The notes beneath the pieces are model-generated. The model had not been told where the DNA came from. It saw nothing but the letters and a program-made list of their open reading frames with translations, and did not search any database. A DNA stretch of 64,000 bases. Source: Rhynchopus sp. YZ270_cl-10 (Eukaryota). Shown here in pieces: positions 1 to 64,000 of the stretch. Within the stretch, counting starts at the first letter, position 1. The number at the start of each line of letters is the position of its first letter. The stretch spans positions 1,054,001-1,118,000 of the forward strand of contig OZ037835.1 of NCBI GenBank assembly GCA_964035575.1. Reading direction: 5' to 3'. The translations under genes and the position numbers were made by a program.

Positions 1-576
1 GCATCCATTGACTCTGTGGTACCTCTCCTTCTTGCACCTTCCCACTCATAAACACAGCAAGCCACGTGATCGCTCTCCATTAGCTCTCCGTAAACCACCA
101 GGAGAAACGTGTCCCTGTTCGCGAGCAACAACCCCAGCTGCGGCGTGTTGGTTTTGAACTCACAGTGCAAAACCAGCCCGTCAGCGACCACACACCACCT
201 TCTGCTCCTCCTCACAATCCCGGCACACTCTTCGGGTGACTTGTGTGGATAAAATTCCTACCGGTACAGGACCACCTGAACTATGGTGTACTAAAATTGA
301 AAAACCTAAAAATAGGAGAAGTTTACTAAACCTGTCTTAAACAACCTGTACTAAACCGTGACAATACTGCAGGCTTCTGCAAAGAAAATATGGATCTTAA
401 GCGTAGCTAGGTACACTGCTTCTTTCCGATAAAAGAGGTACAAACGCAGTGAACGAAAGCACGTCGTCCACATGAAGAAAGAAGAATCCTTTGTAAGATG
501 AAAGCCTCTCGTCCTGTGCCACCTTGCAACTGAAACACCCCACCACCTCCGACGCAGCTAACACACAGCTGGGAGG

Positions 577-1965
577 TCACATTCGCGAGGCACGAGAGTT
601 TGCAGCCTCAAGCTCCAAGTACAATACATCAATCAGCAACTGCACCACGTCTGTGTGCTTCTTAACAGCCGCTAAGTGCAACGCAGTGCGGTTTTCAGTG
701 TCTCGGTGATGCACATCCACCTCTGGCAAGCCCACAAGATAGTGCACAGTCTCGGTGTGCCCAAAATATGCCGCAGAGATAAGACACGTGCGGCCTTCGT
801 CGTCTGTGGCACGCACTCCCGCACCTGCTCTGACCAACATCTTCACAACGTCAAGTTCTCCTAAAGCGCTAGCATAGTGCAGAATCGAACGACCGTCGTT
901 GATTTTTGTTTCGATGTCTGCACCTGCATCAATCAGCACCTGCACCATGTCTGTTTCCTCCTCATCCAGCGCATACTCCACCGCATACTGCAACGCAGTG
1001 CGGCTGTCAGTGTCTCGGTGGTTCACATCCACCTCTGGCACGCCCACAAGATAGCGCACAGTCTCCGTGTGTCCAAAACATGCAGCAAGGATAAGACATG
1101 TGTCCCCTTGGTCGTCTGTGGCACGCACTCCCGCACCTGCTCTGACCAACATCTTCACAACGTCAAGTGCTCCTGAAGCGCAAGCAGTGTGCAAAAGCGA
1201 ACATCCGTGGTTGTCCTTTGCATCGATGTCTGCACCTGCATCAATCAGCACCTGCACCACGTCTGTTGCCTCCTTGTCCACTGCTAAGCGCAACGCAGTG
1301 CAGTTGTTACTGTGATGATTCACATCGACACCTGGCAAGCTCACAAGATAGCGCACAGTCTCGGTGTGTCCACGTTGTGCCGCAACGTACAGACACGTGC
1401 GCCCTTCATCGTCTGTGGCACGCACTCCCGCACCTGCTTCAACCAACATCTTCACAACCTCAAGTGCTCCTGAAGCGCAAGCATTGTGCAGAGGCGACCA
1501 TCCGATCTCGTCTTTCGTATGTAAGTCTGCCCCTGCATCAATCAAGACACGACACACTGCAGGGTCTGACCACATGGCCGGACAGGCACCTGCGCTGTAC
1601 TTGGAATCATGCGGGACAAACGCTACCTTGTTGCAGACGAACTTCCAATGCTGCAAGAGGACCTCCGTGCACGCAACGTGGTCTGCGTGGACACACTCAC
1701 TCAGCAGCATCCCAAAGCCCATCTGCGTTGTCTCAACATACGGAAGAAGCAGTGTGAGGCATTCATCGTGGTTCCCTCTGCATGCCTCGTGCGCAGCATC
1801 GAAGGCCACTTTCTTTCTGTGTGGGTTCAACTTCTCAAGGACCGCACGCACGGCAGTCGTGTCGCCGTTCCTGGCAGCCTCCATCAAGACCTCGTCTGCA
1901 GAAAGCTGTCTTCTCTTTCGTGGGTTCTTGTCCTGCGTGCTGTCTGCATGTCGCTTCTTCGGCAT
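577..1965 (-). CDS. Ankyrin-repeat protein with a basic, NLS-like N-terminus
   Basis: Tandem ankyrin repeats (e.g. GWSPLHNACASGALEVVKMLVEAGA, GRTCLYVAAQRGHTETVRYLV). Probable ATG at 1965 (MPKKRH...PRKRR). The 3' end may be spliced (see findings). Confidence 0.9.
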   Translation of the reverse strand: MPKKRHADSTQDKNPRKRRQLSADEVLMEAARNGDTTAVRAVLEKLNPHRKKVAFDAAHEACRGNHDECLTLLLPYVETTQMGFGMLLSECVHADHVACTEVLLQHWKFVCNKVAFVPHDSKYSAGACPAMWSDPAVCRVLIDAGADLHTKDEIGWSPLHNACASGALEVVKMLVEAGAGVRATDDEGRTCLYVAAQRGHTETVRYLVSLPGVDVNHHSNNCTALRLAVDKEATDVVQVLIDAGADIDAKDNHGCSLLHTACASGALDVVKMLVRAGAGVRATDDQGDTCLILAACFGHTETVRYLVGVPEVDVNHRDTDSRTALQYAVEYALDEEETDMVQVLIDAGADIETKINDGRSILHYASALGELDVVKMLVRAGAGVRATDDEGRTCLISAAYFGHTETVHYLVGLPEVDVHHRDTENRTALHLAAVKKHTDVVQLLIDVLYLELEAANSRASRM

Positions 1966-2410
1966 TGTGTGTTTGTGTGTTGTTGCTGTGTCTTTTGTGT
2001 TGGTTTCTTTTTGTGCAGAGGTTGTGGGTGACGAGAGAGGACGAAGAACACACATGGTAAGCATCCTTTTTCGTGTGTGTAATGTTACAAAAGCAGGGCA
2101 TGTTAAGATTACAGCCCTCTCGTGACAGTGCACCTTGGCACATGACCGGCTGTACCAGAGGGTGGACCCCAACCATGCAAACTCGTAAACCAGGTTAGTT
2201 TTGGCGGACTTGAGACGGACTATGGAGGACTTTCACAGTCCGCTATAGTCCGTCTCTACTCAGGTGGACTACGAAGTATGGTATATACAGCTAAAATAGT
2301 GGGACACATAGCTGCTGGCAGAGTTTCTCCTGTCTAACTTAAGACCTACTCGCAATTCCTGTTCCTCCTCCACTGGCGGGACCGGCCGTGGCGCAAGCCG
2401 CGACGGTCCC

Positions 2411-2715
2411 GCAGTGCCTCCCATAGGACACTGCGCTGTCTCCACCCACCCCACGCAAGGAAGAACGCCAAAGGTGCTCTCGTGCTGCAACCACAGACAA
2501 GCTGAGGTGCCAGACAAATGCACGAAAGCACCCCACAGTCGGCCACAGCTTCCCCTCTCCCATCATTTCCACAAAACCATGCAGGGAAGCGCCACACCCA
2601 AACCCCCCACACACTCACAACACTGTGCACCTCCACCTCCCTGTCCCCCACCCAACCCAACCCACAGACCTTCACCGCAACAGGGAGAACACCCAAACCC
2701 CACATCAACCTGCCA
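2411..2715. repeat. Dispersed ~100-300 bp repeat, copy 1 of 8
   Basis: Core GTGCTCTCGTGCTGCAACCACAGACAAGCTGAGGTGCCAGAC recurs in the same orientation near 2470, 5190, 24490, 27235, 37585, 43130, 44880 and 53685. Confidence 0.85.
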
Positions 2716-3797
2716 CTCCCTTGGGTACTCTTCCTCCGGCAAAAGCCATCAAGAGAAACGGTTACCACCCCCCGGGGTTGCCTCCTCCTCCTCCAGAGAC
2801 TGCAGCATTGCAGCGCTGCTGCACTTCCCACACCCACCCCGCCCCACGCTGTCTCCCACCTCGCAGAAATAAAAGTCAAAAAAAAATAAAAACCCTTTTC
2901 ATCTTTTGTTTAGTTGGTACGCTACCCACGTCATACGCAAAGTATTTGTCCTAATAAAATAAATACATCCGTTCCACTCGATTAAATGTTGCCAGCTGTT
3001 TGCATGGTAGAGCACAAGGGGTGAAGGGGAAACGGTACGACTTATGGCAACCGAAGAACGCGTCTTTCATAAAGGCGTTGATTCAAAAGGGGGCAACAAT
3101 CACGAGAAGTGGGCATGGTGGTGGAGAGATTGAGAGAACAAATTTGGTCATTGCCATCAATTGGTGGCAATGACCAAATTTGTATCAATCAAGAACTTGT
3201 CCATTTTTCCGAAATGACCCCACTACAGTGGGGGTAGAGATCGGAAAATCCGAAAAAGTCCAAAAACCTCTCCAAAAAAACGGGGAAAAAACGATACTAC
3301 ATTTCCAGAATTTTGCTGTTTCCCCAGTAGTTTTTTTCTTGTGTGCGTGCGTACAGATTGTTCAGGGAGGTTGGGACCCGGAACAAGAAAAGAACTTGTG
3401 CTTCCCTAAATAATGAAAACCCCTTTCATCTTTTGTTTAGTTGGTACGCTACCCACGTCATACGCCCCAAGCACCCCAAGACGACAGTGAAAGACCACGT
3501 GGTGTCAACGAGTTCAGAGTGATGAATTGCAGAAAAAATGAGGGTTGGGTGGGGAGGTACGTTGTAATGAATAAGACGTGGGTTTTTGTGGGGATTCTTT
3601 TGCAGCACAGCGTAACAGAACACAATGTGTGGAACGTCTTGCTCAGCACAGCTCTCCTCTCGCACCAAGTAGTAGTCTGTGCCACGGTGAGCAAGACTGT
3701 GCCCCTCTTCTTCTCCGAACCAGAGGACGCAGCAGACATACTGCCAGAGACCCTCCACCTCGGGGAGGTGCTGCCCTCCCACCAACACACCACGTCG

Positions 3798-4859
3798 TCA
3801 TTGTGCGTGTCTCCGTCGCTTCTGGCTTTGCTCGGGGGATTCGTCTCTGCTTCGTTTTGGACGTGTTTCAACCACAAGCTTCCTCAGCTTCTCGTCCTTC
3901 CTCACTTCGTTGGACACAACACTGCTGCAGCCGGAAAGGTAAATACTCGTCAACGAAGTGCAGTCTGCAGCAAAATTCGTATCTCCAAAACCGTTACCAA
4001 TATGCGTTACGTTGCTGAGTGGAGATAAATCGATGGTCGTTAAACTGCTACAGCTCTCAAGGAAGCCCGCACCAACCTGCGTTACGTTACTGAGTGCAGA
4101 TAAATCGAGGTTCGTTAAGCTGATGCATTCCTCAAGGAAGTGCGCACCAACCTGCGTCAGGTTGCTGAGTGCAGATAAATGGACGTTGGTTAAGCTCTTG
4201 CATCCGAAAAGAAAGCCGCCGTCAATCATCGTCACGTTGCTGAGTGGAGATATATCCAGGGTCGTTAAACTGATGCATCTTTGAAGGAACCACGAACCAA
4301 CCTGCGTCACGTTGCTGAGTGCAGATATATCCAGGGTAGTTAACCTGCTGCAGTTGTAAAAGAAGCACTCACCAAACTGCGTCACATAGCTCAACCCAGA
4401 GAGGTCGACGCTTGTCAACGAGGTGCACTCTGCCAGGAAGTAGTCTCCAATGTGAGTCACAATGGACTCAGCACTGAGATCAAGTCTCGTCAACGAAGTG
4501 CGTGACAAGAACCTATCCGGAATGACAGTCGCAACCTCCGCCTGCAGAAGCAAACACGCCACCTCAGGATCCTCCACACTCTCCAACCTCTCGGCGGTCA
4601 GGTCTGTCTCACCCAACGCATGAAGCTCTGCAATGGCTTGGTACTTCTGCGTCTTCGTGAGGATGATTGTGTCACCAGCACTCAGCTGCGTCATGTCCGC
4701 TCCTTCTCCCAGCGCTTCGTCTCCGAAACTCATGCAAAAGCCGTCTTCAAGCAACCCCATTGCAGACGCCACCTTCCGCCGCAAGCCCTCCACTGTGTCA
4801 TCTGCACCCACCTCGACTGTGTGCTGATTCGTGTCGAAACCCTTGATGTTCAGGTCCAT
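3798..4859 (-). CDS. UBL-domain + leucine-rich repeat protein (paralogue 1, 353 aa)
   Basis: N-terminal ubiquitin-like segment (MDLNIKGFDTNQHTVEVGADDTVEGLRRKV...LSAGDTIIL), ~25-aa Cys-containing LRRs (LTTLDISPLSNVT..G..FL..C), C-terminal RPKRSR...KRRR. Confidence 0.88.
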   Translation of the reverse strand: MDLNIKGFDTNQHTVEVGADDTVEGLRRKVASAMGLLEDGFCMSFGDEALGEGADMTQLSAGDTIILTKTQKYQAIAELHALGETDLTAERLESVEDPEVACLLLQAEVATVIPDRFLSRTSLTRLDLSAESIVTHIGDYFLAECTSLTSVDLSGLSYVTQFGECFFYNCSRLTTLDISALSNVTQVGSWFLQRCISLTTLDISPLSNVTMIDGGFLFGCKSLTNVHLSALSNLTQVGAHFLEECISLTNLDLSALSNVTQVGAGFLESCSSLTTIDLSPLSNVTHIGNGFGDTNFAADCTSLTSIYLSGCSSVVSNEVRKDEKLRKLVVETRPKRSRDESPEQSQKRRRHAQ

Positions 4860-5146
4860 GTCTTTGTTGTGGCTTTGTGTTCTGATCTCTGTGTGTGGAG
4901 GGGTGTGGAGGACAACAATCCTGCAGTAGTTTTCAACACCCCTGCCAAAAAATAAAACTATGGGAAAAGGGCCCCTCTCCCCGACCCACAACCCCCGACT
5001 TCAGATCTTTCTCCTCACCACCTCCTCTCCCTGAACCAGCGCCCTTCACAGATGTTCCCTCCTCACGAAAGCAAACCCACCTTCCCCCTGCCCCTCTCAC
5101 ACATCGTTACCTGCCCCGTTCTGCACAAGAAACCCGCACAGCCTCC

Positions 5147-5370
5147 ACGCTGTCTCCACCCACCCCACGCAAGGAAGAACGAACGCCAAGGATGCTCTCG
5201 TGCTGCAACCACAGACAAGCTGAGGTGCCAGACAAATGCACGAAAGCACCCCACGGCCGGCCACAGCTTCCACTCTCCCATCATTTCCACAAAACGATGC
5301 AGGGAAGCGCCACACCAAAACCCCCCCACACTCACAACACACCTCCCTGCCCCCACCCAACCCAACCCAC
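5147..5370. repeat. Dispersed repeat, copy 2
   Basis: Near-identical to 2435-2665. Confidence 0.8.
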
Positions 5371-7369
5371 AACACTGTTCCAGGAGAACAAGGGCGATAA
5401 GTCTGAGTGTCGAAGGATACAAAGCCCGCAAGGTTGCTACGAAGTACATTAGCAAAGACACGTTGCAGATACCCCCATGCACCAACCGGGAAAGAAGTCT
5501 TTGCAAAATGGTGCATTGCCTTTCCCTCCGACTTGGGCAGAATACTGTTCCAGGAGAACAAGGGTGATAGGTCTGAGAACAGCAGCAGTCACATCGTACA
5601 CACTTCCCCAGACCACAATGTCGGCTGTATGAGTCTCGGCATGTGTACAGAGAATGGAGGCAAAGAGGGCGCACAGCCCAATGATGTAGCCGAGAAGATC
5701 AGAAGAAGACTTGAATGAGAAAAAAAGAAGTACCCCACCCCCTTCTCTATGTATTGGTCGTTTGTTGTTGGCAAATGTCTCTCGCCTTCTCAACAAAACC
5801 TGCAGTCCTTCCATTGCCAGACAATGATTCGCTAAATGGTGTTGACAATAAATTGTGGTTTTAAGAATACCATGCAAGCACTTAAATAGGCCTATGCAAC
5901 GCACAGGAGCAGAACAGAATGTTACTGTATTAGAGTTTGATTTTTTTACAAAAAACTTTTTTCCAAAACATTTTTGCAAAAAGCAAACACAAAAAAAAAG
6001 GGTAACACTTTGCTACTCCGGCGTAATTTATTCAGCAAAAATACCTGCACGATTTTAAAAAAAAAAAAAAAGACCCATCAAAAATATACCAGCCCATGAG
6101 CGAGCATCTGAGACAAACAGAAGGAGAATGCGGATAATGCTGACAATGTTCATCACAACGAACATACGCGGAATGTTCCAAGACTTAACAAAACAAAGTT
6201 ACCGTGGTGTCTTTAATTTTCGAACAAAACAAAAAAAAAAAAATAAACAACTCAAATTCGAGAACGAAAGCTCTTATACTCTCCGAACATTTTGCTTTAA
6301 CCAAAACCTTAAACGAAAGTAAGCTTTTCGTATGAACGTTCATTGCTCGAAAATTAAAGACGCCACGGTAATTGAAATACTAGAGAAGCACTCTCGTGAA
6401 CAGTGCACCTTGGTATGACCGGTGCACCGGGTGGACCCCCCCAACCATGCAGTCCTACATCCATTTCGTAGATAACATCTGACAAACAAACGTAAAAACC
6501 CATATGCAGAAGGACCACATAGAGAGAAAGGCTTAAAAGACAAACCTAAACCTCTCGTGCTTAGTCACCTTTGATATAGACGTGAGTAAAATAGTGACAG
6601 AGACCATCACTAAGCTCGCAAGAGGGGTGGAAACAGAAGACAAAAGTACAGAACGTGCCTCTCCTTGCGCACATCTCAAAGGAAATGAACAAATAAAATA
6701 AAATAAGAAATGTTTATAAGATGACCCTCAGCCTCTTGTGCTTAGTCATCTTGAAATAAAGTCTTGAAAATGCTGACGACGCTCGTAAGACCCACAGCTG
6801 CGTGTCATCGTCACATACAAGACAGAAATGAACACAATAAACAATTCTAAAACAATAAAAACACACCTGTGTGGCCCGCACCCCCGTCGCCACGTTTCTG
6901 CAAGGGGGCACGTATGCCACACAACACACGCTGCAACACTGACACATAAGATTCTTGTGACAGTGGCTCTGTGCCCTGGTGGTAAATAAAGCGCGTCATG
7001 ATGACGGTGCGCTTAGAACGGGCAGGGGACTCCACCCAACAGCCACCATGTGGTCATGGTGACATCGGGCGAACAACATGGGTAAGCAGGCGTACAAGGA
7101 CGCTTGAGGGAGGGGATGTCATTTTGCTTGTGACAACATGACGACAATAAAACAGTGAAGTTTAAAAAAAATCTCTCAGAAAACCAGTTAAGTTTTATGA
7201 GATAAGGGGGTACAGGATGCGGGATGGGGTTGTGGGGTTATGGGGTGGGTGCAGATGGCTTAGTTATTCTTTGCAAAATGCCTAATTTGAGGTCAACGAC
7301 AATAACAACAATAACAACAATAAAAAAACAATAAAAAACAGCTGGCACTTCGCAAAGCTGTGACACTGT

Positions 7370-10300
7370 TCACCAGGTGGGCTGCTCGGCTCTGTCCTCA
7401 AGACACACAGCTTCGCCTTCAATGTCCTGAGGCAGCAGTCCAGTACTGTAGAAGGCCTCGCTTTGCGTTGGTGTCCCCTTCTGTGCCTGCCTGCAGAAGA
7501 ACACCGCCACCCCCACAGCAAGCAGCAGGCACGTGCCCAGTGCTGCGATCACCACCAGCGCTGCTGTGCTCAGCAGCGGTGCGTCTGCCTCCTCTACCGG
7601 CACAGGTGTGGGCAGCAGCGCACCCGCAGGCAGGGACGTGCTTCGTGGCGGTGCTGGTGTGTGCGGCACAGGCTGCGCTGACGGTGACGCTGATGCAGAT
7701 GCGGACGATATGGGTGCAGGTGTCTCAGTGGCAGACGTCAGCGGTGCTTCTGTCGCAGGTGACCCTGTTGCTGGCAGTGATGCAGACGTTGCATTTTCTG
7801 TGTGTGGCGCAGGAGTAACAGGTGCAGGCGTCTCAGGTGCAGGCGTCTCAGGTGCAGGCGTCGGTGGCGGTTCAGTCACGGGTGCGTGAGTAACAGGTGC
7901 AGGTGTCTCAGGTGCAGACGACGGTGGCGGTTCAGTCACGGGTGCGTGAGTAACAGGTGCACTCGTCTCGGGTGCGTTGGTCTCAGGTGCATTCGTCAGT
8001 GGCACTTCGGTCACAGGTGCACCTGTCAGTGGGGATTCTGTGAGCGGTGCGTGCGTCACTGGTGCATTGGTCAATGGCGACTGTGTCTGCAGTGTTTCTG
8101 TCTGCGGTGCTTGTGTGACTGTCCCGTCTTCAGGCACCGACGATGGCAGGGCTGTCTCTGGCACTGGTGTGTAGATGGCTGGGACGTCTGTCGGCACAAC
8201 GCCGTCGCAGCTCCACCCAAACACAAGGCGTGAGAAGTCTGCTTGATAATACTCACTGCTATTCACTATGATGTGGAAGAGGCCGCTGTTCGCGAAGTCT
8301 GCAGTCATGTTTGTTGCCGGGAAGATCCCACTGTTCGCCGGCCCTGTTGCGCTGTACACCTCTTTGCCTGTGCTGTCCACCATTGCCACACGTGCCCAGT
8401 CTTCATAAAAGTTCAGCCACGCTGACACCGACAGCACACCATAACACTGCACAGTCCAGCAGTGTGTGGTCATGCCTGGGTTCGCACATATGCCACAGAG
8501 CGACGCAAGCGACCTGCTGTACGTGCCACTGTCGGCCAGGGTGAGACACTCTGACGCATTCGTGCCTGGTGCAGGCGGAATCACAGGTGCCTCCTCACAC
8601 GTCCAGTTCAAGTTAAACGATCCTGATGTGGGGTCCGCTTGGTACCGCCAGCTGTCAAGGCGCAGCACCATGTTCCCATCAGCAGGGTAGCTCGCTCGGT
8701 AGTGTCTCGCGCCTGTCAGAGTGTCAAGGTTGTAACCGTAGCTGTTCTCCAGCGTGAGGACTTGGCCCAGCGCGGCAAGATCAAGGTTGAACTCGGTGTG
8801 CAGTGTGCCCGTGCATGAGAGGTACCAACACGCTGTCTCCACCGAAAGTCGCTCATCCATGCTTACATGAAAGGCAAACGACCCGTTAGCACTGTCCCCC
8901 ACGTCTGAGCACAGCGCAACGGGCACAGCGGTGGGCGGCACACTCGTCTCTGGAGCTGCAGTTCTCGGTGGGTAAGGCAGCTCAGGGCTTGCCGCGTCAC
9001 ACGCCCAAGACATGAGGAGCACGTCGTTGTGAAAATCTGTGCTGTGCACAACATGCATCTGAAAGACACCCCCAGCAGGATACGTCTTGCTTGTGTTGAT
9101 CATCGAACCCCCCGTCCCGTTCGCAAAGAACACCTCCCGGCCAGTTCCGTCCAAGAAGGTCACATTTGTCGTGTGGAGGTGCGTCTCACTCGTGGGACGC
9201 ACCTCCAACGCCACAGCAAGCGTCCCGAGACACTGCACAGCAAAGCAGTGTGATGCAATTGCAGCGAAGCTTCGACGGTAGGTCCCGACAGGTGCCAGGG
9301 TCAGGCACTCTGCACTGTCGATGCCTGGTGCAGGTGGTGGCACTGGCGCTGCGTCGCAGGTCCAGTCAAAGGTGAAGTTCCGCTTCACTAGGGAGCCCGC
9401 CACCGAGAACAGTGTCAGCATGCCGTCAGCAGGGTAGCTCGCCACCAGGTGTTGTGGTGTCATTGTGGAAGCCCCGAGCTCCATGAGCTCGTACCCGTTC
9501 GCGTTGTGCAGCTTCAGCGCCGGCGAACGGTATCCCTCATCAAGGGACACATTGATGTGCACAGTCCCCTTGCACTGCATCGTCCAGCACTGCGCCACTT
9601 CAAACGTGCCGTGCAGCGGAGCCTCCAATGCAGCGCAAGACGATGCTGTTGGTGCAGGCGTGTCAGGTGCGCCCGTCAGAGGTGCGGATGTCCCACCGCC
9701 AATTGCAGGAAGTACAGGCACAGCAGCGTTGCACCCCCACGCAAGAGCAAGGTACGCATCGTGACCGCGGCCGCCCCACTTATACACAGAGCTCGCGACA
9801 TGCACGAATATGTTCCCGTCGCTTGCATAACGCCCGCCAGTCCTGGCTGTGCTGCTGATGTGTTCCAGTGCGGTACCGTCACTCCCCTCAACTGTGATGT
9901 TGAGGCTCGTTAGACCGAGAGTAAGCACGTCCATGTCCAGGTCAAGGACACCTCTGCACGGGATGGCGAGACAGCGCACTCTCTCACCCGCCGACAACGG
10001 CATGCCGTAAGTCCCGACAGCGCCCAGTGTGAGACACGTCGCACTGTCGACGCCAGGTGCAGGCAGGGTGACTGCACCTGCCGTGCATGTGTACTCAATC
10101 TCAAAGGCAGTTTCCGTGGCGGCCTCGTAAGTGTAGCGCAACGTCATGTCCCCGTCTGCAGGATAGCTTGCGACGTAGCGGTACGCATCACCCGTGTCGT
10201 AGAAGGAAGGGTCAGGGCTCTGCAGCGCTGCCAGCTGGTACCCCGCAGAGTTCTCGAGACTCAGCAAGGCGCCGTACCCCTGTTTCATTGTGAACTTCAC

Positions 10301-10519
10301 TTGCAATGTGCCTTTGCACGTCAACTCCCAACACGAGTTGCCCAAGATAGCACCGCTCGTATACGCAAACGGAGACGGCGGCAGTGCTGTGCAAGGTGCA
10401 ATCGGTATCTGTGTCCTTGGACGAGATGTGGGTGGTGCCATAGTCGGCGGGTCTGACGGGAGCACAACCGTTGCGGACACGGCGCACACCAGAAGCGAGG
10501 TGCACAGTGGCAGTAGCAT
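7370..10519 (-). CDS. Type I membrane/surface protein with tandem Cys-containing (CUB-like) domains and a Pro/Thr/Ala-rich stalk
   Basis: 1049-aa ORF with a signal-peptide-like N-terminus and three repeated domain pairs (CWELTCKGTL, CWTMQCKGTV, CWYLSCTGTL, each with ASYPADG). A TxAP/APET mucin-like stalk precedes a hydrophobic TM segment (ALVVIAALGTCLLLAVGVAVFFC) and a short tail. Confidence 0.85.
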   Translation of the reverse strand: MLLPLCTSLLVCAVSATVVLPSDPPTMAPPTSRPRTQIPIAPCTALPPSPFAYTSGAILGNSCWELTCKGTLQVKFTMKQGYGALLSLENSAGYQLAALQSPDPSFYDTGDAYRYVASYPADGDMTLRYTYEAATETAFEIEYTCTAGAVTLPAPGVDSATCLTLGAVGTYGMPLSAGERVRCLAIPCRGVLDLDMDVLTLGLTSLNITVEGSDGTALEHISSTARTGGRYASDGNIFVHVASSVYKWGGRGHDAYLALAWGCNAAVPVLPAIGGGTSAPLTGAPDTPAPTASSCAALEAPLHGTFEVAQCWTMQCKGTVHINVSLDEGYRSPALKLHNANGYELMELGASTMTPQHLVASYPADGMLTLFSVAGSLVKRNFTFDWTCDAAPVPPPAPGIDSAECLTLAPVGTYRRSFAAIASHCFAVQCLGTLAVALEVRPTSETHLHTTNVTFLDGTGREVFFANGTGGSMINTSKTYPAGGVFQMHVVHSTDFHNDVLLMSWACDAASPELPYPPRTAAPETSVPPTAVPVALCSDVGDSANGSFAFHVSMDERLSVETACWYLSCTGTLHTEFNLDLAALGQVLTLENSYGYNLDTLTGARHYRASYPADGNMVLRLDSWRYQADPTSGSFNLNWTCEEAPVIPPAPGTNASECLTLADSGTYSRSLASLCGICANPGMTTHCWTVQCYGVLSVSAWLNFYEDWARVAMVDSTGKEVYSATGPANSGIFPATNMTADFANSGLFHIIVNSSEYYQADFSRLVFGWSCDGVVPTDVPAIYTPVPETALPSSVPEDGTVTQAPQTETLQTQSPLTNAPVTHAPLTESPLTGAPVTEVPLTNAPETNAPETSAPVTHAPVTEPPPSSAPETPAPVTHAPVTEPPPTPAPETPAPETPAPVTPAPHTENATSASLPATGSPATEAPLTSATETPAPISSASASASPSAQPVPHTPAPPRSTSLPAGALLPTPVPVEEADAPLLSTAALVVIAALGTCLLLAVGVAVFFCRQAQKGTPTQSEAFYSTGLLPQDIEGEAVCLEDRAEQPTW

Positions 10520-11043
10520 TTGGCAGGGTGGTTGTTGTTACTTTCGAGAGGTGGAAGTACCTGGGTGGTGGTTGTGAGGTGTGGACAGGGGAAGAAACAA
10601 GACATGAGTAAAAAGAACTGAACGCAATGTATTTCTTAAACCCTGGTACGCTTTACAGAGGGCAAATGTCTCACCTTCTCGACAAAAGGGGGACCCGATG
10701 GATTTTGGGCATGGGGCACCCCAAGAAGACAGTGAAAGACCACGTGGCGTCAACGAGTTCAGGAGTGATGAATTACAGAAAAAAAGGGGGTTGGGTGGGG
10801 AGGTACGTTGTAATGAATAAGACATGGGTTTTTGTGGGGATTATTTTGCAGCACACAATAAAATAACACAATGTGTGGAACGTCTTGCTCAGCACAGCTC
10901 TCCTCTCGCACCAAGTAATAGTCTGTGCCACGGTGAGCAAGATTGTGCCCCTCTTCTTCTCCGAACCAGAGGACGCAGCAGACATACTGCCAGAGACCCT
11001 CCACCTCGGGGAGGTGCTGCCCTCCCACCAACACACCACGTCG

Positions 11044-12024
11044 TCATTGTGCGTGTCTCTGTCGCTTCTGGCTTTGCTCGGGGGATTCGTCTCTGCTTCG
11101 TTTCGGACGTGTTTCAACCACAAGCTTCCTCAGCTTCTCGCCCTTCCTCACTTCGTTGGACACAACACTGCTGCAGCCGGAAAGGTAAATGCTCGTCAAC
11201 GAAGTGCAGCCCGCAACAATATTTGTACCTAACAAATTGCTACTAATATACGTCACGTTGCTGAGTGGTGACAAATCAAGAGTCGTTAAGCTCCTGCAGT
11301 TCGCAAGGAAGCTTTCACCAACCTGCGTCACGTTATTGAGTGGAGATATATCCAGGGTCGTTAAGCTGCTGCATCCGGAAATAAAGTTGTTCATAATCGA
11401 CGTCACATTGCTGAGTGCCGACAAATCGAGGGTTGTTAAGCTGCTGCAGTGCTGAAGAAAGCACGCACCAACCTGCATCACATTGCTGAGTGGTGATATA
11501 TCCAGGGTCGTTAAGTTGATGCAGTTCTGAAGAAAGCACGCACCAACCTCCGTCACATTGCTCAACCCAGAGAGGTCGATACTTGTCAACGAGGTGCAGA
11601 AGGCCAGGAACCTGACTCCAATGTGAGTCACAATGGACTCAGCACTGAGATCAAGTCTCGTCAACGAAGTGCTTGACAAGAAGTGATTCAGAATAACAGT
11701 CGCAACCTCCGCCTGCAGAAGCAAACACGCCACCTCAGGATCCTCCACACTCTCCAGCCTCTCGGCGGTCAAGTCTGTCTCACCCAACGCATGAAGCTCT
11801 GCAATGGCTTGGTACTTCTGCGTCTTCGTGAGGATGATTGTGTCACCAGCACTCAGCTGCGCGATGTCCTCTCCTTCCTCCTTCCCTCCGAAGCCCATGT
11901 GGAAGCTGTCCTCAGCCAACCCTGCTGCAGTCGCCACCTTCTGCCGCATCTCCTCCGTTGTGTCATCCACACCCACCTCGATCACATACAAGTTGTCTGC
12001 ACAGTCCTTGATAACTACTTCCAT
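11044..12024 (-). CDS. UBL + LRR protein (paralogue 2, 326 aa)
   Basis: Same architecture as 3798-4859; ATG at 12024 (MEVVIKDCADN). The 3' flank 10717-11043 is near-identical to 3466-3797. Confidence 0.88.
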   Translation of the reverse strand: MEVVIKDCADNLYVIEVGVDDTTEEMRQKVATAAGLAEDSFHMGFGGKEEGEDIAQLSAGDTIILTKTQKYQAIAELHALGETDLTAERLESVEDPEVACLLLQAEVATVILNHFLSSTSLTRLDLSAESIVTHIGVRFLAFCTSLTSIDLSGLSNVTEVGACFLQNCINLTTLDISPLSNVMQVGACFLQHCSSLTTLDLSALSNVTSIMNNFISGCSSLTTLDISPLNNVTQVGESFLANCRSLTTLDLSPLSNVTYISSNLLGTNIVAGCTSLTSIYLSGCSSVVSNEVRKGEKLRKLVVETRPKRSRDESPEQSQKRQRHAQ

Positions 12025-12334
12025 TTTTTTTGGCTTCCTTTTGTTGCTCTGTTGTGTGGTGGGGTTGGGGGAGTTGGGGCAACAACGTGCGGGCCACTTC
12101 CGTGGCTCACAACTCACTCATAAGAACACTTGAAGGGAGCACACTTGGGGGAAGGCCCTGAAGGCATGCCACCTCAGCACTGCATTGTCTGAAGTGTTTG
12201 TCGTGGAGAGCCTGTACCCTAAGAAAGCAAGCATTTGGCACAGATGAACACGCTTCTGCGCTTCCCCTACTCCCCTTGGCCTGCAGGCACTGCACTCTAG
12301 ATCCACCTAAACGAACGCATCACGAATAGATAGA

Positions 12335-12486
12335 ACGGATGGGCACCTTGGAGGTTTTCCCAAACCCGCAAATACCCGCAAACTCATTCACCTTGGAGGT
12401 TTGCGGATTTGTGGATTTGTGGATTTGCGGATTTGCGGATTTGCGGATTTGCGGATTTGACGATTTGCGGATGGGCACCTCGGAGG
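12335..12486. repeat. (ATTTGCGG)n 8-bp minisatellite bracketed by a ~19-bp direct repeat
   Basis: CGGATGGGCACCT(T/C)GGAGG at ~12335 and ~12468, with about 9 degenerate 8-mers between them. Confidence 0.7.
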
Positions 12487-14089
12487 ATGCCGCTGACCGA
12501 TACCCGATAGGTAACGTTCGCTCCGTTTATGTCACAATAGGTGTGGCTAAAGGGAGACGCTATTATTGGGGTCTATTTTCTGCTATTTTGGGGGTCGTCG
12601 GCCACACCAACAAAATGAGAGCAACCATCTGACAGAATGCACCCCTTTTTATTGGTTTTTCGGGCATCGAATAGAGGGGCAACACAAACGACGTCAAGCA
12701 ATGTTGTGTTTTTTTTTCTGGCTTTGTCTGGAATGTATTTGAGCTGTGCTTTTTGCGGATTTTGAGGATGGACACAATGGAGATATGGGGGTGAATGGGG
12801 GGGGGGGGGGGGGGAGGGGGGAAGGTGGTAAAAAAAAGGGCGGGGGGGGAGAAATGTAATAAAAGTATCGATCAAAATATCTCCAGACCTGTGGAGGTTG
12901 GTTCTCTTGGTTTTATTTTGGATTCCAAGCAATATGCTAAGGAAATTGAACACCGTACCCCAAACTCCCTTCCTTTTTTCTATTCTGGGCCGACATGTGT
13001 GCGTTTCACCACAACCTCTCGCAAACCCGCAAACACTCTCCCTGTTGTCTTTATTGTTTGCGGGGGGTGGGGAAACAACGAAAAAAGGAAAAGTAGGAGC
13101 GCGGTTTCAATTTCCAAGAAAAGCATTATTGAAAAATTGTGGAGAAAAATGAACGCATGAGAAAATGCTGCAAATGTGTATTCTTGTCCCAAAATGCGTG
13201 AAAAAAGAGGTATTTTGTCAAAAATTCACAAATCACAACAAAATCTTAATGTACACGCTCTGTTGATTCTAAAAACGGGGTGGGGGGTAGAAAATCGTGA
13301 AATGGAAAAAAATGGGGGAGAAGATAAGCCACAAAATGTCATATCCCCGAAAGAGAAAGAAAATAGATGAAATTATTTCATCGAAACTAGATGAAAGAAA
13401 AGTATATCACCATATAAATCAAAAAAAAAAGGAGTTTATAAGAGTCTCCTCCCTGAGCTTGGTACTCTATAAACTACACACACACACGTTAGAGGGTCGG
13501 CAGTGAACCGCCTCTCTGTTTTACACACACACAGTTTCACAGCTATCTTCTGATAGGTGTTGACACCCAGTTGGAGTGCTGAGCAAGCAAAAAAAAAAAG
13601 GGGGGGAAGCTGGCCATTGGGAGTTGCTACTGTGGGGGACCAGGTGTTGTGTGGGTGGGGGGTTAAAATACACAGAACATCTCTTGAGGGTGACAGACCC
13701 ACCTGATTTCAAAAATTGGTGGAGTTTGGTATCTAACACCACCAAAAACACTGCAAAATTAGATTCGTATACTTTCAGTTCACAGAATTGAAAGTATTTG
13801 AGAGGGTCAACACATGCACCCGTTCTTTTCTTTTTTGGTTCCCCACTACAAAATTGTCAGAATCAGGTGGGGTTGACACTCAAAAGGGTTCTTGTGTTTG
13901 AACCCCAGAAATGCACAGACGACAGTCACACAAGAACGCAAAGGGGTGGAAGAAGGTGCCCCTACCAAGGACTGCATCGCAAACAAGTGAAGCACGTCGT
14001 TCCAATGTTCTACAACGTCCTACATGCTGCTTGAGCACATTTCAACAACTGTCCATACCACAGCAACGAACGGCAAAAAAAAGTTTTAA

Positions 14090-15689
14090 CCCTATAAGAG
14101 CCAAGCCATATTTTCAAGCCACTTTTGAGTTTTGGTTTTTGGGGCTCTCCAACCGGTAAAGGGACCCCAGATGCAAATTTTTGATCGTACCTGGCCGCAA
14201 TTGAAAGATTTTGAACACGGCTTTCAATTCCATTTTTTTAAGTTTTTTTTCGAAAAAAAATGGTATCCCCAAAATGAGGTGAGCATAAAATCCACTTTTT
14301 GGTTTTTTACTAATTCGGCCGGCCGAGGAAAAACGCGTAAATTATTTCTGTCCGAAAATGGCGTTATTTGAAAGATTGATCACAAAATCTTTTCAAAGAA
14401 AAAAAAATCGAGCAAAAAGTCCTAGTAGAACCCAACTTATATGAGTGCAGCTCTGTTAGCAGCCATGTCTAAAACTGATTTCCTTAACGATTTACACTGA
14501 AACATGGCTAAAAACGTAAAAAAGGGGCGATTTTTCACAATTTGGGCATCTCCTGTGGTCGAAAGCCCCCAGAATGGGTCGGAACGACCCTGTGACCCGA
14601 AAATCCATGAAAAAAGCACCCCGAAATACGAAAAAACAGTGAAAATTCGGCTTGCTGTGTGCTCTGCATAGGTCGTGTGTGTGGGGTGTTTTTGTGGTTT
14701 TGGTGGCAACTCGCCCCAGCATCCAAATGGCAAACAGATGCACAAAGGTTTTCGATTTTTGCTTATTTTAAAAGATTTGAGTCAAATAGTTTCCCCATAA
14801 ACCAAAGGATTTTTACGAAAACAAGCAGAACCAGTATCAGATCATGATGACCCTTAGCCATAACCATGTCCTTCGGGTCGAAAGGGTGCCTCTTGGGTGG
14901 GTAGCAGTCCACAGATCCAAAGTGCAATCAGATGCGTAAAAGTTTTCGATTTTTGTTTCTTTTGAAAGATTCGTGTCAAAATCTTTGAAATATATAAAAA
15001 TATTTTAACGAAAACGAGTAGAACCTCATACAGAGCATGGGGTGTCATTGAGGAACCAGAATAGGGGGTGCTCGTCCAAAGGGCTTTGAAAAGTGGCACG
15101 ACTCCCCCCAGCATCGAAAGTATTATCCGATGCATAAAAGTTTTCGATTCTTGCTTCTTTTGAAAGATCGGTGCAAATTCTTTCCACATAAAAAAAGTGT
15201 TTTTACGAAAATGAGTAGACCCTATGTCAGAGCACGTTGTCCTACAGATTTTAGAATGTGGGGGGGTCACAGGGGTGCCCACACCCCCACCCCGCCTCCC
15301 CCCAGCATCGAAAGTAATATCCGATGCATAAAAGTTTTCGATTCTTGCTTCTTTTGAAAGATCGGCGAAAAATCTTTCGAAATATATAAAAATATGTGTT
15401 CACAAAAATGGGTAGAACCCGACTAAGGGCTTGTAGGCATTGGGTATCGCGAAAGGTACATATTTGGGGTGTGGGTGAAAAAACGTCACTTTTGGTGAAA
15501 GTAGCACCCCAGCCCCCAGCACCGAAACTAATATCAGATGCACAAAAGTTTTCGACTCTTGCTTCTTTTGAAAGATCGGTGCAAATTCTTTCCACATAAA
15601 AAAAATGTTTTTACGAAAATGAGTTGAACCTGTCTAACAGCATGGCGTCATTTCGAAAGCCATTAAAGTGGCTCTTGGCTCTTATAGGG
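14090..15689. mobile_element. Non-autonomous piggyBac-like DNA transposon
   Basis: TTAA|CCCTATAAGAGCCAAG at 14086-14105 and CTTGGCTCTTATAGGG|TTAA at 15674-15693 (16-bp TIR, TTAA TSD). No transposase ORF. Five internal ~200-bp repeats at 14735-15640. Confidence 0.85.
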
Positions 15690-16229
15690 TTAAAAAAAAA
15701 TGTTGGGTTTGTTTGTGCGCTCAAAGCCGGGAAAACAAAAAGAAGAAAAAAAAATATGTTTTTTTCAATCCGGTTTGTTTGCCCACGCTGCTTCTAATCT
15801 CTTTAGAGTTGACAACAAGTTGTTTTATCAAAAAACACAAATAAAGATTGGGTAATATGAGGCACAGCCCTTACATAAAATACGTTCAGGGCAAACTAAC
15901 TTACTTTTCTGCGTGAGTGTCCCAAGGGTTGCAGAAACCAAGGCAGGCGGGACACGCACGCAGAAAAAAAAAGTTACCCTGCCCTAAACCATACATGAGC
16001 AATTCACAAAACAGAAGCCACAAAACAGGTGTACAAATAAAACCTATACACGGCAAAACACTTTCATGGATGGCGACGTTTAACTGAATCAAAATGAAAC
16101 ACTGCAGCAGGGAGCATAGGGAGCAACGGCACGGGGCTCTAAGTAACGGGGAGAGAGCGTGAGGCAGGGAACCTCTTCACTGGGGGGGGGTAGCTGTGCA
16201 TGTGGTCTTCCTTGTCGTTCCTGACTGCT

Positions 16230-18332
16230 TCACTGTGCCTTAGGGAAGGGCCCGTGGTTGGGCTGCACAATCGTCCACTCGTCGAAGAGGCTTTGGTTCG
16301 AGTTGAGGAACTGTCTGAAGGTGAGGTGCGTGCGGTTTGTGGCAGAGATACGTCCGTAGCCGAACTCGGTTGTCTGCTTGCGTGTGGCGGGGATCGAGCC
16401 GCAGTCGGGGCCAGGGCAGCTTTCGTTGAACGTGTCGATGCCGGGGGGGCCACCATTGCCTGAAGTGATGTGCACGGTGACGTTCGGGCTATCGAAGTTC
16501 TTCTGAAGAGGCTCGGCGCACGACCTGCAGCTTGCGTTGCCAGGTGCCGCAGGGAAGAGAGACTCGTAGTAGTGCCAGTGTCCACCGGCGTACAGGTCGA
16601 CGCCGTACTCCTGCAGAACAGGCTGGTAGTCGACCACCATGTCCGCCGTGCTCTTCTTGTACCCCTTCTCGTGCAGGCGCTTCAGGCCCTCGGGTGACTT
16701 GCCCCATGCAGTCGCTGCTGTCTTGTTTGCGTTCCCGTACAGCTCGGCCGCAGCAGACTCGTAGTAATCAGACTTACTGTTGCACCCAGTGCAGTACAAT
16801 GGGAAGTGAGAGAAGGCAACGACCCACGGCACAGCGTCACGGTTCTTGTTCGCCTTCGCCAGGTCGTCCTTGAGCCACGCCATCTGCGCATCAAGGCAGG
16901 TCTGCCCACATGCGTCCACACCGAAGTATGCGTTCATGTCCAGTGCCACAAGGTGCACAAGGCCAAAGTCCACACTGAAGTACCTGCTGGTGTTCGACGG
17001 ATGGCTTCCGTGCACACCTGCGCTGTGATGGTTCCCGGCAGACAGCAGGTAGCCCAGAGCGGACGTGGCTGTCGACGCACCCTTCAGCTCCTCTGCTGCT
17101 GGGAGGGAGGGCAGGGGACCCCACTTCTCCCACGTCTGGTCAAGGTAGCGGGACAGCTCCAGGCCGTCGTAGTACTCGTGGTTGCCCACGTTCGGCATCC
17201 ACGGGCACTCGGCAAGCACAGGCTGGAAGCCGTTCATGTAGCCGTCACCACGACGCTCGTCCGCCTCCCCCTCGTTGTACGCATGGTCACCCATGTGCAC
17301 AATGAGGGTCGCACTGTCGTCGCGGCAGTCCTGCTGCAGCCACTCCATGTTGTTCCACTTGTAGATCCCCATGTCCCCGTAGATGTTCACGTGTGTTGCC
17401 TCCCCCGCAGCAGGGTGCGGTGCAGTGAAGGTGTGCACAGCGCTGTCTGTCGCACCTGCCGCACCACTGCGCACAGTGTACGAACACTTCTCCCGCAGCG
17501 TCAGGCCCGTCACCAGCACAAAGTGCATGTAGTACGTCCGGTCCTTCGCCGGGGTGATGTGGGTGTGCGTCACGCCTGTGAACGTCTTCCCGTTCAACTT
17601 CGCTGTGGGCGGGCCCGCAGGTGCCTCAGCCTCAAACGTCACAAACGCAAGCACAACAGACCCGTTCGCTGCAACCTGTATGTTGATCTGCTCAGGAACA
17701 CCGAGGGCAGATGTGCAGTACCCCCACGTCTCCCCTGCGTGTGTCGGTGCAGGCGGGACAGGCTGCGCACCGTTGTGGTACGTCGTGTACGCAGTCTGTG
17801 CTGTGTCCAGCTTGCACCACTCGGCAAAGTGGCACATCCCCTGCGCCGTGTTGAAGCTCACAAAGTCGCAGTTCGTCAGGTTGTACGCACACAGGTCCTG
17901 GCACTGCGACAGCGTCACCACCTGTTTGTAGTACAGCACGTTGTTCACAGCACCACTCGTCCCGTACGCAAAGCCCTGCGGCGCTGTCTCCCCAAACTGC
18001 TTCTGCTCCACCTCACAGAGGCCACTGCCCAGGCTGTCCCAGCTGGGCGGCACCACGTCCGAGGTGTTCTGCACCACCACTGCGCTGGGCTTGCAGTAGC
18101 ACCACGCCCCTTGCACGTAGGTGTTCACAACCGCACCCGGCTGTGCACAGTGGTTCCCAGCCTCGGCAGGCACGACACCTGCCTTCCAGAGTGTGGTTGC
18201 GTGCTGATCCCAGTTGTCGCAGCCGTGTGCACACGTTGCTGGTGCCACCTTCAAGTCTTCAATCACGTCAATCATGTTCCCTGCAGCTGTGCAGCACATC
18301 GCCAGCACCACTGCGGTAGCAAGGGTGCGCAT
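16230..18332 (-). CDS. Secreted purple acid phosphatase (metallophosphoesterase) with N-terminal Cys-rich/PAN-Apple-like modules
   Basis: All PAP metal motifs appear in order: GDMG, GDHAY, GNHE, FSHFP, GHWH. FN3-like PEQI...HFVLVTGL region; signal peptide MRTLATAVVLAMCCTAAG; CQDLC...CDFVSFN...CHF PAN-like motif. Confidence 0.9.
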   Translation of the reverse strand: MRTLATAVVLAMCCTAAGNMIDVIEDLKVAPATCAHGCDNWDQHATTLWKAGVVPAEAGNHCAQPGAVVNTYVQGAWCYCKPSAVVVQNTSDVVPPSWDSLGSGLCEVEQKQFGETAPQGFAYGTSGAVNNVLYYKQVVTLSQCQDLCAYNLTNCDFVSFNTAQGMCHFAEWCKLDTAQTAYTTYHNGAQPVPPAPTHAGETWGYCTSALGVPEQINIQVAANGSVVLAFVTFEAEAPAGPPTAKLNGKTFTGVTHTHITPAKDRTYYMHFVLVTGLTLREKCSYTVRSGAAGATDSAVHTFTAPHPAAGEATHVNIYGDMGIYKWNNMEWLQQDCRDDSATLIVHMGDHAYNEGEADERRGDGYMNGFQPVLAECPWMPNVGNHEYYDGLELSRYLDQTWEKWGPLPSLPAAEELKGASTATSALGYLLSAGNHHSAGVHGSHPSNTSRYFSVDFGLVHLVALDMNAYFGVDACGQTCLDAQMAWLKDDLAKANKNRDAVPWVVAFSHFPLYCTGCNSKSDYYESAAAELYGNANKTAATAWGKSPEGLKRLHEKGYKKSTADMVVDYQPVLQEYGVDLYAGGHWHYYESLFPAAPGNASCRSCAEPLQKNFDSPNVTVHITSGNGGPPGIDTFNESCPGPDCGSIPATRKQTTEFGYGRISATNRTHLTFRQFLNSNQSLFDEWTIVQPNHGPFPKAQ

Positions 18333-18509
18333 CTTGCAGAAGCTTGTCTTGTTGTCTTGTTGTCCTGTGGTTCGTGGTTGAGGTGTGGTGTGGTGGGTGT
18401 AGGTATGTAAGAGAACGGTGCAAATGGAGGCTAGAGAAGGCAGGCCCGGTGCTCGTGGCTTTGCATATAATATGTGTAATAGAAAAGGGAAGGGAGTAGG
18501 GGTACGGTG

Positions 18510-19020
18510 TTCCATTTCCTTTTAGCATCGCATGTCACAACCACCGACTGCAAGCATTCTGACGAACAGATGCAATTGGCACCGGTGGTTAATTGTAATA
18601 AAGCATAAAACAAAGGCTAAACACCTCATCACATTAGGAGAGCAAGTATAGTAGCCATCTTCAATAGTGAATTGGTGCAAATTGAAACCGCACTCCAACT
18701 TTTCCTTCTTATGTTTCCCCCCCCACCCCCGCAAACAATAAAGCAATAAAAACAATAAAGACAAAAAGGAAGAAGTTATGGTGAAACGTACACACGGTGG
18801 CCGTTCGCCGAAGCCAGACTTGGCTCATCCCTCCAAAAAATAAAATGTTTCGCACTCCATCAGAAAACAGACAACCACCGAGCAAGCATTCTGACGAACA
18901 GATGCAATTGGCACCGATGGCTAATTGTAATAAAACATAAAACAAAGGTTAAGCACCTCGTCACATTAGAAAGGGCACGTCTAGTAGCCTTCTCCAATAA
19001 TGGCGAATTGGTGCAAACAA
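18510..19020. repeat. Local ~140-bp direct duplication
   Basis: CAAGCATTCTGACGAACAGATGCAATTGGCACCG... at ~18551 and ~18883. Confidence 0.7.
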
Positions 19021-19244
19021 AAAAGCAACAACAACACAAACAGGGGGGAGCCCAGAAAGGGTTAGCGTAGGTGTATCTCTGCTCCGTTGCCCCTCTTTTG
19101 TACAATAAAAAAAGATGGTTTACACAAAACAACACAACCATAATAGGTGTTAAAGAGACCTTGCTTCTTAGCGCCTTGAGGACAAGGTGGACGTCGTCCT
19201 GCAGGGCCTCTGATGCATGCTGCAGGTGGCTCGCACCGTCGCGC

Positions 19245-21611
19245 TCATGAAGTTCTTGTTCCCAAGGAGCTCTGGGCGGAGGGGTGGTGCGTCGTTACCC
19301 GTAGGGTGCTCGAGAAGGCCTTCGGCGGGGCGGAAGCGTCACGCACCTCCTGCGATGCGTACTGCATGGCGTCTGGGTTCTGCCGCACTGCAGACGAGAA
19401 GAACGCACGGTCGGACAGCACTGCAGGCCCAGCGTACGTCAGACACTGCACATCCCTCCTGGCAAGAGGCCCTACAATGGACACATCATTCCGCACTTCG
19501 GGGTTTGCGTACTGAAGTGCCTGCGGGTGTGCAGGCAGAACACTGTGCACGATGTCGGTCTTATGGAGAAGTGCTCTGTCTGCGTACTGCAGAGAGTCCC
19601 ACTTCTGTGCCACGGCAGCACGCACAATGTCGATGTTGTTTTGCAGCTCGCTGGAGGCATACTGCAGGGAATGGCCATCGGTGGTGACCGCAAGGAGGAC
19701 AAGGCTGTGGTCGTTCTGCAGGCGAGGGGATGCGAACAGCAGAGCAGAGTTGCCCCACCCTTCGTCGGACGTTGTGACAGCAGCCTCGACCACGGCTCTG
19801 TCGTCGCGCAGGTCGGCAGAGGCATACTGAAGGTACGACCCGTCACCGCGCACACAGCTCAGAACAACGTCGCGGTCCGCCTGAAGCCGCTTGGAGACAA
19901 ACGAGATGACATGTGGTGTAGCAATAGAAAGAATAAACGCCTTGTCGTCGAGCAGATGCGTCCCAAGGAAGTGGAGACTACTCGTGGTCGTACAACCACG
20001 ACCGTTCCTGTTGGCCCAACTCATACGCCTCGATGCCTGTCTCGCAAGCGTCTCGCATTTCCGCAAACGTGGGCTCGCGTACAAAAACCCTTCGCATGAG
20101 TGCTGTACAGCGGCCAACACAATGTCGTAAGTATCCTGCAGTGCGGGTGATGCGTACTGCAGGTCAGAGCCCTGCGTCGACACCGCTGTCTTCACAAACT
20201 CGAAGTCGTCCCGCAGTGCCGGTGGTGCAAACGCAAGGTCGTTGTGCCGTGCTGCTGCTGCACGGCACAGCTCTGTGTCGCTATGCAGCGTGGCAGAAGC
20301 ATCACAGAGGTTTGCGCCCTTCTGCACTGCGAACAGCACAAACGCGTGGTTGCACCGCAACGTGGCGCTGCAGCTACAGAAGAGGCCAGCCGACCCCTCG
20401 ATAGCCAACCTCGCGACGTCTTCATCGTCTTGCCACTGATGCTTCAGGTGACGAAAGATGTGCGCATTTTTGCGTACGGCAGACACAATGAAACCTTTGT
20501 CCTGGCACAGAGTCTTACCATAATACTGTGCAACGTCTGGGCATTCAATACTGCACTGCAGAGCAAGCTCAGGATCGTCGCGGATACTGTTGCAGGCGTA
20601 GCGGAAGTCACTCTTGTGGTGGGCTATCGCCGCCATCACGACGACTCTGTCCGACTGCAAGGACTTATCCACGTAACGAAGATTTGCACAGATTTTACCC
20701 ATGCACGAGATAACAAATCTTTTGTCCTTCTTCAGGTCTTCGGACGCATACACCAGCGACCCTGCCGTGGCCACCACGAATTCGTCACCTTTCAGTTCGT
20801 CGGAGAAGACACAAAGGGTGTCGTGCCGCATGCGCACACATCGTATGGCAAGCCCACGGTCTGCACGAAGTGCTTCTGGCAGCCATGTGGGCTCCCAGGC
20901 ACCACCTACCACTGCGGCAGTGAAGATCTCGTGGTCCGCACGCACCTCCTCTGCAGCATACTGGATGGCAGAAGCGGAGCACTGCACACTGGCCAGCACG
21001 ATCACCGGGCACTTCTTCAGCTCGTCGCTCGCGTACCTAAGCATCTCCCCGTCGCGCTTCACACACTCCAACACCGTATCACGATCCGATCGGAGGTCCT
21101 CACAGCAAGCCCACGATAGACACATGCCATCCGTTGCACTGAGCACCGCCACACGGAAGTCTTTGTCGTGCCATGCGGATGGGTGCGCAGTTTCGAAGAT
21201 ATGCGGTGACGATGCGACGTGCTCAACAATGGTTGGGTGGGTTTGCACTTCGAGGGGGAGGTGTCGGAACTCTGCTTTGTCACACTGCAGGGCAGCTAAG
21301 GCGCAGGGGATGTCTCTTTGCACGCTGTCTGGCAGGTCTGTGTAGCTTCGTGTTCCGTTGCGGATGTGTTCCACGAAGACATCCATAGACACCACAACAT
21401 CGACAACAGCAGCATACGCCAAGCAGCTTGCAGCAGACACAAGCTCCTCATCGTCTCCAATGCTGACCCCGTCCACATGCAGCGCCACATGCTCCACGTC
21501 ACACCCAAACTCCTGCGCAGCGTTCTCGCGGAGCTTCCCAATGGTATCACACTCACCCACCTCAACACCCACCTCCTCTGACGTCAACGCATAGCGTAGG
21601 AACATCTCCAT
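19245..21611 (-). CDS. DUF4116-like helical repeat protein with a probable N-terminal ubiquitin-like domain
   Basis: 788-aa ORF with many repeats of the type L(R/Q)xDxxVVxxAVxxxGxxLxYAS. The N-terminus VEVGECDTIGKLRENAAQEF...LHVDG resembles a UBL fold. Confidence 0.85.
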   Translation of the reverse strand: MEMFLRYALTSEEVGVEVGECDTIGKLRENAAQEFGCDVEHVALHVDGVSIGDDEELVSAASCLAYAAVVDVVVSMDVFVEHIRNGTRSYTDLPDSVQRDIPCALAALQCDKAEFRHLPLEVQTHPTIVEHVASSPHIFETAHPSAWHDKDFRVAVLSATDGMCLSWACCEDLRSDRDTVLECVKRDGEMLRYASDELKKCPVIVLASVQCSASAIQYAAEEVRADHEIFTAAVVGGAWEPTWLPEALRADRGLAIRCVRMRHDTLCVFSDELKGDEFVVATAGSLVYASEDLKKDKRFVISCMGKICANLRYVDKSLQSDRVVVMAAIAHHKSDFRYACNSIRDDPELALQCSIECPDVAQYYGKTLCQDKGFIVSAVRKNAHIFRHLKHQWQDDEDVARLAIEGSAGLFCSCSATLRCNHAFVLFAVQKGANLCDASATLHSDTELCRAAAARHNDLAFAPPALRDDFEFVKTAVSTQGSDLQYASPALQDTYDIVLAAVQHSCEGFLYASPRLRKCETLARQASRRMSWANRNGRGCTTTSSLHFLGTHLLDDKAFILSIATPHVISFVSKRLQADRDVVLSCVRGDGSYLQYASADLRDDRAVVEAAVTTSDEGWGNSALLFASPRLQNDHSLVLLAVTTDGHSLQYASSELQNNIDIVRAAVAQKWDSLQYADRALLHKTDIVHSVLPAHPQALQYANPEVRNDVSIVGPLARRDVQCLTYAGPAVLSDRAFFSSAVRQNPDAMQYASQEVRDASAPPKAFSSTLRVTTHHPSAQSSLGTRTS

Positions 21612-22235
21612 CGTGTAGGGTAGATCTGTGTGGAGTAGGGGGGTGGGGTGGGGTGGGCATCAAGGAGGTGATGAGAGGGTTGTGTGTTGTCGTAGATTTT
21701 TCAGATAAAAGGTGAAGTTGTTGATGCAGGCACCTCCGACTGAGCCACGTACGATGCCAGCCCCGGATGAAAGTGAAAGTACCCTGCAGCAGAAGGTGTA
21801 AAGAAACCTTATAGTTTGCCCGTACCGGAAGTGAAAGAGGGTGGTACATAACCGCTTGTCAGCCGGTGGCTCAGCCTCCGCGGAAGAGTTGTGAGCGTCC
21901 AGGTACTTTCGTTCGCTTGACCCAACTCTTAGTGAAGCAATAGTAGAGAAAAGAGAGCAAAGGGGGGAGCTCTCTCTCTCTCTTGGCGTCCCATGCTGTA
22001 GCGACAGTTGGGCAAAACTGAGGGGGAAACACAAGTGTGTCGTGTGTAAGAGAGGGGAGGGATGTTCTGTTAAAAGGGGCCGTTTGTTGTTTTGTTTTGA
22101 TGACTCTTTGGCTTTGCTGTTCCTCACACGTACTTACCCAAACACCCCACCTCCCCTCCCCAAACAAAACCCTTCTTCAGGAAAAGAAATCGAAACAAAG
22201 AATGCGTGAATCCCCCAATGTCGTACCCACCCCGA

Positions 22236-22622
22236 CCCTATTCCCCTATTCCCCTATTCCCCTATTCCCCTATTCCCCTATTCCCCTATTCCCCTATTCC
22301 CCTATTCCCCTATTCCCCTATTCCCCTATTCCCCTATTCCCCTATTCCCCTATTCCCCTATTCCCCTATTCCCCTATTCCCCTATTCCCCTATTCCCCTA
22401 TTCCCCTATTCCCCTATTCCCCTATTCCCCTATTCCCCTATTCCCCTATTCCCCTATTCCCCTATTCCCCTATTCCCCTATTCCCCTATTCCCCTATTCC
22501 CCTATTCCCCTATTCCCCTATTCCCCTATTCCCCTATTCCCCTATTCCCCTATTCCCCTATTCCCCTATTCCCCTATTCCCCTATTCCCCTATTCCCCTA
22601 TTCCCCTATTCCCCTATTCCCC
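22236..22622. repeat. (TATTCCCC)n microsatellite, ~48 copies
   Basis: Perfect 8-bp tandem repeat about 150 bp downstream of the stop codon of the unit 1 gene. Confidence 0.95.
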
Positions 22623-22770
22623 CTTCTCGTGGCAAGACCGACAAACGAGAGCAAAAACGTAACAACAGTTCACAGAAGCTTCGGACCATGGTACTGCGGG
22701 TTGCCTCTGACGCATCGATGCAGATGCGGCTGACTGTGCTCTTGCCGGTTGCAAACGCACCGGCCTTCTA

Positions 22771-24181
22771 TCATTCTGAGCCTCTCCGTCGCTTGCGGCA
22801 CTGCTCGGGAGATTCGTCTCTGCTACGTTTCGGACGTGCATCAACAAGCTCCTTCAGGTTGCTTTCCTGTACTCGACTCGACACAGGGCTGCTGCAGCCG
22901 GAGAGGTGGATGCTCTTCAACGAAGTGTACTGGTCAGCAGGTAGTGGACCCATGTGCATGACGATCCCGAGTGGGGACAAGTCTAGTTCTGTGAGGCTGC
23001 TGCAGTTGGCAAGAAAGTCATCACCGATGTTATCAACCATGCACAGCGGCGTCAAGTTTAGTTCCATGAGGCTGGTGCAGTCGTTGAGAAAGCAGTCTCC
23101 TATTTGCGCAACATTTTCGAGTGGCGACAAGTCAAGCACTGTGAGGCCGCTGCAGCCGCCAAGAAAATATTCCCCTATTTCTGTAACATTGCTGAGTGGT
23201 GACAGGTCTAGCGCTGTTAGGCTCTCGCAGCCGTCAAGAAAATTTGCATCTATGTGTGTAACATTGCTGAGTGGTGTCAAGTCTAGTTCTGTGAGGCTGG
23301 TGCAGTCCGCAAGAAACCAATGATCGATGTCTGCAACATTGCTAAGTGGGGCCAAGTTTAGTTCTCTAAGGCCCCAGCAGTTGGCAAGAAAGCATTTACG
23401 TAGTTGTGTAAGATTGGCGAGCGATGTCAAGTCTAGTTCTGTGAGGCCGCTGCAGCCGAAAAGAAAGAAACAACGAACTATCGTAACCTTGCTGAGTGGT
23501 GCCAAGTTCAGCACTGTGAGGTTGTTGCAGCCGTTAAGAAAGCAGTCGCCAATGTCTGTGACATTGCTGAGTGGTGACAGGTCTAGCGTTGTGAGGCTGG
23601 TGCAGTACGTAAGAAACTTATCGGCTACTTGTGTAATCCTGCTGAGTGGCGACAGGTCTAATACTGTGAGGCCTGTGCAGCTGGTTAGAAAGTTCTCGCC
23701 AATCCGCGTCACATTGCACAACCCAGAGAGGTTGATACTTGTCAACGTTGAACACCCACCAAGAAAATAGTCACCTATTTCCGTCACACACAAAACAGCA
23801 CTCAGATCAAGTGTTGTTAACGTTGTTTCTCGCAAGAAGCCGTGCGGAATGACAGTCGCAACCTCCGCCTGCAGAAGCAAACACGCCACCTCAGGATCCT
23901 CCACACTCTCCAACCTCTCGGCGGTCAGGTCTGTCTCACCCAACGCATGAAGCTCTGCAATGGCTTGGTACTTCTGCGTCTTCTTCAGGATGATTGTGTC
24001 ACCAGCACTCAGCTGCGCGATGTCCTCTCCTTCCTCCTTCCCTCCGAATCCCATGTGGAAGCTGTCCTCAGCCAACCCTGCTGCAGTCGCCACCTTCTGC
24101 TGCATCGTCTCCGTTGTGTCATCCACACCCACCCTCGATCACGTACAAGTTGTCTGCACAGTCCTTTATGATCAGTTCCAT
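22771..24181 (-). pseudogene. UBL + LRR paralogue 3 (unit 1) with a +1 frameshift near the start
   Basis: Colinear with 25290-26699 but one nucleotide longer: an extra C at ~24133 (CACCCACCCTCG vs CACCCACCTCG). This may be a sequencing error in a homopolymer. Confidence 0.75.
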
Positions 24182-25114
24182 TTACCTTCTTTTGTGTTGC
24201 TCTGTTGTGTGGTGGGGTTGTGGGGTTGGGGCAACGACGTAGAAACCCCTTGGCAGGCAGAGCCGTGCAACGACACCGCACGAAGCCGCAAGACGCACGA
24301 TGGTAGGTGACTGCTTAGACGACCTGGGAGAAGAACACCCACCAGCTGCCACCTGCCTGAGGGCACAGACGGCACAGTGCCATGTCGCGAAAGTGAACCC
24401 ACACACTGAATAAAAACACCACCCAAGAGAGGCACCCCACACCAGCACCAGCGCACCCCACCCCATCCACCCCACGCAAGGAAGAACGCCAAAGGTGCTC
24501 TTGTGCTGCAACCACAGACAAGCTGAGGTGCCAGACAAATGCACGAAAGCACCCCACGGCTGGGCACGTCCCTGTTCCACCTCATATTCTTTGCTGATCT
24601 GTTGGTTCAGTGTAGCTACCATTCAGGCAGTCTTAACTATGCAGAAAACACTCTCAAGAAAGGCCTCTGATCTGGGGCACAGTTGATGCGCTGCAACTAC
24701 CGGGTTTTGGAGACCGTCACTCTGAAACAAATGTTAGACTTGGGTAGACCAACGTTTATTACATCAAACACGGCCAGAAGTGGCCAGAAAACTCGAGTAT
24801 GCAGGTGCACAATATATTTGCTCGATCTCCTTGGTGGAGTAGTTCACTCTTTGAATCATAATATAGACAAAATCTCAAGATGCAGTGTCAGCAAAACTGA
24901 GGGGGAAACACAAGTGTGTCGTGTGTAAGAGAGGGGAGGGATGTTCTGTTAAAAGGGGCCGTTTGTTGTTTTGTTTTGATGACTCTTTGGCTTTGCTGTT
25001 CCTCACACGTACTTACCCAAACACCCCACCTCCCCTCCCCAAATAAAACCCTTCTTCAGGAAAAGAAATCGAAACAAAGAATGCGTGAATCCCCCAATGT
25101 CGTACCCACCCCGA

Positions 25115-25142
25115 CCCTATTCCCCTATTCCCCTATTCCCCC
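25115..25142. repeat. (TATTCCCC)n, only 3 copies
   Basis: Same position in unit 2. Confidence 0.85.
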
Positions 25143-25289
25143 TTCTCGTGGCAAGACCGACAAACGAGAGCAAAAACGTAACAACAGTTCACAGAAGCTT
25201 CGGACCATGGTACTGCGGGTTGCCTCTGACGCATCGATGCAGATGCGGCTGACTGTGCTCTTGCCGGTTGCAAACGCACCGGCCTTCTA

Positions 25290-26699
25290 TCATTCTGAGC
25301 CTCTCCGTCGCTTGCGGCACTGCTCGGGAGATTCGTCTCTGCTACGTTTCGGACGTGCATCAACAAGCTCCTTCAGGTTGCTTTCCTGTACTCTACTCGA
25401 CACAGCGCTGCTGCAGCCGGAGAGGTGGATGCTCTTCAACGAAGTGTACAGGTCAGCAGGTAGCACACCCATGTGCATGACGATGCCGAGTGGGGATAAA
25501 TCAATCGCTGTGAGGCTGGTGCAGTTGGCAAGAAAGTCATCACCGATGTTATCAACCATGCACAGCGGCGTCAAGTCTAGTTCTGTCAGTCCGCTGCAGC
25601 CGTGAAGAAAACAGTCGCCTATGTCTGTAACATTGCTGAGTGGTGTCAGGTCTAGCGTTGTGAGGCTGGTGCAGCCGTCAAGAAACCAACGATCGATGTG
25701 TGCAAGATTGCTAAGTGACGACAAGTCTAATACTGTGAGGCCGCTGCAGCCATCAAGAAATGAAGTACCGACTTTCGTAACATGTCTAAGTGGTGCCAAG
25801 TTCAGCACTGGGAGGCTCTCGCAGCCGCCAAGAAAGCAATCACCAACTTGTGTAATCCTGCTGAGTGGCGACAAATCTAATGCTGTGAGGCCTGTGCAGT
25901 TGGCAAGAAAGCATTTACGTAGTCGTGTAAGATTGGCGAGCGATGTCAAGTCTAGTTCTGTGAGGTCGCTGCAGCCGCAAAGAAAGAAACAACGAACTAT
26001 CGTAACCCTGCTGAGTGGTGCCAAGTTCAGCACTGTGAGGCCGCTGCAGCCGTTAAGAAAGCAGTCGCCTATGTCTGTGACATTGCTGAGTGGTGACAGG
26101 TCTAGCGTTGTGAGGCTGGGGCAGTCGTGAAGAAACTTATCGGCTACTTGTGTAATCCTGCTGAGTGGCGACAGGTCTAACACTGTGAGGCCTGTGCAGG
26201 TGGTTAGAAAGTAGGCGCCAATCCGCGTCACATTGCACAACCCAGAGAGGTTGATACTTGTCAACGTTGAACACCCACCAAGAAAGTAGTCACCTATTTC
26301 CGTCACACACGAAACAGCACTCAGATCAAGTGTTGTTAACGTTGTGTATTCCAAGAAGCCGTGCGGAATGACAGTCGCAACCTCCGCCTGCAGAAGCAAA
26401 CACGCCACCTCAGGATCCTCCACACTCTCCAGCCTCTCTGCAGTGATATCGGTCTCACCCAACTTATGAAGCTCTGCAATGGCTTGGTACTTCTGCGTTT
26501 TCGTGAGGATGATTGTGTCACCAGCACTCAGCTGCGCGATGTCGTCTCCTTCCTCCTTCCCTCCGAAGCCCATGTGGAAGCTGTCCTCAGCCAACCCTGC
26601 TGCAGTCGCCACCTTCTGCCGCATCTCCTCCGTTGTGTCATCCACACCCACCTCGATCACGTACAAGTTGTCTGCACAGTCCTTGATGGTCAGTTCCAT
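25290..26699 (-). CDS. UBL + LRR paralogue 4 (unit 2; intact, 469 aa)
   Basis: ATG at 26699 (MELTIKDCADN); uninterrupted UBL, linker, LRRs and RPKRSR...RKRRR. It provides the empty-site reference for inserts A and B. Confidence 0.9.
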   Translation of the reverse strand: MELTIKDCADNLYVIEVGVDDTTEEMRQKVATAAGLAEDSFHMGFGGKEEGDDIAQLSAGDTIILTKTQKYQAIAELHKLGETDITAERLESVEDPEVACLLLQAEVATVIPHGFLEYTTLTTLDLSAVSCVTEIGDYFLGGCSTLTSINLSGLCNVTRIGAYFLTTCTGLTVLDLSPLSRITQVADKFLHDCPSLTTLDLSPLSNVTDIGDCFLNGCSGLTVLNLAPLSRVTIVRCFFLCGCSDLTELDLTSLANLTRLRKCFLANCTGLTALDLSPLSRITQVGDCFLGGCESLPVLNLAPLRHVTKVGTSFLDGCSGLTVLDLSSLSNLAHIDRWFLDGCTSLTTLDLTPLSNVTDIGDCFLHGCSGLTELDLTPLCMVDNIGDDFLANCTSLTAIDLSPLGIVMHMGVLPADLYTSLKSIHLSGCSSAVSSRVQESNLKELVDARPKRSRDESPEQCRKRRRGSE

Positions 26700-27855
26700 T
26701 TGTCTTCTTTTGTGTTGCTCTGTTGTGTGGTGGGGTTGTGGGGTTGGGGCAACGACGTAGAAACCCCTTGGCAGGCAGAGCCGTGCAACGACACCGCACG
26801 AAGCCGTCTCAGCCAATGTTTAGCGTACACATACATGCCGCATACGTCACGAAGTATGGCAGACAGGCACACAAGCAAGCAGAGCGCTCCCACCGTCACC
26901 ACTCACAGCACGCGAGTGTCCCCATCCCCACCAGAAGCAAGAGTGTCCCCAACCAGCCCTGAGCACGACGTCCTCTCCCGACCACACACACGCTTTGGCC
27001 CACCCACAAAGCTGCTCATCATTGCACGCATCACGCAGACGCACGATGGTAGGTGACTGCTTAGACGACCTGGGAGAAGAACACCCACCAGCTGCCATCT
27101 GCCTGAGGGCACAGACGGCACAGTGCCATGTCGCGAAAGTGAACCCACACACTGAATAAAAACACCACAAGATAGGCACCCCACACCAGCACCAGCGCAC
27201 CCCATCCCACCCCACGCAAGGAAGAACGCCAAAGGTGCTCTCGTGCTGCAACCACAGACAAGCTGAGGTGCCAGACAAATGCACGAAAGCACCCCACGGC
27301 TGGGCACGTCCCTGTTCCACCTCATATTCTTTGCTGATCTGTTGGTTCAGTGTAGCTACCATTCAGGCAGTCTTCACTATGCAGAAAACACTCTCAAGAA
27401 AGGCCTCTGATCTTGGGCACAGTTGATGCGCTGCAACTACCAGGTTTTGGAGACCGTCACTCTGAAACAAATGTTAGACTTGGGTAGACCAACGTTTATT
27501 ACATCAAACACGGCCAGAAGTGGCCAGAAAACTCGAGTGTGCAGGTGCACAATATATTTGCTCGATCTCCTTGGTGCAGTAGTTCACTCTTTGAATCATA
27601 ATATAGACAAAATCTCAAGATGCAGTGTCAGCAAAACTGAGGGGGAAACACAAGTGTGTCGTGTGTAAGAGAGGGGAGGGATGTTCTGTTAAAAGGGGCC
27701 GTTTGTTGTTTTGTTTTGATGACTCTTTGGCTTTGCTGTTCTTCACACTGTACTTACCCAAACACCCCACCTCCCCTCCCCAAATAAAACCCTTCTTCAG
27801 GAAAAGAAATCGAAACAAAGAATGCGTGAATCCCCCAATGTCGTACCCACCCCGA

Positions 27856-28437
27856 CCCTATTCCCCTATTCCCCTATTCCCCTATTCCCCTATTCCCCTA
27901 TTCCCCTATTCCCCTATTCCCCTATTCCCCTATTCCCCTATTCCCCTATTCCCCTATTCCCCTATTCCCCTATTCCCCTATTCCCCTATTCCCCTATTCC
28001 CCTATTCCCCTATTCCCCTATTCCCCTATTCCCCTATTCCCCTATTCCCCTATTCCCCTATTCCCCTATTCCCCTATTCCCCTATTCCCCTATTCCCCTA
28101 TTCCCCTATTCCCCTATTCCCCTATTCCCCTATTCCCCTATTCCCCTATTCCCCTATTCCCCTATTCCCCTATTCCCCTATTCCCCTATTCCCCTATTCC
28201 CCTATTCCCCTATTCCCCTATTCCCCTATTCCCCTATTCCCCTATTCCCCTATTCCCCTATTCCCCTATTCCCCTATTCCCCTATTCCCCTATTCCCCTA
28301 TTCCCCTATTCCCCTATTCCCCTATTCCCCTATTCCCCTATTCCCCTATTCCCCTATTCCCCTATTCCCCTATTCCCCTATTCCCCTATTCCCCTATTCC
28401 CCTATTCCCCTATTCCCCTATTCCCCTATTCCCCTAT
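27856..28437. repeat. (TATTCCCC)n microsatellite, ~72 copies
   Basis: Perfect 8-bp repeat in unit 3. Confidence 0.95.
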
Positions 28438-30274
28438 CCCCCCTTCTCGTGGCAAGACCGACAAACGAGAGCAAAAACGTAACAACACTTCACAGAAGCT
28501 TCGGACCATGGTACTGCGGGTTGCCTCTGACGCATCGATGCAGATGCGGCTGACTGTGCTCTTGCCGGTTGCAAACGCACCGGCCTTCTATCATTCTGAG
28601 CCTCTCCGTCGCTTGCGGCACTGCTCGGGAGATTCGTCTCTGCTACGTTTCGGACGTGCATCAACAAGCTCCTTCAGGTTGCTTTCCTGTACTCTACTCG
28701 ACACAGGGCTGCTGCAGCCGGAGAGGTGGATGCTCTTCAACGAAGTGTACAGGTGAGCAGGTAGTGGACCCATGTGCATGACGATGCCGAGTGGGGACAA
28801 GTCAAGCACTGTGAGGCTGCTGCAGCTGGCAAGAAAGCCACCACCGATTTTATAAACCATGCACAGCGGCGTCAAGTCTAGTTCTGTGAGGCTGGTGCAG
28901 TCGTTGAGAAAGGAGTCTCCTATTTGCGCAATATTCTCGAGTGGCGACAAGTCTAGTTCTGTGAGGCCGCTGCAGCCCTCAAGAAAGCTGCCGTCTATGT
29001 CTGTGACATTGCTAAGTGGTGTCAGGTCTAGCGTTGTGAGGCTGGTGCATCCCTCAAGAAACCAACGATCGATGTCTGTAACATTGCTGAGTGGTGCCAA
29101 GTTTAGTTCTCTAAGGCCCCAGCAGTTGGCAAGAAAGCATTCGCTTATGTGTCCAAGATTGCTGAGTGGCGACAAGTCTAATACTGTGAGGCCGCTGCAG
29201 CCATCAAGAAATGAACCATCGACTTTCGTAACATGTCTAAGTGGTGCCAAGTTCAGCACTATGAGGCCGATGCAGCCATCAAAAAACGATTCACCAACTT
29301 GTGTAATCCTGCTAAGTGGCGACAAATCTAATGCTGTGAGGCCTGTGCAGTTGGCAAGAAAGTATTCACGTAGTTGTGTAAGATTGGCGAGCGATGTCAA
29401 GTCTAGTTCTGTGAGGCCGCTGCAGCCGTAGAGAAAGAAACCACCAACTACCGTAACCTTGCTGAGTGGTGCCAAGTTCAGCACTGTGAGGCTCTTGCAC
29501 TCGTTAAGAAAGCAGTCGCCTATGTCTGTGACATTGCTGAGTGGTGTCAGGTCTAGCGTTGTGAGGCTGGTGCACTCCTCGAGAAAGCTTCCGGCTACTT
29601 GTGTAATCCTGCTGAGTGGCGACAGGTCTAATACTGTGAGGCCTCTGCAGGTGGTTAGAAAGTTCTCGCCAATCCGCGTCACATTGCACAACCCAGAGAG
29701 GTTGATACTTGTCAACGTTGAACACCCATCAAGAAAATAGTCACCTATTTCCGTCACACACAAAACAGCACTCAGATCAAGTGTTGTTAACGTTGTGTCT
29801 CCCAAGAAGCCATGCGGAATGACAGTCGCAACCTCCGCCTGCAGAAGCAAACACGCCACCTCAGGATCCTCCACACTCTCCAGCCTCTCTGCAAAAATAA
29901 ACGTTTTTAAAAATAGGATGGAGCACCCCGGTCCGAAAAGGAATGCAGCCACCCCTGGCTTCAGGCTCGCGAACCCAGTATTGCAGTAACACTGGGTCTC
30001 ACGGGCCAAAAACCGAACAAAGAAAAGGAAAATGTTTGGGTTCAGCGACAGCGCCAATGGGCTGACGCGACGCTGAACCAACTTAAAATAAAATAAAAAA
30101 ATCTTGTATCAACTTGAAAAAGAAAAGCAATGAACAGCAACAGAGCCATTTGGGCTTACGCGTCGCTAAAGTAACTGAAAAACAATGTTTTAAAAACAAG
30201 AATGTCGTTGACCAAGATTGAAATACACGAAAAAGGTAAAATACTAAGAATTGCCTCATATTCCATGGGCATCG

Positions 30275-31222
30275 TTTCTGATGTTGTAGTTTGTCTGCTG
30301 AGTGATCACGCGCCCCCCCCTACTAGGGAGGTCTTAGGTTCATGCTTCGGCTTGCACGTAAAGAACTACCATGTCGCCGAAGTTAGCGGTCCTCGTATTC
30401 CGTGAGGTCTTTCTGATGGTGTTGTTTGACTGCTGAGTGATCACGCGCCCCCCCTACTAGGGAGGTCTTGGATTCAGGCTTCGGCTTGCACGTAAAAGCT
30501 ACCATGTCGTCGAAGTTAGCGGTCCTCGTATTCCGTGAGGTCTTTCTGATGTTGTAGTTTGTCTGCTGAGTGATCACGCGCCCCCCCTACTAGGGAGGTC
30601 TTAGGTTCAGGCTTCGGCTTACACGTAAAAGCTACCATGTCGTCGAAGTTAGCGGTCCTCGTATTCCATGAGGTCTTTCAGATGTTGTTGTTTGACTGCT
30701 GAGTGATCACGCGCCCCCCCTACTAGGGAGGTCTTAGGTTCAGGCTTCGGCTTACACGTAAAAGCTACCATGTCGTCGAAGTTAGCGGTCCTCGTATTCC
30801 ATGAGGTCTTTCAGATGTTGTTGTTTGACTGCTGAGTGATCACGCGCCCCCCCTGCTAGGGAGGTCTTGGATTCAGGCTTCGGCTTGCACGTAAAAGCTA
30901 CCATGTCGTCGAAGTTAGCGGTCCTCGTATTCCGTGAGGTCTTTCTGATGTTGTAGTTTGTCTGCTGAGTGATCACGCGCCCCCCCTACTAGGGAGGTCT
31001 TAGGTTCAGGCTTCGGCTTGCACGTAAAAAGCTACCATGTCGTCGAAGTTAGCGGTCCTCGTATTCCGTGAGGTCTTTCTGATGTTGTAGTTTGTCTGCT
31101 GAGTGATCACGCGCCCCCCCTACTAGGGAGGTCTTAGGTTCAGGCTTCGGCTTGCACGTAAAAAGCTACCATGTCGTCGAAGTTAGCGGTCCTCGTATTC
31201 CATGAGGCACTTCAGATGTTGT
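30275..31222. repeat. 133-bp tandem repeat, ~7 copies, inside insert A
   Basis: Unit ...CTGCTGAGTGATCACGCGCCCCCCCTACTAGGGAGGTC...; repeated ORF images lie 399 bp (3x133) apart. Confidence 0.9.
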
Positions 31223-31309
31223 TCTTCTTTTTCTTCTTGTTCCGAGTCTTTGCCGCAGTCCTCTGCTTTGCCCGGGGTCACCTCGTGGAGGTGCTCGGTA
31301 AAACCCCGG

Positions 31310-31589
31310 TCTTCAGCCTTTTCGCAGTGATGTCTGTCTCACCCAACGCATGAAGAGCTGCTCTGGCCTCGAACTTCATCGACTTCGTCAACACAATCTT
31401 GTCCCCAGCACTCAGCTGCGTCATGTCCGCTCCTTCGCCCATCGCTTCGCATCCGAAATTCATCACAAAGCCGTCTTCAGGCAGCTCCACTGCAGACGCC
31501 ACCTTCCGCCGCATGTCCGTAGGTGTGTCATCCTCACCCAGCTCGACCACATGCTGCACTCCGTTCCACCCTTCGATAGTCAAATCCAT
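31310..31589 (-). pseudogene. 5' fragment (UBL domain + linker) of a different UBL-LRR paralogue carried by insert A
   Basis: MDLTIEGWNGVQHVVELGEDD...LSAGDKIVLTK...LGETDITAKRLK; family homology stops there. Confidence 0.85.
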
Positions 31590-31613
31590 TTTTTTGTGTT
31601 TCCGCGGTTTGCC

Positions 31614-31652
31614 CAATGAAGTACAGAAACTGTAGCTTTAGAAATCGTTGGT
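31614..31652 (-). other. Complete 39-nt spliced-leader (mini-exon) sequence in an mRNA-type context
   Basis: Minus strand reads ACCAACGATTTCTAAAGCTACAGTTTCTGTACTTCATTG, containing the conserved euglenozoan SL core CAGTTTCTGTACT.ATTG. It is followed by a 24-nt 5' UTR and an ATG, not by the GT of an SL RNA gene. Confidence 0.9.
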
Positions 31653-31734
31653 GGGGAGCCTCTCTGCAGTGATGTCGGTCTCACCCAACTTATGAAGCTC
31701 TGCAATGGCTTCGTACTTCTGCGTCTTCGTCAGG

Positions 31735-33370
31735 GTGGTAGTCCGTTTTAACGGTCTCTGGCAGGCCGGGCCTTCTTTCTGTGGCCTTCCCAACCAAAAG
31801 ACCCCCAAAAAACACAGGTACCTGCTGCGTTTAGTGGCATTTTACCCCAGTCCCTGGAACAGATCGGCAAGCCGACCAGCCCAGGTATGCATGCCAACAC
31901 TACTGGGGGTGCACTGTTCGATAGCATAAAAGAAAAAGTCAAAAAGTCAAAAAGACAAGAAGGTCAAACAAAATAGGTACTTCGAACAGGGCTGACAGGA
32001 GGGGATTCTCACCCGAGGTTCGGTGCCTGTCAGGCTGCGATTAGTGGTTCTGGGTGATTCCCTTCTTCCTAGCCACCGTTACCGCGGTGCCCACACCGTA
32101 AGAGAATGGGGACGGTTCACGACCGTTCGTTCGCGTCAGCAAAAGTAGGGGTCGGAGTCCAGGCCCGAACCGGAAACATTAACCTCCGTTTTTCGAAACA
32201 ATAAAAAGTAAAAATGAAAAAGAAAAATCAACAGCAAGAGCAGTGTTGTTGTAAAAGAAACAGCAGCACCGTCAGCTAACATGTCCACACAATATGGCAG
32301 ACGGCCACACAAAATTCCCCTGATTTGTACAGAGAAAGTTGTAACTTCTTCCTTACAAGTAAGGGAGTACCGGTAGGGAAGGAGTTACAACAAACAGTGA
32401 ACAAACTCAAGTACCAGCCTTTCCGCGTAGCACAGACCCTACATTTGGTAGTTGGTCTGCCCTACTGCCTCTTCTGCACCGTAGCTGAATGCCACGGCGA
32501 CAACTCCTTCATCTCCAACGTACCAAAGCACGTGAAAATAGAACAAAAATAAACACATTGGAAAACAACAGAGCATGTACCTGCAGAGTGCATACACCCT
32601 GAAAGTTTAACCTCTTCCTTCTAGCACAGACGTTGGTCTGCCCTACTGCCTCTTCTGCACCGTAGCTGAATGCCACGGCGACAACTTGTACCCACCTGCG
32701 AATGAATGCTCGCAGATCCCTTCTTCTACTAACGTATAAAAAACGTAAAAACAGACCAAAAACTACAACATGCCACACTGAATTAACGACAGAGCACGCA
32801 CCTGCAGATCCACAGATGTTTCACTACGGTGTACACAGCCTGAGGTTAAACACATAACACAAGAATTCTACTACGGCAAAAAGATGAAAACTGAACTGAA
32901 CTGAACAAAACTACAACACACCACACTGAATACACAAGAGCACGTACCTGCTGATCCACAGTTGTTTCACATACAGTGTACGCACCAACAAAGCAACACA
33001 ACGTTCCCATGCGGTCAAACGACAACACAGGAACAGCAACAATATTCCGTCACCAGTAGAGACACCGGCAACGCTTCCTTCTTGTACCTGGGATCCCCTC
33101 ATCGGCATCAACACACTCCCAGTCACCGCACAGGTAACAGATCCTTGAAACCCCTCCGAAGGGGTTTGCGTAGCCTACATAAGCTGGTGATCTGCCCGAA
33201 ATTGACTGTGATGTTGTATTAATAACCAGGGTTCCCACATCGGCTTGTTCCTCCTCCGGTCCCGAGCGAATCCATCATTGGAGAGGCGGCCGCCCACGCT
33301 GACTCAGTACCATGCGAACACGGCGTCCAGGGGCCCCACTTGGCGGTTGGTCAGACGTTAATTGCCCCCT
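31735..33370 (-). mobile_element. Insert B copy 1: non-coding SINE/SIDER-like retroelement with a 5' HDV-like ribozyme
   Basis: 18-bp TSD TTCTGCGTCTTCGTCAGG at 31717-31734 and 33371-33388. No long ORF; two internal ~190-200 bp repeats; several hairpins. Confidence 0.82.
33296..33369 (-). ncRNA. Putative HDV-like self-cleaving ribozyme at the 5' end of insert B
   Basis: Folded by eye: P1 GGGGGC/GCCCCU with G1.U wobble; P3 CCA/UGG; CC in L3 pairing with the GG after P1 (P1.1); P4 GCCGUG-UUCG-CAUGGU; J4/2 CUGA; P2 ACGUCUGA/UCAGCGU. Confidence 0.65.
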
Positions 33371-34047
33371 TTCTGCGTCTTCGTCAGGATGATTGTGTCA
33401 CCAGCACTCAGCTGCGTCATGTCCTCTCCTTCCTCCTTCCCTCCGAAGCCCATGTGGAAGCTGTCCTCAGCCAACCCTGCTGCAGACGCCACCTTCTGCC
33501 GCATCTCCTCCGTTGTGTCATCCACACCCACCTCGATCACGTACAAGTTGTCTGCACAGTCCTTGATGGTCAGTTCCATTTGCCTTCTTTTGTGTTGCTC
33601 TGTTGTGTGGTGGGGTTGTGGTTTTGGGGCAACGACGTAGAAACCCCTTGGCAGGCAGAGCCGTGCAACGACACCGCACGAAGCCGTCTCAGCCAATATT
33701 TAGCGTACACATGCATGCCGCATACGTCACGAAGTATGGCAGACAGGCACACAAGCAAGCAGAACGCTCCCACCGTCACCACTCACAGCACGCGAGTGTC
33801 CCCATCCCCACCAGAAGCAAGAGTGTCCCCAACCAGCCCTGAGCACGACGTCCTCTCCCGACCACACACATGATTTGGCCCACCCACAAAGCTGCTCATC
33901 GTTGCACGCATCACGCAGACGCACGATGGTAGGTGACTGCTTAGACGACCTGGGAGAAGAACACCCACCAGCTGCCACCTGCATGAGGGCACAGACGGCA
34001 CAGTGCCATGTCGCGAAAGTGAACCCACACACTGAATAAAAACACCA

Positions 34048-34265
34048 CACGACGGTGAAGTATAGTACATTACAAGTGAAGTTACTAGTAACGTTACAAG
34101 TGAAAAACCGTTACAAGTGAGTTACAAGTGGGATATATCAATTACAGGCAAAAGCAGGTGGTAACTGGTGGGTTACAAGTGGGTTACAAGTCAGTTACAT
34201 GTAACAAAAGTTACATGTAACTCACTTGTAACTCCACTTGTAACACCCGTTACTTCACCGTCGTG
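34048..34265. mobile_element. 218-bp MITE, CACTA/CMC-like
   Basis: 15-bp TIR CACGACGGTGAAGTA / TACTTCACCGTCGTG, 2-bp CA TSD (empty site at 43085-43105), subterminal TTACAAGTG repeats. Confidence 0.85.
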
Positions 34266-34303
34266 CACCCAAGATAGGCACCCCACCCCACCCACCCCAC
34301 CCA

Positions 34304-37300
34304 CACGACGGTGAAGTAACGGGTGTTACAAGTGGAGTTACAAGTGAGTTACATGTAACTTTTGTTACATGTAACATTACAAGTGCCACTTGTAATATAC
34401 ACGTATATTACATGTACCCATGTATATATTACACTGTACGCGCAGCAAATCCCTCATCCACACTCACGCAGAACCCATATTTCTCAAAAAAAAAAGACAC
34501 GTTTTTAACTATGTCCGTACTTCCAGCAAGCGGACTGCGCCAGACACACGGTTGTCACCACAGGCAAAGAAAGGAAAGTCGTCTGACCTCGAGGCAGATA
34601 ATCGAATCCAGAGCATGTTTGTGTCGTTCGCGGTCCTGGCCCTGTGGGAGGACAGACGCGCCCCTACCCTCAGTCTTCTCATTTTGTGGCTGGTGGGTAG
34701 GAGGGGGACCAGAAGAATGCACCGAGGTCCCAGGTCCTTGAACTGGACCAAGACACAGGCGGGCAAGCTCCGTCGGCGCAAGACGCCCTGCAAACGTCCG
34801 CCCTCTCCGGTCGCAGTCCCATGTCTTCGCAGGATAAGGGTTGCCGATGCTGTGGGAGGAGCGTGAATCCGGTCGTGTTGATAGCCCCAGGCTGTCAAAA
34901 CATAAAAAACACGGACCTAAAAGACGCGGAGGTTTTCAAGCGTCCAACGGTAGGCATAGCCCTATGTGAAGGTCACTACGAGACGATCCGGCCCACAGCG
35001 GAGGAGGGGGAAGATGTGTCGACGGCTTTGTTGAGGATCGCAGTCAGAGCGACGCTGAACCCCTTGGACCTGGATCTGCGCCCCATGTCGACCTCGAACC
35101 CCTCGGGGGAAGCTTTTGAGCTATGCTTGGGTAAGCCAGAGGAGGACTTCTGCTTCTGCCCGGTGGAGGGGTGCAAAAGGGGAATCATGGCACAGACGGA
35201 CGTGAAGTCTTTCACCCGCGATCAGCTTCTGGGGCACTTGAGACGCCACAAAGACAAGGAAGAGTAGGTGCCCGAACACATTCTGTCTTTCTTCGGCTAC
35301 AAAAGATGCGTCAGTGAGGACTGTTTTGCCCTGCTGAAGAAATCACAGAGCGCATGCAGGAGCTGTACACACCTCATGAAAAAGGTGCCCCTGCCAGGGA
35401 TCGAGGAACGCCTCACGCATGCCCTGAGGGAATGCCCACACTGGACATGATTGGCACAACCAGGTTCAAGCTGAAGGGGACTCACCAGACCTTCTCCATC
35501 GCTACACCCTTATCTTTCAGAGGGTTCTGCAGGAGATCCTGCAGCATCAGGATAAGAGGGCTTGGACCAAGTTTGCTGTGTTCTTCACCGTCCTGCACAG
35601 GGACCGTGGGGGTGGATGAGCTGGGTCACAAGATGCCAAACGGAGGTACTACAACTCCTGGAGACAGGACCTGAACTGGTGGGATGCGGGTGAGTGGTCG
35701 AATATGTGGGAGGAGCTCTGTCTGAAGTGCAAGCACGGCCGAAGTGGACGCCGGGTGACACGTTGGAGGCTCGCCAGAAACGTTCCCGCGTGAAAACGGC
35801 TGCAGGACTCCCTGGCCAAGCGCTGACCGCCCTCACCAGCGACGGCCTCGCCCCTCACGGACCGGAAACGTTGGCTAAACTGAAAGGTAAGCACCCAGCC
35901 TTTGATCCCCCTGTCGCCGCGTCCACTGGCCCCCTGAGGAACCCGTCCGGCCCGGCCGACTTCATCCCCAAGGAGGTCATAGCCGCGATCAGCAGCATGC
36001 CACGTGCCACTGCAGGAGGCCCCTCGAACCTCACCGGGTCCCTCCTTCGCACCCTTTGCAACCAGAAGCACACTCCTGGCACGCTCGCAGCCCTGTCGGC
36101 AGTGTTGTCTAGTCTGGCTCAAGGTAAAGCACACAAGGAGGTCGCGCCGTTCTTCGCAGGGGCCAAGCTGGTGGCCCTCAGGAAGGTGTCAAAAGGCAAA
36201 CCGGACGACGTGCGCCCGATTGCAGTTGGGGGTGTGATGCACCGTTTGGTTGGGAAGATCCTGGCGAACAGGCTGCGGAAGCGAGCGGCAGAAATTTTCC
36301 GCAAGGGGAACCAGGTGGGCGTGTCGACTACTTGGCGCCGAGGCAGCCACGACGATGGTTGCGCAGTACGCGAGGAGAAATGCTGGACAGGACAAGGTGA
36401 TTCTGAAGGTGGACTATCACAACGCTTTTAACACTGTTGATAGATCCACTTTCCTTGATGCGGCAGAGAAGCACATCCCTGAGATCTCACCCTGGGTGCG
36501 ATGGTGCTGCTCCGGCCGCACCTCCCTCTTCTATGGGGAAGACATCCTGCAGTCCCAGACAGGCGTGCAGCAAGGCGACCCCTTGGCCCTGTTCTGTTCT
36601 CTCTTGCGATTGCGGACATGACGGAACAGCTGAAGGCGAACAAAGCCCTTGATGGATCCATTTGGTACCTGGACGATGGATGCATCCGTGGCTCTCCTGA
36701 GGCTGTTAAGCATATGATGCGCTGGTGGTATCGAGCAAACGGGTTGGCCTGAAGGTGAACAATTCGAAGTGCGAGTTGGTGACACTCCGTGGCGACTCTG
36801 CAGCGGATTTGCGTGACAGGGGTTTTGACATCTGTGACGAGTCTGGTTCCCCTGGCTTCACCCTCCACCAGAAGAACTTCGATTTCCTGGGCGTCCCCAT
36901 CGGCACGGCGGAACACTGTAGGGAGTACATGCAGCGCAAGCATGACGAGTCGAAGCGGAACCTCGAGGCTCTTAAAGACCTCAAGGACTCACAGCATGCG
37001 TTCTACATCTTGCGCTTCTGCGAGGGGTTCTGCAAGATGGTATTCTACATGCGTGTAATATCATGTGTGGACCTAGGGGAGGACTACCTTCGGGACTTTG
37101 ACGCGGAGGTGGACAAGTGTTTGGCGGCGGTCCTGCACGATGAGCATGGGAAGATTTCGGAGCGGGCCCGCCTGCAGGCAGTGCTCCCCATCGCCATCGG
37201 AGGCTTAGGCGTCGCACTGCGGATCACTGGCCGGCAGCGGTCCTAGCGTCGCAGGCGGGGTGCCTCAAACTTGCCACGCAGTTGGACCCCTATTTTGAAT

Positions 37301-37563
37301 GGGACCAAACCAGGTGGAAGAATGCATTCGTCGTTTAAAAAAAAATTCTGTCGTACTGATCCGGGTACATGTAACTGGCTCCTCCCCGCAGACCGTACTG
37401 TGTTAAATACCACCCAGCCCCACCAAACACCACCAATTTCAGGCAGAATCAGGTGGTGGTACATGTAATATACATGTAACGTTACAAGTGGCACTTGTAA
37501 CGGTTTTTCACTTGTAACGTTACAAGTAACTTCACTTGTAATGCACTGTACTTCACCGTCGTG
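34304..37563. mobile_element. 3.26-kb TIR element of the same CACTA/CMC-like family carrying a retrotransposon fragment
   Basis: Same TIRs at 34304-34318 and 37549-37563, CA TSD, TTACAAGTG/CACTTGTAA subterminal arrays. Inverted relative to the adjacent MITE; no transposase ORF. Confidence 0.85.
34821..37245 (+). pseudogene. Decayed CRE/SLACS-like non-LTR retrotransposon ORF (C2H2 zinc finger + reverse transcriptase, 3'-truncated)
   Basis: CPVEGC...LLGHLRRH zinc finger and an in-frame stop at 35265-35267. RT motifs DVRPIAVG..HRLVGK, QVGV, LKVDYHNAFNTVDR, GVQQGDPLGPVLFSLAI, WYLDDG, GLKVNNSKCE and FLGVPIG span frameshifts near 36330, 36585 and 36720. Confidence 0.88.
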
Positions 37564-38207
37564 CACCCCAGCAAGAACGCCAAGGTACTCTCGTGCTGCA
37601 ACCACAGACAAGCTGAGGTGCCAGACAAATGCACGAAAGCACCCCACGGCTGGGCACGTCCCTGTTCTCCCTCATATTCTTTGCTGATCTGTTGGTTCAG
37701 TGTAGCTACCATTCAGGCAGTCTTCACTATGCAGAAAACACTCTCAAGAAAGGCCTCTGATCTGGGGCACAGTTGATGCGCTGCAACTACCAGGTTTTGG
37801 AGACCGTCACTCTGAAACAAATGTTAGACTTGGGTAGACAAACGTTTATTACATCAAACCTGGCCAGAAGTGGCCAGAAAACTCGAGTGTGCAGGTGCAC
37901 AATATATTTGCTCGATCTCCTTGGTGCAGTAGTTCACTCTTTGAATCATAATATAGACAAATCTCATGATGCAGTGTCAGCAAAACTGTGAGGGGGAAAT
38001 ACATGTGTGTCGTGTGGAAGCGAGGGGGAGGGATGTTCTGTTAAAAGGAGCCGTTTGTTGTTTTGCTTTGATGACTCTTTGGCTTTGCTGTTCTTCACAC
38101 TGTACTTACCCAAACACCCCACCTCCCCTCCCCAAACAAAACCCTTCTTCAGGAAAAGAAATCGAAACAAAGAATGCGTGAATCCCCCAATGTCGTACCC
38201 ACCCCGA

Positions 38208-39045
38208 CCCTATTCCCCTATTCCCCTATTCCCCTATTCCCCTATTCCCCTATTCCCCTATTCCCCTATTCCCCTATTCCCCTATTCCCCTATTCCCCTA
38301 TTCCCCTATTCCCCTATTCCCCTATTCCCCTATTCCCCTATTCCCCTATTCCCCTATTCCCCTATTCCCCTATTCCCCTATTCCCCTATTCCCCTATTCC
38401 CCTATTCCCCTATTCCCCTATTCCCCTATTCCCCTATTCCCCTATTCCCCTATTCCCCTATTCCCCTATTCCCCTATTCCCCTATTCCCCTATTCCCCTA
38501 TTCCCCTATTCCCCTATTCCCCTATTCCCCTATTCCCCTATTCCCCTATTCCCCTATTCCCCTATTCCCCTATTCCCCTATTCCCCTATTCCCCTATTCC
38601 CCTATTCCCCTATTCCCCTATTCCCCTATTCCCCTATTCCCCTATTCCCCTATTCCCCTATTCCCCTATTCCCCTATTCCCCTATTCCCCTATTCCCCTA
38701 TTCCCCTATTCCCCTATTCCCCTATTCCCCTATTCCCCTATTCCCCTATTCCCCTATTCCCCTATTCCCCTATTCCCCTATTCCCCTATTCCCCTATTCC
38801 CCTATTCCCCTATTCCCCTATTCCCCTATTCCCCTATTCCCCTATTCCCCTATTCCCCTATTCCCCTATTCCCCTATTCCCCTATTCCCCTATTCCCCTA
38901 TTCCCCTATTCCCCTATTCCCCTATTCCCCTATTCCCCTATTCCCCTATTCCCCTATTCCCCTATTCCCCTATTCCCCTATTCCCCTATTCCCCTATTCC
39001 CCTATTCCCCTATTCCCCTATTCCCCTATTCCCCTATTCCCCTAT
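38208..39045. repeat. (TATTCCCC)n microsatellite, ~105 copies
   Basis: Perfect 8-bp repeat in unit 4. Confidence 0.95.
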
Positions 39046-40564
39046 CCCCCCTTCTCGTGGCAAGACCGACAAACGAGAGCAAAAACGTAACAACACTTCA
39101 CAGAAGCTTCGGACCATGGTACTGCGGGTTGCCTCTGACGCATCGATGCAGATGCGGCTGACTGTGCTCTTGCCGGTTGCAAACGCACCGGCCTTCTATC
39201 ATTCTGAGCCTCTCCGTCGCTTGCGGCACTGCTCGGGAGATTCGTCTCTGCTACGTTTCGGACGTGCATCAACAAGCTCCTTCAGGTTGCTTTCCTGTAC
39301 TCTACTCGACACAGGGCTGCTGCAGCCGGAGAGGTGGATGCTCTTCAACGAAGTGTACAGGTGAGCAGGTAGTGGACCCATGTGCATGACGATGCCGAGT
39401 GGGGACAAGTCAAGCACTGTGAGGCTGCTGCAGCTGGCAAGAAAGCCACCACCGATTTTATAAACCATGCACAGCGGCGTCAAGTCTAGTTCTGTGAGGC
39501 TGGTGCAGTCGTTGAGAAAGGAGTCTCCTATTTGCGCAATATTCTCGAGTGGCGACAAGTCTAGTTCTGTGAGGCCGCTGCAGCCCTCAAGAAAGCTGCC
39601 GTCTATGTCTGTGACATTGCTAAGTGGTGTCAGGTCTAGCGTTGTGAGGCTGGTGCATCCCTCAAGAAACCAACGATCGATGTCTGTAACATTGCTGAGT
39701 GGTGCCAAGTTTAGTTCTCTAAGGCCCCAGCAGTTGGCAAGAAAGCATTCGCTTATGTGTCCAAGATTGCTGAGTGGCGACAAGTCTAATACTGTGAGGC
39801 CGCTGCAGCCATCAAGAAATGAACCATCGACTTTCGTAACATGTCTAAGTGGTGCCAAGTCCAGCACTGTGAGGCTCTCGCAGCCGTCACAAAAGGATTC
39901 ACCAACTTGTGTAATCCTGCTGAGTGGCGACAAATCTAATGCTGTGAGGCCTGTGCAGTTGGCAAGAAAGTATTGACGTAGTCGTGTAAGATTGGCGAGC
40001 GATGTCAAGTCTAGTTCTGTGAGGCCGCTGCAGCCATTAAGAAAGCAACTACCAACTATCGTAACCATGCTGAGTGGTGCCAAGTTCAGCACTGTGAGGC
40101 CGCTGCAGCCGTTAAGAAAACAGTCGCCTATGTCTGTGACATTGCTGAGTGGTGTCAGGTCTAGCGTTGTGAGGCTGGTGCACTCCTCGAGAAAGCTTCC
40201 GGCTACTTGTGTAATCCTGCTGAGTGGCGACAGGTCTAATACTGTGAGGCCTGTGCCGGTAAGAAAGCTCTCGCCAATCCGCGTCACATTGCACAACCCA
40301 GAGAGGTTGATACTTGTCAACGTTGAACACCCATCAAGAAAATAGTCACCTATTTCCGTCACACACAAAACAGCACTCAGATCAAGTGTTGTTAACGTTG
40401 TGTCTCCCAAGAAGCCATGCGGAATGACAGTCGCAACCTCCGCCTGCAGAAGCAAACACGCCACCTCAGGATCCTCCACACTCTCCAGCCTCTCTGCAGT
40501 GATGTCGGTCTCACCCAACTTATGAAGCTCTGCAATGGCTTGGTACTTCTGCGTCTTCGTCAGG

Positions 40565-42419
40565 TAGGGGTCCGTTTTAGGTCTCTGGCAGGCCGGGCCT
40601 TCTTTCTGTGGCCTTCCCAACCAAAAGACCCCCAAAAAACACAGGTACCTGCTGCGTTTAATGGCACTTTACCCCAGTCCCTGGAACAGATCGGCAAGCC
40701 GACCAGCCCAGGTATGCATGCCAACACTACTGGGGGTGCACTGTTCGATAGCATAAAAGAAAAGTCAAAAAGTCAAAAAGACAAGAAGGTCAAACAAAAT
40801 AGGTACTTCGAACAGGGCTGACAGGAGGGGATTCTCACCCGAGGTTCGGTGCCTGTCAGGCTGCGATTAGTGGTTCTGGGTGATTCCCTTCTTCCTAGCC
40901 ACCGTTACCGCGTTGCCCGCACCGTAAGAGAATGGGGACGGTTCACGACCGTTCGTACGCGTCAGTAAAAGTAGGGGTCGGAGTCCAGGCCCGAACCGGA
41001 AACATTAACCTCCGTTTTTCGAAACATTAAAAAGTAAAAATGAAAAAGAAAAATCAACAGCAAGAGCAGTGTTGTTGTAAAAGAAACAGCAGCACCGTCA
41101 GCTAACATGTCCACACAATATGGCAGACGGCCACACAAAATTCCCCTGATTTGTACAGAGAAAGTTGTAACTTCTTCCTTACAAGTAAGGGAGTGCCGGC
41201 AGGGAAGGAGTTACAACAAACAGTGAACAAACTCAAGTACCAGCCTTTCCGCGTAGCACAGACCCTACATTTGGTAGTTGGTCTGCCCTACTGCCTCATC
41301 TGCACCGTAGCTGGACGCCACGGCGACAACTCCTTCATCTATCAACGTACCAAAGCACGTGAAAATAGAACAAAAATAAACACAATGGAAAAACAGCAGA
41401 GCATGGACCTGCAGATCCACAGTTGTTTCACGTACAGTGCATACACCCTGAAAGCTTAACCTCTTCCTTCTAGCACAGACGTTGGTCTGCCCTACTGCCT
41501 CTTCTGCACCGTAGCTGAGCCACGGCGACAACTCCTTCATCTATCAACGTACCAAAGCACGTGAAAATAGAACAAAAATAAACACATTGGAAAAACAGCA
41601 GAGCATGTACCTGCAGATCCACAGTTGTTTCACGTACAATGCATACACCCTGAAAGTTTAACCTCTTCCTTCTAGCACAGACGTTGGTCTGCCCTACTAC
41701 TTCTTCTGCACCGTAGCTGAATGCCACGGCGACAACTTGTACCCACCTGCGAATGAATGTTCGCAGATCCCTTCTTCTACTAACGTATAAAAACGTAAAA
41801 ACAGACCAAAAACTACAACATGCCACACTGAATTAACGACAGAGCACGCACCTGCAGATCCACAGATGTTTCACTACGGTGTACACAGCCTGAGGTTAAA
41901 CACATAACACAAGAATTCTACTACGGCAAAAAGATGAAAACTGAACTGAACTGAACAAAACTACAACACACCACACTGAATACACAAGAGCACGTACCTG
42001 CTGATCCACAGTTGTTTCACATACAGTGTACGCACCAACAAAGCAACAAAACGTTCCCATGCGGTCAAACGACAACACAGGAACAGCAACAATATTCCGT
42101 CACCAGTAGAGACACCGGCAACGCTTCCTTCTTGTACCTGGGATCCCCTCATCGGCATCAACACACTCCCAGTCACCGCACAGGTAACAGATCCTTGAAA
42201 CCCCTCCGAAGGGGTTTGCGTAGCCTACATAAGCTGGTGATCTGCCCGAAATTGACTGTGATGTTGTGTTAATAACCAGGGTTCCCACATCGGCTTGTTC
42301 CTCCTCCGGTCCCGAGCGAATCCATCATTGGAGAGGCGGCCGCCCACGCTGACTCAGTACCATGCGAACACGGCGTCCAGGGGCCCCACTTGGCGGTTGG
42401 TCAGACGTTAATTGCCCCC
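40565..42419 (-). mobile_element. Insert B copy 2
   Basis: TSD TTCTGCGTCTTCGTCAGG at 40547-40564 and 42420-42437. Near-identical to copy 1 but with three internal ~200-bp repeats instead of two. Confidence 0.82.
42346..42419 (-). ncRNA. Putative HDV-like ribozyme (copy 2)
   Basis: Sequence identical to 33296-33369; the first G directly abuts the TSD. Confidence 0.65.
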
Positions 42420-43521
42420 TTCTGCGTCTTCGTCAGGATGATTGTGTCACCAGCACTCAGCTGCGTCATGTCCTCTCCTTCCTCCTTCCCTCCGAAGCCC
42501 ATGTGGAAGCTGTCCTCAGCCAACCCTGCTGCAGTCGCCACCTTCTGCCGCATCTCCTCCGTTGTGTCATCCACACCCACCTCGATCACGTACAAGTTGT
42601 CTGCACAGTCCTTGATGGTCAGTTCCATTTGTCTTCTTTTGTGTTGCTCTGTTGTGTGGTGGGGTTGTGGGGTTGGGGCAACGACGTAGAAACCCCTTGG
42701 CAGGCAGAGCCGTGCAACGACACCGCACGAAGCCGTCTCAGCCAATGTTTAGCGTACACATACATGCCGCATACGTCACGAAGTATGGCAGACAGGCACA
42801 CAAGCAAGCAGAGCGCTCCCACCGTCACCACTCACAGCACGCGAGTGTCCCCATCCCCACCAGAAGCAAGAGTGTCCCCAACCAGCCCTGAGCACGACGT
42901 CCTCTCCCGACCACACACACGCTTTGGCCCACCCACAAAGCTGCTCATCATTGCACGCATCACGCAGACGCACGATGGTAGGTGACTGCTTAGACGACCT
43001 GGGAGAAGAACACCCACCAGCTGCCATCTGCCTGAGGGCACAGACGGCACAGTGCCATGTCGCGAAAGTTAACCCACCACTGAATAAAAACACCACCCAA
43101 GATAGGCACCCCACCCCACCCACCCCAGCAGGTGCTCTCGTGCTGCAACCACAGACAAGCTGAGGTGCCAGACATGCACGAAAGCACCCCATGGCTGGGC
43201 ACGTCCCTGTTCTCCCTCATATTCTTTGCTGATCTGTTGGTTCAGTGTAGCTACCATTCAGGCAGTCTTCACTATGCAGAAAACACTCTCAAGAAAGGTT
43301 ACATGCGACCACGTGTGACTTGTCACACCTGTGCGCAAAAAATTGCAAAACCCGGAATGCGAATCGCAAAAATTCGCACTGCGAATTTTTCGCACTGTTT
43401 TTTCCGATTTTTCCTGGTTTACGAATTTCGTAGCAGAATACTACCCTGGATCACCGCATTTAAACCCATTTAAACATACAATGCAACGAGGCAGAGTCGG
43501 CCTCGCCAAGGCCTGAAAATA

Positions 43522-43594
43522 TATACTCAGGCGTGCCTGAGGCGTACTCGGGATTAGTTACGTTTAAGTACGCTTCAGGCACGCCTGAGTATAT
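43522..43594. repeat. Short inverted repeat (hairpin)
   Basis: ATACTCAGGCGTGCCTGA ... TCAGGCACGCCTGAGTAT. Confidence 0.7.
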
Positions 43595-43757
43595 TTATAT
43601 TTCTTACCAGCATTTTGGTCATGAACAAAAAAGTATTTCCCCCAAATTTTGTGGTTTTCGATTCAGAGGTAGCAAAATCTATTAAATGCGGGGTCGCACG
43701 ATGAAAAATGTGCCTCTGGGAAAATGGGAGATGGGCGGGGTCATATCACCCAGGGTT

Positions 43758-44308
43758 ACTGGCGAAGCCACGGTATGCAACATTTCTTAAAAATGTTGAA
43801 ATAAAATGGCACTTTTGTTGGTAACTATCGTCCAGTTCCGTAAATTTGACTTCCATATTTTGCTAAAACGAAAGTTTCTAGCGAAGCCACGGTACGCTAC
43901 ATTTTTTCTTTCGCCATGCTGCATGCTTCCTGTTCCGGTAAAATAGAAGAAAATTGTCTTCTAAAAATAGAATTCTGTGGGGGGTAGGTGAGAGGTGGCG
44001 GAGCCCCACTCCTCACCTAACCCCACCCCAGCCCCAATCCAAAACCCAAATTACCTACGTATGGACACGTATGGACACGTATGGACACGTATGGACACGT
44101 ATGGACACGTATGGACACGTATGGACACGTATGGACACGTATGGACACGTATGGACACGTATGGACACGTATGGACACGTATGGACACGTATGGACACGT
44201 ATGGACACGTATGGACACGTATGGACACGTATGGACACGTATGTATTCTACCTTTTCAAAAACAATTCACGTATGGATTTCCATACGATCACGTGGGCGT
44301 AATCCCTG
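43758..44308. repeat. Dispersed repeat containing an (ATGGACACGT)n array of ~18 copies
   Basis: 10-bp tandem repeat at 44057-44243. The whole segment matches 62420-62897 in inverted orientation, where the array has ~2 copies. Confidence 0.85.
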
Positions 44309-44840
44309 GTAAAAAGAAAGACAAAGACTATGCCCCGATAGTCAAGAAGAGGCAGGGTTGCTGAAAAAGAAAAGACCCTGAAGGCACAAAAAGGCCCCGT
44401 AGTCCCCTCCTCGCCTCCTGTCGTTATCTCTCAGATCAAGACATCGATTCGAGCGGTCAACACCTTCATAGAGTTTCATGAGGAACAGACCACCCCCGGA
44501 TGCAATTTAAGGCCCAGGACCTGAGAAAGTCGCTGTTTGGAAATGACTTCTCAAACCCGCATTGCACCTTCGCAGTTGCCCCAAGGGGCCAGCGCTTGGC
44601 TAACTCTCTCGCGCTGTGTGTGTCATATCCTCTATTGCTTGTTCGTCGGTCTGTTCGGCACCCCTGCTGTCACAAGGATACTTAGGCCTGTTATAACCTC
44701 CCGCCGTGCAACCAGCCGCACATGGCCAGTCTCGAAAGAGACTGGCCTTTTAAAAATTACCATGATCGTCTTGTGCACAGAAAACACACTCAAAAAATGC
44801 ATGTTTCACGAAGCCGCAGCACTGCCTCCACCCACACACT

Positions 44841-45120
44841 CCGCTGTCTCCACCCACCCCACGCAAGCAAGAAAGCCAAAGGTGCTCTCGTGCTGCAACC
44901 ACAGACAAGCTGAGGTGCCAGACAAATTGCACGAAAGCACCCCCACGGCCGGCCACAGCTTCCCTTCTCCCATCATTTCCACAAAACGATGCAGGGAAGC
45001 GCCACACCCAAACCCCCCACACTCACAACACTGTGCACCTCCACCTCCCTGCCCCCACCCAACCCAACCCACAGACCTTCACCGCAACAGGGAGAACACC
45101 CAAACCCCACATCAACCTGC
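44841..45120. repeat. Dispersed repeat, copy 7
   Basis: Near-identical to 2435-2712. Confidence 0.8.
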
Positions 45121-45767
45121 GACATCAGCACACTGAAGGCAGGTGATATCATCACGGCGATCCAGACTTAGCTAACATCCTGTTCACATGGGGTCTTGGG
45201 CACCATCCCCGCCCAAAAGGCCAGAACCACCGAGGGCAATTGACCCTAGTGCTAATCTGGGGCCAGGGCCCCAAGACCCCCAAGTAACAGGTACCCTTGC
45301 ACCCCTCTTTAAAACCTCCCGAACGAATCGGGGATCGGGTCCAGCACTTCACTTCAGCACTTCAGCACCACCACCACTTTCCAGGGGGATCGCGCGAAGA
45401 AGGCACGGGAGCCACATCCGTGGATGTCGTTTGCTCAGATTGCGGCATTCATTGGGGACCCAAGACCACAGTTTTCCTTCCTTCCACAGGTGCGCACACT
45501 AACCAAGGTGCCACCAACGACACCTGCCAAGAGAGGCCCTATGACGCACCAGCTCGAAGCAACGTTTATCGTTCCAACAAATTTCTCTATTACGTTGCGT
45601 ACATGTTCGGCTAAGTACGACTAGTACATGGTGGGTCCATACCACCTGGGTATCACACATGTCGGTACCTCTCTTGCCTCTAACGTCACACATAGTGCGA
45701 TGTGAAGCTGGAGAGAGAGAGCCCCACGCTTCATATCCTCAGGACATGTCAGAATGACACGTCATCA

Positions 45768-48700
45768 CCCCACCCCATCATCCTTCAGCATGCAGACAAC
45801 ACTGCCTACTCCCCATCCCATCATCCTTCAGCATGCAGACAACACTGCCTACTCCCCATCCCATCATCCTTCAGCATGCAGACAACACTGCCTACTCCCC
45901 ATCCCATCATCCTTCAGCATGCAGACAACACTGTCTACTCCCCATCCCATCATCCTTCAGCATACAGACAACACTGCCTACTCCCCATCCCATCATCCTT
46001 CAGCATACAGACAACACTGCCTACTCCCCATCCCATCATCCTTCAGCATGCAGACAACACTGCCTACTCCCCATCCCATCATCCTTCAGCATACAGACAA
46101 CACTGCCTACTCCCCATCCCATCATCCTTCAGCATGCAGACAACACTGTCTACTCCCCATCCCATCATCCTTCAGCATGCAGACAACACTGTCTACTCCC
46201 CATCCCATCATCCTTCAGCATACAGACAACACTGCCTACTCCCCATCCCATCATCCTTCAGCATACAGACAACACTGCCTACTCCCCATCCCATCATCCT
46301 TCAGCATACAGACAACGCTGCCTACTCCCCATCCCATCATCCTTCAGCATGCAGACAACACTGCCTACTCCCCATCCCATCATCCTTCAGCATACAGACA
46401 ACACTGCCTACTCCCATCATCCTTCAGCATACAGACAACACTGTCTACTCCCCATCCCATCATCCTTCAGCATGCAGACAACACTGCCTACTCCCCATCC
46501 CATCATCCTTCAGCATGCAGACAACACTGCCTACTCCCCATCCCATCATCCTTCAGCATGCAGACAACACTGCCTACTCCCCATCCCATCATCCTTCAGC
46601 ATACAGACAACACTGCCTACTCCCCATCCCATCATCCTTCAGCATGCAGACAACACTGTCTACTCCCCATCCCATCATCCTTCAGCATACAGACAACACT
46701 GCCTACTCCCCATCCCATCATCCTTCAGCATACAGACAACGCTGCCTACTCCCCATCCCATCATCCTTCAGCATGCAGACAACACTGCCTACTCCCCATC
46801 CCATCATCCTTCAGCATACAGACAACACTGTCTACTCCCCATCCCATCATCCTTCAGCATACAGACAACACTGCCTACTCCCCATCCCATCATCCTTCAG
46901 CATACAGACAACACTGCCTACTCCCCATCCCATCATCCTTCAGCATGCAGACAACACTGCCTACTCCCCATCCCATCATCCTTCAGCATACAGACAACGC
47001 TGCCTACTCCCCATCCCATCATCCTTCAGCATGCAGACAACACTGTCTACTCCCCATCCCATCATCCTTCAGCATACAGACAACACTGCCTACTCCCCAT
47101 CCCATCATCCTTCAGCATACAGACAACACTGTCTACTCCCCATCCCATCATCCTTCAGCATGCAGACAACACTGTCTACTCCCCATCCCATCATCCTTCA
47201 GCATGCAGACAACACTGCCTACTCCCCATCCCATCATCCTTCAGCATACAGACAACACTGCCTACTCCCCATCCCATCATCCTTCAGCATACAGACAACA
47301 CTGCCTACTCCCCATCCCATCATCCTTCAGCATGCAGACAACACTGTCTACTCCCCATCCCATCATCCTTCAGCATACAGACAACACTGCCTACTCCCCA
47401 TCCCATCATCCTTCAGCATACAGACAACGCTGCCTACTCCCCATCCCATCATCCTTCAGCATACAGACAACACTGCCTACTCCCCATCCCATCATCCTTC
47501 AGCATACAGACAACACTGCCTACTCCCCATCCCATCATCCTTCAGCATGCAGACAACACTGTCTACTCCCCATCCCATCATCCTTCAGCATACAGACAAC
47601 ACTGCCTACTCCCCACCCCATCATCCTTCAGCATACAGACAACACTGTCTACTCCCCACCCCATCATCCTTCAGCATGCAGACAACACTGTCTACTCCCC
47701 ATCCCATCATCCTTCAGCATACAGACAACACTGCCTACTCCCCATCCCATCATCCTTCAGCATACAGACAACACTGTCTACTCCCCATCCCATCATCCTT
47801 CAGCATACAGACAACACTGCCTACTCCCCACCCCATCATCCTTCAGCATGCAGACAACACTGTCTACTCCCCATCCCATCATCCTTCAGCATGCAGACAA
47901 CACTGCCTACTCCCCATCCCATCATCCTTCAGCATACAGACAACACTGCCTACTCCCCATCCCATCATCCTTCAGCATACAGACAACACTGCCTACTCCC
48001 CATCCCATCATCCTTCAGCATGCAGACAACACTGTCTACTCCCCATCCCATCATCCTTCAGCATACAGACAACACTGCCTACTCCCCATCCCATCATCCT
48101 TCAGCATACAGACAACACTGCCTACTCCCCATCCCATCATCCTTCAGCATACAGACAACACTGCCTACTCCCCATCCCATCATCCTTCAGCATGCAGACA
48201 ACACTGTCTACTCCCCATCCCATCATCCTTCAGCATACAGACAACACTGCCTACTCCCCATCCCATCATCCTTCAGCATACAGACAACGCTGCCTACTCC
48301 CCATCCCATCATCCTTCAGCATGCAGACAACACTGCCTACTCCCCATCCCATCATCCTTCAGCATACAGACAACACTGTCTACTCCCCATCCCATCATCC
48401 TTCAGCATACAGACAACGCTGCCTACTCCCCATCCCATCATCCTTCAGCATGCAGACAACACTGCCTACTCCCCATCCCATCATCCTTCAGCATACAGAC
48501 AACACTGCCTACTCCCATCATCCTTCAGCATGCAGACAACACTGTCTACTCCCCATCCCATCATCCTTCAGCATGCAGACAACACTGACTACTCCCCATC
48601 CCATCATCCTTCAGCATAGAGACAACACTGCCTACTCCCCATCCCATCATCCTTCAGCATGCAGACAACACTGCCTACTCCCCATCCCATCATCCTTCAG

Positions 48701-51700
48701 CATACAGACAACACTGTCTACTCCCCATCCCATCATCCTTCAGCATGCAGACAACACTGTCTACTCCCCATCCCATCATCCTTCAGCATACAGACAACAC
48801 TGCCTACTCCCCACCCCATCATCCTTCAGCATACAGACAACACTGCCTACTCCCCATCCCATCATCCTTCAGCATGCAGACAACACTGCCTACTCCCCAT
48901 CCCATCATCCTTCAGCATACAGACAACACTGTCTACTCCCCATCCCATCATCCTTCAGCATGCAGACAACACTGCCTACTCCCCATCCCATCATCCTTCA
49001 GCATGCAGACAACACTGCCTACTCCCCATCCCATCATCCTTCAGCATACAGACAACACTGTCTACTCCCCATCCCATCATCCTTCAGCATACAGACAACA
49101 CTGCCTACTCCCCACCCCATCATCCTTCAGCATGCAGACAACACTGTCTACTCCCCATCCCATCATCCTTCAGCATGCAGACAACACTGCCTACTCCCCA
49201 TCCCATCATCCTTCAGCATACAGACAACACTGTCTACTCCCCATCCCATCATCCTTCAGCATGCAGACAACACTGCCTACTCCCCATCCCATCATCCTTC
49301 AGCATACAGACAACACTGCCTACTCCCATCATCCTTCAGCATGCAGACAACACTGTCTACTCCCCATCCCATCATCCTTCAGCATACAGACAACACTGTC
49401 TACTCCCCATCCCATCATCCTTCAGCATGCAGACAACACTGCCTACTCCCCATCCCATCATCCTTCAGCATGCAGACAACACTGCCTACTCCCCATCCCA
49501 TCATCCTTCAGCATACAGACAACACTGTCTACTCCCCATCCCATCATCCTTCAGCATACAGACAACGCTGCCTACTCCCCATCCCATCATCCTTCAGCAT
49601 GCAGACAACACTGCCTACTCCCCATCCCATCATCCTTCAGCATACAGACAACACTGCCTACTCCCATCATCCTTCAGCATGCAGACAACACTGTCTACTC
49701 CCCATCCCATCATCCTTCAGCATACAGACAACACTGTCTACTCCCCATCCCATCATCCTTCAGCATGCAGACAACACTGCCTACTCCCCATCCCATCATC
49801 CTTCAGCATAGAGACAACACTGCCTACTCCCCATCCCATCATCCTTCAGCATGCAGACAACACTGCCTACTCCCCATCCCATCATCCTTCAGCATACAGA
49901 CAACACTGTCTACTCCCCATCCCATCATCCTTCAGCATGCAGACAACACTGTCTACTCCCCATCCCATCATCCTTCAGCATACAGACAACACTGCCTACT
50001 CCCCACCCCATCATCCTTCAGCATACAGACAACACTGCCTACTCCCCATCCCATCATCCTTCAGCATGCAGACAACACTGCCTACTCCCCATCCCATCAT
50101 CCTTCAGCATACAGACAACACTGTCTACTCCCCATCCCATCATCCTTCAGCATGCAGACAACACTGCCTACTCCCCATCCCATCATCCTTCAGCATACAG
50201 ACAACACTGTCTACTCCCCATCCCATCATCCTTCAGCATACAGACAACACTGCCTACTCCCCACCCCATCATCCTTCAGCATGCAGACAACACTGTCTAC
50301 TCCCCATCCCATCATCCTTCAGCATGCAGACAACACTGCCTACTCCCCATCCCATCATCCTTCAGCATACAGACAACACTGTCTACTCCCCATCCCATCA
50401 TCCTTCAGCATGCAGACAACACTGCCTACTCCCCATCCCATCATCCTTCAGCATACAGACAACACTGCCTACTCCCATCATCCTTCAGCATGCAGACAAC
50501 ACTGTCTACTCCCCATCCCATCATCCTTCAGCATACAGACAACACTGTCTACTCCCCATCCCATCATCCTTCAGCATGCAGACAACACTGCCTACTCCCC
50601 ATCCCATCATCCTTCAGCATAGAGACAACACTGCCTACTCCCCATCCCATCATCCTTCAGCATGCAGACAACACTGCCTACTCCCCATCCCATCATCCTT
50701 CAGCATACAGACAACACTGTCTACTCCCCATCCCATCATCCTTCAGCATACAGACAACACTGCCTACTCCCCACCCCATCATCCTTCAGCATACAGACAA
50801 CACTGCCTACTCCCCATCCCATCATCCTTCAGCATGCAGACAACACTGCCTACTCCCCATCCCATCATCCTTCAGCATACAGACAACACTGTCTACTCCC
50901 CATCCCATCATCCTTCAGCATGCAGACAACACTGCCTACTCCCCATCCCATCATCCTTCAGCATGCAGACAACACTGCCTACTCCCCATCCCATCATCCT
51001 TCAGCATACAGACAACACTGTCTACTCCCCATCCCATCATCCTTCAGCATGCAGACAACACTGTCTACTCCCCATCCCATCATCCTTCAGCATACAGACA
51101 ACACTGCCTACTCCCCACCCCATCATCCTTCAGCATACAGACAACACTGCCTACTCCCCATCCCATCATCCTTCAGCATGCAGACAACACTGCCTACTCC
51201 CCATCCCATCATCCTTCAGCATACAGACAACACTGTCTACTCCCCATCCCATCATCCTTCAGCATGCAGACAACACTGCCTACTCCCCATCCCATCATCC
51301 TTCAGCATGCAGACAACACTGCCTACTCCCCATCCCATCATCCTTCAGCATACAGACAACACTGTCTACTCCCCATCCCATCATCCTTCAGCATACAGAC
51401 AACACTGCCTACTCCCCACCCCATCATCCTTCAGCATGCAGACAACACTGTCTACTCCCCATCCCATCATCCTTCAGCATGCAGACAACACTGCCTACTC
51501 CCCATCCCATCATCCTTCAGCATACAGACAACACTGTCTACTCCCCATCCCATCATCCTTCAGCATGCAGACAACACTGCCTACTCCCCATCCCATCATC
51601 CTTCAGCATACAGACAACACTGCCTACTCCCATCATCCTTCAGCATGCAGACAACACTGTCTACTCCCCATCCCATCATCCTTCAGCATACAGACAACAC

Positions 51701-53564
51701 TGTCTACTCCCCATCCCATCATCCTTCAGCATGCAGACAACACTGCCTACTCCCCATCCCATCATCCTTCAGCATAGAGACAACACTGCCTACTCCCCAT
51801 CCCATCATCCTTCAGCATGCAGACAACACTGCCTACTCCCCATCCCATCATCCTTCAGCATACAGACAACACTGTCTACTCCCCATCCCATCATCCTTCA
51901 GCATGCAGACAACACTGTCTACTCCCCATCCCATCATCCTTCAGCATACAGACAACACTGCCTACTCCCCACCCCATCATCCTTCAGCATACAGACAACA
52001 CTGCCTACTCCCCATCCCATCATCCTTCAGCATGCAGACAACACTGCCTACTCCCCATCCCATCATCCTTCAGCATACAGACAACACTGTCTACTCCCCA
52101 TCCCATCATCCTTCAGCATGCAGACAACACTGCCTACTCCCCATCCCATCATCCTTCAGCATGCAGACAACACTGCCTACTCCCCATCCCATCATCCTTC
52201 AGCATACAGACAACACTGTCTACTCCCCATCCCATCATCCTTCAGCATACAGACAACACTGCCTACTCCCCACCCCATCATCCTTCAGCATGCAGACAAC
52301 ACTGTCTACTCCCCATCCCATCATCCTTCAGCATGCAGACAACACTGCCTACTCCCCATCCCATCATCCTTCAGCATGCAGACAACACTGTCTACTCCCC
52401 ATCCCATCATCCTTCAGCATGCAGACAACACTGCCTACTCCCCATCCCATCATCCTTCAGCATACAGACAACACTGCCTACTCCCATCATCCTTCAGCAT
52501 GCAGACAACACTGTCTACTCCCCATCCCATCATCCTTCAGCATACAGACAACACTGTCTACTCCCCATCCCATCATCCTTCAGCATGCAGACAACACTGC
52601 CTACTCCCCATCCCATCATCCTTCAGCATAGAGACAACACTGCCTACTCCCCATCCCATCATCCTTCAGCATGCAGACAACACTGCCTACTCCCCATCCC
52701 ATCATCCTTCAGCATACAGACAACACTGTCTACTCCCCATCCCATCATCCTTCAGCATGCAGACAACACTGTCTACTCCCCATCCCATCATCCTTCAGCA
52801 TACAGACAACACTGCCTACTCCCCACCCCATCATCCTTCAGCATACAGACAACACTGCCTACTCCCCATCCCATCATCCTTCAGCATGCAGACAACACTG
52901 CCTACTCCCCATCCCATCATCCTTCAGCATACAGACAACACTGTCTACTCCCCATCCCATCATCCTTCAGCATGCAGACAACACTGCCTACTCCCCATCC
53001 CATCATCCTTCAGCATGCAGACAACACTGCCTACTCCCCATCCCATCATCCTTCAGCATACAGACAACACTGTCTACTCCCCATCCCATCATCCTTCAGC
53101 ATACAGACAACACTGCCTACTCCCCACCCCATCATCCTTCAGCATGCAGACAACACTGTCTACTCCCCATCCCATCATCCTTCAGCATGCAGACAACACT
53201 GCCTACTCCCCATCCCATCATCCTTCAGCATACAGACAACACTGTCTACTCCCCATCCCATCATCCTTCAGCATGCAGACAACACTGCCTACTCCCCATC
53301 CCATCATCCTTCAGCATACAGACAACACTGCCTACTCCCCATCCCATCATCCTTCAGCATGCAGACAACACTGTCTACTCCCCACCCCATCATCCTTCAG
53401 CATGCAGACAACACTGTCTACTCCCCATCCCATCATCCTTCAGCATACAGACAACACTGCCTACTCCCCATCCCATCATCCTTCAGCATACAGACAACAC
53501 TGCCTACTCCCCATCCCATCATCCTTCAGCATGCAGACAACACTGCCTACTCCCCACCCCATCA
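45768..53564. repeat. 43-bp satellite, ~180 units, with higher-order structure
   Basis: Unit CCCCATCCCATCATCCTTCAGCAT(A/G)CAGACAACACTG(C/T)CTACT; recurring 37-bp deletion variants and rare CATAGAGAC variants. Confidence 0.95.
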
Positions 53565-53623
53565 CTTCAAAACCCAACCCCATCACGCACCTGAGTGCCG
53601 CCATCCCAGCCCTGCTGCAAGAT

Positions 53624-53822
53624 GCAGTGCCTCCCATAGGACACTCCGCTGTCTGCACCCACCCCACGCAAGGAAGAACGCCAAAGGTGCTCTCGTGCTG
53701 CAACCACAGACAAGCTGAGGTGCCAGACAAATTGCACGAAAGCACCCCACGGCTGGTCACAGCTTCCACTCTCCCATCATTTCCACAAAACGATGCAGGG
53801 AAGCGCCACACCCAAACCCCCG
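53624..53822. repeat. Dispersed repeat, copy 8
   Basis: Matches 2411-2610. Confidence 0.8.
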
Positions 53823-54898
53823 CACACTGACAAAAAAAAGCAAAAACCCACCCCTGTCTCTACACTCACTCTTCTTCAGTCACATTCCAAAGCTAGAAAG
53901 GTGGTTCTCTTTTGGTGTGTTGTTGATATTTTGATTTGTATTCTTCTTTTTTTTTTTTTTTTTTTGTTGCTTTTTTTTTTGCTTTATTTCTGTTTTCTGT
54001 GTGGTTCCCCTATAGACACCTGATTGCCACGATGCTCCTTCCTTCACGTTTCTTTGGGGCAGGTTTATTTGAAAAATTTGGGAGGGAATCACGAAACGGG
54101 AAAGGTGGGGTGGAGGTGGGAATCCATAGGGGGGGTTGAAAAAAGAAAATCAAATATTCATAATTTCATAGACGAAAAACCACGGGGGGGTGGGGAAAAA
54201 AGACACCAAACCACCCCATAACCCCCAGAAATGTGTTGTTGTGCCGGAATTTCATAATTTACGCTTTTTCTTCGGCTTATTCATTTGGGAACCCACATCT
54301 TGTTCCTGAAGGGACCCAGGATAGGAATGGAGTGGTAGTGCGACGAAACCAAACGACTGGTGTTTTATTATTAGTGTTACAATGTCATGAGCAAGAGTTG
54401 GCAACTAAGTCGTTACAACTAGGAGTTCCACTGTAGTAGTTCCCCTTGCCCATTAGTCCGTCGTGGACAAGTTGAAGAACGTATTTCTTCTCTCCCCTAT
54501 TTCTCTGAAGTGTTCGATTTTTTAAAAAAAAGGGGGGCAGGGAGAAAAGAAACAAAGGAGGGGGGGGAAACGAAAAGAGAAAAAAAAAAGCTGATGCACG
54601 CCAACCCACAGAACGAAACGTATGACAGATCCAACACGCTTGATCTAATGCTTGATAACCCACCCCCCCCTCACCCCATGTCGATGGACATAAAATGTAT
54701 TGATGTGCAGCCACACAAATATTTTGTGAACAAAAAAGCCCCAGGAAGTATTACCTGGGGAGGGGAAAAAAAACTTTCTTTTTTGTAAGATGAAAGTAAG
54801 TCTCACTGTGTAGTCATGGTCACCCTTGAAGGAAGAAGAAAGACAGCACGAAAAAGAACATTATGACATGTAGATCACATGTGCCACATGTCATATAC

Positions 54899-55074
54899 TG
54901 ACATGTGGTACGTGTTGGTACGTGTCATTCTCTGTACAGAACACACACTTTTCTGTTTGTTGAGGCTCACCTATTCCTGAGGAGAGGGCCTTAGGGGCTT
55001 AGAACAACAAAAATCATGGAAAAGTGTGTGTTTCTGTACAGAGAATGACACGTACCAACACGTATCACGTGTCA
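54899..55074. mobile_element. MITE-like foldback element with ~55-bp arms
   Basis: TGACATGTGGTACGTGTTGGTACGTGTCATTCTCTGTACAGAA... is inverted at ...TTCTGTACAGAGAATGACACGTACCAACACGTATCACGTGTCA; no TSD established. Confidence 0.6.
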
Positions 55075-55426
55075 TTTTGCATATCACGCTGACGTGAGGC
55101 GTTGTGCACTTCTGACTTGGTCAACCCCACCCTAGTTACTACTTTTCCTATAGTCAGACAAAAAAAATTGGCTCGAAATACAAAGTCACTCATGACACAT
55201 ACAGTGCAACGAGGCTAAGTCGGCCTCGCTAAGGCCTGATAAAAAAAGGTGCTCAGTTGGTACGCTGCCCTACGGCATACGCAACAAGAGTGCGGTAAAT
55301 ATTTTAAAAATAAAAAATGCGTTGTCCGTCACTCAAACACCACAATAGCGTTTTAATACTCTTTTTTTCTTTGAAAACTCGAGGACTCCACTTTACTTTT
55401 TTTTGTGACAGTGTTTTACGTATCAA

Positions 55427-58400
55427 TCAGATTTCTTCGTCAGAGCCTACGTCTGTTGCACGCGCCGTGCCACTTGACACCTTTTGCTTTTTCTTCGTAG
55501 CAGGAGCAGAATCGACTCTTTTGCGTTTGACCACCTTCCTGACAGTTTTCTTTGCTGGTGCTGCTGTTGGCGCTGCTGTTGGTGCTGCTGTTGGGGCGTC
55601 TGTCATAGGTTCTGCTTCACAGGCCTCTGCGTCCTTCTCCAGCTTCTGTGCGGTAGCGATCTCCCTCTTCCTTGTCTCTTCCTCCTCAATCGCCTTTGCC
55701 TCGGCCATGGTACACGGTGTGCGTTGCACGTCAATGTGGTCCACAATCGCATAGACAAGCTTGTTACGCGACACGTCGTCCGCGGTGCCAGCACTAAGGG
55801 TGATCTGTACACGAAGCTTGTCGAGTTGGCGGAACTTTTTGTTTCTCCATTTGTCGCCGTCTTCAAAGAACACTGTACCCTCCGTGCCGTAGCGTGGGAC
55901 CATGACGGTCACGCCGTTTTCGAGAACGCGGGTGACGTACGCGTCTTCGTCTGCGATCTGCTTCTTTCCATCACGGTATGAGTCGAAGACGTACCCGATG
56001 TGCAGGTTGCGTGAGTCGCGCCCTGCATGCTGTGCCAGCGTGTTACGGTAGTTCATGTTCTCGGTCAGCTCCTGCATGGTCTGTTCGTCCATGTGTTTTC
56101 TGCTCTGCTTCGTCAGCCCTATAGCCGCTGCCAGCTGTCTATGCACAATGACGTCAGCAAATCTTCGGATCGGAGAGGTGAAGTGTGTGTAGATGGGCAT
56201 GGCAAGACCGTAGTGGTGGTAGAGGTTTGTGTCAAACTCGCCGGAGGAGAAGTATTTGGCCTGCTGCATGTTGCGGGTTACGAGGATGCGCACTAAACGC
56301 GAGAAGTACGGATCGGTCTTGTCGTTGCACGCATCAAGCGAATTGGCCAGATCCAACGAAGACTTTGCGCTGATCTGCGGCATATCCTGGCACGCAAGCG
56401 CCTCGTTCAAAGGGTCCATCGCGCCTTCGTTGGGCGGAGGGTGTCGTCTCAGGCACGCCCACTTCGGAAACGAGCTTTCAATCTTCGTCGCAACCGCGAC
56501 GTTCGCGAACAACATGAACTCCTCAATCATGCTCATCGTTGGGATGTGCTCGTACTCCTGCACGTCTGTCGTGCTTTTGCTCTCCATATCCATTGTGAAC
56601 TTCATCTCCTGACTCGCCAATGTCAAGGCCCCAGCCTCCACCCGCTTCCGCTTCAAAATCTTTGACAAACTAAGCAGGCCCCTCAACCCTGTCGCGATTG
56701 CCGAATTGTCTGATGTGTCAAGAATGATGTCCTGGGCCTTGTAATAGGTCATGGCAGACTTGCTTTTGATGATCCCCTTCGTGAAGTGTGTGCTGATCAC
56801 CTCGCCATTTGTCCTCATCTTCCACACAACGGAGAAGGTGTACCGCTCTTCACCGCCGACAAGCGAGCAGAGGTTCTCTGTCAGCAGCTTGGGGAGCATG
56901 TCAATACGTCTGTCGACGAGGTACACGGAGGTGGACCGCTTTGCCGCCTCGTCGTCCAAAGGTGTGCCTTCCTTCATGAAATACGTCACATCCGCGATGT
57001 GAACACCAACCTCCAGAATCCCATTTCCCAAATCCTCGCAGTGCAGTGCGTCGTCGATGTCCTTACACCCGGGGGGGTCGACGGAGACGACCGTCTTCTC
57101 TCTGAAGTCCATCCTCGCTTCTTCTTCCGATGCCTCAATCCCCCACGTCCCCGACGGCAGGCAGTCCAACACCTTCTGCGAAAACTCGTAATGTGGTACA
57201 TCGTTCTCCAACAGAATCACCTCAGCCTCAACGTCTTTGTCACCTACCGCTCCGAGCACCTTGACACAATGTCCGTCAGGGTAGTGTGAAGTCTCCGACC
57301 ATTCGTCGATCACAACCTGAATACGCTTTCCCACCCATTGCTCCACCTGTCTTGTCTGAAGGCGAATGTACGGTACGTTCCCACGAACCGGTCGGAAGAG
57401 GATGTTTTCGAGTTGTTGCGTGCTTTTGCGGTCTGCCTCCCACATGATGGTGCCGCAGACTGGGCGACGGTTCTTTTCAATCACGGCAACGATGTGTGCG
57501 GTGGGGAAGAAGCCCTTCTGCTTTGCTTCCTCTTCGCTGTCAGTGTCCGCTGTGGGTCTGCCTTTGCCCTGGACGGATGCAGTGCGTTCGTCCTTGCGGA
57601 GCAGGCGGGACGGCTTCGTCCATTCGCGCACAGGCAGCACATTGATCGCAACAACGTCCTTGTCAAGACAGCGGTTGAGGTGCTTCTTCGACGGCACCAG
57701 GTACTCTTCGTAGACTTTCTTCTTGGAGCCACCTTCGCCAGAGACAACAACGCTGACAGTACCCTCATGCATGTTGGTGGCAGACTGGCGTAGGTTCCCC
57801 TTCTTCAACGTGCCTGCGTTGATGCGTGACTCCACCACAGGGTTTGAGACATAGGAATCGTATTTGCTGTCGTTGTGCTTCGTGCGGTCGTTTGTCTGTG
57901 GGGGAGTGCGTGTTGATAGAGCTGAGGCTCAAAAAAATACAAAAAATACAAAAAAACACAAGGGGGTGTTACTTTATAATTTGTGTGGGCTTTTTGGCCG
58001 GGAAAAATGAATCGTCCAAAAATCCCGGCATTTGCATTTGTGGCATCCGTCCATCCAGTAGTGGGGTCACTTTGCCAAAATGGACAAGTTGTTGATACAT
58101 ACGTAAATACACACAAAAATAGCCTGCAAAATATAAAATGACACACCCCCCCTATATTGACAGGTCCTTGACATGTCCCCGACAGTTGTTCGGTAACACC
58201 AAAAAAATACAAAAAATACAAAAAAATACAAAAAAATACAAAACAAACTACAATACCTCCGGGACAGCAGTCTGGATGCAGTTGAGGAGATCCTTCTCAT
58301 CTTTGAGATGTTTCTGGACGTACTCTGCAATGGACATGGAGGTGATCTGGAGCGCCACTGCCTTGTCATGGTTTGCACGGTCGTGCGTCAGGAGCACGAG

Positions 58401-58916
58401 CGCGTCCACATGCGTGGCGAGGTTGCTTTGCGCAAGATGCATCAGATACCACTTCGCCGCGGAGCGGATCATCCGATCGTTGTGATCGTTCGCAGACTCG
58501 CCCTCCTCAGGCGTCTGGCAGGCGGTGTCCACGTGGTTCTCATTGCTGAAGACGTAGAAGCGCTTCGGGTTGCCCTCCTCCTTGATCACCTTTGCAAGAC
58601 GGCCGTACACAGCACGGTTCAGGTTCTTCACCTCCGCCAGCACCGTGTCCAGAATCACAACGTTCTTCACGGCAGGGCTCTCAATAGCATCGATGTTGTG
58701 CAAGATGACGTTTGTGTCCGGAAGCAGTATCGGTGTGTCGACGGTCAGGGGCGCAGGGAACGCAGCGGTGTAATATTTCGCGCACTGTGGGCAAGTGTTC
58801 ACACCACATGGGATATCTGTACGGAGGTACACTTTCTGTACATGCTTTGCAACTTTGAAATTGCCGCCCCCCTTTCTGCTGCTGAAGAACGACTTTGAAC
58901 CGCGGATCATGGACAT
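55427..58916 (-). CDS. RRP44: Exosome catalytic subunit RRP44/DIS3 (exons 58916-58257 and 57895-55427; ~1042 aa)
   Basis: CR3 motif YLRTDIPCG..CPQC; PIN motifs LPDTNV, ESANDHNDR and LLTHD; RNB motifs SVDPPGCKDIDDALH and YTHFTSPIRR.AD..VHR.L. A phase-0 GT...CAG intron joins the two ORFs in frame. Confidence 0.95.
57896..58256 (-). other. 361-bp canonical GT-AG intron of RRP44
   Basis: GAG|GTATTG donor and CCCCCACAG|ACA acceptor. Contains a piece of a dispersed repeat also seen at ~61745-61810. Confidence 0.85.
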
Positions 58917-61333
58917 TGTGTGGTTTTGGGAGGAGGGACGTAGACCGTCCGAGCTCCTTGTGTGGTGGATGTGTTCTGTAATGTGTGAGGTTTGTAATGT
59001 ATGAAGGTATGTCAACACATTTTGACACATTTATTTTTTTTTTGAGAAGGACACCAACAGATCTCCGAAGATCAAAAACCAGGGAAAGAAAAAACGCTCC
59101 AGGAAGCGTTGGGCGGGTTCTATTCTTTCGACATCGCAAAGCTCAAACGTCGACCTCGAACAGTTCGTCCTACTCGTCTAGCTCGTAGGAGACACCCGCA
59201 GCAAAACATCAGCGCCTGGTGAAAGAACAGAATACGTACAGAACTCTCCTACTGCCGCAGAGATCAAGACAAGCAGTACAAGAGGCAGTAACCTTCCTTT
59301 TGTGAACTGATCAGCCGTGCCCCCAACGAGCCGGAGCTGGTCGCCTACGTGACGCATTTTCTGTCGACAAGAAAACATCAAGCCTAACAAAATACCTGCC
59401 GAAAAGTAGTGGATACATTGCGAAGGAGGGGCCATCATGGAAACCCCTAGGATTCTCAAGCTCCTCAAGTCCAAAAGGCAGAGACCCCGAAACAGAGCCT
59501 CGTCTTCCAACAGGAGACGTTGAAGGGCTGCTTTCGTTTTCAGCAAGGAGCATGACTACATGCAAGGAGTCCGCGCAAGGACCAGCACACCCAGCAGCGG
59601 GGACTGCGGTGGATGGAGGAGGTGGCGGATGTGGAGATGGCGACCGCGGCCTCCACCAAGGGCCAACGGTGGAGTGCTCTGCGCAAAGCTCCGGAAGTGC
59701 GCAGAGGTGTGTGGCCTGTCGGAACAGTCTCCTGTTTCCAGGAAAGGGCTTTCGTCGCGGGGATGCTGCAAGGCGAGATGGCGGAGGAGCAGACGCCTTT
59801 GTTAATGGTGTTCCGGAGGGGGGGCGATATTGACAGGTCCCTGTCAGGTCCTTGACAAAGGGGGCTCCGCTCTATAAGTGGTGGGTTATGTTTTTGCCTG
59901 GAAGGATGCAGAGTGAAAACACCAACATATGCATTTTTTGGAATCCATCCATCCAGTAGTGGGGTCAATTAAAAATATATCCGTTTCGCTTGATCAGATC
60001 TCGACCGTTTGTTGCATTGCACGCTTCCACCTGCCGACCAGGCTATTTCCTAACTCTGGGGCGTTTTTTCCAAAATTTCGAAAAAGAAATGCAAAAAAAG
60101 TGCGGCATTTTCGTGAGGTTTTTTTCCGCCCAAGAGGGCGTTTTGTTGCATTTCCGAGCCAATCCCGGCTTGTGGTGGGGCATATTCGGAAAAATGGACA
60201 AAAATTTAGTGACTTAAATTTTCGCAAAATATGAACCCATACTCGTAAACAAGGGTCATTGGAGGTACCCTAAATTGGTCAAAAATGGTAAAAATGGTAA
60301 AAATGGTAAAAATGGTAGGAATTTTGGGGGCTTTTTTCGGGGAAAAAAAGGGTGAGGGGAGTTGGGTCCAGTCATAGGGGGTATAGCATATTTTTTGGAA
60401 AATTCTTCAAAAAATCAAGGATTTTTGCTGGGCACAATGAAATTTTCAGAAAAATCCCAATTTTCGGCCAAATTTGGAGCAAATTATGGCCCACCCACCC
60501 CGATTTTGGGTCAAAAACCGACTTCATTTTTGCACAGGAGTGCCTACGATTTCGTAAACCAGAGGTCCTCTGGATGCATGCATTGATAAACACAACACTG
60601 GAAATTGCAAGGAACGGGTCTGCATGTGCGTGTTCTCTAGCCACTACAGTCACAGGGTATGCACAAAATGACCGTATTGTGGCTGAAGTTTGACTTGCGA
60701 AATTTTTTCGCGAACATCTATTTCTGAGGTTTTCTTTGGATTCTTTGGGCCATTTTATGACCTACTAATATGCGTGTTTTTGTACACAAAAGTACGTTTT
60801 TGGGTGCTTCCGAAGGGTCAAAACACCAAAATTTTGCGTTTTTTTTTGCACTTTTTGGTGCCCAAAAACCCAACTCAGGGGTCGAAATTTTCCCGAAAAA
60901 AAAAAATTTTTTTTTCGATTTTTCGATTTTTTGACCAGGCGCTGGCCCATACAAAATGCACTGGTGGTGCAGAAAATGGCCGGGGAATAAACTCTAGATG
61001 CTCAAAACCGCCTAATTCTTGCTTTTTTTGACTTTTTGGTCCCAGAAGGGTACATAGGGTGTAGTGAGCAGGCCTCAAAAACACTTGTGAAAAAAAAAAT
61101 TGGGATTTTTTTTTTTTGAGATTTTTTTCAAAAATCGACTTGTCTGTGGTAAAAATCACGAAATTTTGTGTTCGCGGAACCGCGTTTTAGACCCCCCTAG
61201 ATGCTCAAAAGTGCCAAATTTTGCTTTTAATGGCCTCAAATCGTCGAAATTAGCCCTATATAGGGGCAAAAAAAAAAATTCGAGGGTCTAGGTATGGAGA
61301 GCGAGCACCTTAGAAGGAGGATCGGACCAAAAA

Positions 61334-61488
61334 AGGTACCCTAACATTTCGGTTTTTTTCGGTTTTCATTTCGTTTTATTTCGGTTTTTTCGGTTTTTCT
61401 GGTACAAGGGGAAATTTCCCTTTGCGAAAAAAAAAAAAAACGAAATGGACCGAAATACACCGAATTGGACCGAACAGTTAGGGTACCT
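61334..61488. repeat. Small element with 12-bp terminal inverted repeats
   Basis: AGGTACCCTAAC ... GTTAGGGTACCT, with internal TTTCGG/CCGAA repeats; no clear TSD. Confidence 0.45.
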
Positions 61489-62419
61489 CCATTTCAGGAA
61501 AATTCGGAAAATTCCGACATTTGGAAGCAATTTTTCCCTGAAAAAACAGTGGGTTTTCAGCTCCAAAACATACCGCGATTGGAATTTCCGGAATCCGCCC
61601 GCGCTGTGGTGGGGTCACTTTGCCGAAATGGCCAAATTCTTGGTTTTGGTCAAAATCCATGTAGGGTAAAGAGCCAAGGTAAATCCCACAACCAAATTTT
61701 CTCTCCCTGATCTTGACGTCTTGAAACATGGAAATGCCCGAAAACACCGGCATTTGCATTTCCGGAATCCGTGCGTTGTGTGGTGGGGTCAATTTGCCGA
61801 AATGGACAAGTTCTTGGTTTTGGTCAAAATCCGTCAGTGTAAGGTAAAGGGGGCAAGTGTTTGCATGTAGAAACTGGTAGGGAACAAGAAGCGCCGCAGG
61901 CGCACGGTACCCAACTTTTTTTTTTGTACCTTTTCTCCACTTTCTTTTGATTGCACGAGCCGATTGCTCTTCACGGTGGGGTCATATGTGTCCAAAAACA
62001 CTCTAAGGTATTATTCTGAAATAAGATTCAATGGTTTCTTAAGGAATCCTCATATCGTGATATCTCTGAAAACCCTCGAAAATGAACCCCGCCGGAGGCG
62101 GATTTTTTTTATACACATGTGCGCAAAAATAAACTTTTTTCTTGCTTATTTCGCACATTTGGGAGCACGGGACCCCAACATTTTTTTCCCTGGTCACTTT
62201 TTCCCAGACAGAAGTGCCCTACCTAACTTCCCCCTTAGGCGAAAAAAAAGTGCGGCAACCGGGAAAATTTGGTCGGTAAAAAAAGTGCGGCATTTCCAAA
62301 ATCTCAAATCCTAAAATCGAAACTCAGATTTAGGAAATAGCCTGCTGCCGACACACTCTTTTTTTTTTTTTTTTTTTTTTTTTTTGAAAAAATCAGGGCC
62401 TTCAACCATCGACAAAGCC

Positions 62420-62897
62420 CAGGGATTACGCTCCACGTGTGGAACGTATGGAAATCCATACGTGAATTGTTTTTGAAAAGGTGGAATCCATACGTGTCCA
62501 TACGTGTCCATACGTAGGTAATTTGGGTTTTGGATTGGGGCTGGGGTGGGGTAGGTGAGGAGTGGGGCTCCGCCCCCACCTCTCACCTACCCCCTACAGA
62601 ATTCTATTTGTAGGAGACAATTTTCTATTTTACCGGAAAAGGAGCATGCAGCATGGCGAAAGAAAAAAGTAGCGTACCGTGCGCCTGCGGCGCTAGATTG
62701 CAATACACCCTTCCCGTGACATAATAGGCAATTTTAAGCGCAATTTTTAGAAATGTTGCGTACCGTGGCTTCGCCAGAAACTTTCGTTTTAGCAAAATAT
62801 GGAAGTAAAGTTTACGGAACTGGACCATAGTTACCAACGAAAGTGCCATTTTATGTCAAGATTTTTTAAAAATGTTGCGTACCGTGGCTTCGCCAGG
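62420..62897. repeat. Inverted copy of the 43758-44308 repeat
   Basis: Reverse-complement match including GCGAAGCCACGGTACGC motifs and CCCCAGCCCCAATCCAAAACCCAAATTACCTACGTATGGACACGT. Confidence 0.85.
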
Positions 62898-64000
62898 AAC
62901 ATTTGGATGCCATGACTGATGATTTCTCCAGTTCTTCGAACTTTCACAACCCTTCTCAACCAACTTTGCCAGGGAGAGCGCGCGCGAAGCGCGCGCGGTT
63001 TTTAATTGTTTTTGCTTAGAATTGTACGTGTTGAAAATCCATACGTACTTTTTTTATTTTTGGGGGAGCTGCGTAATCCCTGACAAAGCCTGTCCACAGT
63101 TTTGTCGAAGTAAAAATAAATAAAAAAAATTGACCTCCCCGAGCCCGCGCGCGCTTCGCACGCGCGGGTGCAGCAAATCACAGGGAGAAGCTCTCAGGGG
63201 GTTTATATAGGTTTTGGTCATTTTTGAAAACTCGGTCAGCCAAAAAACTCCGCCTGTCCCACACACGTGTATTTCAACACAAGCAGCATTGGTAGCTTTG
63301 TAGCCACTGGTGATCCACAAGCCGTAGTGGGTATCACAGCTGTCTTATCAGTAAGCTCAGTACATATATAACAACAAAGGTCCCTGGCGAAGCCACGGTA
63401 CGCAACATTTCAAATATTGCGCATACCATGGCGCTATATTTACAGCCAAACTATGTTATGGGAAGGGTGGAATGCCTGCTTGCGCCGCAGGCGCACGGTA
63501 CGCTACTTTTGCCTGGCTCACTCCTCGCTGGGTTCTACGAGCTCTGTCCAAATGGTCACAGTGGATCACAGGAGAATGTTAAAGTTAAAACCCTGAACCG
63601 AGTTTCTCCCGTGGACTACCCTGCAACTCGGTCAGAGATAAAAGGATTTTGCTAAAATCCCATATTTTTTTTTTGAGATTTGTCGAACTTCGACAAAAAA
63701 AAAAACCAAAATAAAAAAGTTGTCGAAGTTAAGGCTTAACTTCGACACGTTGAAGGCCCTGGAAAAAATTGATTGTTTCCAGCACACGCGGACTGTGTCA
63801 GTGTGTGATGGTATATGATTATTGCCTGAAGTACAGAAAATGGGAGTGTCGGTGGCGGAGCACAAAAGAGGTAAAATGAGAAACATACCGGGTGGGGTCT
63901 CTGATCTAATCTGTGCGACGAATATATTTCCCCTAACACGCCATGTTTGGCCAGGGCCTCTCCAGCGCGTCAGTTGCAAAAAAAAAATGCAATACCCCCC

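Follow-up and report, generated by a model that had tools for sequence, protein, structure and literature searches.

The window analysed here, a 64,000-nt stretch of contig OZ037835.1 from Rhynchopus sp. YZ270_cl-10 (a unicellular eukaryote of marine type, probably a diplonemid), contains a tandem array of genes in which a ubiquitin-like (UBL) header is joined through a linker to an LRR-coding part. All genes and inserts in the window are read on the minus strand, as is every feature located below. Unit 2 is an intact UBL-LRR gene (25290..26699, an ORF) with both insertion sites empty and serves as the comparator. Unit 3 is interrupted twice and consists of a UBL header exon (33389..33579, ORF and sequence), a linker segment between the two sites (31669..31716) and an LRR-coding 3′ part (28591..29881, an ORF). 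Unit 4 has a UBL header exon at 42438..42628 (ORF and sequence) and a linker plus LRR part at 39199..40545, in which site A is empty (40487-40498). Units 3 and 4 are near-identical, with 0/600 differences in the LRR 3′ part, and the linker is empty in four other paralogues of the window. Pfam searches of the host proteins returned ubiquitin-like and LRR families only (LRR_5 in paralogue U2, E 4e-24; weak matches of the UBL header to ubiquitin, PF00240, in paralogues) and no RHS domain with its ATP/GTP-binding motif upstream of the hot spot.

The initial annotation had described two unrelated, duplication-flanked inserts about 50 bp apart in the linker, and this description holds: in unit 3 the repeats of site A and site B are separated by 48 bp of linker, the 3′ junctions of the two elements lie 66 bp apart, and BLASTN finds no similarity between inserts A and B except a UBL fragment. 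The coordinates likewise agree with its placement of insert A in unit 3 and of insert B in units 3 and 4, all in gene sense, as do target-site duplications of 12, 18 and 19 bp, the DNA-level check of which covers the three window inserts.

Insert A (1763 bp, 29894..31656) lies between 12-bp duplications at 31657..31668 (upstream copy) and 29882..29893 (downstream copy) and is composite. It begins with CCCC (31653-31656) and a 39-nt euglenozoan spliced-leader (SL) exon (31614..31652), continues with a 24-nt 5′ UTR (31590..31613) and a 94-codon UBL and linker coding piece (31308..31589) of another paralogue, and ends with an element referred to here as the A core. The coding piece is identical to the intact paralogue P0176 (94/94 residues), and the UTR, when read in the same frame, gives the P0176 residues upstream of the start. 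The spliced leader is present once in the window and is identical to a published euglenozoan SL at 36 positions; in a contig of run X7 it continues with a GT donor. Since insert A starts with a spliced leader, which in this genomic copy runs directly into a host 5′ UTR, it passed through a trans-spliced RNA and represents an SL-capped retrocopy. The A core includes a 133-bp tandem repeat of 7.1 copies (30275..31222) and, by sequence and fold, a 3′ region with two terminal hairpins and a T-rich run, without poly(A) (29894..30274). The paralogue fragment breaks after codon 94, which is also the break codon of other site-A carriers, in keeping with the earlier suggestion that another paralogue had already been hit at this site. 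A separate donor gene uniting the UBL of P0176 with the A core was looked for and not found.

Insert B is non-coding, has internal repeats of about 200 bp and lacks poly(A). Its unit-3 copy (1636 bp, 31735..33370) is flanked by 18-bp duplications (upstream 33371..33388, downstream 31717..31734) and its unit-4 copy (1854 bp, 40565..42418) by 19-bp duplications (upstream 42419..42437, downstream 40546..40564). The B terminus is short, variable and C-rich and that of A is T-rich, and neither element has a poly(A) or simple-repeat tail. The two B copies differ by 23 substitutions in 1629 aligned bases and in their 3′ terminal 20 nt. Their overall divergence would fit a single B insertion shared by units 3 and 4, but this was rejected on five junction changes in about 21 nt (p ~4e-5) and on paralogue P0277, which carries a B 3′ end of the unit-3 type, so that the window copies belong to different subfamilies.

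For the A core and for B alike, an HDV-like ribozyme is predicted at the very first base, and these heads, together with the spliced leader, are new relative to the initial annotation. The predicted A-core ribozyme (31240..31307), whose first base abuts the last host codon, is modelled as a nested double pseudoknot of P1, P1.1, P2, P3 and P4 with a putative catalytic C in J4/2. It is the sole strict-descriptor match in the window (0 in three shuffles) and matches Rfam RF02682 with E 0.02 and 0.00075 at a score of 28.2 bits, short of the gathering score of 44; at gathering scores the whole window gave 0 Rfam matches. For B, a relaxed descriptor, loosened after the fold had been seen, matches at the first base of both copies, with 0, 0, 1 and 1 matches in shuffles. 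The predicted fold is atypical in unit 3 (33299..33369), begins in unit 4 on the last base of the duplication (42349..42419) and has a P3 of just 2-3 bp; Rfam returned no match for the B 5′ end of either copy (0 at E ≤ 10).

Recurrence was assessed in a census of 356 predicted paralogue proteins, as distinct from genome-wide DNA. These proteins were recruited through their UBL or linker, so copies elsewhere cannot be counted; their origin in the assembly of the window is inferred, part of the set being without a stated source, and two regex matches on polyubiquitin were removed from the counts. The same two break codons are found in 23 of 38 short paralogue proteins, three of these breaks having been placed by inspection where the local aligner ran on. 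The clustering has a binomial p of ~3e-14 for 6 of 60 codons, a value that assumes independent proteins, although recent duplicates depart from this. Among the 356 proteins, site A carries the A core in 6 and a further family, C, in 24 (21 full-headed and 3 truncated), and site B carries B in 10 (nine B 5′ ends and the 5′-truncated B of P0267). The B 3′ end is seen at site B in 3 proteins and the 3′ end of another family, E, in 8, the latter having B’s last bases in common (the last few codons’ worth). Across many paralogues, retroelement insertion recurs at a fixed position of the 5′ coding region.

A one-clade origin of the carriers is rejected by the AU test for B (p-AU 5e-48), C (3e-5) and A (8e-6), in tests with 47 of 156 rows and a poorly resolved 64-column tree (7/131 branches starred) from which 11 short proteins of unclear class were excluded. 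Carrier flanks are subfamily-specific up to the last codon before the junction; family C is preceded by seven different three-residue flanks and has three 5′ truncation points at site A. As read from protein junctions, the elements combine a precise 3′ junction with variable 5′ truncation, and the target bases vary (LTKT, LSTT, and VKKS after the E end). Because the carriers of one element do not form one clade and their flanks are subfamily-specific, one ancestral insertion followed by duplication is, on these sequences, refuted; this was one side of the refuting condition that the initial annotation had set itself.

Site B is also used by an element that encodes a reverse transcriptase (RT). 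In P0256 a UBL broken at site B continues in frame into an RT (RVT_1, E 7e-20); six more site-B tails are out-of-frame sense reads of the P0256 ORF, at five other points, and one tail reads the P0275 ORF (scores 16.7-53.5; shuffled maxima 11.6-14.8). The RT element therefore has six different 5′ cut points at this site. One point is common to P0157 and P0295, yet their UBLs are just 48% identical, which points to the copying of an existing insert or to a truncated subfamily. Of the 14 site-B tails tested, seven match no ORF and one is B itself. P0256 has YADD and CCHC motifs with no RH..PD..D signature behind them, a signature that is present in the control P0161, a CRE-like RT with an RLE motif among the fetched proteins (26 members); none of the 14 tails scored clearly above shuffles against P0161. 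Pfam recognises RVT_1 only in P0256, and no endonuclease domain was seen in this copy, which is 5′-truncated so that an APE region would fall outside it. The atlas neighbours of P0256 are RVT_1 clusters, one of them named after Tx1, and L1 ORF2p and R2 score alike against it in the PDB. No match was obtained in tblastn searches of inserts A and B with P0256 and P0275, in a comparison of the family C tail with three ORFs or, in usable form, in an atlas search with P0275 residues 270-640. Metagenome scans gave 0 matches for a linker pattern and, for P0256, 71 pattern matches and no confirmed relative. A decayed CRE-like RT in the window (35694-37323) was rejected as the mobiliser of A and B; it lies inside a terminal-inverted-repeat element and has no DNA in common with either.

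Two sites, their duplications, recurrence in divergent paralogues, sense orientation and an RT ORF at site B are direct observations. With a probability of roughly 80%, the linker of the UBL-LRR family offers two fixed points, 66 bp apart, at which several unrelated elements have inserted by target-primed reverse transcription at sequence-preferred sites, many times independently. Because repeated independent retrotransposition is likely, the gene family is likely a common landing strip for mobile elements.

The strongest alternative keeps independent insertion and drops the dedicated niche: genome-wide LINE/SINE families with a loose consensus target, like that of L1Tc, would match the linker twice by chance. 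It draws on the ascertainment by UBL, on the variable target bases, on excerpts of a report in which the site specificity of L1Tc and ingi is just relative (PMC5814959) and on one B-like end with a different flank, a loose end in run X2 where two contigs carry a B-like 3′ region with another continuation. Against it, high-depth B contigs enter the linker in runs X2, X5 and X6, the dominant B 3′ contig running on into linker bases in X2 and X5, and in low-depth run X6 single contigs span the B 3′ and 5′ junctions into the gene (records 19 and 21). Contig depths were not used as copy numbers, their ratios being inconsistent between runs. In addition, no element tail without a linker occurs among 223 proteins, a biased set. 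We regard this alternative as rather unlikely.

It is much less probable that a handful of original insertions was propagated through the family by unequal crossing-over and gene conversion within the linker, which would make the hot spot mostly a recombination artefact. The tandem array with its near-identical units and the common truncation point of P0157 and P0295 are what such a process would leave, and for RHS pseudogenes crossing-over has been proposed to occur upstream of the insertion site (PMC7563717, in excerpt). However, the six LINE truncation points at site B and the three of family C at site A each require a separate event, flanks are subfamily-specific to the last codon, each site is used by two families, and P0277 assigns the window B copies to different subfamilies. 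A fragile linker, with RNA copies patched into breaks in the absence of an element endonuclease, would suit the diversity of the inserted sequences (a host mRNA 5′ end included) and the lack of a visible endonuclease domain, but it is very improbable, since the junction codons are constant, duplication length hardly varies, 5′ ends coincide with the base at which the ribozymes are predicted to cleave, the 3′ junctions are precise and orientation is uniformly sense.

Under insertion by target-primed reverse transcription, an element-encoded endonuclease would make cuts staggered by about 18-19 bp. The autonomous user of site B would be a LINE, with ORF2 in P0256 and probably ORF1 in P0275, and this LINE may mobilise B through a shared 3′ terminus. 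The elements would be co-transcribed with the host gene and then released by the 5′ HDV-like ribozyme. For insert A, a trans-spliced host mRNA 5′ end may have been copied along with the A core, after either a missed ribozyme cleavage or a template jump. A further-reaching proposal, which we hold tentatively and put somewhat below even odds, is a community of sequence-targeting retrotransposons with a fast-evolving protein-gene family as obligate niche, in the manner of R1/R2, borrowing host transcription and using ribozyme release. As its members land directly behind the UBL header, they would carry SL-capped headers from one paralogue to another and generate UBL-RT and UBL-ORF1 fusions that can be translated.

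The layout is supported as RHS-like, in a two-site, multi-family form that recalls R1/R2 in rDNA. According to excerpts of the cited papers, the trypanosome RHS genes with ingi/RIME and L1Tc/NARTc likewise form a multigene family of euglenozoans; their N-terminal region is conserved, the 5′ coding region holds a hot spot for retroelements whose insertions leave truncated pseudogenes, and their elements have autonomous and non-autonomous partners and an HDV-like ribozyme at the first base, here predicted (PMC7563717, PMC5814959, PMC4035085). The present system differs in its UBL-LRR hosts without the RHS NTPase, two sites instead of one, several unrelated families, 18-19 bp duplications and the absence of poly(A) from A and B. 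R1, R2 and their SIDEs in 28S rDNA, as excerpted, are also different elements that occupy two sites of a multicopy gene, separated by about 60 bp, with ribozyme-headed non-autonomous elements freed from a host co-transcript (here predicted) and in vivo template jumps that place cellular RNA at the 5′ end (PMC3414825); as a shared landing strip, the UBL-LRR family is likely comparable to the ribosomal RNA genes of insects. In contrast, the target here is a divergent protein-coding family instead of an RNA gene, target bases differ between paralogues, and neither A nor B emerged as a deletion derivative of an autonomous element.

CRE/SLACS/CZAR are also euglenozoan non-LTR elements that show sequence specificity and duplications varying in size, but CRE, in the excerpted account, inserts into SL RNA genes and has a poly(A) end (PMC12278014), whereas the site-B RT lacks the RLE motif. 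In dinoflagellate retrogenes with relict spliced leaders, a genomic spliced leader also marks retroposed mRNA (PMC5585692, in excerpt); here the SL-capped piece is fused at a fixed site to a retroelement core and has inserted into that very site of a paralogue. Crinkler/RHS (CR) proteins may be analogous in that their N-terminal header is ubiquitin-like and precedes a conserved motif, considered a recombination hot spot at which C-terminal domains are exchanged (PMC5289972, in excerpt), although the C-terminal part here is LRR and not NTPase/REase, and the break points are insertion sites.

The initial annotation had proposed a family of site-preferring retroelements and had pointed to the sequence-specific RLE-type elements (CRE/SLACS, R2) for comparison. 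Site preference stands, with carriers spread over divergent subfamilies, while the single family gives way to several families at two sites; as the site-B RT is without a restriction-like endonuclease motif, the CRE/R2 comparison is unsupported there, and its comparison with RHS/ingi fits better. Of the module shuffling that it envisaged, one moved UBL header and predicted in-frame fusions were found, with no functional new UBL-LRR combination among them. Sequence-specific non-LTR elements are known to target RNA genes, transposons, microsatellites and telomeres (PMC4640811), and RHS is the protein-gene case found in a literature search. A two-site, multi-family version in a second euglenozoan lineage would show that families of protein genes can serve as safe havens more than once. 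The variable targets would provide a natural series for working out endonuclease site choice, and the elements are new candidate site-directed reverse transcriptase systems and ribozymes. For the host, such insertions would give retroelements a direct means of breaking up and reshuffling a large LRR repertoire.

The UBL-LRR gene family is the host of an insertion system, which is marked by two sites in the linker (A and B, with element 3′ junctions 66 bp apart), target-site duplications, recurrence, sense orientation, a reverse transcriptase (RT) ORF at site B and one insert capped by a spliced leader (SL). The minus strand of the window, which is eukaryotic DNA, carries six UBL-LRR genes, in four of which the linker is empty and in two of which it is interrupted. 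Pfam identifies BspA-type LRRs and a weak ubiquitin match in the host proteins. When the first 130 residues were used as query, 418 relatives of 257-819 residues were returned, and the 120 listed are for the most part on contigs between 0.15 and 2.2 Mb long. Several of the insert carriers share a contig of 1,020,051 bp with the proteins of the window itself, and all these sequences appear to come from one assembly.

Other features were encountered around these genes. Unit 1 (22771-24182), free of inserts but with an indel of a single base in the UBL exon, is probably a pseudogene. The family members P0282, P0283 and P0297 have B-box-type zinc fingers N-terminal to the UBL-LRR part. A gene with DUF4116 repeats (19245-21611) has an N-terminus that looks UBL-like by eye, and Pfam did not confirm this. 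Every tandem unit contains, towards its 3′ side, a microsatellite with an 8-bp period, repeated 3 to 105 times (22236-22622, 25115-25141, 27856-28442 and 38208-39050). A 43-bp satellite of 182 copies spans 45768-53564; on its flanks is a repeat of which further copies occur upstream of the UBL-LRR and ankyrin genes.

The initial annotation described the inserts as flanked by target-site duplications, and this was borne out. All three lie on the minus strand: insert A at 29894-31656 with a 12-bp duplication, insert B of unit 3 at 31735-33370 with 18 bp, and insert B of unit 4 at 40565-42418 with 19 bp. Over 1629 aligned bases, 23 substitutions separate the two copies of B, which also differ in repeat number and at both junctions; B has no long ORF. 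A relaxed HDV-like descriptor, loosened after the B sequence had been seen and giving 0, 0, 1 and 1 matches in four shuffles, has three matches in the whole window, one at the A core and the other two at the very start of the B copies, on their first base. An HDV-like fold is predicted, and likely, at the B 5′ end, for which an Rfam search returned no match.

Since the protein predicted for a broken paralogue continues into the inserted DNA, such proteins can serve as a census, one that covers on-target copies only, off-target copies being invisible to it. Among 38 short relatives (P0125, P0142 and P0155 being assigned to sites by inspection), 11 break at site A, 31 codons past the LSAGD motif, and 12 at site B, 8-9 codons past it. 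Proteins added through cluster look-ups and an HMMER search that used no profile brought the census to 356 in total. At site A, 6 of these have the A core and 24 have a third family, C; three of the C copies are 5′-truncated, each at a different point. At site B, the B 5′ end is present in 9 proteins, the B 3′ end in 3 and a truncated B in 1, and 8 have another 3′ end, E, which has sequence in common with B over the length of B's final few codons. Six proteins carry elements at both sites. Separately, a loose end at 40483 in sequencing run X2, with a ribozyme-like start, suggests another family at site A, and a contig of 1373 bases, present in both X2 and X5, departs from the gene at position 40497, on the edge of the duplication at site A.

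Copying of some existing inserts probably occurs, since P0157 and P0295 share a truncation point although their UBLs are 48% identical; the other observations speak for independent insertions. The unit-3 type of B end is found again in another paralogue, P0277. Crossing-over in the linker would not have kept intact the seven forms taken by the residues immediately before C, which track subfamily. A single clade of carriers is rejected (p-AU 5e-48 for B, 3e-5 for C and 8e-6 for A; 47 rows). In the first protein set, UBL identity among carriers is 54-98% for B, 59-97% for C and 65-79% for A, and the closest relative of a carrier is often an intact gene, with identity of up to 100%.

An autonomous RT-encoding element had been proposed as something to look for, and an RT ORF is present at site B in P0256, where the broken UBL header runs in frame into some 1050 residues that include an RT domain (RVT_1, E 7e-20). 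P0275 breaks at the same site and is joined to an ORF that contains an OTU protease. Fourteen further site-B tails were tested, six were taken further and P0295 was added. Six tails read the P0256 ORF on its sense strand and out of frame, from about residues 467, 652, 885, 910 and 938 (the last twice), and one reads the P0275 ORF; scores were 16.7-53.5 (weakest, P0155), and the maxima over 40 shuffles per tail were 11.6-14.8. P0256 and the tails at five other start points therefore represent one LINE, present at site B with 5′ ends of six kinds. The P0256 RT has YADD and a CCHC finger. The RLE (CRE/R2-type) affinity first guessed is not supported for it, the RLE signature being absent from P0256 and present in the CRE-like control P0161. 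The endonuclease would lie in the part that this copy lacks, and an APE-type enzyme is presumed for the LINE; P0275, P0256 and E would be parts of one element. No motor for site A was found among the proteins examined.

In two further proteins, P0285 and P0254, the UBL header continues in frame, at site B or close to it, into an unrelated region (P-loop-like by eye and a repeated domain, respectively); both are candidate header swaps. A 218-bp MITE (34048-34265) and a 3.26-kb element (34304-37563) have terminal inverted repeats in common, which start with CAC and end with GTG, and what looks like a CA duplication of 2 bp; the longer one contains a decayed CRE-like RT, 58% identical to P0161 over 87 residues.

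With regard to target specificity, the dominant B 3′ contig extends three bases into the linker in runs X2 and X5, single contigs of the low-depth run X6 span both B junctions into the gene, and one loose end in X2 has a B-like 3′ region with a different continuation. Recognition is not strict, since the target bases differ from one paralogue to another. At 14-17 bases upstream of each site there is a motif, GGTGA(C/G)AC(A/C), which accounts for 13 of the 18 window matches of a slightly looser pattern; spotted after the fact, it is only a lead.

Insert A consists, in gene sense, of CCCC, a spliced leader, a 24-nt UTR, 94 codons of UBL-linker and the A core. The leader (31652-31614, minus strand) occurs once in the window and is of a type that we take to be diplonemid. 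Of its 39 nt, 36 agree with a leader published for a euglenozoan, as far as the available text gives it (PMC3795323), and a run X7 contig has the same 39-mer followed by a GT donor, as expected of an SL RNA gene. Contigs of run X1 join leader, 7 bases and leader (31613-31652), which may reflect leaders in tandem or reused ones, as dinoflagellates have. All 94 residues match exactly those of the intact gene P0176, which itself continues into LRRs. The A core begins with an HDV-like fold (31307-31240), the first base of which adjoins the last host codon; it is the sole match of a strict descriptor in 64 kb (0 in 3 shuffles) and scores E 0.02 over 3.7 kb against Rfam RF02682, under the gathering score. 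A 133-bp repeat (7.1 copies), hairpins and a T-rich end follow, with no poly(A) at the 3′ end.

Because the spliced leader is present, insert A went through trans-spliced RNA, and in it a host mRNA 5′ end is joined to the element core at the canonical site. The joining would have come about by 5′ transduction from an A-bearing P0176 allele, of which none was seen among the related proteins searched, or alternatively by a template jump onto the 5′ cleavage product of P0176. Insertion would proceed by target-primed reverse transcription with a stagger of 18-19 bp; a canonical site-A junction would likewise yield 19 bp, whereas the SL-capped insert has 12 bp and four extra Cs. The predicted ribozyme would free the element from the host co-transcript, a release described for L1Tc and R2 SIDEs in the accessible portions of PMC5814959, PMC4035085 and PMC3414825.

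The Diplonema papillatum genome paper reports, in the part available, many LINE and SLACS-like ORFs and defers rigorous element analysis (PMC10161547). No such system was found in the diplonemid literature on non-LTR elements with ribozymes or on LRR/ubiquitin-like gene families, within a coverage that mostly omits subscription papers. Going by the accessible text on RHS (PMC7563717), the UBL-LRR system works alike, yet UBL-LRR is not an RHS gene, and its two-site layout is similar to that of R1 and R2, which sit 60 bp apart in 28S according to the portion available of PMC3414825.

Follow-up and report, generated by a model that had tools for sequence, protein, structure and literature searches.

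An insert joining a spliced-leader mRNA header to a retroposon with an HDV-like ribozyme fold in a Rhynchopus UBL-LRR gene suggests 5′ transduction

A gene of the UBL-LRR family in Rhynchopus sp. YZ270_cl-10 carries a 1,763-bp insert on the minus strand, flanked by two 12-bp direct repeats, TGCAGAGAGGCT, in which what appears to be the spliced leader (SL)-bearing 5′ part of a paralog's mRNA is joined to a retroposon (element B). We favor 5′ transduction, with a probability of about 65%: a copy of element B resident in a gene of the type of paralog P0122 would have escaped self-cleavage, been trans-spliced, and retrotransposed whole into the same target of a paralog. All coordinates are positions in the window, the stretch of 64,000 nt that was analyzed (contig OZ037835.1, 1,054,001-1,118,000), and are collected in Table 1.

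Table 1. Features of the insert, its empty site, and the recipient gene
Feature	Position	Strand	Basis or remark
Recipient gene, open BspA-type LRR remainder to stop codon	28591..29893	-	Family Pfam LRR_5
Downstream target-site duplication TGCAGAGAGGCT, 12 bp	29882..29893	-	Repeat of 31657..31668
U-rich 3′ region with long hairpins, ends in T-run	29894..30274	-	Folding, contigs
Element B core, 1,414 bp, non-coding multicopy retroposon	29894..31307	-	Contig depth; peptide GVLPSTSTR in P0124 and P0132
Tandem 133-bp unit, 7.1 copies, 95% matches	30275..31222	-	Repeat detection
HDV-like ribozyme fold, 5′ end of element B	31240..31307	-	Rfam RF02682 and descriptor match
UBL-type header, N-terminal 94 codons of UBL-LRR paralog	31308..31589	-	ATG at 31589
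24-nt 5′ UTR of P0122-type mRNA	31590..31613	-	Translation GKPRKHKK equals upstream frame of P0122
Spliced-leader exon, 39 nt, first A possibly missing	31614..31652	-	Exact match to L001
CCCC	31653..31656	-	Matches neither target nor SL-gene flank (GGTTA upstream in L001)
Upstream target-site duplication TGCAGAGAGGCT, 12 bp	31657..31668	-	Single copy at empty site 40487-40498
Element A, older insertion in recipient gene	31734..33370	-	17-bp TSD CTGACGAAGACGCAGAA at 33371-33387 and 31717-31733
Recipient's own UBL header, severed by element A	33371..33579	-	Sequence comparison
Empty target site in duplicate gene unit	40487..40498	-	Element A present, element B absent

When the insert and one repeat were deleted in silico, the empty site of a duplicate gene ~10 kb away was regained at 258 of 259 positions, the two gene units being ~2% diverged. 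The 12-mer TGCAGAGAGGCT occurs once in each of two other paralogs in the window (40498 and 26442). Non-LTR insertion by target-primed reverse transcription (TPRT) is recognized by a target-site duplication (TSD) with an empty homologous site, and also by a fixed 3′ end with a simple tail and a 5′ junction with untemplated bases; the insert shows both sets of features, its CCCC being a probable non-templated addition at the 5′ junction. All of the parts that the initial annotation had listed on the minus strand (TSD, CCCC, 39-mer, 24-nt UTR, ATG, 133-bp repeats, hairpin tail, and second TSD) are present, and poly(A) is absent, as it had stated; the tail ends TTTATTTT.

Could the insert be an artefact of cDNA contamination or misassembly? 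Among the matches listed, contigs of runs X1 and X3 cross the 3′ junction of element B with other T-run lengths and other flank letters, and no contig spans either the TSD-CCCC-SL junction or the header/ribozyme junction of the insert, as an artefact would have it. We nevertheless find this explanation hardly credible. The TSD is exact and its paralog is empty, and a cDNA contaminant would not make a target duplication; the internal junction lies at the codon used by resident insertions; and the depth of the header in run X1 lies above that of its intact continuation by about one copy among the matches listed.

The 39-mer, taken for the SL in the initial annotation, is indeed identical to the exon of an SL RNA gene, followed by GTATG, in locus L001, where this gene adjoins the U5, U1, U2, and U4 genes. 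Among the matches listed, a contig of run X8 also runs on from the 39-mer into GTATG. L001 has an A immediately before the 39-mer, so the SL may in truth be 40 nt, and its description as full is uncertain. In the insert, the SL is flush with the mRNA UTR and not with the GTATG intron as in L001; an SL flush in DNA with the UTR of the parent gene is the mark of an SL-tagged processed retrogene. A search of 180 proteins for SL-derived read-through peptides gave none that was convincing, one 5-mer match in 3 LRR proteins being judged chance.

The inserted header is identical at 94 of 94 residues to that of the intact UBL-LRR paralog P0122, compared to 74-78% nucleotide identity with the other headers in the window. 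The frame upstream of P0122 reads ...NK|GKPRKHKKM, in agreement with the 24-nt UTR, and its Lys codon at the SL junction can end in AG, which we infer to be the acceptor. These comparisons support derivation of the header from the trans-spliced mRNA of a paralog. The host part that was carried comes to 345 nt and reaches the SL; parent sequence ends after codon 94, and the inserted frame then closes with GVLPSTSTR and a stop within the ribozyme. The header ends ...GGCTGAAGACC, which is not at the homolog of the 12-bp repeat, as had been proposed, but 7 nt past it, at +19 from the repeat start. We also considered whether a short gene with nothing but a UBL and a long 3′ UTR had simply been retrocopied, and rejected this on two grounds: LRRs follow the header in the parent, and the sequence downstream of the header in the insert is multicopy. 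Nor does the insert have the form of an mRNA copied from its own 3′ end or poly(A), since its 3′ end is that of element B. The 5′ part of a host mRNA together with a full-length element within one TSD is the arrangement by which a 5′ transduction is recognized.

The sequence after the header, formerly described as unrelated, is a multicopy non-coding retroposon that starts with an HDV-like ribozyme fold. Among the matches listed, contig depth in run X1 reaches 6532 at 29960-30070 versus ~210-320 at most unique joints, the T-run at 29894 varies in length among element B copies, and the last 60-85 nt of the element are common to a higher-copy family. There is no RT-like match inside element B, and a weak search for fusions to other genes in another frame yielded 4 candidates, none of them significant. 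At its downstream end, the T-tail and the CAG of the TSD form a splice acceptor-like site with 11 T in 20 nt, a content reached by 2.2% of 2068 minus-strand YAG sites.

The ribozyme fold begins exactly at the header/element junction, on the first base of element B. It matches RF02682 over its full length at 28.2 bits (gathering threshold, 44; E 0.02), and Rfam at the gathering threshold returned no match over the whole window. A ribozyme descriptor found it as the sole match in 64 kb on both strands (8 matches in 60 resampled windows), and the same pattern had no matches in metagenome contigs. The predicted fold has the nested double pseudoknot of P1, P1.1, P2, P3, and P4 with a C-R-A-type J4/2, and P2 has a bulged A; cleavage is predicted between 31308 and 31307. 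A private 1-nt deletion in P2 of the present copy was considered and dropped, since GVLPSTSTR is also what P0124 and P0132 encode. Nested folding with at least two upstream bases gave a probability of at least 0.92 for the pairs C-1:G38 and C-2:G39, in a model that has no pseudoknots and therefore gives the rival helix too much weight. The two host C's before the cut site are thus predicted to block P1.1. In the L1Tc and R2 ribozymes, extension of P1 that disrupts P1.1 lowers cleavage (PMC3185411), an effect that the papers cited on P1 extension grade as moderate. In P0132, a Gln codon, which ends in A or G, precedes the same element peptide, and for this reason the C before the ribozyme is not element sequence.

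Neither the ribozyme nor the following family-wide hot spots figured in the initial annotation. Element B entered two other paralogs, P0124 and P0132 (64-79% identical), at the same codon, and a second element, C, did so in 23 further paralogs. Among 180 fetched proteins, the junction lies 12 residues after a GETD-type motif in 3 of 3 B-fused and 23 of 23 C-fused proteins, and all 6 proteins with the element A peptide GAINV carry their junction at site A, counts that are conditional on detection of an in-frame peptide and have codon, not base, resolution. The fused hosts are 56-100% identical and the element peptides 95-100% identical; the two other reading frames of the element B start were found in 0 of the 180. 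In a weakly resolved tree of headers, the fused ones are scattered, with 3 changes for 3 B rows, 14 for 16 C rows, and 7 for 7 A rows. The sites are two in number, 65 nt apart, and used by at least three element families. By these sequence comparisons, the UBL-LRR family has an insertion hot spot, like the RHS genes of trypanosomes; its own domains are Pfam LRR_5/LRR_8 and a weak ubiquitin match, with no RHS family.

Element A made a duplication of 17 bp, and that of resident element B was probably ~19 bp, but the present insert has 12 bp where the resident junctions imply ~19 bp. One potential explanation is that two events took place: element B would have inserted with a 19-bp duplication, and a break at its 5′ junction would then have been repaired by reverse transcription from P0122 mRNA, at the cost of the final 7 nt of the left duplication. 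This would account for the missing donor and for a left repeat of 12 instead of 19 bp, in a family struck repeatedly at the same site. However, the 19 nt beside the ribozyme are the donor's letters, so the primer overhang of the recipient must have been wholly removed, and the intermediate, element B without a header, is absent from the duplicate gene. We consider this sequence of events very unlikely.

No donor chimera was found among the called proteins, where the 90% cluster of P0121 holds only P0121 and the intact P0122 and the best other long match was 82%, nor in a search for proteins of near length. Among the matches listed, header depth in run X1 (854.8) exceeds that of the joint to the intact continuation (582.7) by 272, or about one copy, i.e., the present insert alone. 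In run X3, header depth is 359-406 against a unit of ~85-105 among the matches listed, which leaves room for one further copy, and the two runs thus disagree.

An intact parent, no donor chimera among the called proteins, and a depth in run X1 equal to the intact copies plus one (among the matches listed) are also what a template switch would leave. Reverse transcriptase would copy a free element B RNA as far as the 5′ end left by the ribozyme and jump onto mature mRNA of intact P0122; the junction shows a 1-nt G microhomology (contig joint 29873 to 31307, among the matches listed), and PMC3774820 notes that R2 putatively jumped to a cyclin A-like template. The junction, however, lies where resident elements canonically join their hosts (26 of 26 fused proteins; +19 register), which an unguided jump would rarely meet; we estimate that a random switch would find this base about once per 1,000 positions of a ~1-kb mRNA. 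In a guided form, P0122 mRNA would anneal to the bottom strand of the target and be cut, or become single stranded, at the position of the usual top-strand DNA cut, and this requires an RNA cut without precedent in the literature searched. Taken in either form, we regard a template switch without a donor as unlikely.

We favor 5′ transduction because the internal junction falls at the same codon as the resident insertions. The resident-element version of this idea in the initial annotation is supported for the SL header from a trans-spliced paralog mRNA and for the repeated element at a fixed target; its donor chimera was not found among the called proteins. Element B would insert by TPRT driven by a separate autonomous element; the junctions are fixed, and the enzyme would make a staggered cut of perhaps ~19 nt. 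By analogy with R2 and L1Tc, resident copies would share the transcript of their host unit, from which the ribozyme would normally release them. Where the host is a P0122-type gene, its Thr codon ACC would place C-2 and C-1 before the cut site; pairing of these two bases is predicted to lengthen P1 at the expense of the two G's that P1.1 requires, and so to slow cleavage. The SL, found fused to the UTR, would be added by trans-splicing at the host acceptor. The chimeric RNA would then be copied from the U-rich 3′ end of element B up to the cap and joined with the CCCC and the 7-nt-shorter duplication that we observe, presumably in that order. A variant of the same reading lets the ribozyme cleave, after which the polymerase would have switched to the upstream piece of that very donor transcript. 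L1-mRNA 5′ transductions with a missing source element are reported in PMC13174262.

The insert would thus be a natural record of what happens when the 5′ ribozyme of a retroposon fails, with the SL marking the start of the copied RNA. Such ribozymes have long been assumed to release their elements from polycistronic host transcripts; this role, and its control by upstream host bases, become directly testable. The finding also carries ribozyme-headed hot-spot retroposons beyond the RHS genes of trypanosomes, into a protein-coding family that is not related to them. The host looks like a diplonemid by its 39-nt SL, by the linkage of SL and snRNA genes, and by the similarity of the SL. The finding points, too, to a sequence-specific endonuclease/RT with protein-coding targets. 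A much wider picture, which we hold to be quite unlikely, is that of a sequence-specific non-LTR system at two fixed codons in a UBL-LRR family with several hundred members. The riders of this system would begin with HDV-like ribozymes and lack poly(A), since trans-splicing at the T-tail and target CAG would make the RNA 3′ end; the host codon before the ribozyme would decide whether a rider moves alone or with an SL-bearing header. UBL headers would be routinely moved between paralogs, and header-LRR pairs reshuffled after recombination across the element.

Elements of the ingi/L1Tc clade (RIME, NARTc, and SIDER) have a poly(A) tail, which the present insert lacks, and a 12-bp TSD. SLACS, CZAR, and CRE1 insert into SL RNA genes, whereas here the SL precedes an mRNA UTR and the target is a UBL-LRR gene. 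The RHS genes of Trypanosoma with ingi/RIME and L1Tc/NARTc (PMC7563717) are alike in having retroelements at one position in many family members; here, the target is a UBL and BspA-type LRR family, and its two sites, 65 nt apart, serve three or more element families. The tail lacks poly(A) and is rich in T, and duplications usually measure 17 (element A) to probably 19 bp (element B). L1Tc transcripts reportedly carry no SL. R2 and its non-autonomous SIDEs (PMC3774820) are likewise site specific, with a 5′ HDV-like ribozyme that frees the element from the host co-transcript, and upstream host sequence that stays on the RNA may end up as an inserted duplication whose 5′ junction shows deletions and non-templated bases. 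Their host is 28S rRNA; here it is a protein-coding trans-spliced mRNA with a 345-nt host part to the SL. The LINE-1 5′ transductions that form mRNA-L1 chimeras (PMC13174262) share a processed host mRNA 5′ end and a full-length element in one TSD with the source not found, but they are joined mostly by splicing; here, the join is at the element's insertion codon and ribozyme, the processing mark is the SL, and the chimera landed in a paralog at the homologous site. In the dinoflagellate SL-tagged retrogenes of PMC6050394, a genomic SL directly before the 5′ UTR also marks a reverse-transcribed mature mRNA; the present insert differs in that only the 5′ third of the coding sequence was copied, without poly(A), and the 3′ end is a retroposon that likely gave the priming end. 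No direct precedent fits in the literature searched, as judged by title and abstract start and with most subscription papers outside its scope. The supplementary files of PMC10161547 that were searched gave no matches, in a set that may leave out the main supplementary text, where repeats of this sort are perhaps described.

For the host, this single chimeric insertion is a dead end in an already broken gene. The initial annotation had seen a new UBL header placed in front of a different LRR array, but the frame stops in the ribozyme, a further 1.4 kb of element lies downstream, and element A had interrupted the recipient beforehand; no new UBL-LRR fusion was produced. Element A lies 65 nt upstream of the element B insert and is common to the recipient and the duplicate gene, which lacks element B. 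Its peptide GAINV, or a frameshift of it, occurs in 7 other proteins. Pairings like P1, P2, and P4 were seen by eye at its 5′ end, which neither Rfam nor the descriptor matched as a ribozyme. The window also holds a frameshifted RT relic at ~34.5-37.3 kb with a weak RVT_1 match, for which no link to element B was seen; in its long relatives, the RT is followed by CCHC and PD-type motifs, as read by eye.

The tandem gene family on the minus strand of the window joins a UBL (ubiquitin-like) header to BspA-type leucine-rich repeats (LRRs), and one member carries an insert in which we found all the parts listed by the initial annotation. The duplicate gene unit (~39-43 kb, ~2% diverged) has the 12-mer repeat only once, and in silico removal of the insert and one repeat left 258 of 259 positions equal to that unit. 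In the sequencing-run contigs, among the matches listed, the 5' and internal junctions of the insert had no confirmation in reads. The insert is a real feature, and an artefact is very improbable. Element A, an older insertion 65 nt upstream, is common to both duplicates; thus, the recipient gene was already broken when the insert arrived. The source of the CCCC is neither the target nor the SL gene.

Positions of the insert, its predicted ribozyme and related features (window coordinates unless a locus is named)
Feature	Position	Description
Insert	31656-29894, minus strand	1,763 bp, flanked by two copies of TGCAGAGAGGCT
Element B	31307-29894	
HDV ribozyme match (RF02682)	31307-31240	full model, 28.2 bits, E 0.02
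Predicted ribozyme core		P1 GGGGUU/GACCCC; P3 ACC/GGU; L3 UCCACGA
Predicted ribozyme core		P4 GCAG/CUGC; J4/2 CAAA; P2 CCGAG/CUCGG
Predicted ribozyme core		G38-G39 pairing possible with C22-C21
Element A	31734-33370 and 40564-42419	non-coding, 1.6-1.9 kb, 17-bp TSD
Header match, run X3 contig	31489-31592	header's first 104 nt
Tandem SL match, run X1 contig	31613-31652	depth 796, two SL copies, 7-letter spacer
SL locus on metagenome contig	L001:164-1618	SL RNA gene (exon 1501-1539) with U5, U1, U2, U4 snRNA genes in one short unit
Inverted-repeat element	34048-37563	3.5 kb, ~70-bp terminal inverted repeats, 96% identical
CCCTATTC arrays	22236-22622, 25115-25141, 27856-28442, 38208-39050	3 to 105 copies
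Satellite	45768-53564	7.8 kb, 182 x 43-bp unit

Is the 39-mer a spliced leader (SL)? Scanning metagenome contigs for exact matches recovered a single locus, L001, where the 39-mer lies between GGTTA and GTATG, downstream of U5, U1, U2 and U4 genes. A contig from sequencing run X8 departs from the window at the SL end and enters nearly the same intron sequence; in this run the depth of the SL bin was at least 6-fold that of any other bin. The L001 exon with its GTATG and the X8 contig entering intron-like sequence bear out the proposal that the 39-mer is the SL. In the window the SL abuts an mRNA UTR and not an intron, indicating a trans-spliced product in DNA; this SL may be missing a first A. 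The SL points to a euglenozoan lineage, probably a diplonemid one, and the 39-mer is presumably closer in likeness to diplonemid SLs. It agrees at 16 of 17 letters with the euglenozoan SL motif in PMC7859406. According to PMC10161547, the SL exon of Diplonema papillatum has 39 nt and is linked to U2 genes, and the SL-5S-U2 unit of this species is exceptional; the L001 linkage is larger and different. The X1 contig with tandem SL copies is another SL-derived locus.

The header belongs to a 103-amino-acid ORF (P0121) whose sole cluster partner, P0122 (329 amino acids, on another contig), is an intact UBL-LRR protein identical to it over the first 94 residues before continuing as VKDPEV. Upstream, the P0122 frame reads NK and then GKPRKHKKM, and the 24-nt UTR translates as GKPRKHKK; the SL was thus added directly after the Lys codon, which we infer can end in AG. 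These matches support a UBL paralogue as the origin of header and UTR. The X3 contig, identical to the header over those 104 nt, has 68 upstream letters unlike the UTR and is possibly another near-identical paralogue.

The "unrelated sequence" that the initial annotation placed past the header is present as described, and its identity is that of a multicopy element (element B, a non-coding retroposon) opening with an HDV-like ribozyme fold. RF02682 was the best of seven Rfam matches (29800-33500, E up to 10), with a score under the gathering score of 44. A custom descriptor matched once across both window strands, starting at 31307, and eight times in total on 60 resampled windows; because it was drawn up after the fold was spotted, this control measures rarity and is not an unbiased test. 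In X1 (like X3, a deep run of DNA-like behaviour), a contig of the 3' region reached a depth of 6532 versus ~210-320 at most unique joints, which suggests ~20 or more copies. Depth was higher still over the last 60-85 nt, from which an X8 contig runs on into other sequence. Contigs across the 3' junction had T-runs 2-3 shorter, and one had 10 other letters, indicating the same B end at the same place in other paralogues.

We then considered 180 family proteins, probably from the same assembly as the window (120 of 220 matches of a longer-length search, 38/38 near-length matches and cluster members). The ribozyme translation GVLPSTSTR forms the C-terminus of P0121, P0124 and P0132, whose headers are 64-79% identical; the B start in its other two frames occurred in 0/180. 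Twenty-three proteins enter the peptide of element C, a second element, and in all 26/26 B/C-fused proteins the junction lies 12 residues past a GETD-type motif. Element A's GAINV ends six proteins at a second fixed position, its frameshift ends one, and A-type 3' peptides start six; all these counts cover only junctions visible as such peptides. Identity is 95-100% among element peptides but 56-100% among hosts; for most fused headers, an intact sister is found at 93-99% identity (range 84-100%). On a fast header tree (159 headers), weak at 67 columns and 7 starred branches, the state changed 3 times for the 3 B rows, 14 times for the 16 C rows and 7 times for the 7 A rows. Conserved peptides in diverse hosts and scattered tree states indicate repeated independent insertions of A, B and C into the family.

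Element C, at the same codon as B and commoner, is known from its translated 5' end alone (P0013, P0126, P0137 and 20 others); P0127 and P0135 resemble C junctions, 5'-shortened or frameshifted. Common abrupt C-termini (GTKT; GYTQRTQKERI) within the LRR array of P0075, P0134, P0097, P0118 and P0178 point to a third insertion site that is fixed. In P0140, P0151, P0157, P0158, P0159, P0163, P0166, P0168 and P0173, site A is where other peptides begin or end, suggesting further element families there, some with element A's last few codons.

In resident copies the 5' junction corresponds to +19 from the TSD start. The internal junction of the insert falls on exactly this base, where an ordinary B copy in a P0122-type gene would begin. 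The simplest account, with a probability of about 0.65, is 5' transduction from a resident donor copy: the co-transcript of a P0122-type gene and its B would have been left uncut by the ribozyme, given an SL and copied from B's 3' end up to the cap. The two host bases preceding the predicted cut site are CC, which nested folding, a model in which the competing pseudoknot cannot form, pairs with G38 and G39 (P 0.92-1.00). A P1 extension disrupting P1.1 reportedly lowers cleavage in L1Tc and moderately so in R2 (PMC3185411), upstream sequence alters SIDER ribozyme activity (PMC4035085), and R2 copies retaining upstream host RNA can add that RNA as a duplication, along with deletions and untemplated bases (PMC3774820), which the 12-bp repeat and CCCC resemble. 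Two results count against transduction. The donor chimera was not found among called proteins (including the 120/220, 38/38 and 90% cluster sets), and in X1 the header depth of 854.8 minus 582.7 at the intact-continuation joint leaves 272, one copy. X3 is ambiguous (header 359-406 versus ~85-105 per unit), and L1-mRNA chimeras are likewise reported without source elements in PMC13174262. We regard template switching onto mature P0122 mRNA as unlikely, and two successive events at the locus as considerably more so.

In its operation the system resembles both the ingi/RIME elements that trypanosome RHS genes carry (PMC7563717) and the SIDEs of R2; the chimera itself is of the 5'-transduction type. 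The insert is assigned neither to ingi, whose poly(A) it lacks, nor to RHS, its target being another gene family, nor to the SL-gene-targeting SLACS/CRE. A literature search of incomplete coverage returned nothing on diplonemid ribozyme-headed retroposons, such hot spots or SL-bearing transduction.

Does the insert place a new UBL header before a different LRR array, as the initial annotation suggested? It does not: the inserted frame meets a stop codon within the ribozyme, 1.4 kb from an LRR remainder that is still open, so that the locus as it stands yields no fused protein. Significance rests more on the ribozyme and hot-spot system than on this single dead insertion. Together, the T-tail and the CAG of the downstream TSD look like a splice acceptor, with 11 T among 20 nt (a count that 2.2% of 2068 minus-strand YAG sites reach), and might account for how a 3' end forms in the absence of poly(A). 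Element A has no such T-tail; it contains an internal 200-bp unit whose copy number varies, and ribozyme-like pairings at its 5' end were seen by visual inspection only. The 3.5-kb inverted-repeat element lies upstream of the recipient gene; inside it is an RT relic, frameshifted and RLE/CRE-like, and another inverted-repeat end occurs near 34316. The CCCTATTC arrays lie directly downstream of each duplicated UBL-LRR gene and change much faster than the surrounding units, and the satellite sits within a short dispersed repeat copy.

Follow-up and report, generated by a model that had tools for sequence, protein, structure and literature searches.

The locus lies within a window of 64,000 nucleotides, the whole stretch of DNA analyzed here, which contains six genes and one retrocopied fragment of a family whose members encode a ubiquitin-like (UBL) domain followed by BspA-type leucine-rich repeats (LRR). 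The UBL-LRR family is large, as judged from the best 120 of 2,547 matches in a protein search. One of its members, on the minus strand, is interrupted by two inserts, designated B and C, and a second copy of insert B is found elsewhere in the window. The parts of the host gene and the ends of the two B copies were as follows.

33371..33579, minus strand: 5' part of the host gene, ubiquitin-like domain, 70 aa, which runs into B and stops
28591..29893, minus strand: 3' part of the host gene, BspA-type LRR
31735..33369, minus strand: insert B copy 1, 1,635 bp
40565..42419, minus strand: insert B copy 2, 1,855 bp, with an extra internal repeat unit of ~200 bp
33388-33371, minus strand: 5' target duplication of B copy 1, 18 bp, with an extra A at 33370
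31717..31734, minus strand: 3' target duplication of B copy 1, 18 bp
42437-42420 and 40564-40547, minus strand: target duplications of B copy 2, 18 bp
33296..33369, minus strand: predicted HDV-like head of B copy 1, with G1 at 33369, the candidate catalytic C at 33307, and the equivalent of G25 at 33339 in the preferred register (see below)
42419-42346, minus strand: head of B copy 2, the identical 74 nt

The same 18-bp repeat, CCTGACGAAGACGCAGAA, bounds both copies of B. Single copies of it, differing by no more than one substitution, are present at three paralogous sites that are empty (23989, 11833, and 4662), and one with two substitutions is present near 26500. In copy 2, G1 directly follows the repeat and is identical to the next host base as well, a 1-nt microhomology. 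A sequence-only reading of the window had placed G1 at the target duplication junction in both copies; this is accurate for copy 2, but in copy 1 the extra A separates the repeat from G1. B lies in the sense orientation of its host gene. The two copies differ by 23 substitutions over 1,666 aligned columns, none of them in the first 150 nt, and their final 5-8 nt are unlike. Neither copy contains an ATG-initiated open reading frame of more than 74 aa or a tRNA, no poly(A) or simple-repeat tail was present at either 3' end, and no tRNA-derived SINE head and no terminal inverted or long direct repeats were seen in B. An autonomous partner was not found within the 64-kb window. The 18-bp duplications, the lack of coding capacity, and the insertions at one codon of divergent paralogs described below bear out the earlier proposal that B is a non-autonomous retroposon, which we consider very probable.

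Ten of the 22 listed sequencing runs contain part of the stretch, and none of these ten is listed as RNA. Six runs were compared, all as contigs, a form of data in which RNA ends and strand are not visible. Cover was absent over the head of element A (described below) in runs X6, X7, and X10, and over the B head above 33313 in run X9. Two contigs of run X2 extend the 3' end of B, from a loose end before 31753, into another flank, and several indels lie near the end in one X2 contig; these could reflect a B copy that has diverged or insertion at another target. Within B, a 25-nt pyrimidine tract (32203-32227, minus strand) is followed 18 nt downstream by an AG, a possible trans-splice acceptor.

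An in-frame stop is encountered 2-5 codons past the B junction, leaving the host protein cut to its UBL domain. Sixteen family proteins, 14 of them from outside the window, end at this same codon in B-encoded tails (GAINV-stop or GGN-stop). The truncated protein of copy 2 (75 aa) retrieved 28 clusters when used as the query; in 11 of these the chain terminates with GAINV at this position, and another is the copy 1 product, which terminates with GGN; the members of the 20 clusters that were examined add P0149 (copy 2), P0153, P0157, and P0150. Among the 167 family proteins collected, 14 end in GAINV, 2 in GGN, and none in the tail of the third B frame. The GGN tail of P0150 arises from an upstream frameshift in the host sequence, and therefore 15 of the 16 junctions are scored as being of the copy-2 type. 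At least seven contigs, probably of one genome, carry the 14 outside proteins. The B copies of these proteins are known from 3-5 translated codons only, and the protein-tail approach detects only those inserts having an intact 5' end.

The UBL domains of the B hosts are 52-99% identical to one another, and for 11 of 15 hosts an intact paralog is nearer than any other B carrier. When mapped onto a UBL tree of 148 rows (130 intact, 15 B, and 3 A, with 10 'other' rows and 9 unparsed rows, including P0150, omitted), the B label changes 14 times, a count that does not separate gain from loss. A single B clade was rejected (p-AU 1.65e-5), with at least five changes forced by strong branches, using a 29-row subset made up of the 15 B rows, their 11 nearest intact paralogs, and 3 more, a design that favors scatter. 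The residues immediately preceding the B junction differ by host (TQK, TKK, ESKK, TMK, or AKK), and in run X6 a contig of 808 nt places B next to host sequence unlike the flank of either window copy. The hosts of the two window copies are nearly identical (1 difference in 209), and these two copies may represent one event. B is a site-specific element with multiple independent insertions at one codon; outside the window this is observed at the protein level only.

Sixty bp downstream of the B site, the same host gene is interrupted a second time, by insert C. Its features are given below.

29894..31656, minus strand: insert C, 1,763 bp
31668-31657 and 29893-29882, minus strand: 12-bp duplication of insert C, TGCAGAGAGGCT
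31614..31653, minus strand: 40-mer resembling a spliced leader, at the 5' end of the insert
31308..31589, minus strand: 5' portion of a diverged UBL-LRR paralog, retrocopied, with ~70% identity to the host gene at this locus
29894..31307, minus strand: element A, in which a ribozyme is followed by a 133-bp unit repeated 7.1 times (30275-31222) and a tail
31241..31307, minus strand: HDV-like ribozyme heading element A, with L3 UCCACGA (U20, C24, G25) and J4/2 CAAA

Insert C thus reads CCCC, the leader-like 40-mer, 24 nt, the UBL coding start of the paralog, and element A. The 24 nt translate to GKPRKHKK, a near match to the sequence preceding the start codon of P0062. The 40-mer resembles the spliced leader named 'Euglenozoa 14', which we take to be the diplonemid one. 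Compared by eye, the two agree at 36 of 39 bases, with one inserted base (PMC3795323). Contigs from four runs pile up on the 40-mer, one of them only 41 nt in length. Insert C was likely retrocopied from a paralog transcript that had been trans-spliced and that contained element A, and the simplest reading is that a host mRNA containing A was reverse-transcribed from the 3' end of A into A's own target site. A retrocopy that begins with a spliced-leader-like sequence points to the existence of host-element co-transcripts and to RNA-mediated insertion at this locus, in a euglenozoan. The co-transcript looks to have been left uncut by the ribozyme, or else its pieces were rejoined by a template jump; even the canonical ribozyme of A does not always set the 5' end.

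The ribozyme of element A is ~2 kb from the B head and has the complete L3 signature of HDV ribozymes. Against the Rfam model RF02682 it scored 28.2 bits (local E 0.003; the gathering score is 44), and as a ribozyme candidate it is superior to the B head. A P1 of 7 bp beginning at C31308 was considered for A and rejected, as the residues preceding the A tail are not the same in three other paralogs. That tail, GVLPSTSTR-stop or GFLPSTSTR-stop, ends P0134, P0143, and P0163 at one codon, which corresponds to the second site, 60 bp downstream of the B site. The array of 133-bp units (30275-31222) was covered in all four runs examined, with loose ends extending into more units. By eye, TAAAACG was noted 8-9 nt before the 3' junction in both A and B (40565-40580, 31735-31752, and 29894-29910, minus strand) and ATCAY just upstream of the duplication start in both targets, a comparison of two families only.

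Six other tails at the B site (P0122, P0127, P0130, P0131, P0152, and P0160) gave no convincing tblastn match to B, and the two shortest of these may be 5'-truncated B. Additional foreign tails at the B and A sites were seen in P0126, P0128, and P0164 and in P0135 and P0145; the tail sequences of the whole set include PDGGPPP..., GRTGLVSFFREN..., and others. Foreign tails at both sites suggest that further insert families enter the UBL-LRR family.

We then considered the 5' end of B, which the sequence-only reading had folded as an HDV-like ribozyme. The 74-nt minus-strand sequence on which that fold was drawn is exact at 33369-33296 and is unchanged at 42419-42346. Most of the proposed elements are present: a P1 of 6 bp (G1.U41 followed by five G-C or C-G pairs), a P2 (CUGAC/GUCAG, 5 bp, plus 3 pairs after a bulge) that is pseudoknotted with P1, a P4 of 6 bp capped by UUCG, the GG for P1.1, and a J4/2 of CUGA, in which the candidate catalytic C is followed by N-R-A before P2. 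The CUGA falls outside the stricter CRRA given in PMC6326823; the consensus of RF02682 at this position is CUAA. The part of the earlier fold that is in doubt is P3/L3, for which two registers can be drawn, P1.1 pairing being possible in either. Register 1, that of the earlier reading, has P3 as CCA/UGG, three Watson-Crick pairs stacked on P2, and a 9-nt L3, ACCGCCAAG, placing A, C, and C at positions 20, 24, and 25. Register 2, the one that aligns with element A, has P3 as an A.G and two C-G pairs and a 7-nt L3, GCCAAGU, with one or two extra bases as a short linker between P2 and P3; here G25 is kept, U20 is replaced by G and C24 by A, and a G20.G25 combination results. In register 2 the first residue of L3 is G rather than the A that had been listed as a caveat, and with a 6-bp P1 the mismatch reported at a seventh P1 pair disappears. 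The calculated energies are -15.5 kcal/mol for register 1 versus -14.8 kcal/mol for register 2.

A search with an HDV descriptor, one of the checks proposed with the earlier fold, recovered both B heads and element A among 9 start positions at 7 sites of the window, against a background of 55 matches in 1,024,000 shuffled positions (5e-5 per base). When the B head was shuffled 20,000 times, 9 of the shuffled sequences had a match within the first 5 nt. The relaxed descriptor, which allows the P2 bulge, was composed after seeing B, making these chance figures optimistic. The covariance-model search that had also been proposed gave no match to any Rfam ribozyme model in 33200-33450 at E≤10. The nested minimum-energy fold of the B head is a different structure, in competition with P1 and P4 and less stable than those of shuffled sequences (z +1.4), and the P1 pair probability is 0.16-0.19 for the isolated head, as calculated with ViennaRNA, which cannot score pseudoknots. 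The absence of changes in the head between the window copies is expected with P=0.41 under the element-wide rate; head substitutions were also not listed in the assembled contigs of four sequencing runs. A gapped pattern of the B core had no matches in viral contigs, and its sole match in metagenome contigs (L001) was set aside as chance, as it lies within an unrelated 474-aa open reading frame and the contig has no similarity to the window.

Over the 21 nt from P3 to P1.1, the A core matches B at 15 positions without gaps, a value reached by 45 of 20,000 shuffles, and the two B heads are the top matches to the A core among ~128,000 positions of the window. MAFFT placed the cores in the same register. 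Similarity over the whole head is weak (396 of 20,000 shuffles). Read from the sequences, P1 and P2 of A and B differ and their pairing is kept: position 5 of P1 is U-A versus G-C, and two of the five P2 pairs are changed on both sides. The likeness of the cores may reflect common descent or convergence, and in either case it supports an HDV-type fold for B.

The residues U20, C24, and G25 form the L3 signature of HDV ribozymes (PMC6326823, PMC3386971), and B lacks U20 and G25 in register 1 and U20 and C24 in register 2. In the antigenomic HDV ribozyme, all mutants with U23A, which corresponds to U20A, were inactive, as was A23/C28; G23/G28 was one of four active mutants and was 470-fold slower (PMC3386971). 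Changes at G25 of another HDV ribozyme cost about 1000-fold (PMC13635239). R2 ribozymes have a P1 of 6-7 bp, and one active element has a P3 mismatch; the sow bug R2 ribozyme, with C-to-A and G-to-A changes in L3, is inactive, and active-site convergence is documented among such ribozymes (PMC3774820). We prefer register 2 since it aligns with the canonical element A and since the A20 of register 1 is inactive in the HDV mutants; register 1 is probably not the right one. As with the sow bug R2 ribozyme, the joint defects of B, namely the loss of U20 and C24, the P3 mismatch, and the extra bases between P2 and P3, could abolish cleavage. An HDV-like fold of the head is likely, and the chances that it still cleaves appear evenly balanced. 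With the L3 signature incomplete and a covariance-model match lacking, B is not yet to be classed as an HDV-like ribozyme.

The explanation that we favor is a site-specific retroposon whose 5' HDV-like fold is predicted to self-cleave slowly at G1, freeing the element RNA from the host transcript, and we give this roughly even chances. B is observed in the sense orientation at a single fixed site, its 5' junction varying hardly at all, and would be co-transcribed with the host gene, for which insert C offers a precedent. The head of the transcript is predicted to fold with a 6-bp P1, P2, a P3 of A.G and two C-G pairs, the L3 GCCAAGU with G20.G25, P1.1, P4, and CUGA, and a cut at a low rate is predicted 5' of G1. 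A putative autonomous non-LTR element would supply a sequence-specific endonuclease and a reverse transcriptase; paralogs would be cut with an 18-19-nt stagger and B copied in by target-primed reverse transcription, each insertion leaving the host protein as a UBL domain alone. The earlier suggestion that the ribozyme would also cleave host mRNA just after the UBL domain adds little even if the ribozyme is active, as the host frame already meets a stop 2-5 codons past the junction. In a more specific version, which we regard as possible but doubtful, A and B would be related as sister families of retroposons headed by ribozymes, each confined to a fixed codon of its own and exploiting the large protein-coding family much as R2 exploits rDNA; B would be a natural, working G20.G25 variant of HDV that cuts only part of the host co-transcripts. 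To date, a G20.G25 core has been seen only in a slow mutant made in the laboratory.

The uniform junctions of B do not in themselves prove cleavage. In R2 elements, a cut exactly at the junction goes together with variable junctions, and uniform junctions accompany uncut upstream host sequence in the template (PMC3774820). The same site-specific retroposon might then carry only a dead relic of an HDV ribozyme. Its 5' end would be fixed either by a promoter within the element or by uncut cDNA from the host annealing to the target site. Such a relic agrees with the incomplete core in either register and with insert C, in which an uncut or rejoined co-transcript was copied even with the canonical ribozyme of A, and in L1Tc the Pr77 sequence is both promoter and ribozyme (PMC3185411). 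It is difficult to reconcile with P1, P2, P4, P1.1, and CUGA remaining intact in sequences unlike those of A, which is hard to explain without selection on the fold; moreover, the host residues on the junction side follow each paralog rather than one donor, and long conversion tracts are not evident. We regard a dead relic as less probable than slow cleavage, yet as a serious alternative.

Much less likely is a fast ribozyme, either in register 1, with its CCA/UGG P3 and a 9-nt L3 beginning with A, or with a new active-site geometry. Register 1 is slightly more stable, with three Watson-Crick pairs directly on P2, and the head is invariant in every copy seen, but its A20/C25 pair corresponds to the inactive HDV U23A and A23/C28 mutants (PMC3386971), changes at G25 cause a ~1000-fold loss in another HDV ribozyme (PMC13635239), and the alignment with element A favors register 2. 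It is equally improbable, in our estimation, that a G/C-rich 5' end folds this way by chance and that B moves or is removed otherwise, by DNA-level homing, by conversion between paralogs, or as a non-canonical intron. The post hoc descriptor, the lack of an Rfam match, the weak global similarity of A and B, and the lack of poly(A) on B would all be compatible with coincidence, and removal of B together with one duplication would restore the host frame. Against it, the fold begins at most 1 nt from the junction, with a per-base background of 5e-5, a second, independent element at the neighboring site likewise opens with an HDV fold, no terminal inverted or long direct repeats were seen, and the duplication, as read from the sequence, offers no GT...AG register. 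Slow self-cleavage at G1 remains the reading that we prefer.

Several known systems resemble B in part. The NARTc, RIME, and SIDER elements of trypanosomatids, which carry Pr77, are likewise non-coding, reside in a trans-splicing euglenozoan host, and have an HDV-like fold in the first ~75 nt with cleavage expected at +1 (PMC4035085, PMC3185411). B differs from these in its length of 1.6-1.9 kb, the absence of poly(A), the 18-bp duplication, the single fixed codon, and a core without U20/C24. The distribution of L1Tc is described as largely random (PMC3185411), unlike that of B, and L1Tc/ingi elements have a variable poly(A) tail (PMC12278014), which B lacks. R2 SIDEs and R2 ribozymes share with B site specificity, co-transcription with a multicopy host (presumed for B), and a 5' HDV-like ribozyme with a 6-7-bp P1, to which host bases can contribute (PMC3774820). 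In contrast to R2, the target of B is a protein-coding family rather than 28S rDNA, no R2-like partner was found in the 64-kb window, and the core of B is more deviant than the R2 consensus. The CRE clade (CRE1/2, SLACS, and CZAR) comprises euglenozoan, site-specific non-LTR elements that duplicate their targets and possess an endonuclease of the restriction-like type (PMC12278014). The CRE targets are spliced-leader RNA genes, and a poly(A) end is usual in these elements, whereas B enters UBL-LRR coding sequence; a degenerate reverse transcriptase of apparent CRE architecture is found 2 kb from B. The RHS genes of Trypanosoma are, like the hosts of B, a protein-coding multigene family repeatedly entered by retroelements, with insertion at a fixed place. 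The host family here differs from RHS in its UBL-BspA-LRR products, its two hot spots 60 bp apart, and its several unrelated inserts. B is not to be assigned to the ingi or CRE elements yet.

Ribozyme-headed non-autonomous retroposons are already known as a kind, and the sequence-specific non-LTR elements described to date insert for the most part into repeats, among them rRNA genes and microsatellites (PMC4640811). Three points are new here. The target is one codon of a protein-coding family, repeatedly entered, which would shape the turnover of that family. B would also serve as a natural test of HDV active-site drift, with the canonical control A in the same genome, and insert C preserves the co-transcript presumed by the ribozyme model. 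A literature search covering few subscription papers found no paper on HDV-like ribozymes in diplonemids, and the word 'ribozyme' does not occur in the D. papillatum genome paper.

The reverse transcriptase near B and its surroundings were examined as well.

~35000-37250, plus strand: degenerate, frameshifted non-LTR reverse transcriptase, with inverted-repeat-like ends at ~34050-34380 and ~37480-37565

This sequence is presumably CRE-like, as judged from its motifs. A relative, P0171, 60% identical to it, has an RVT_1 domain and, by eye, CCHC finger and restriction-like endonuclease motifs. B and the reverse transcriptase have no common sequence, a word search, which is weak evidence, gave no longer homolog at E≤1e-10, and the only match in the PDB was L1 ORF2 (E~0.4). 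Elsewhere in the window, a 43-bp satellite is repeated 182 times at 45768-53564, and arrays of CCCTATTC (22236-22622, 27856-28442, and 38208-39050) lie downstream of each local UBL-LRR gene. Rrp44/Dis3 is encoded at 55427-59030 on the minus strand as two open reading frames (PIN and CSD-RNB-S1) that are probably separated by an intron.
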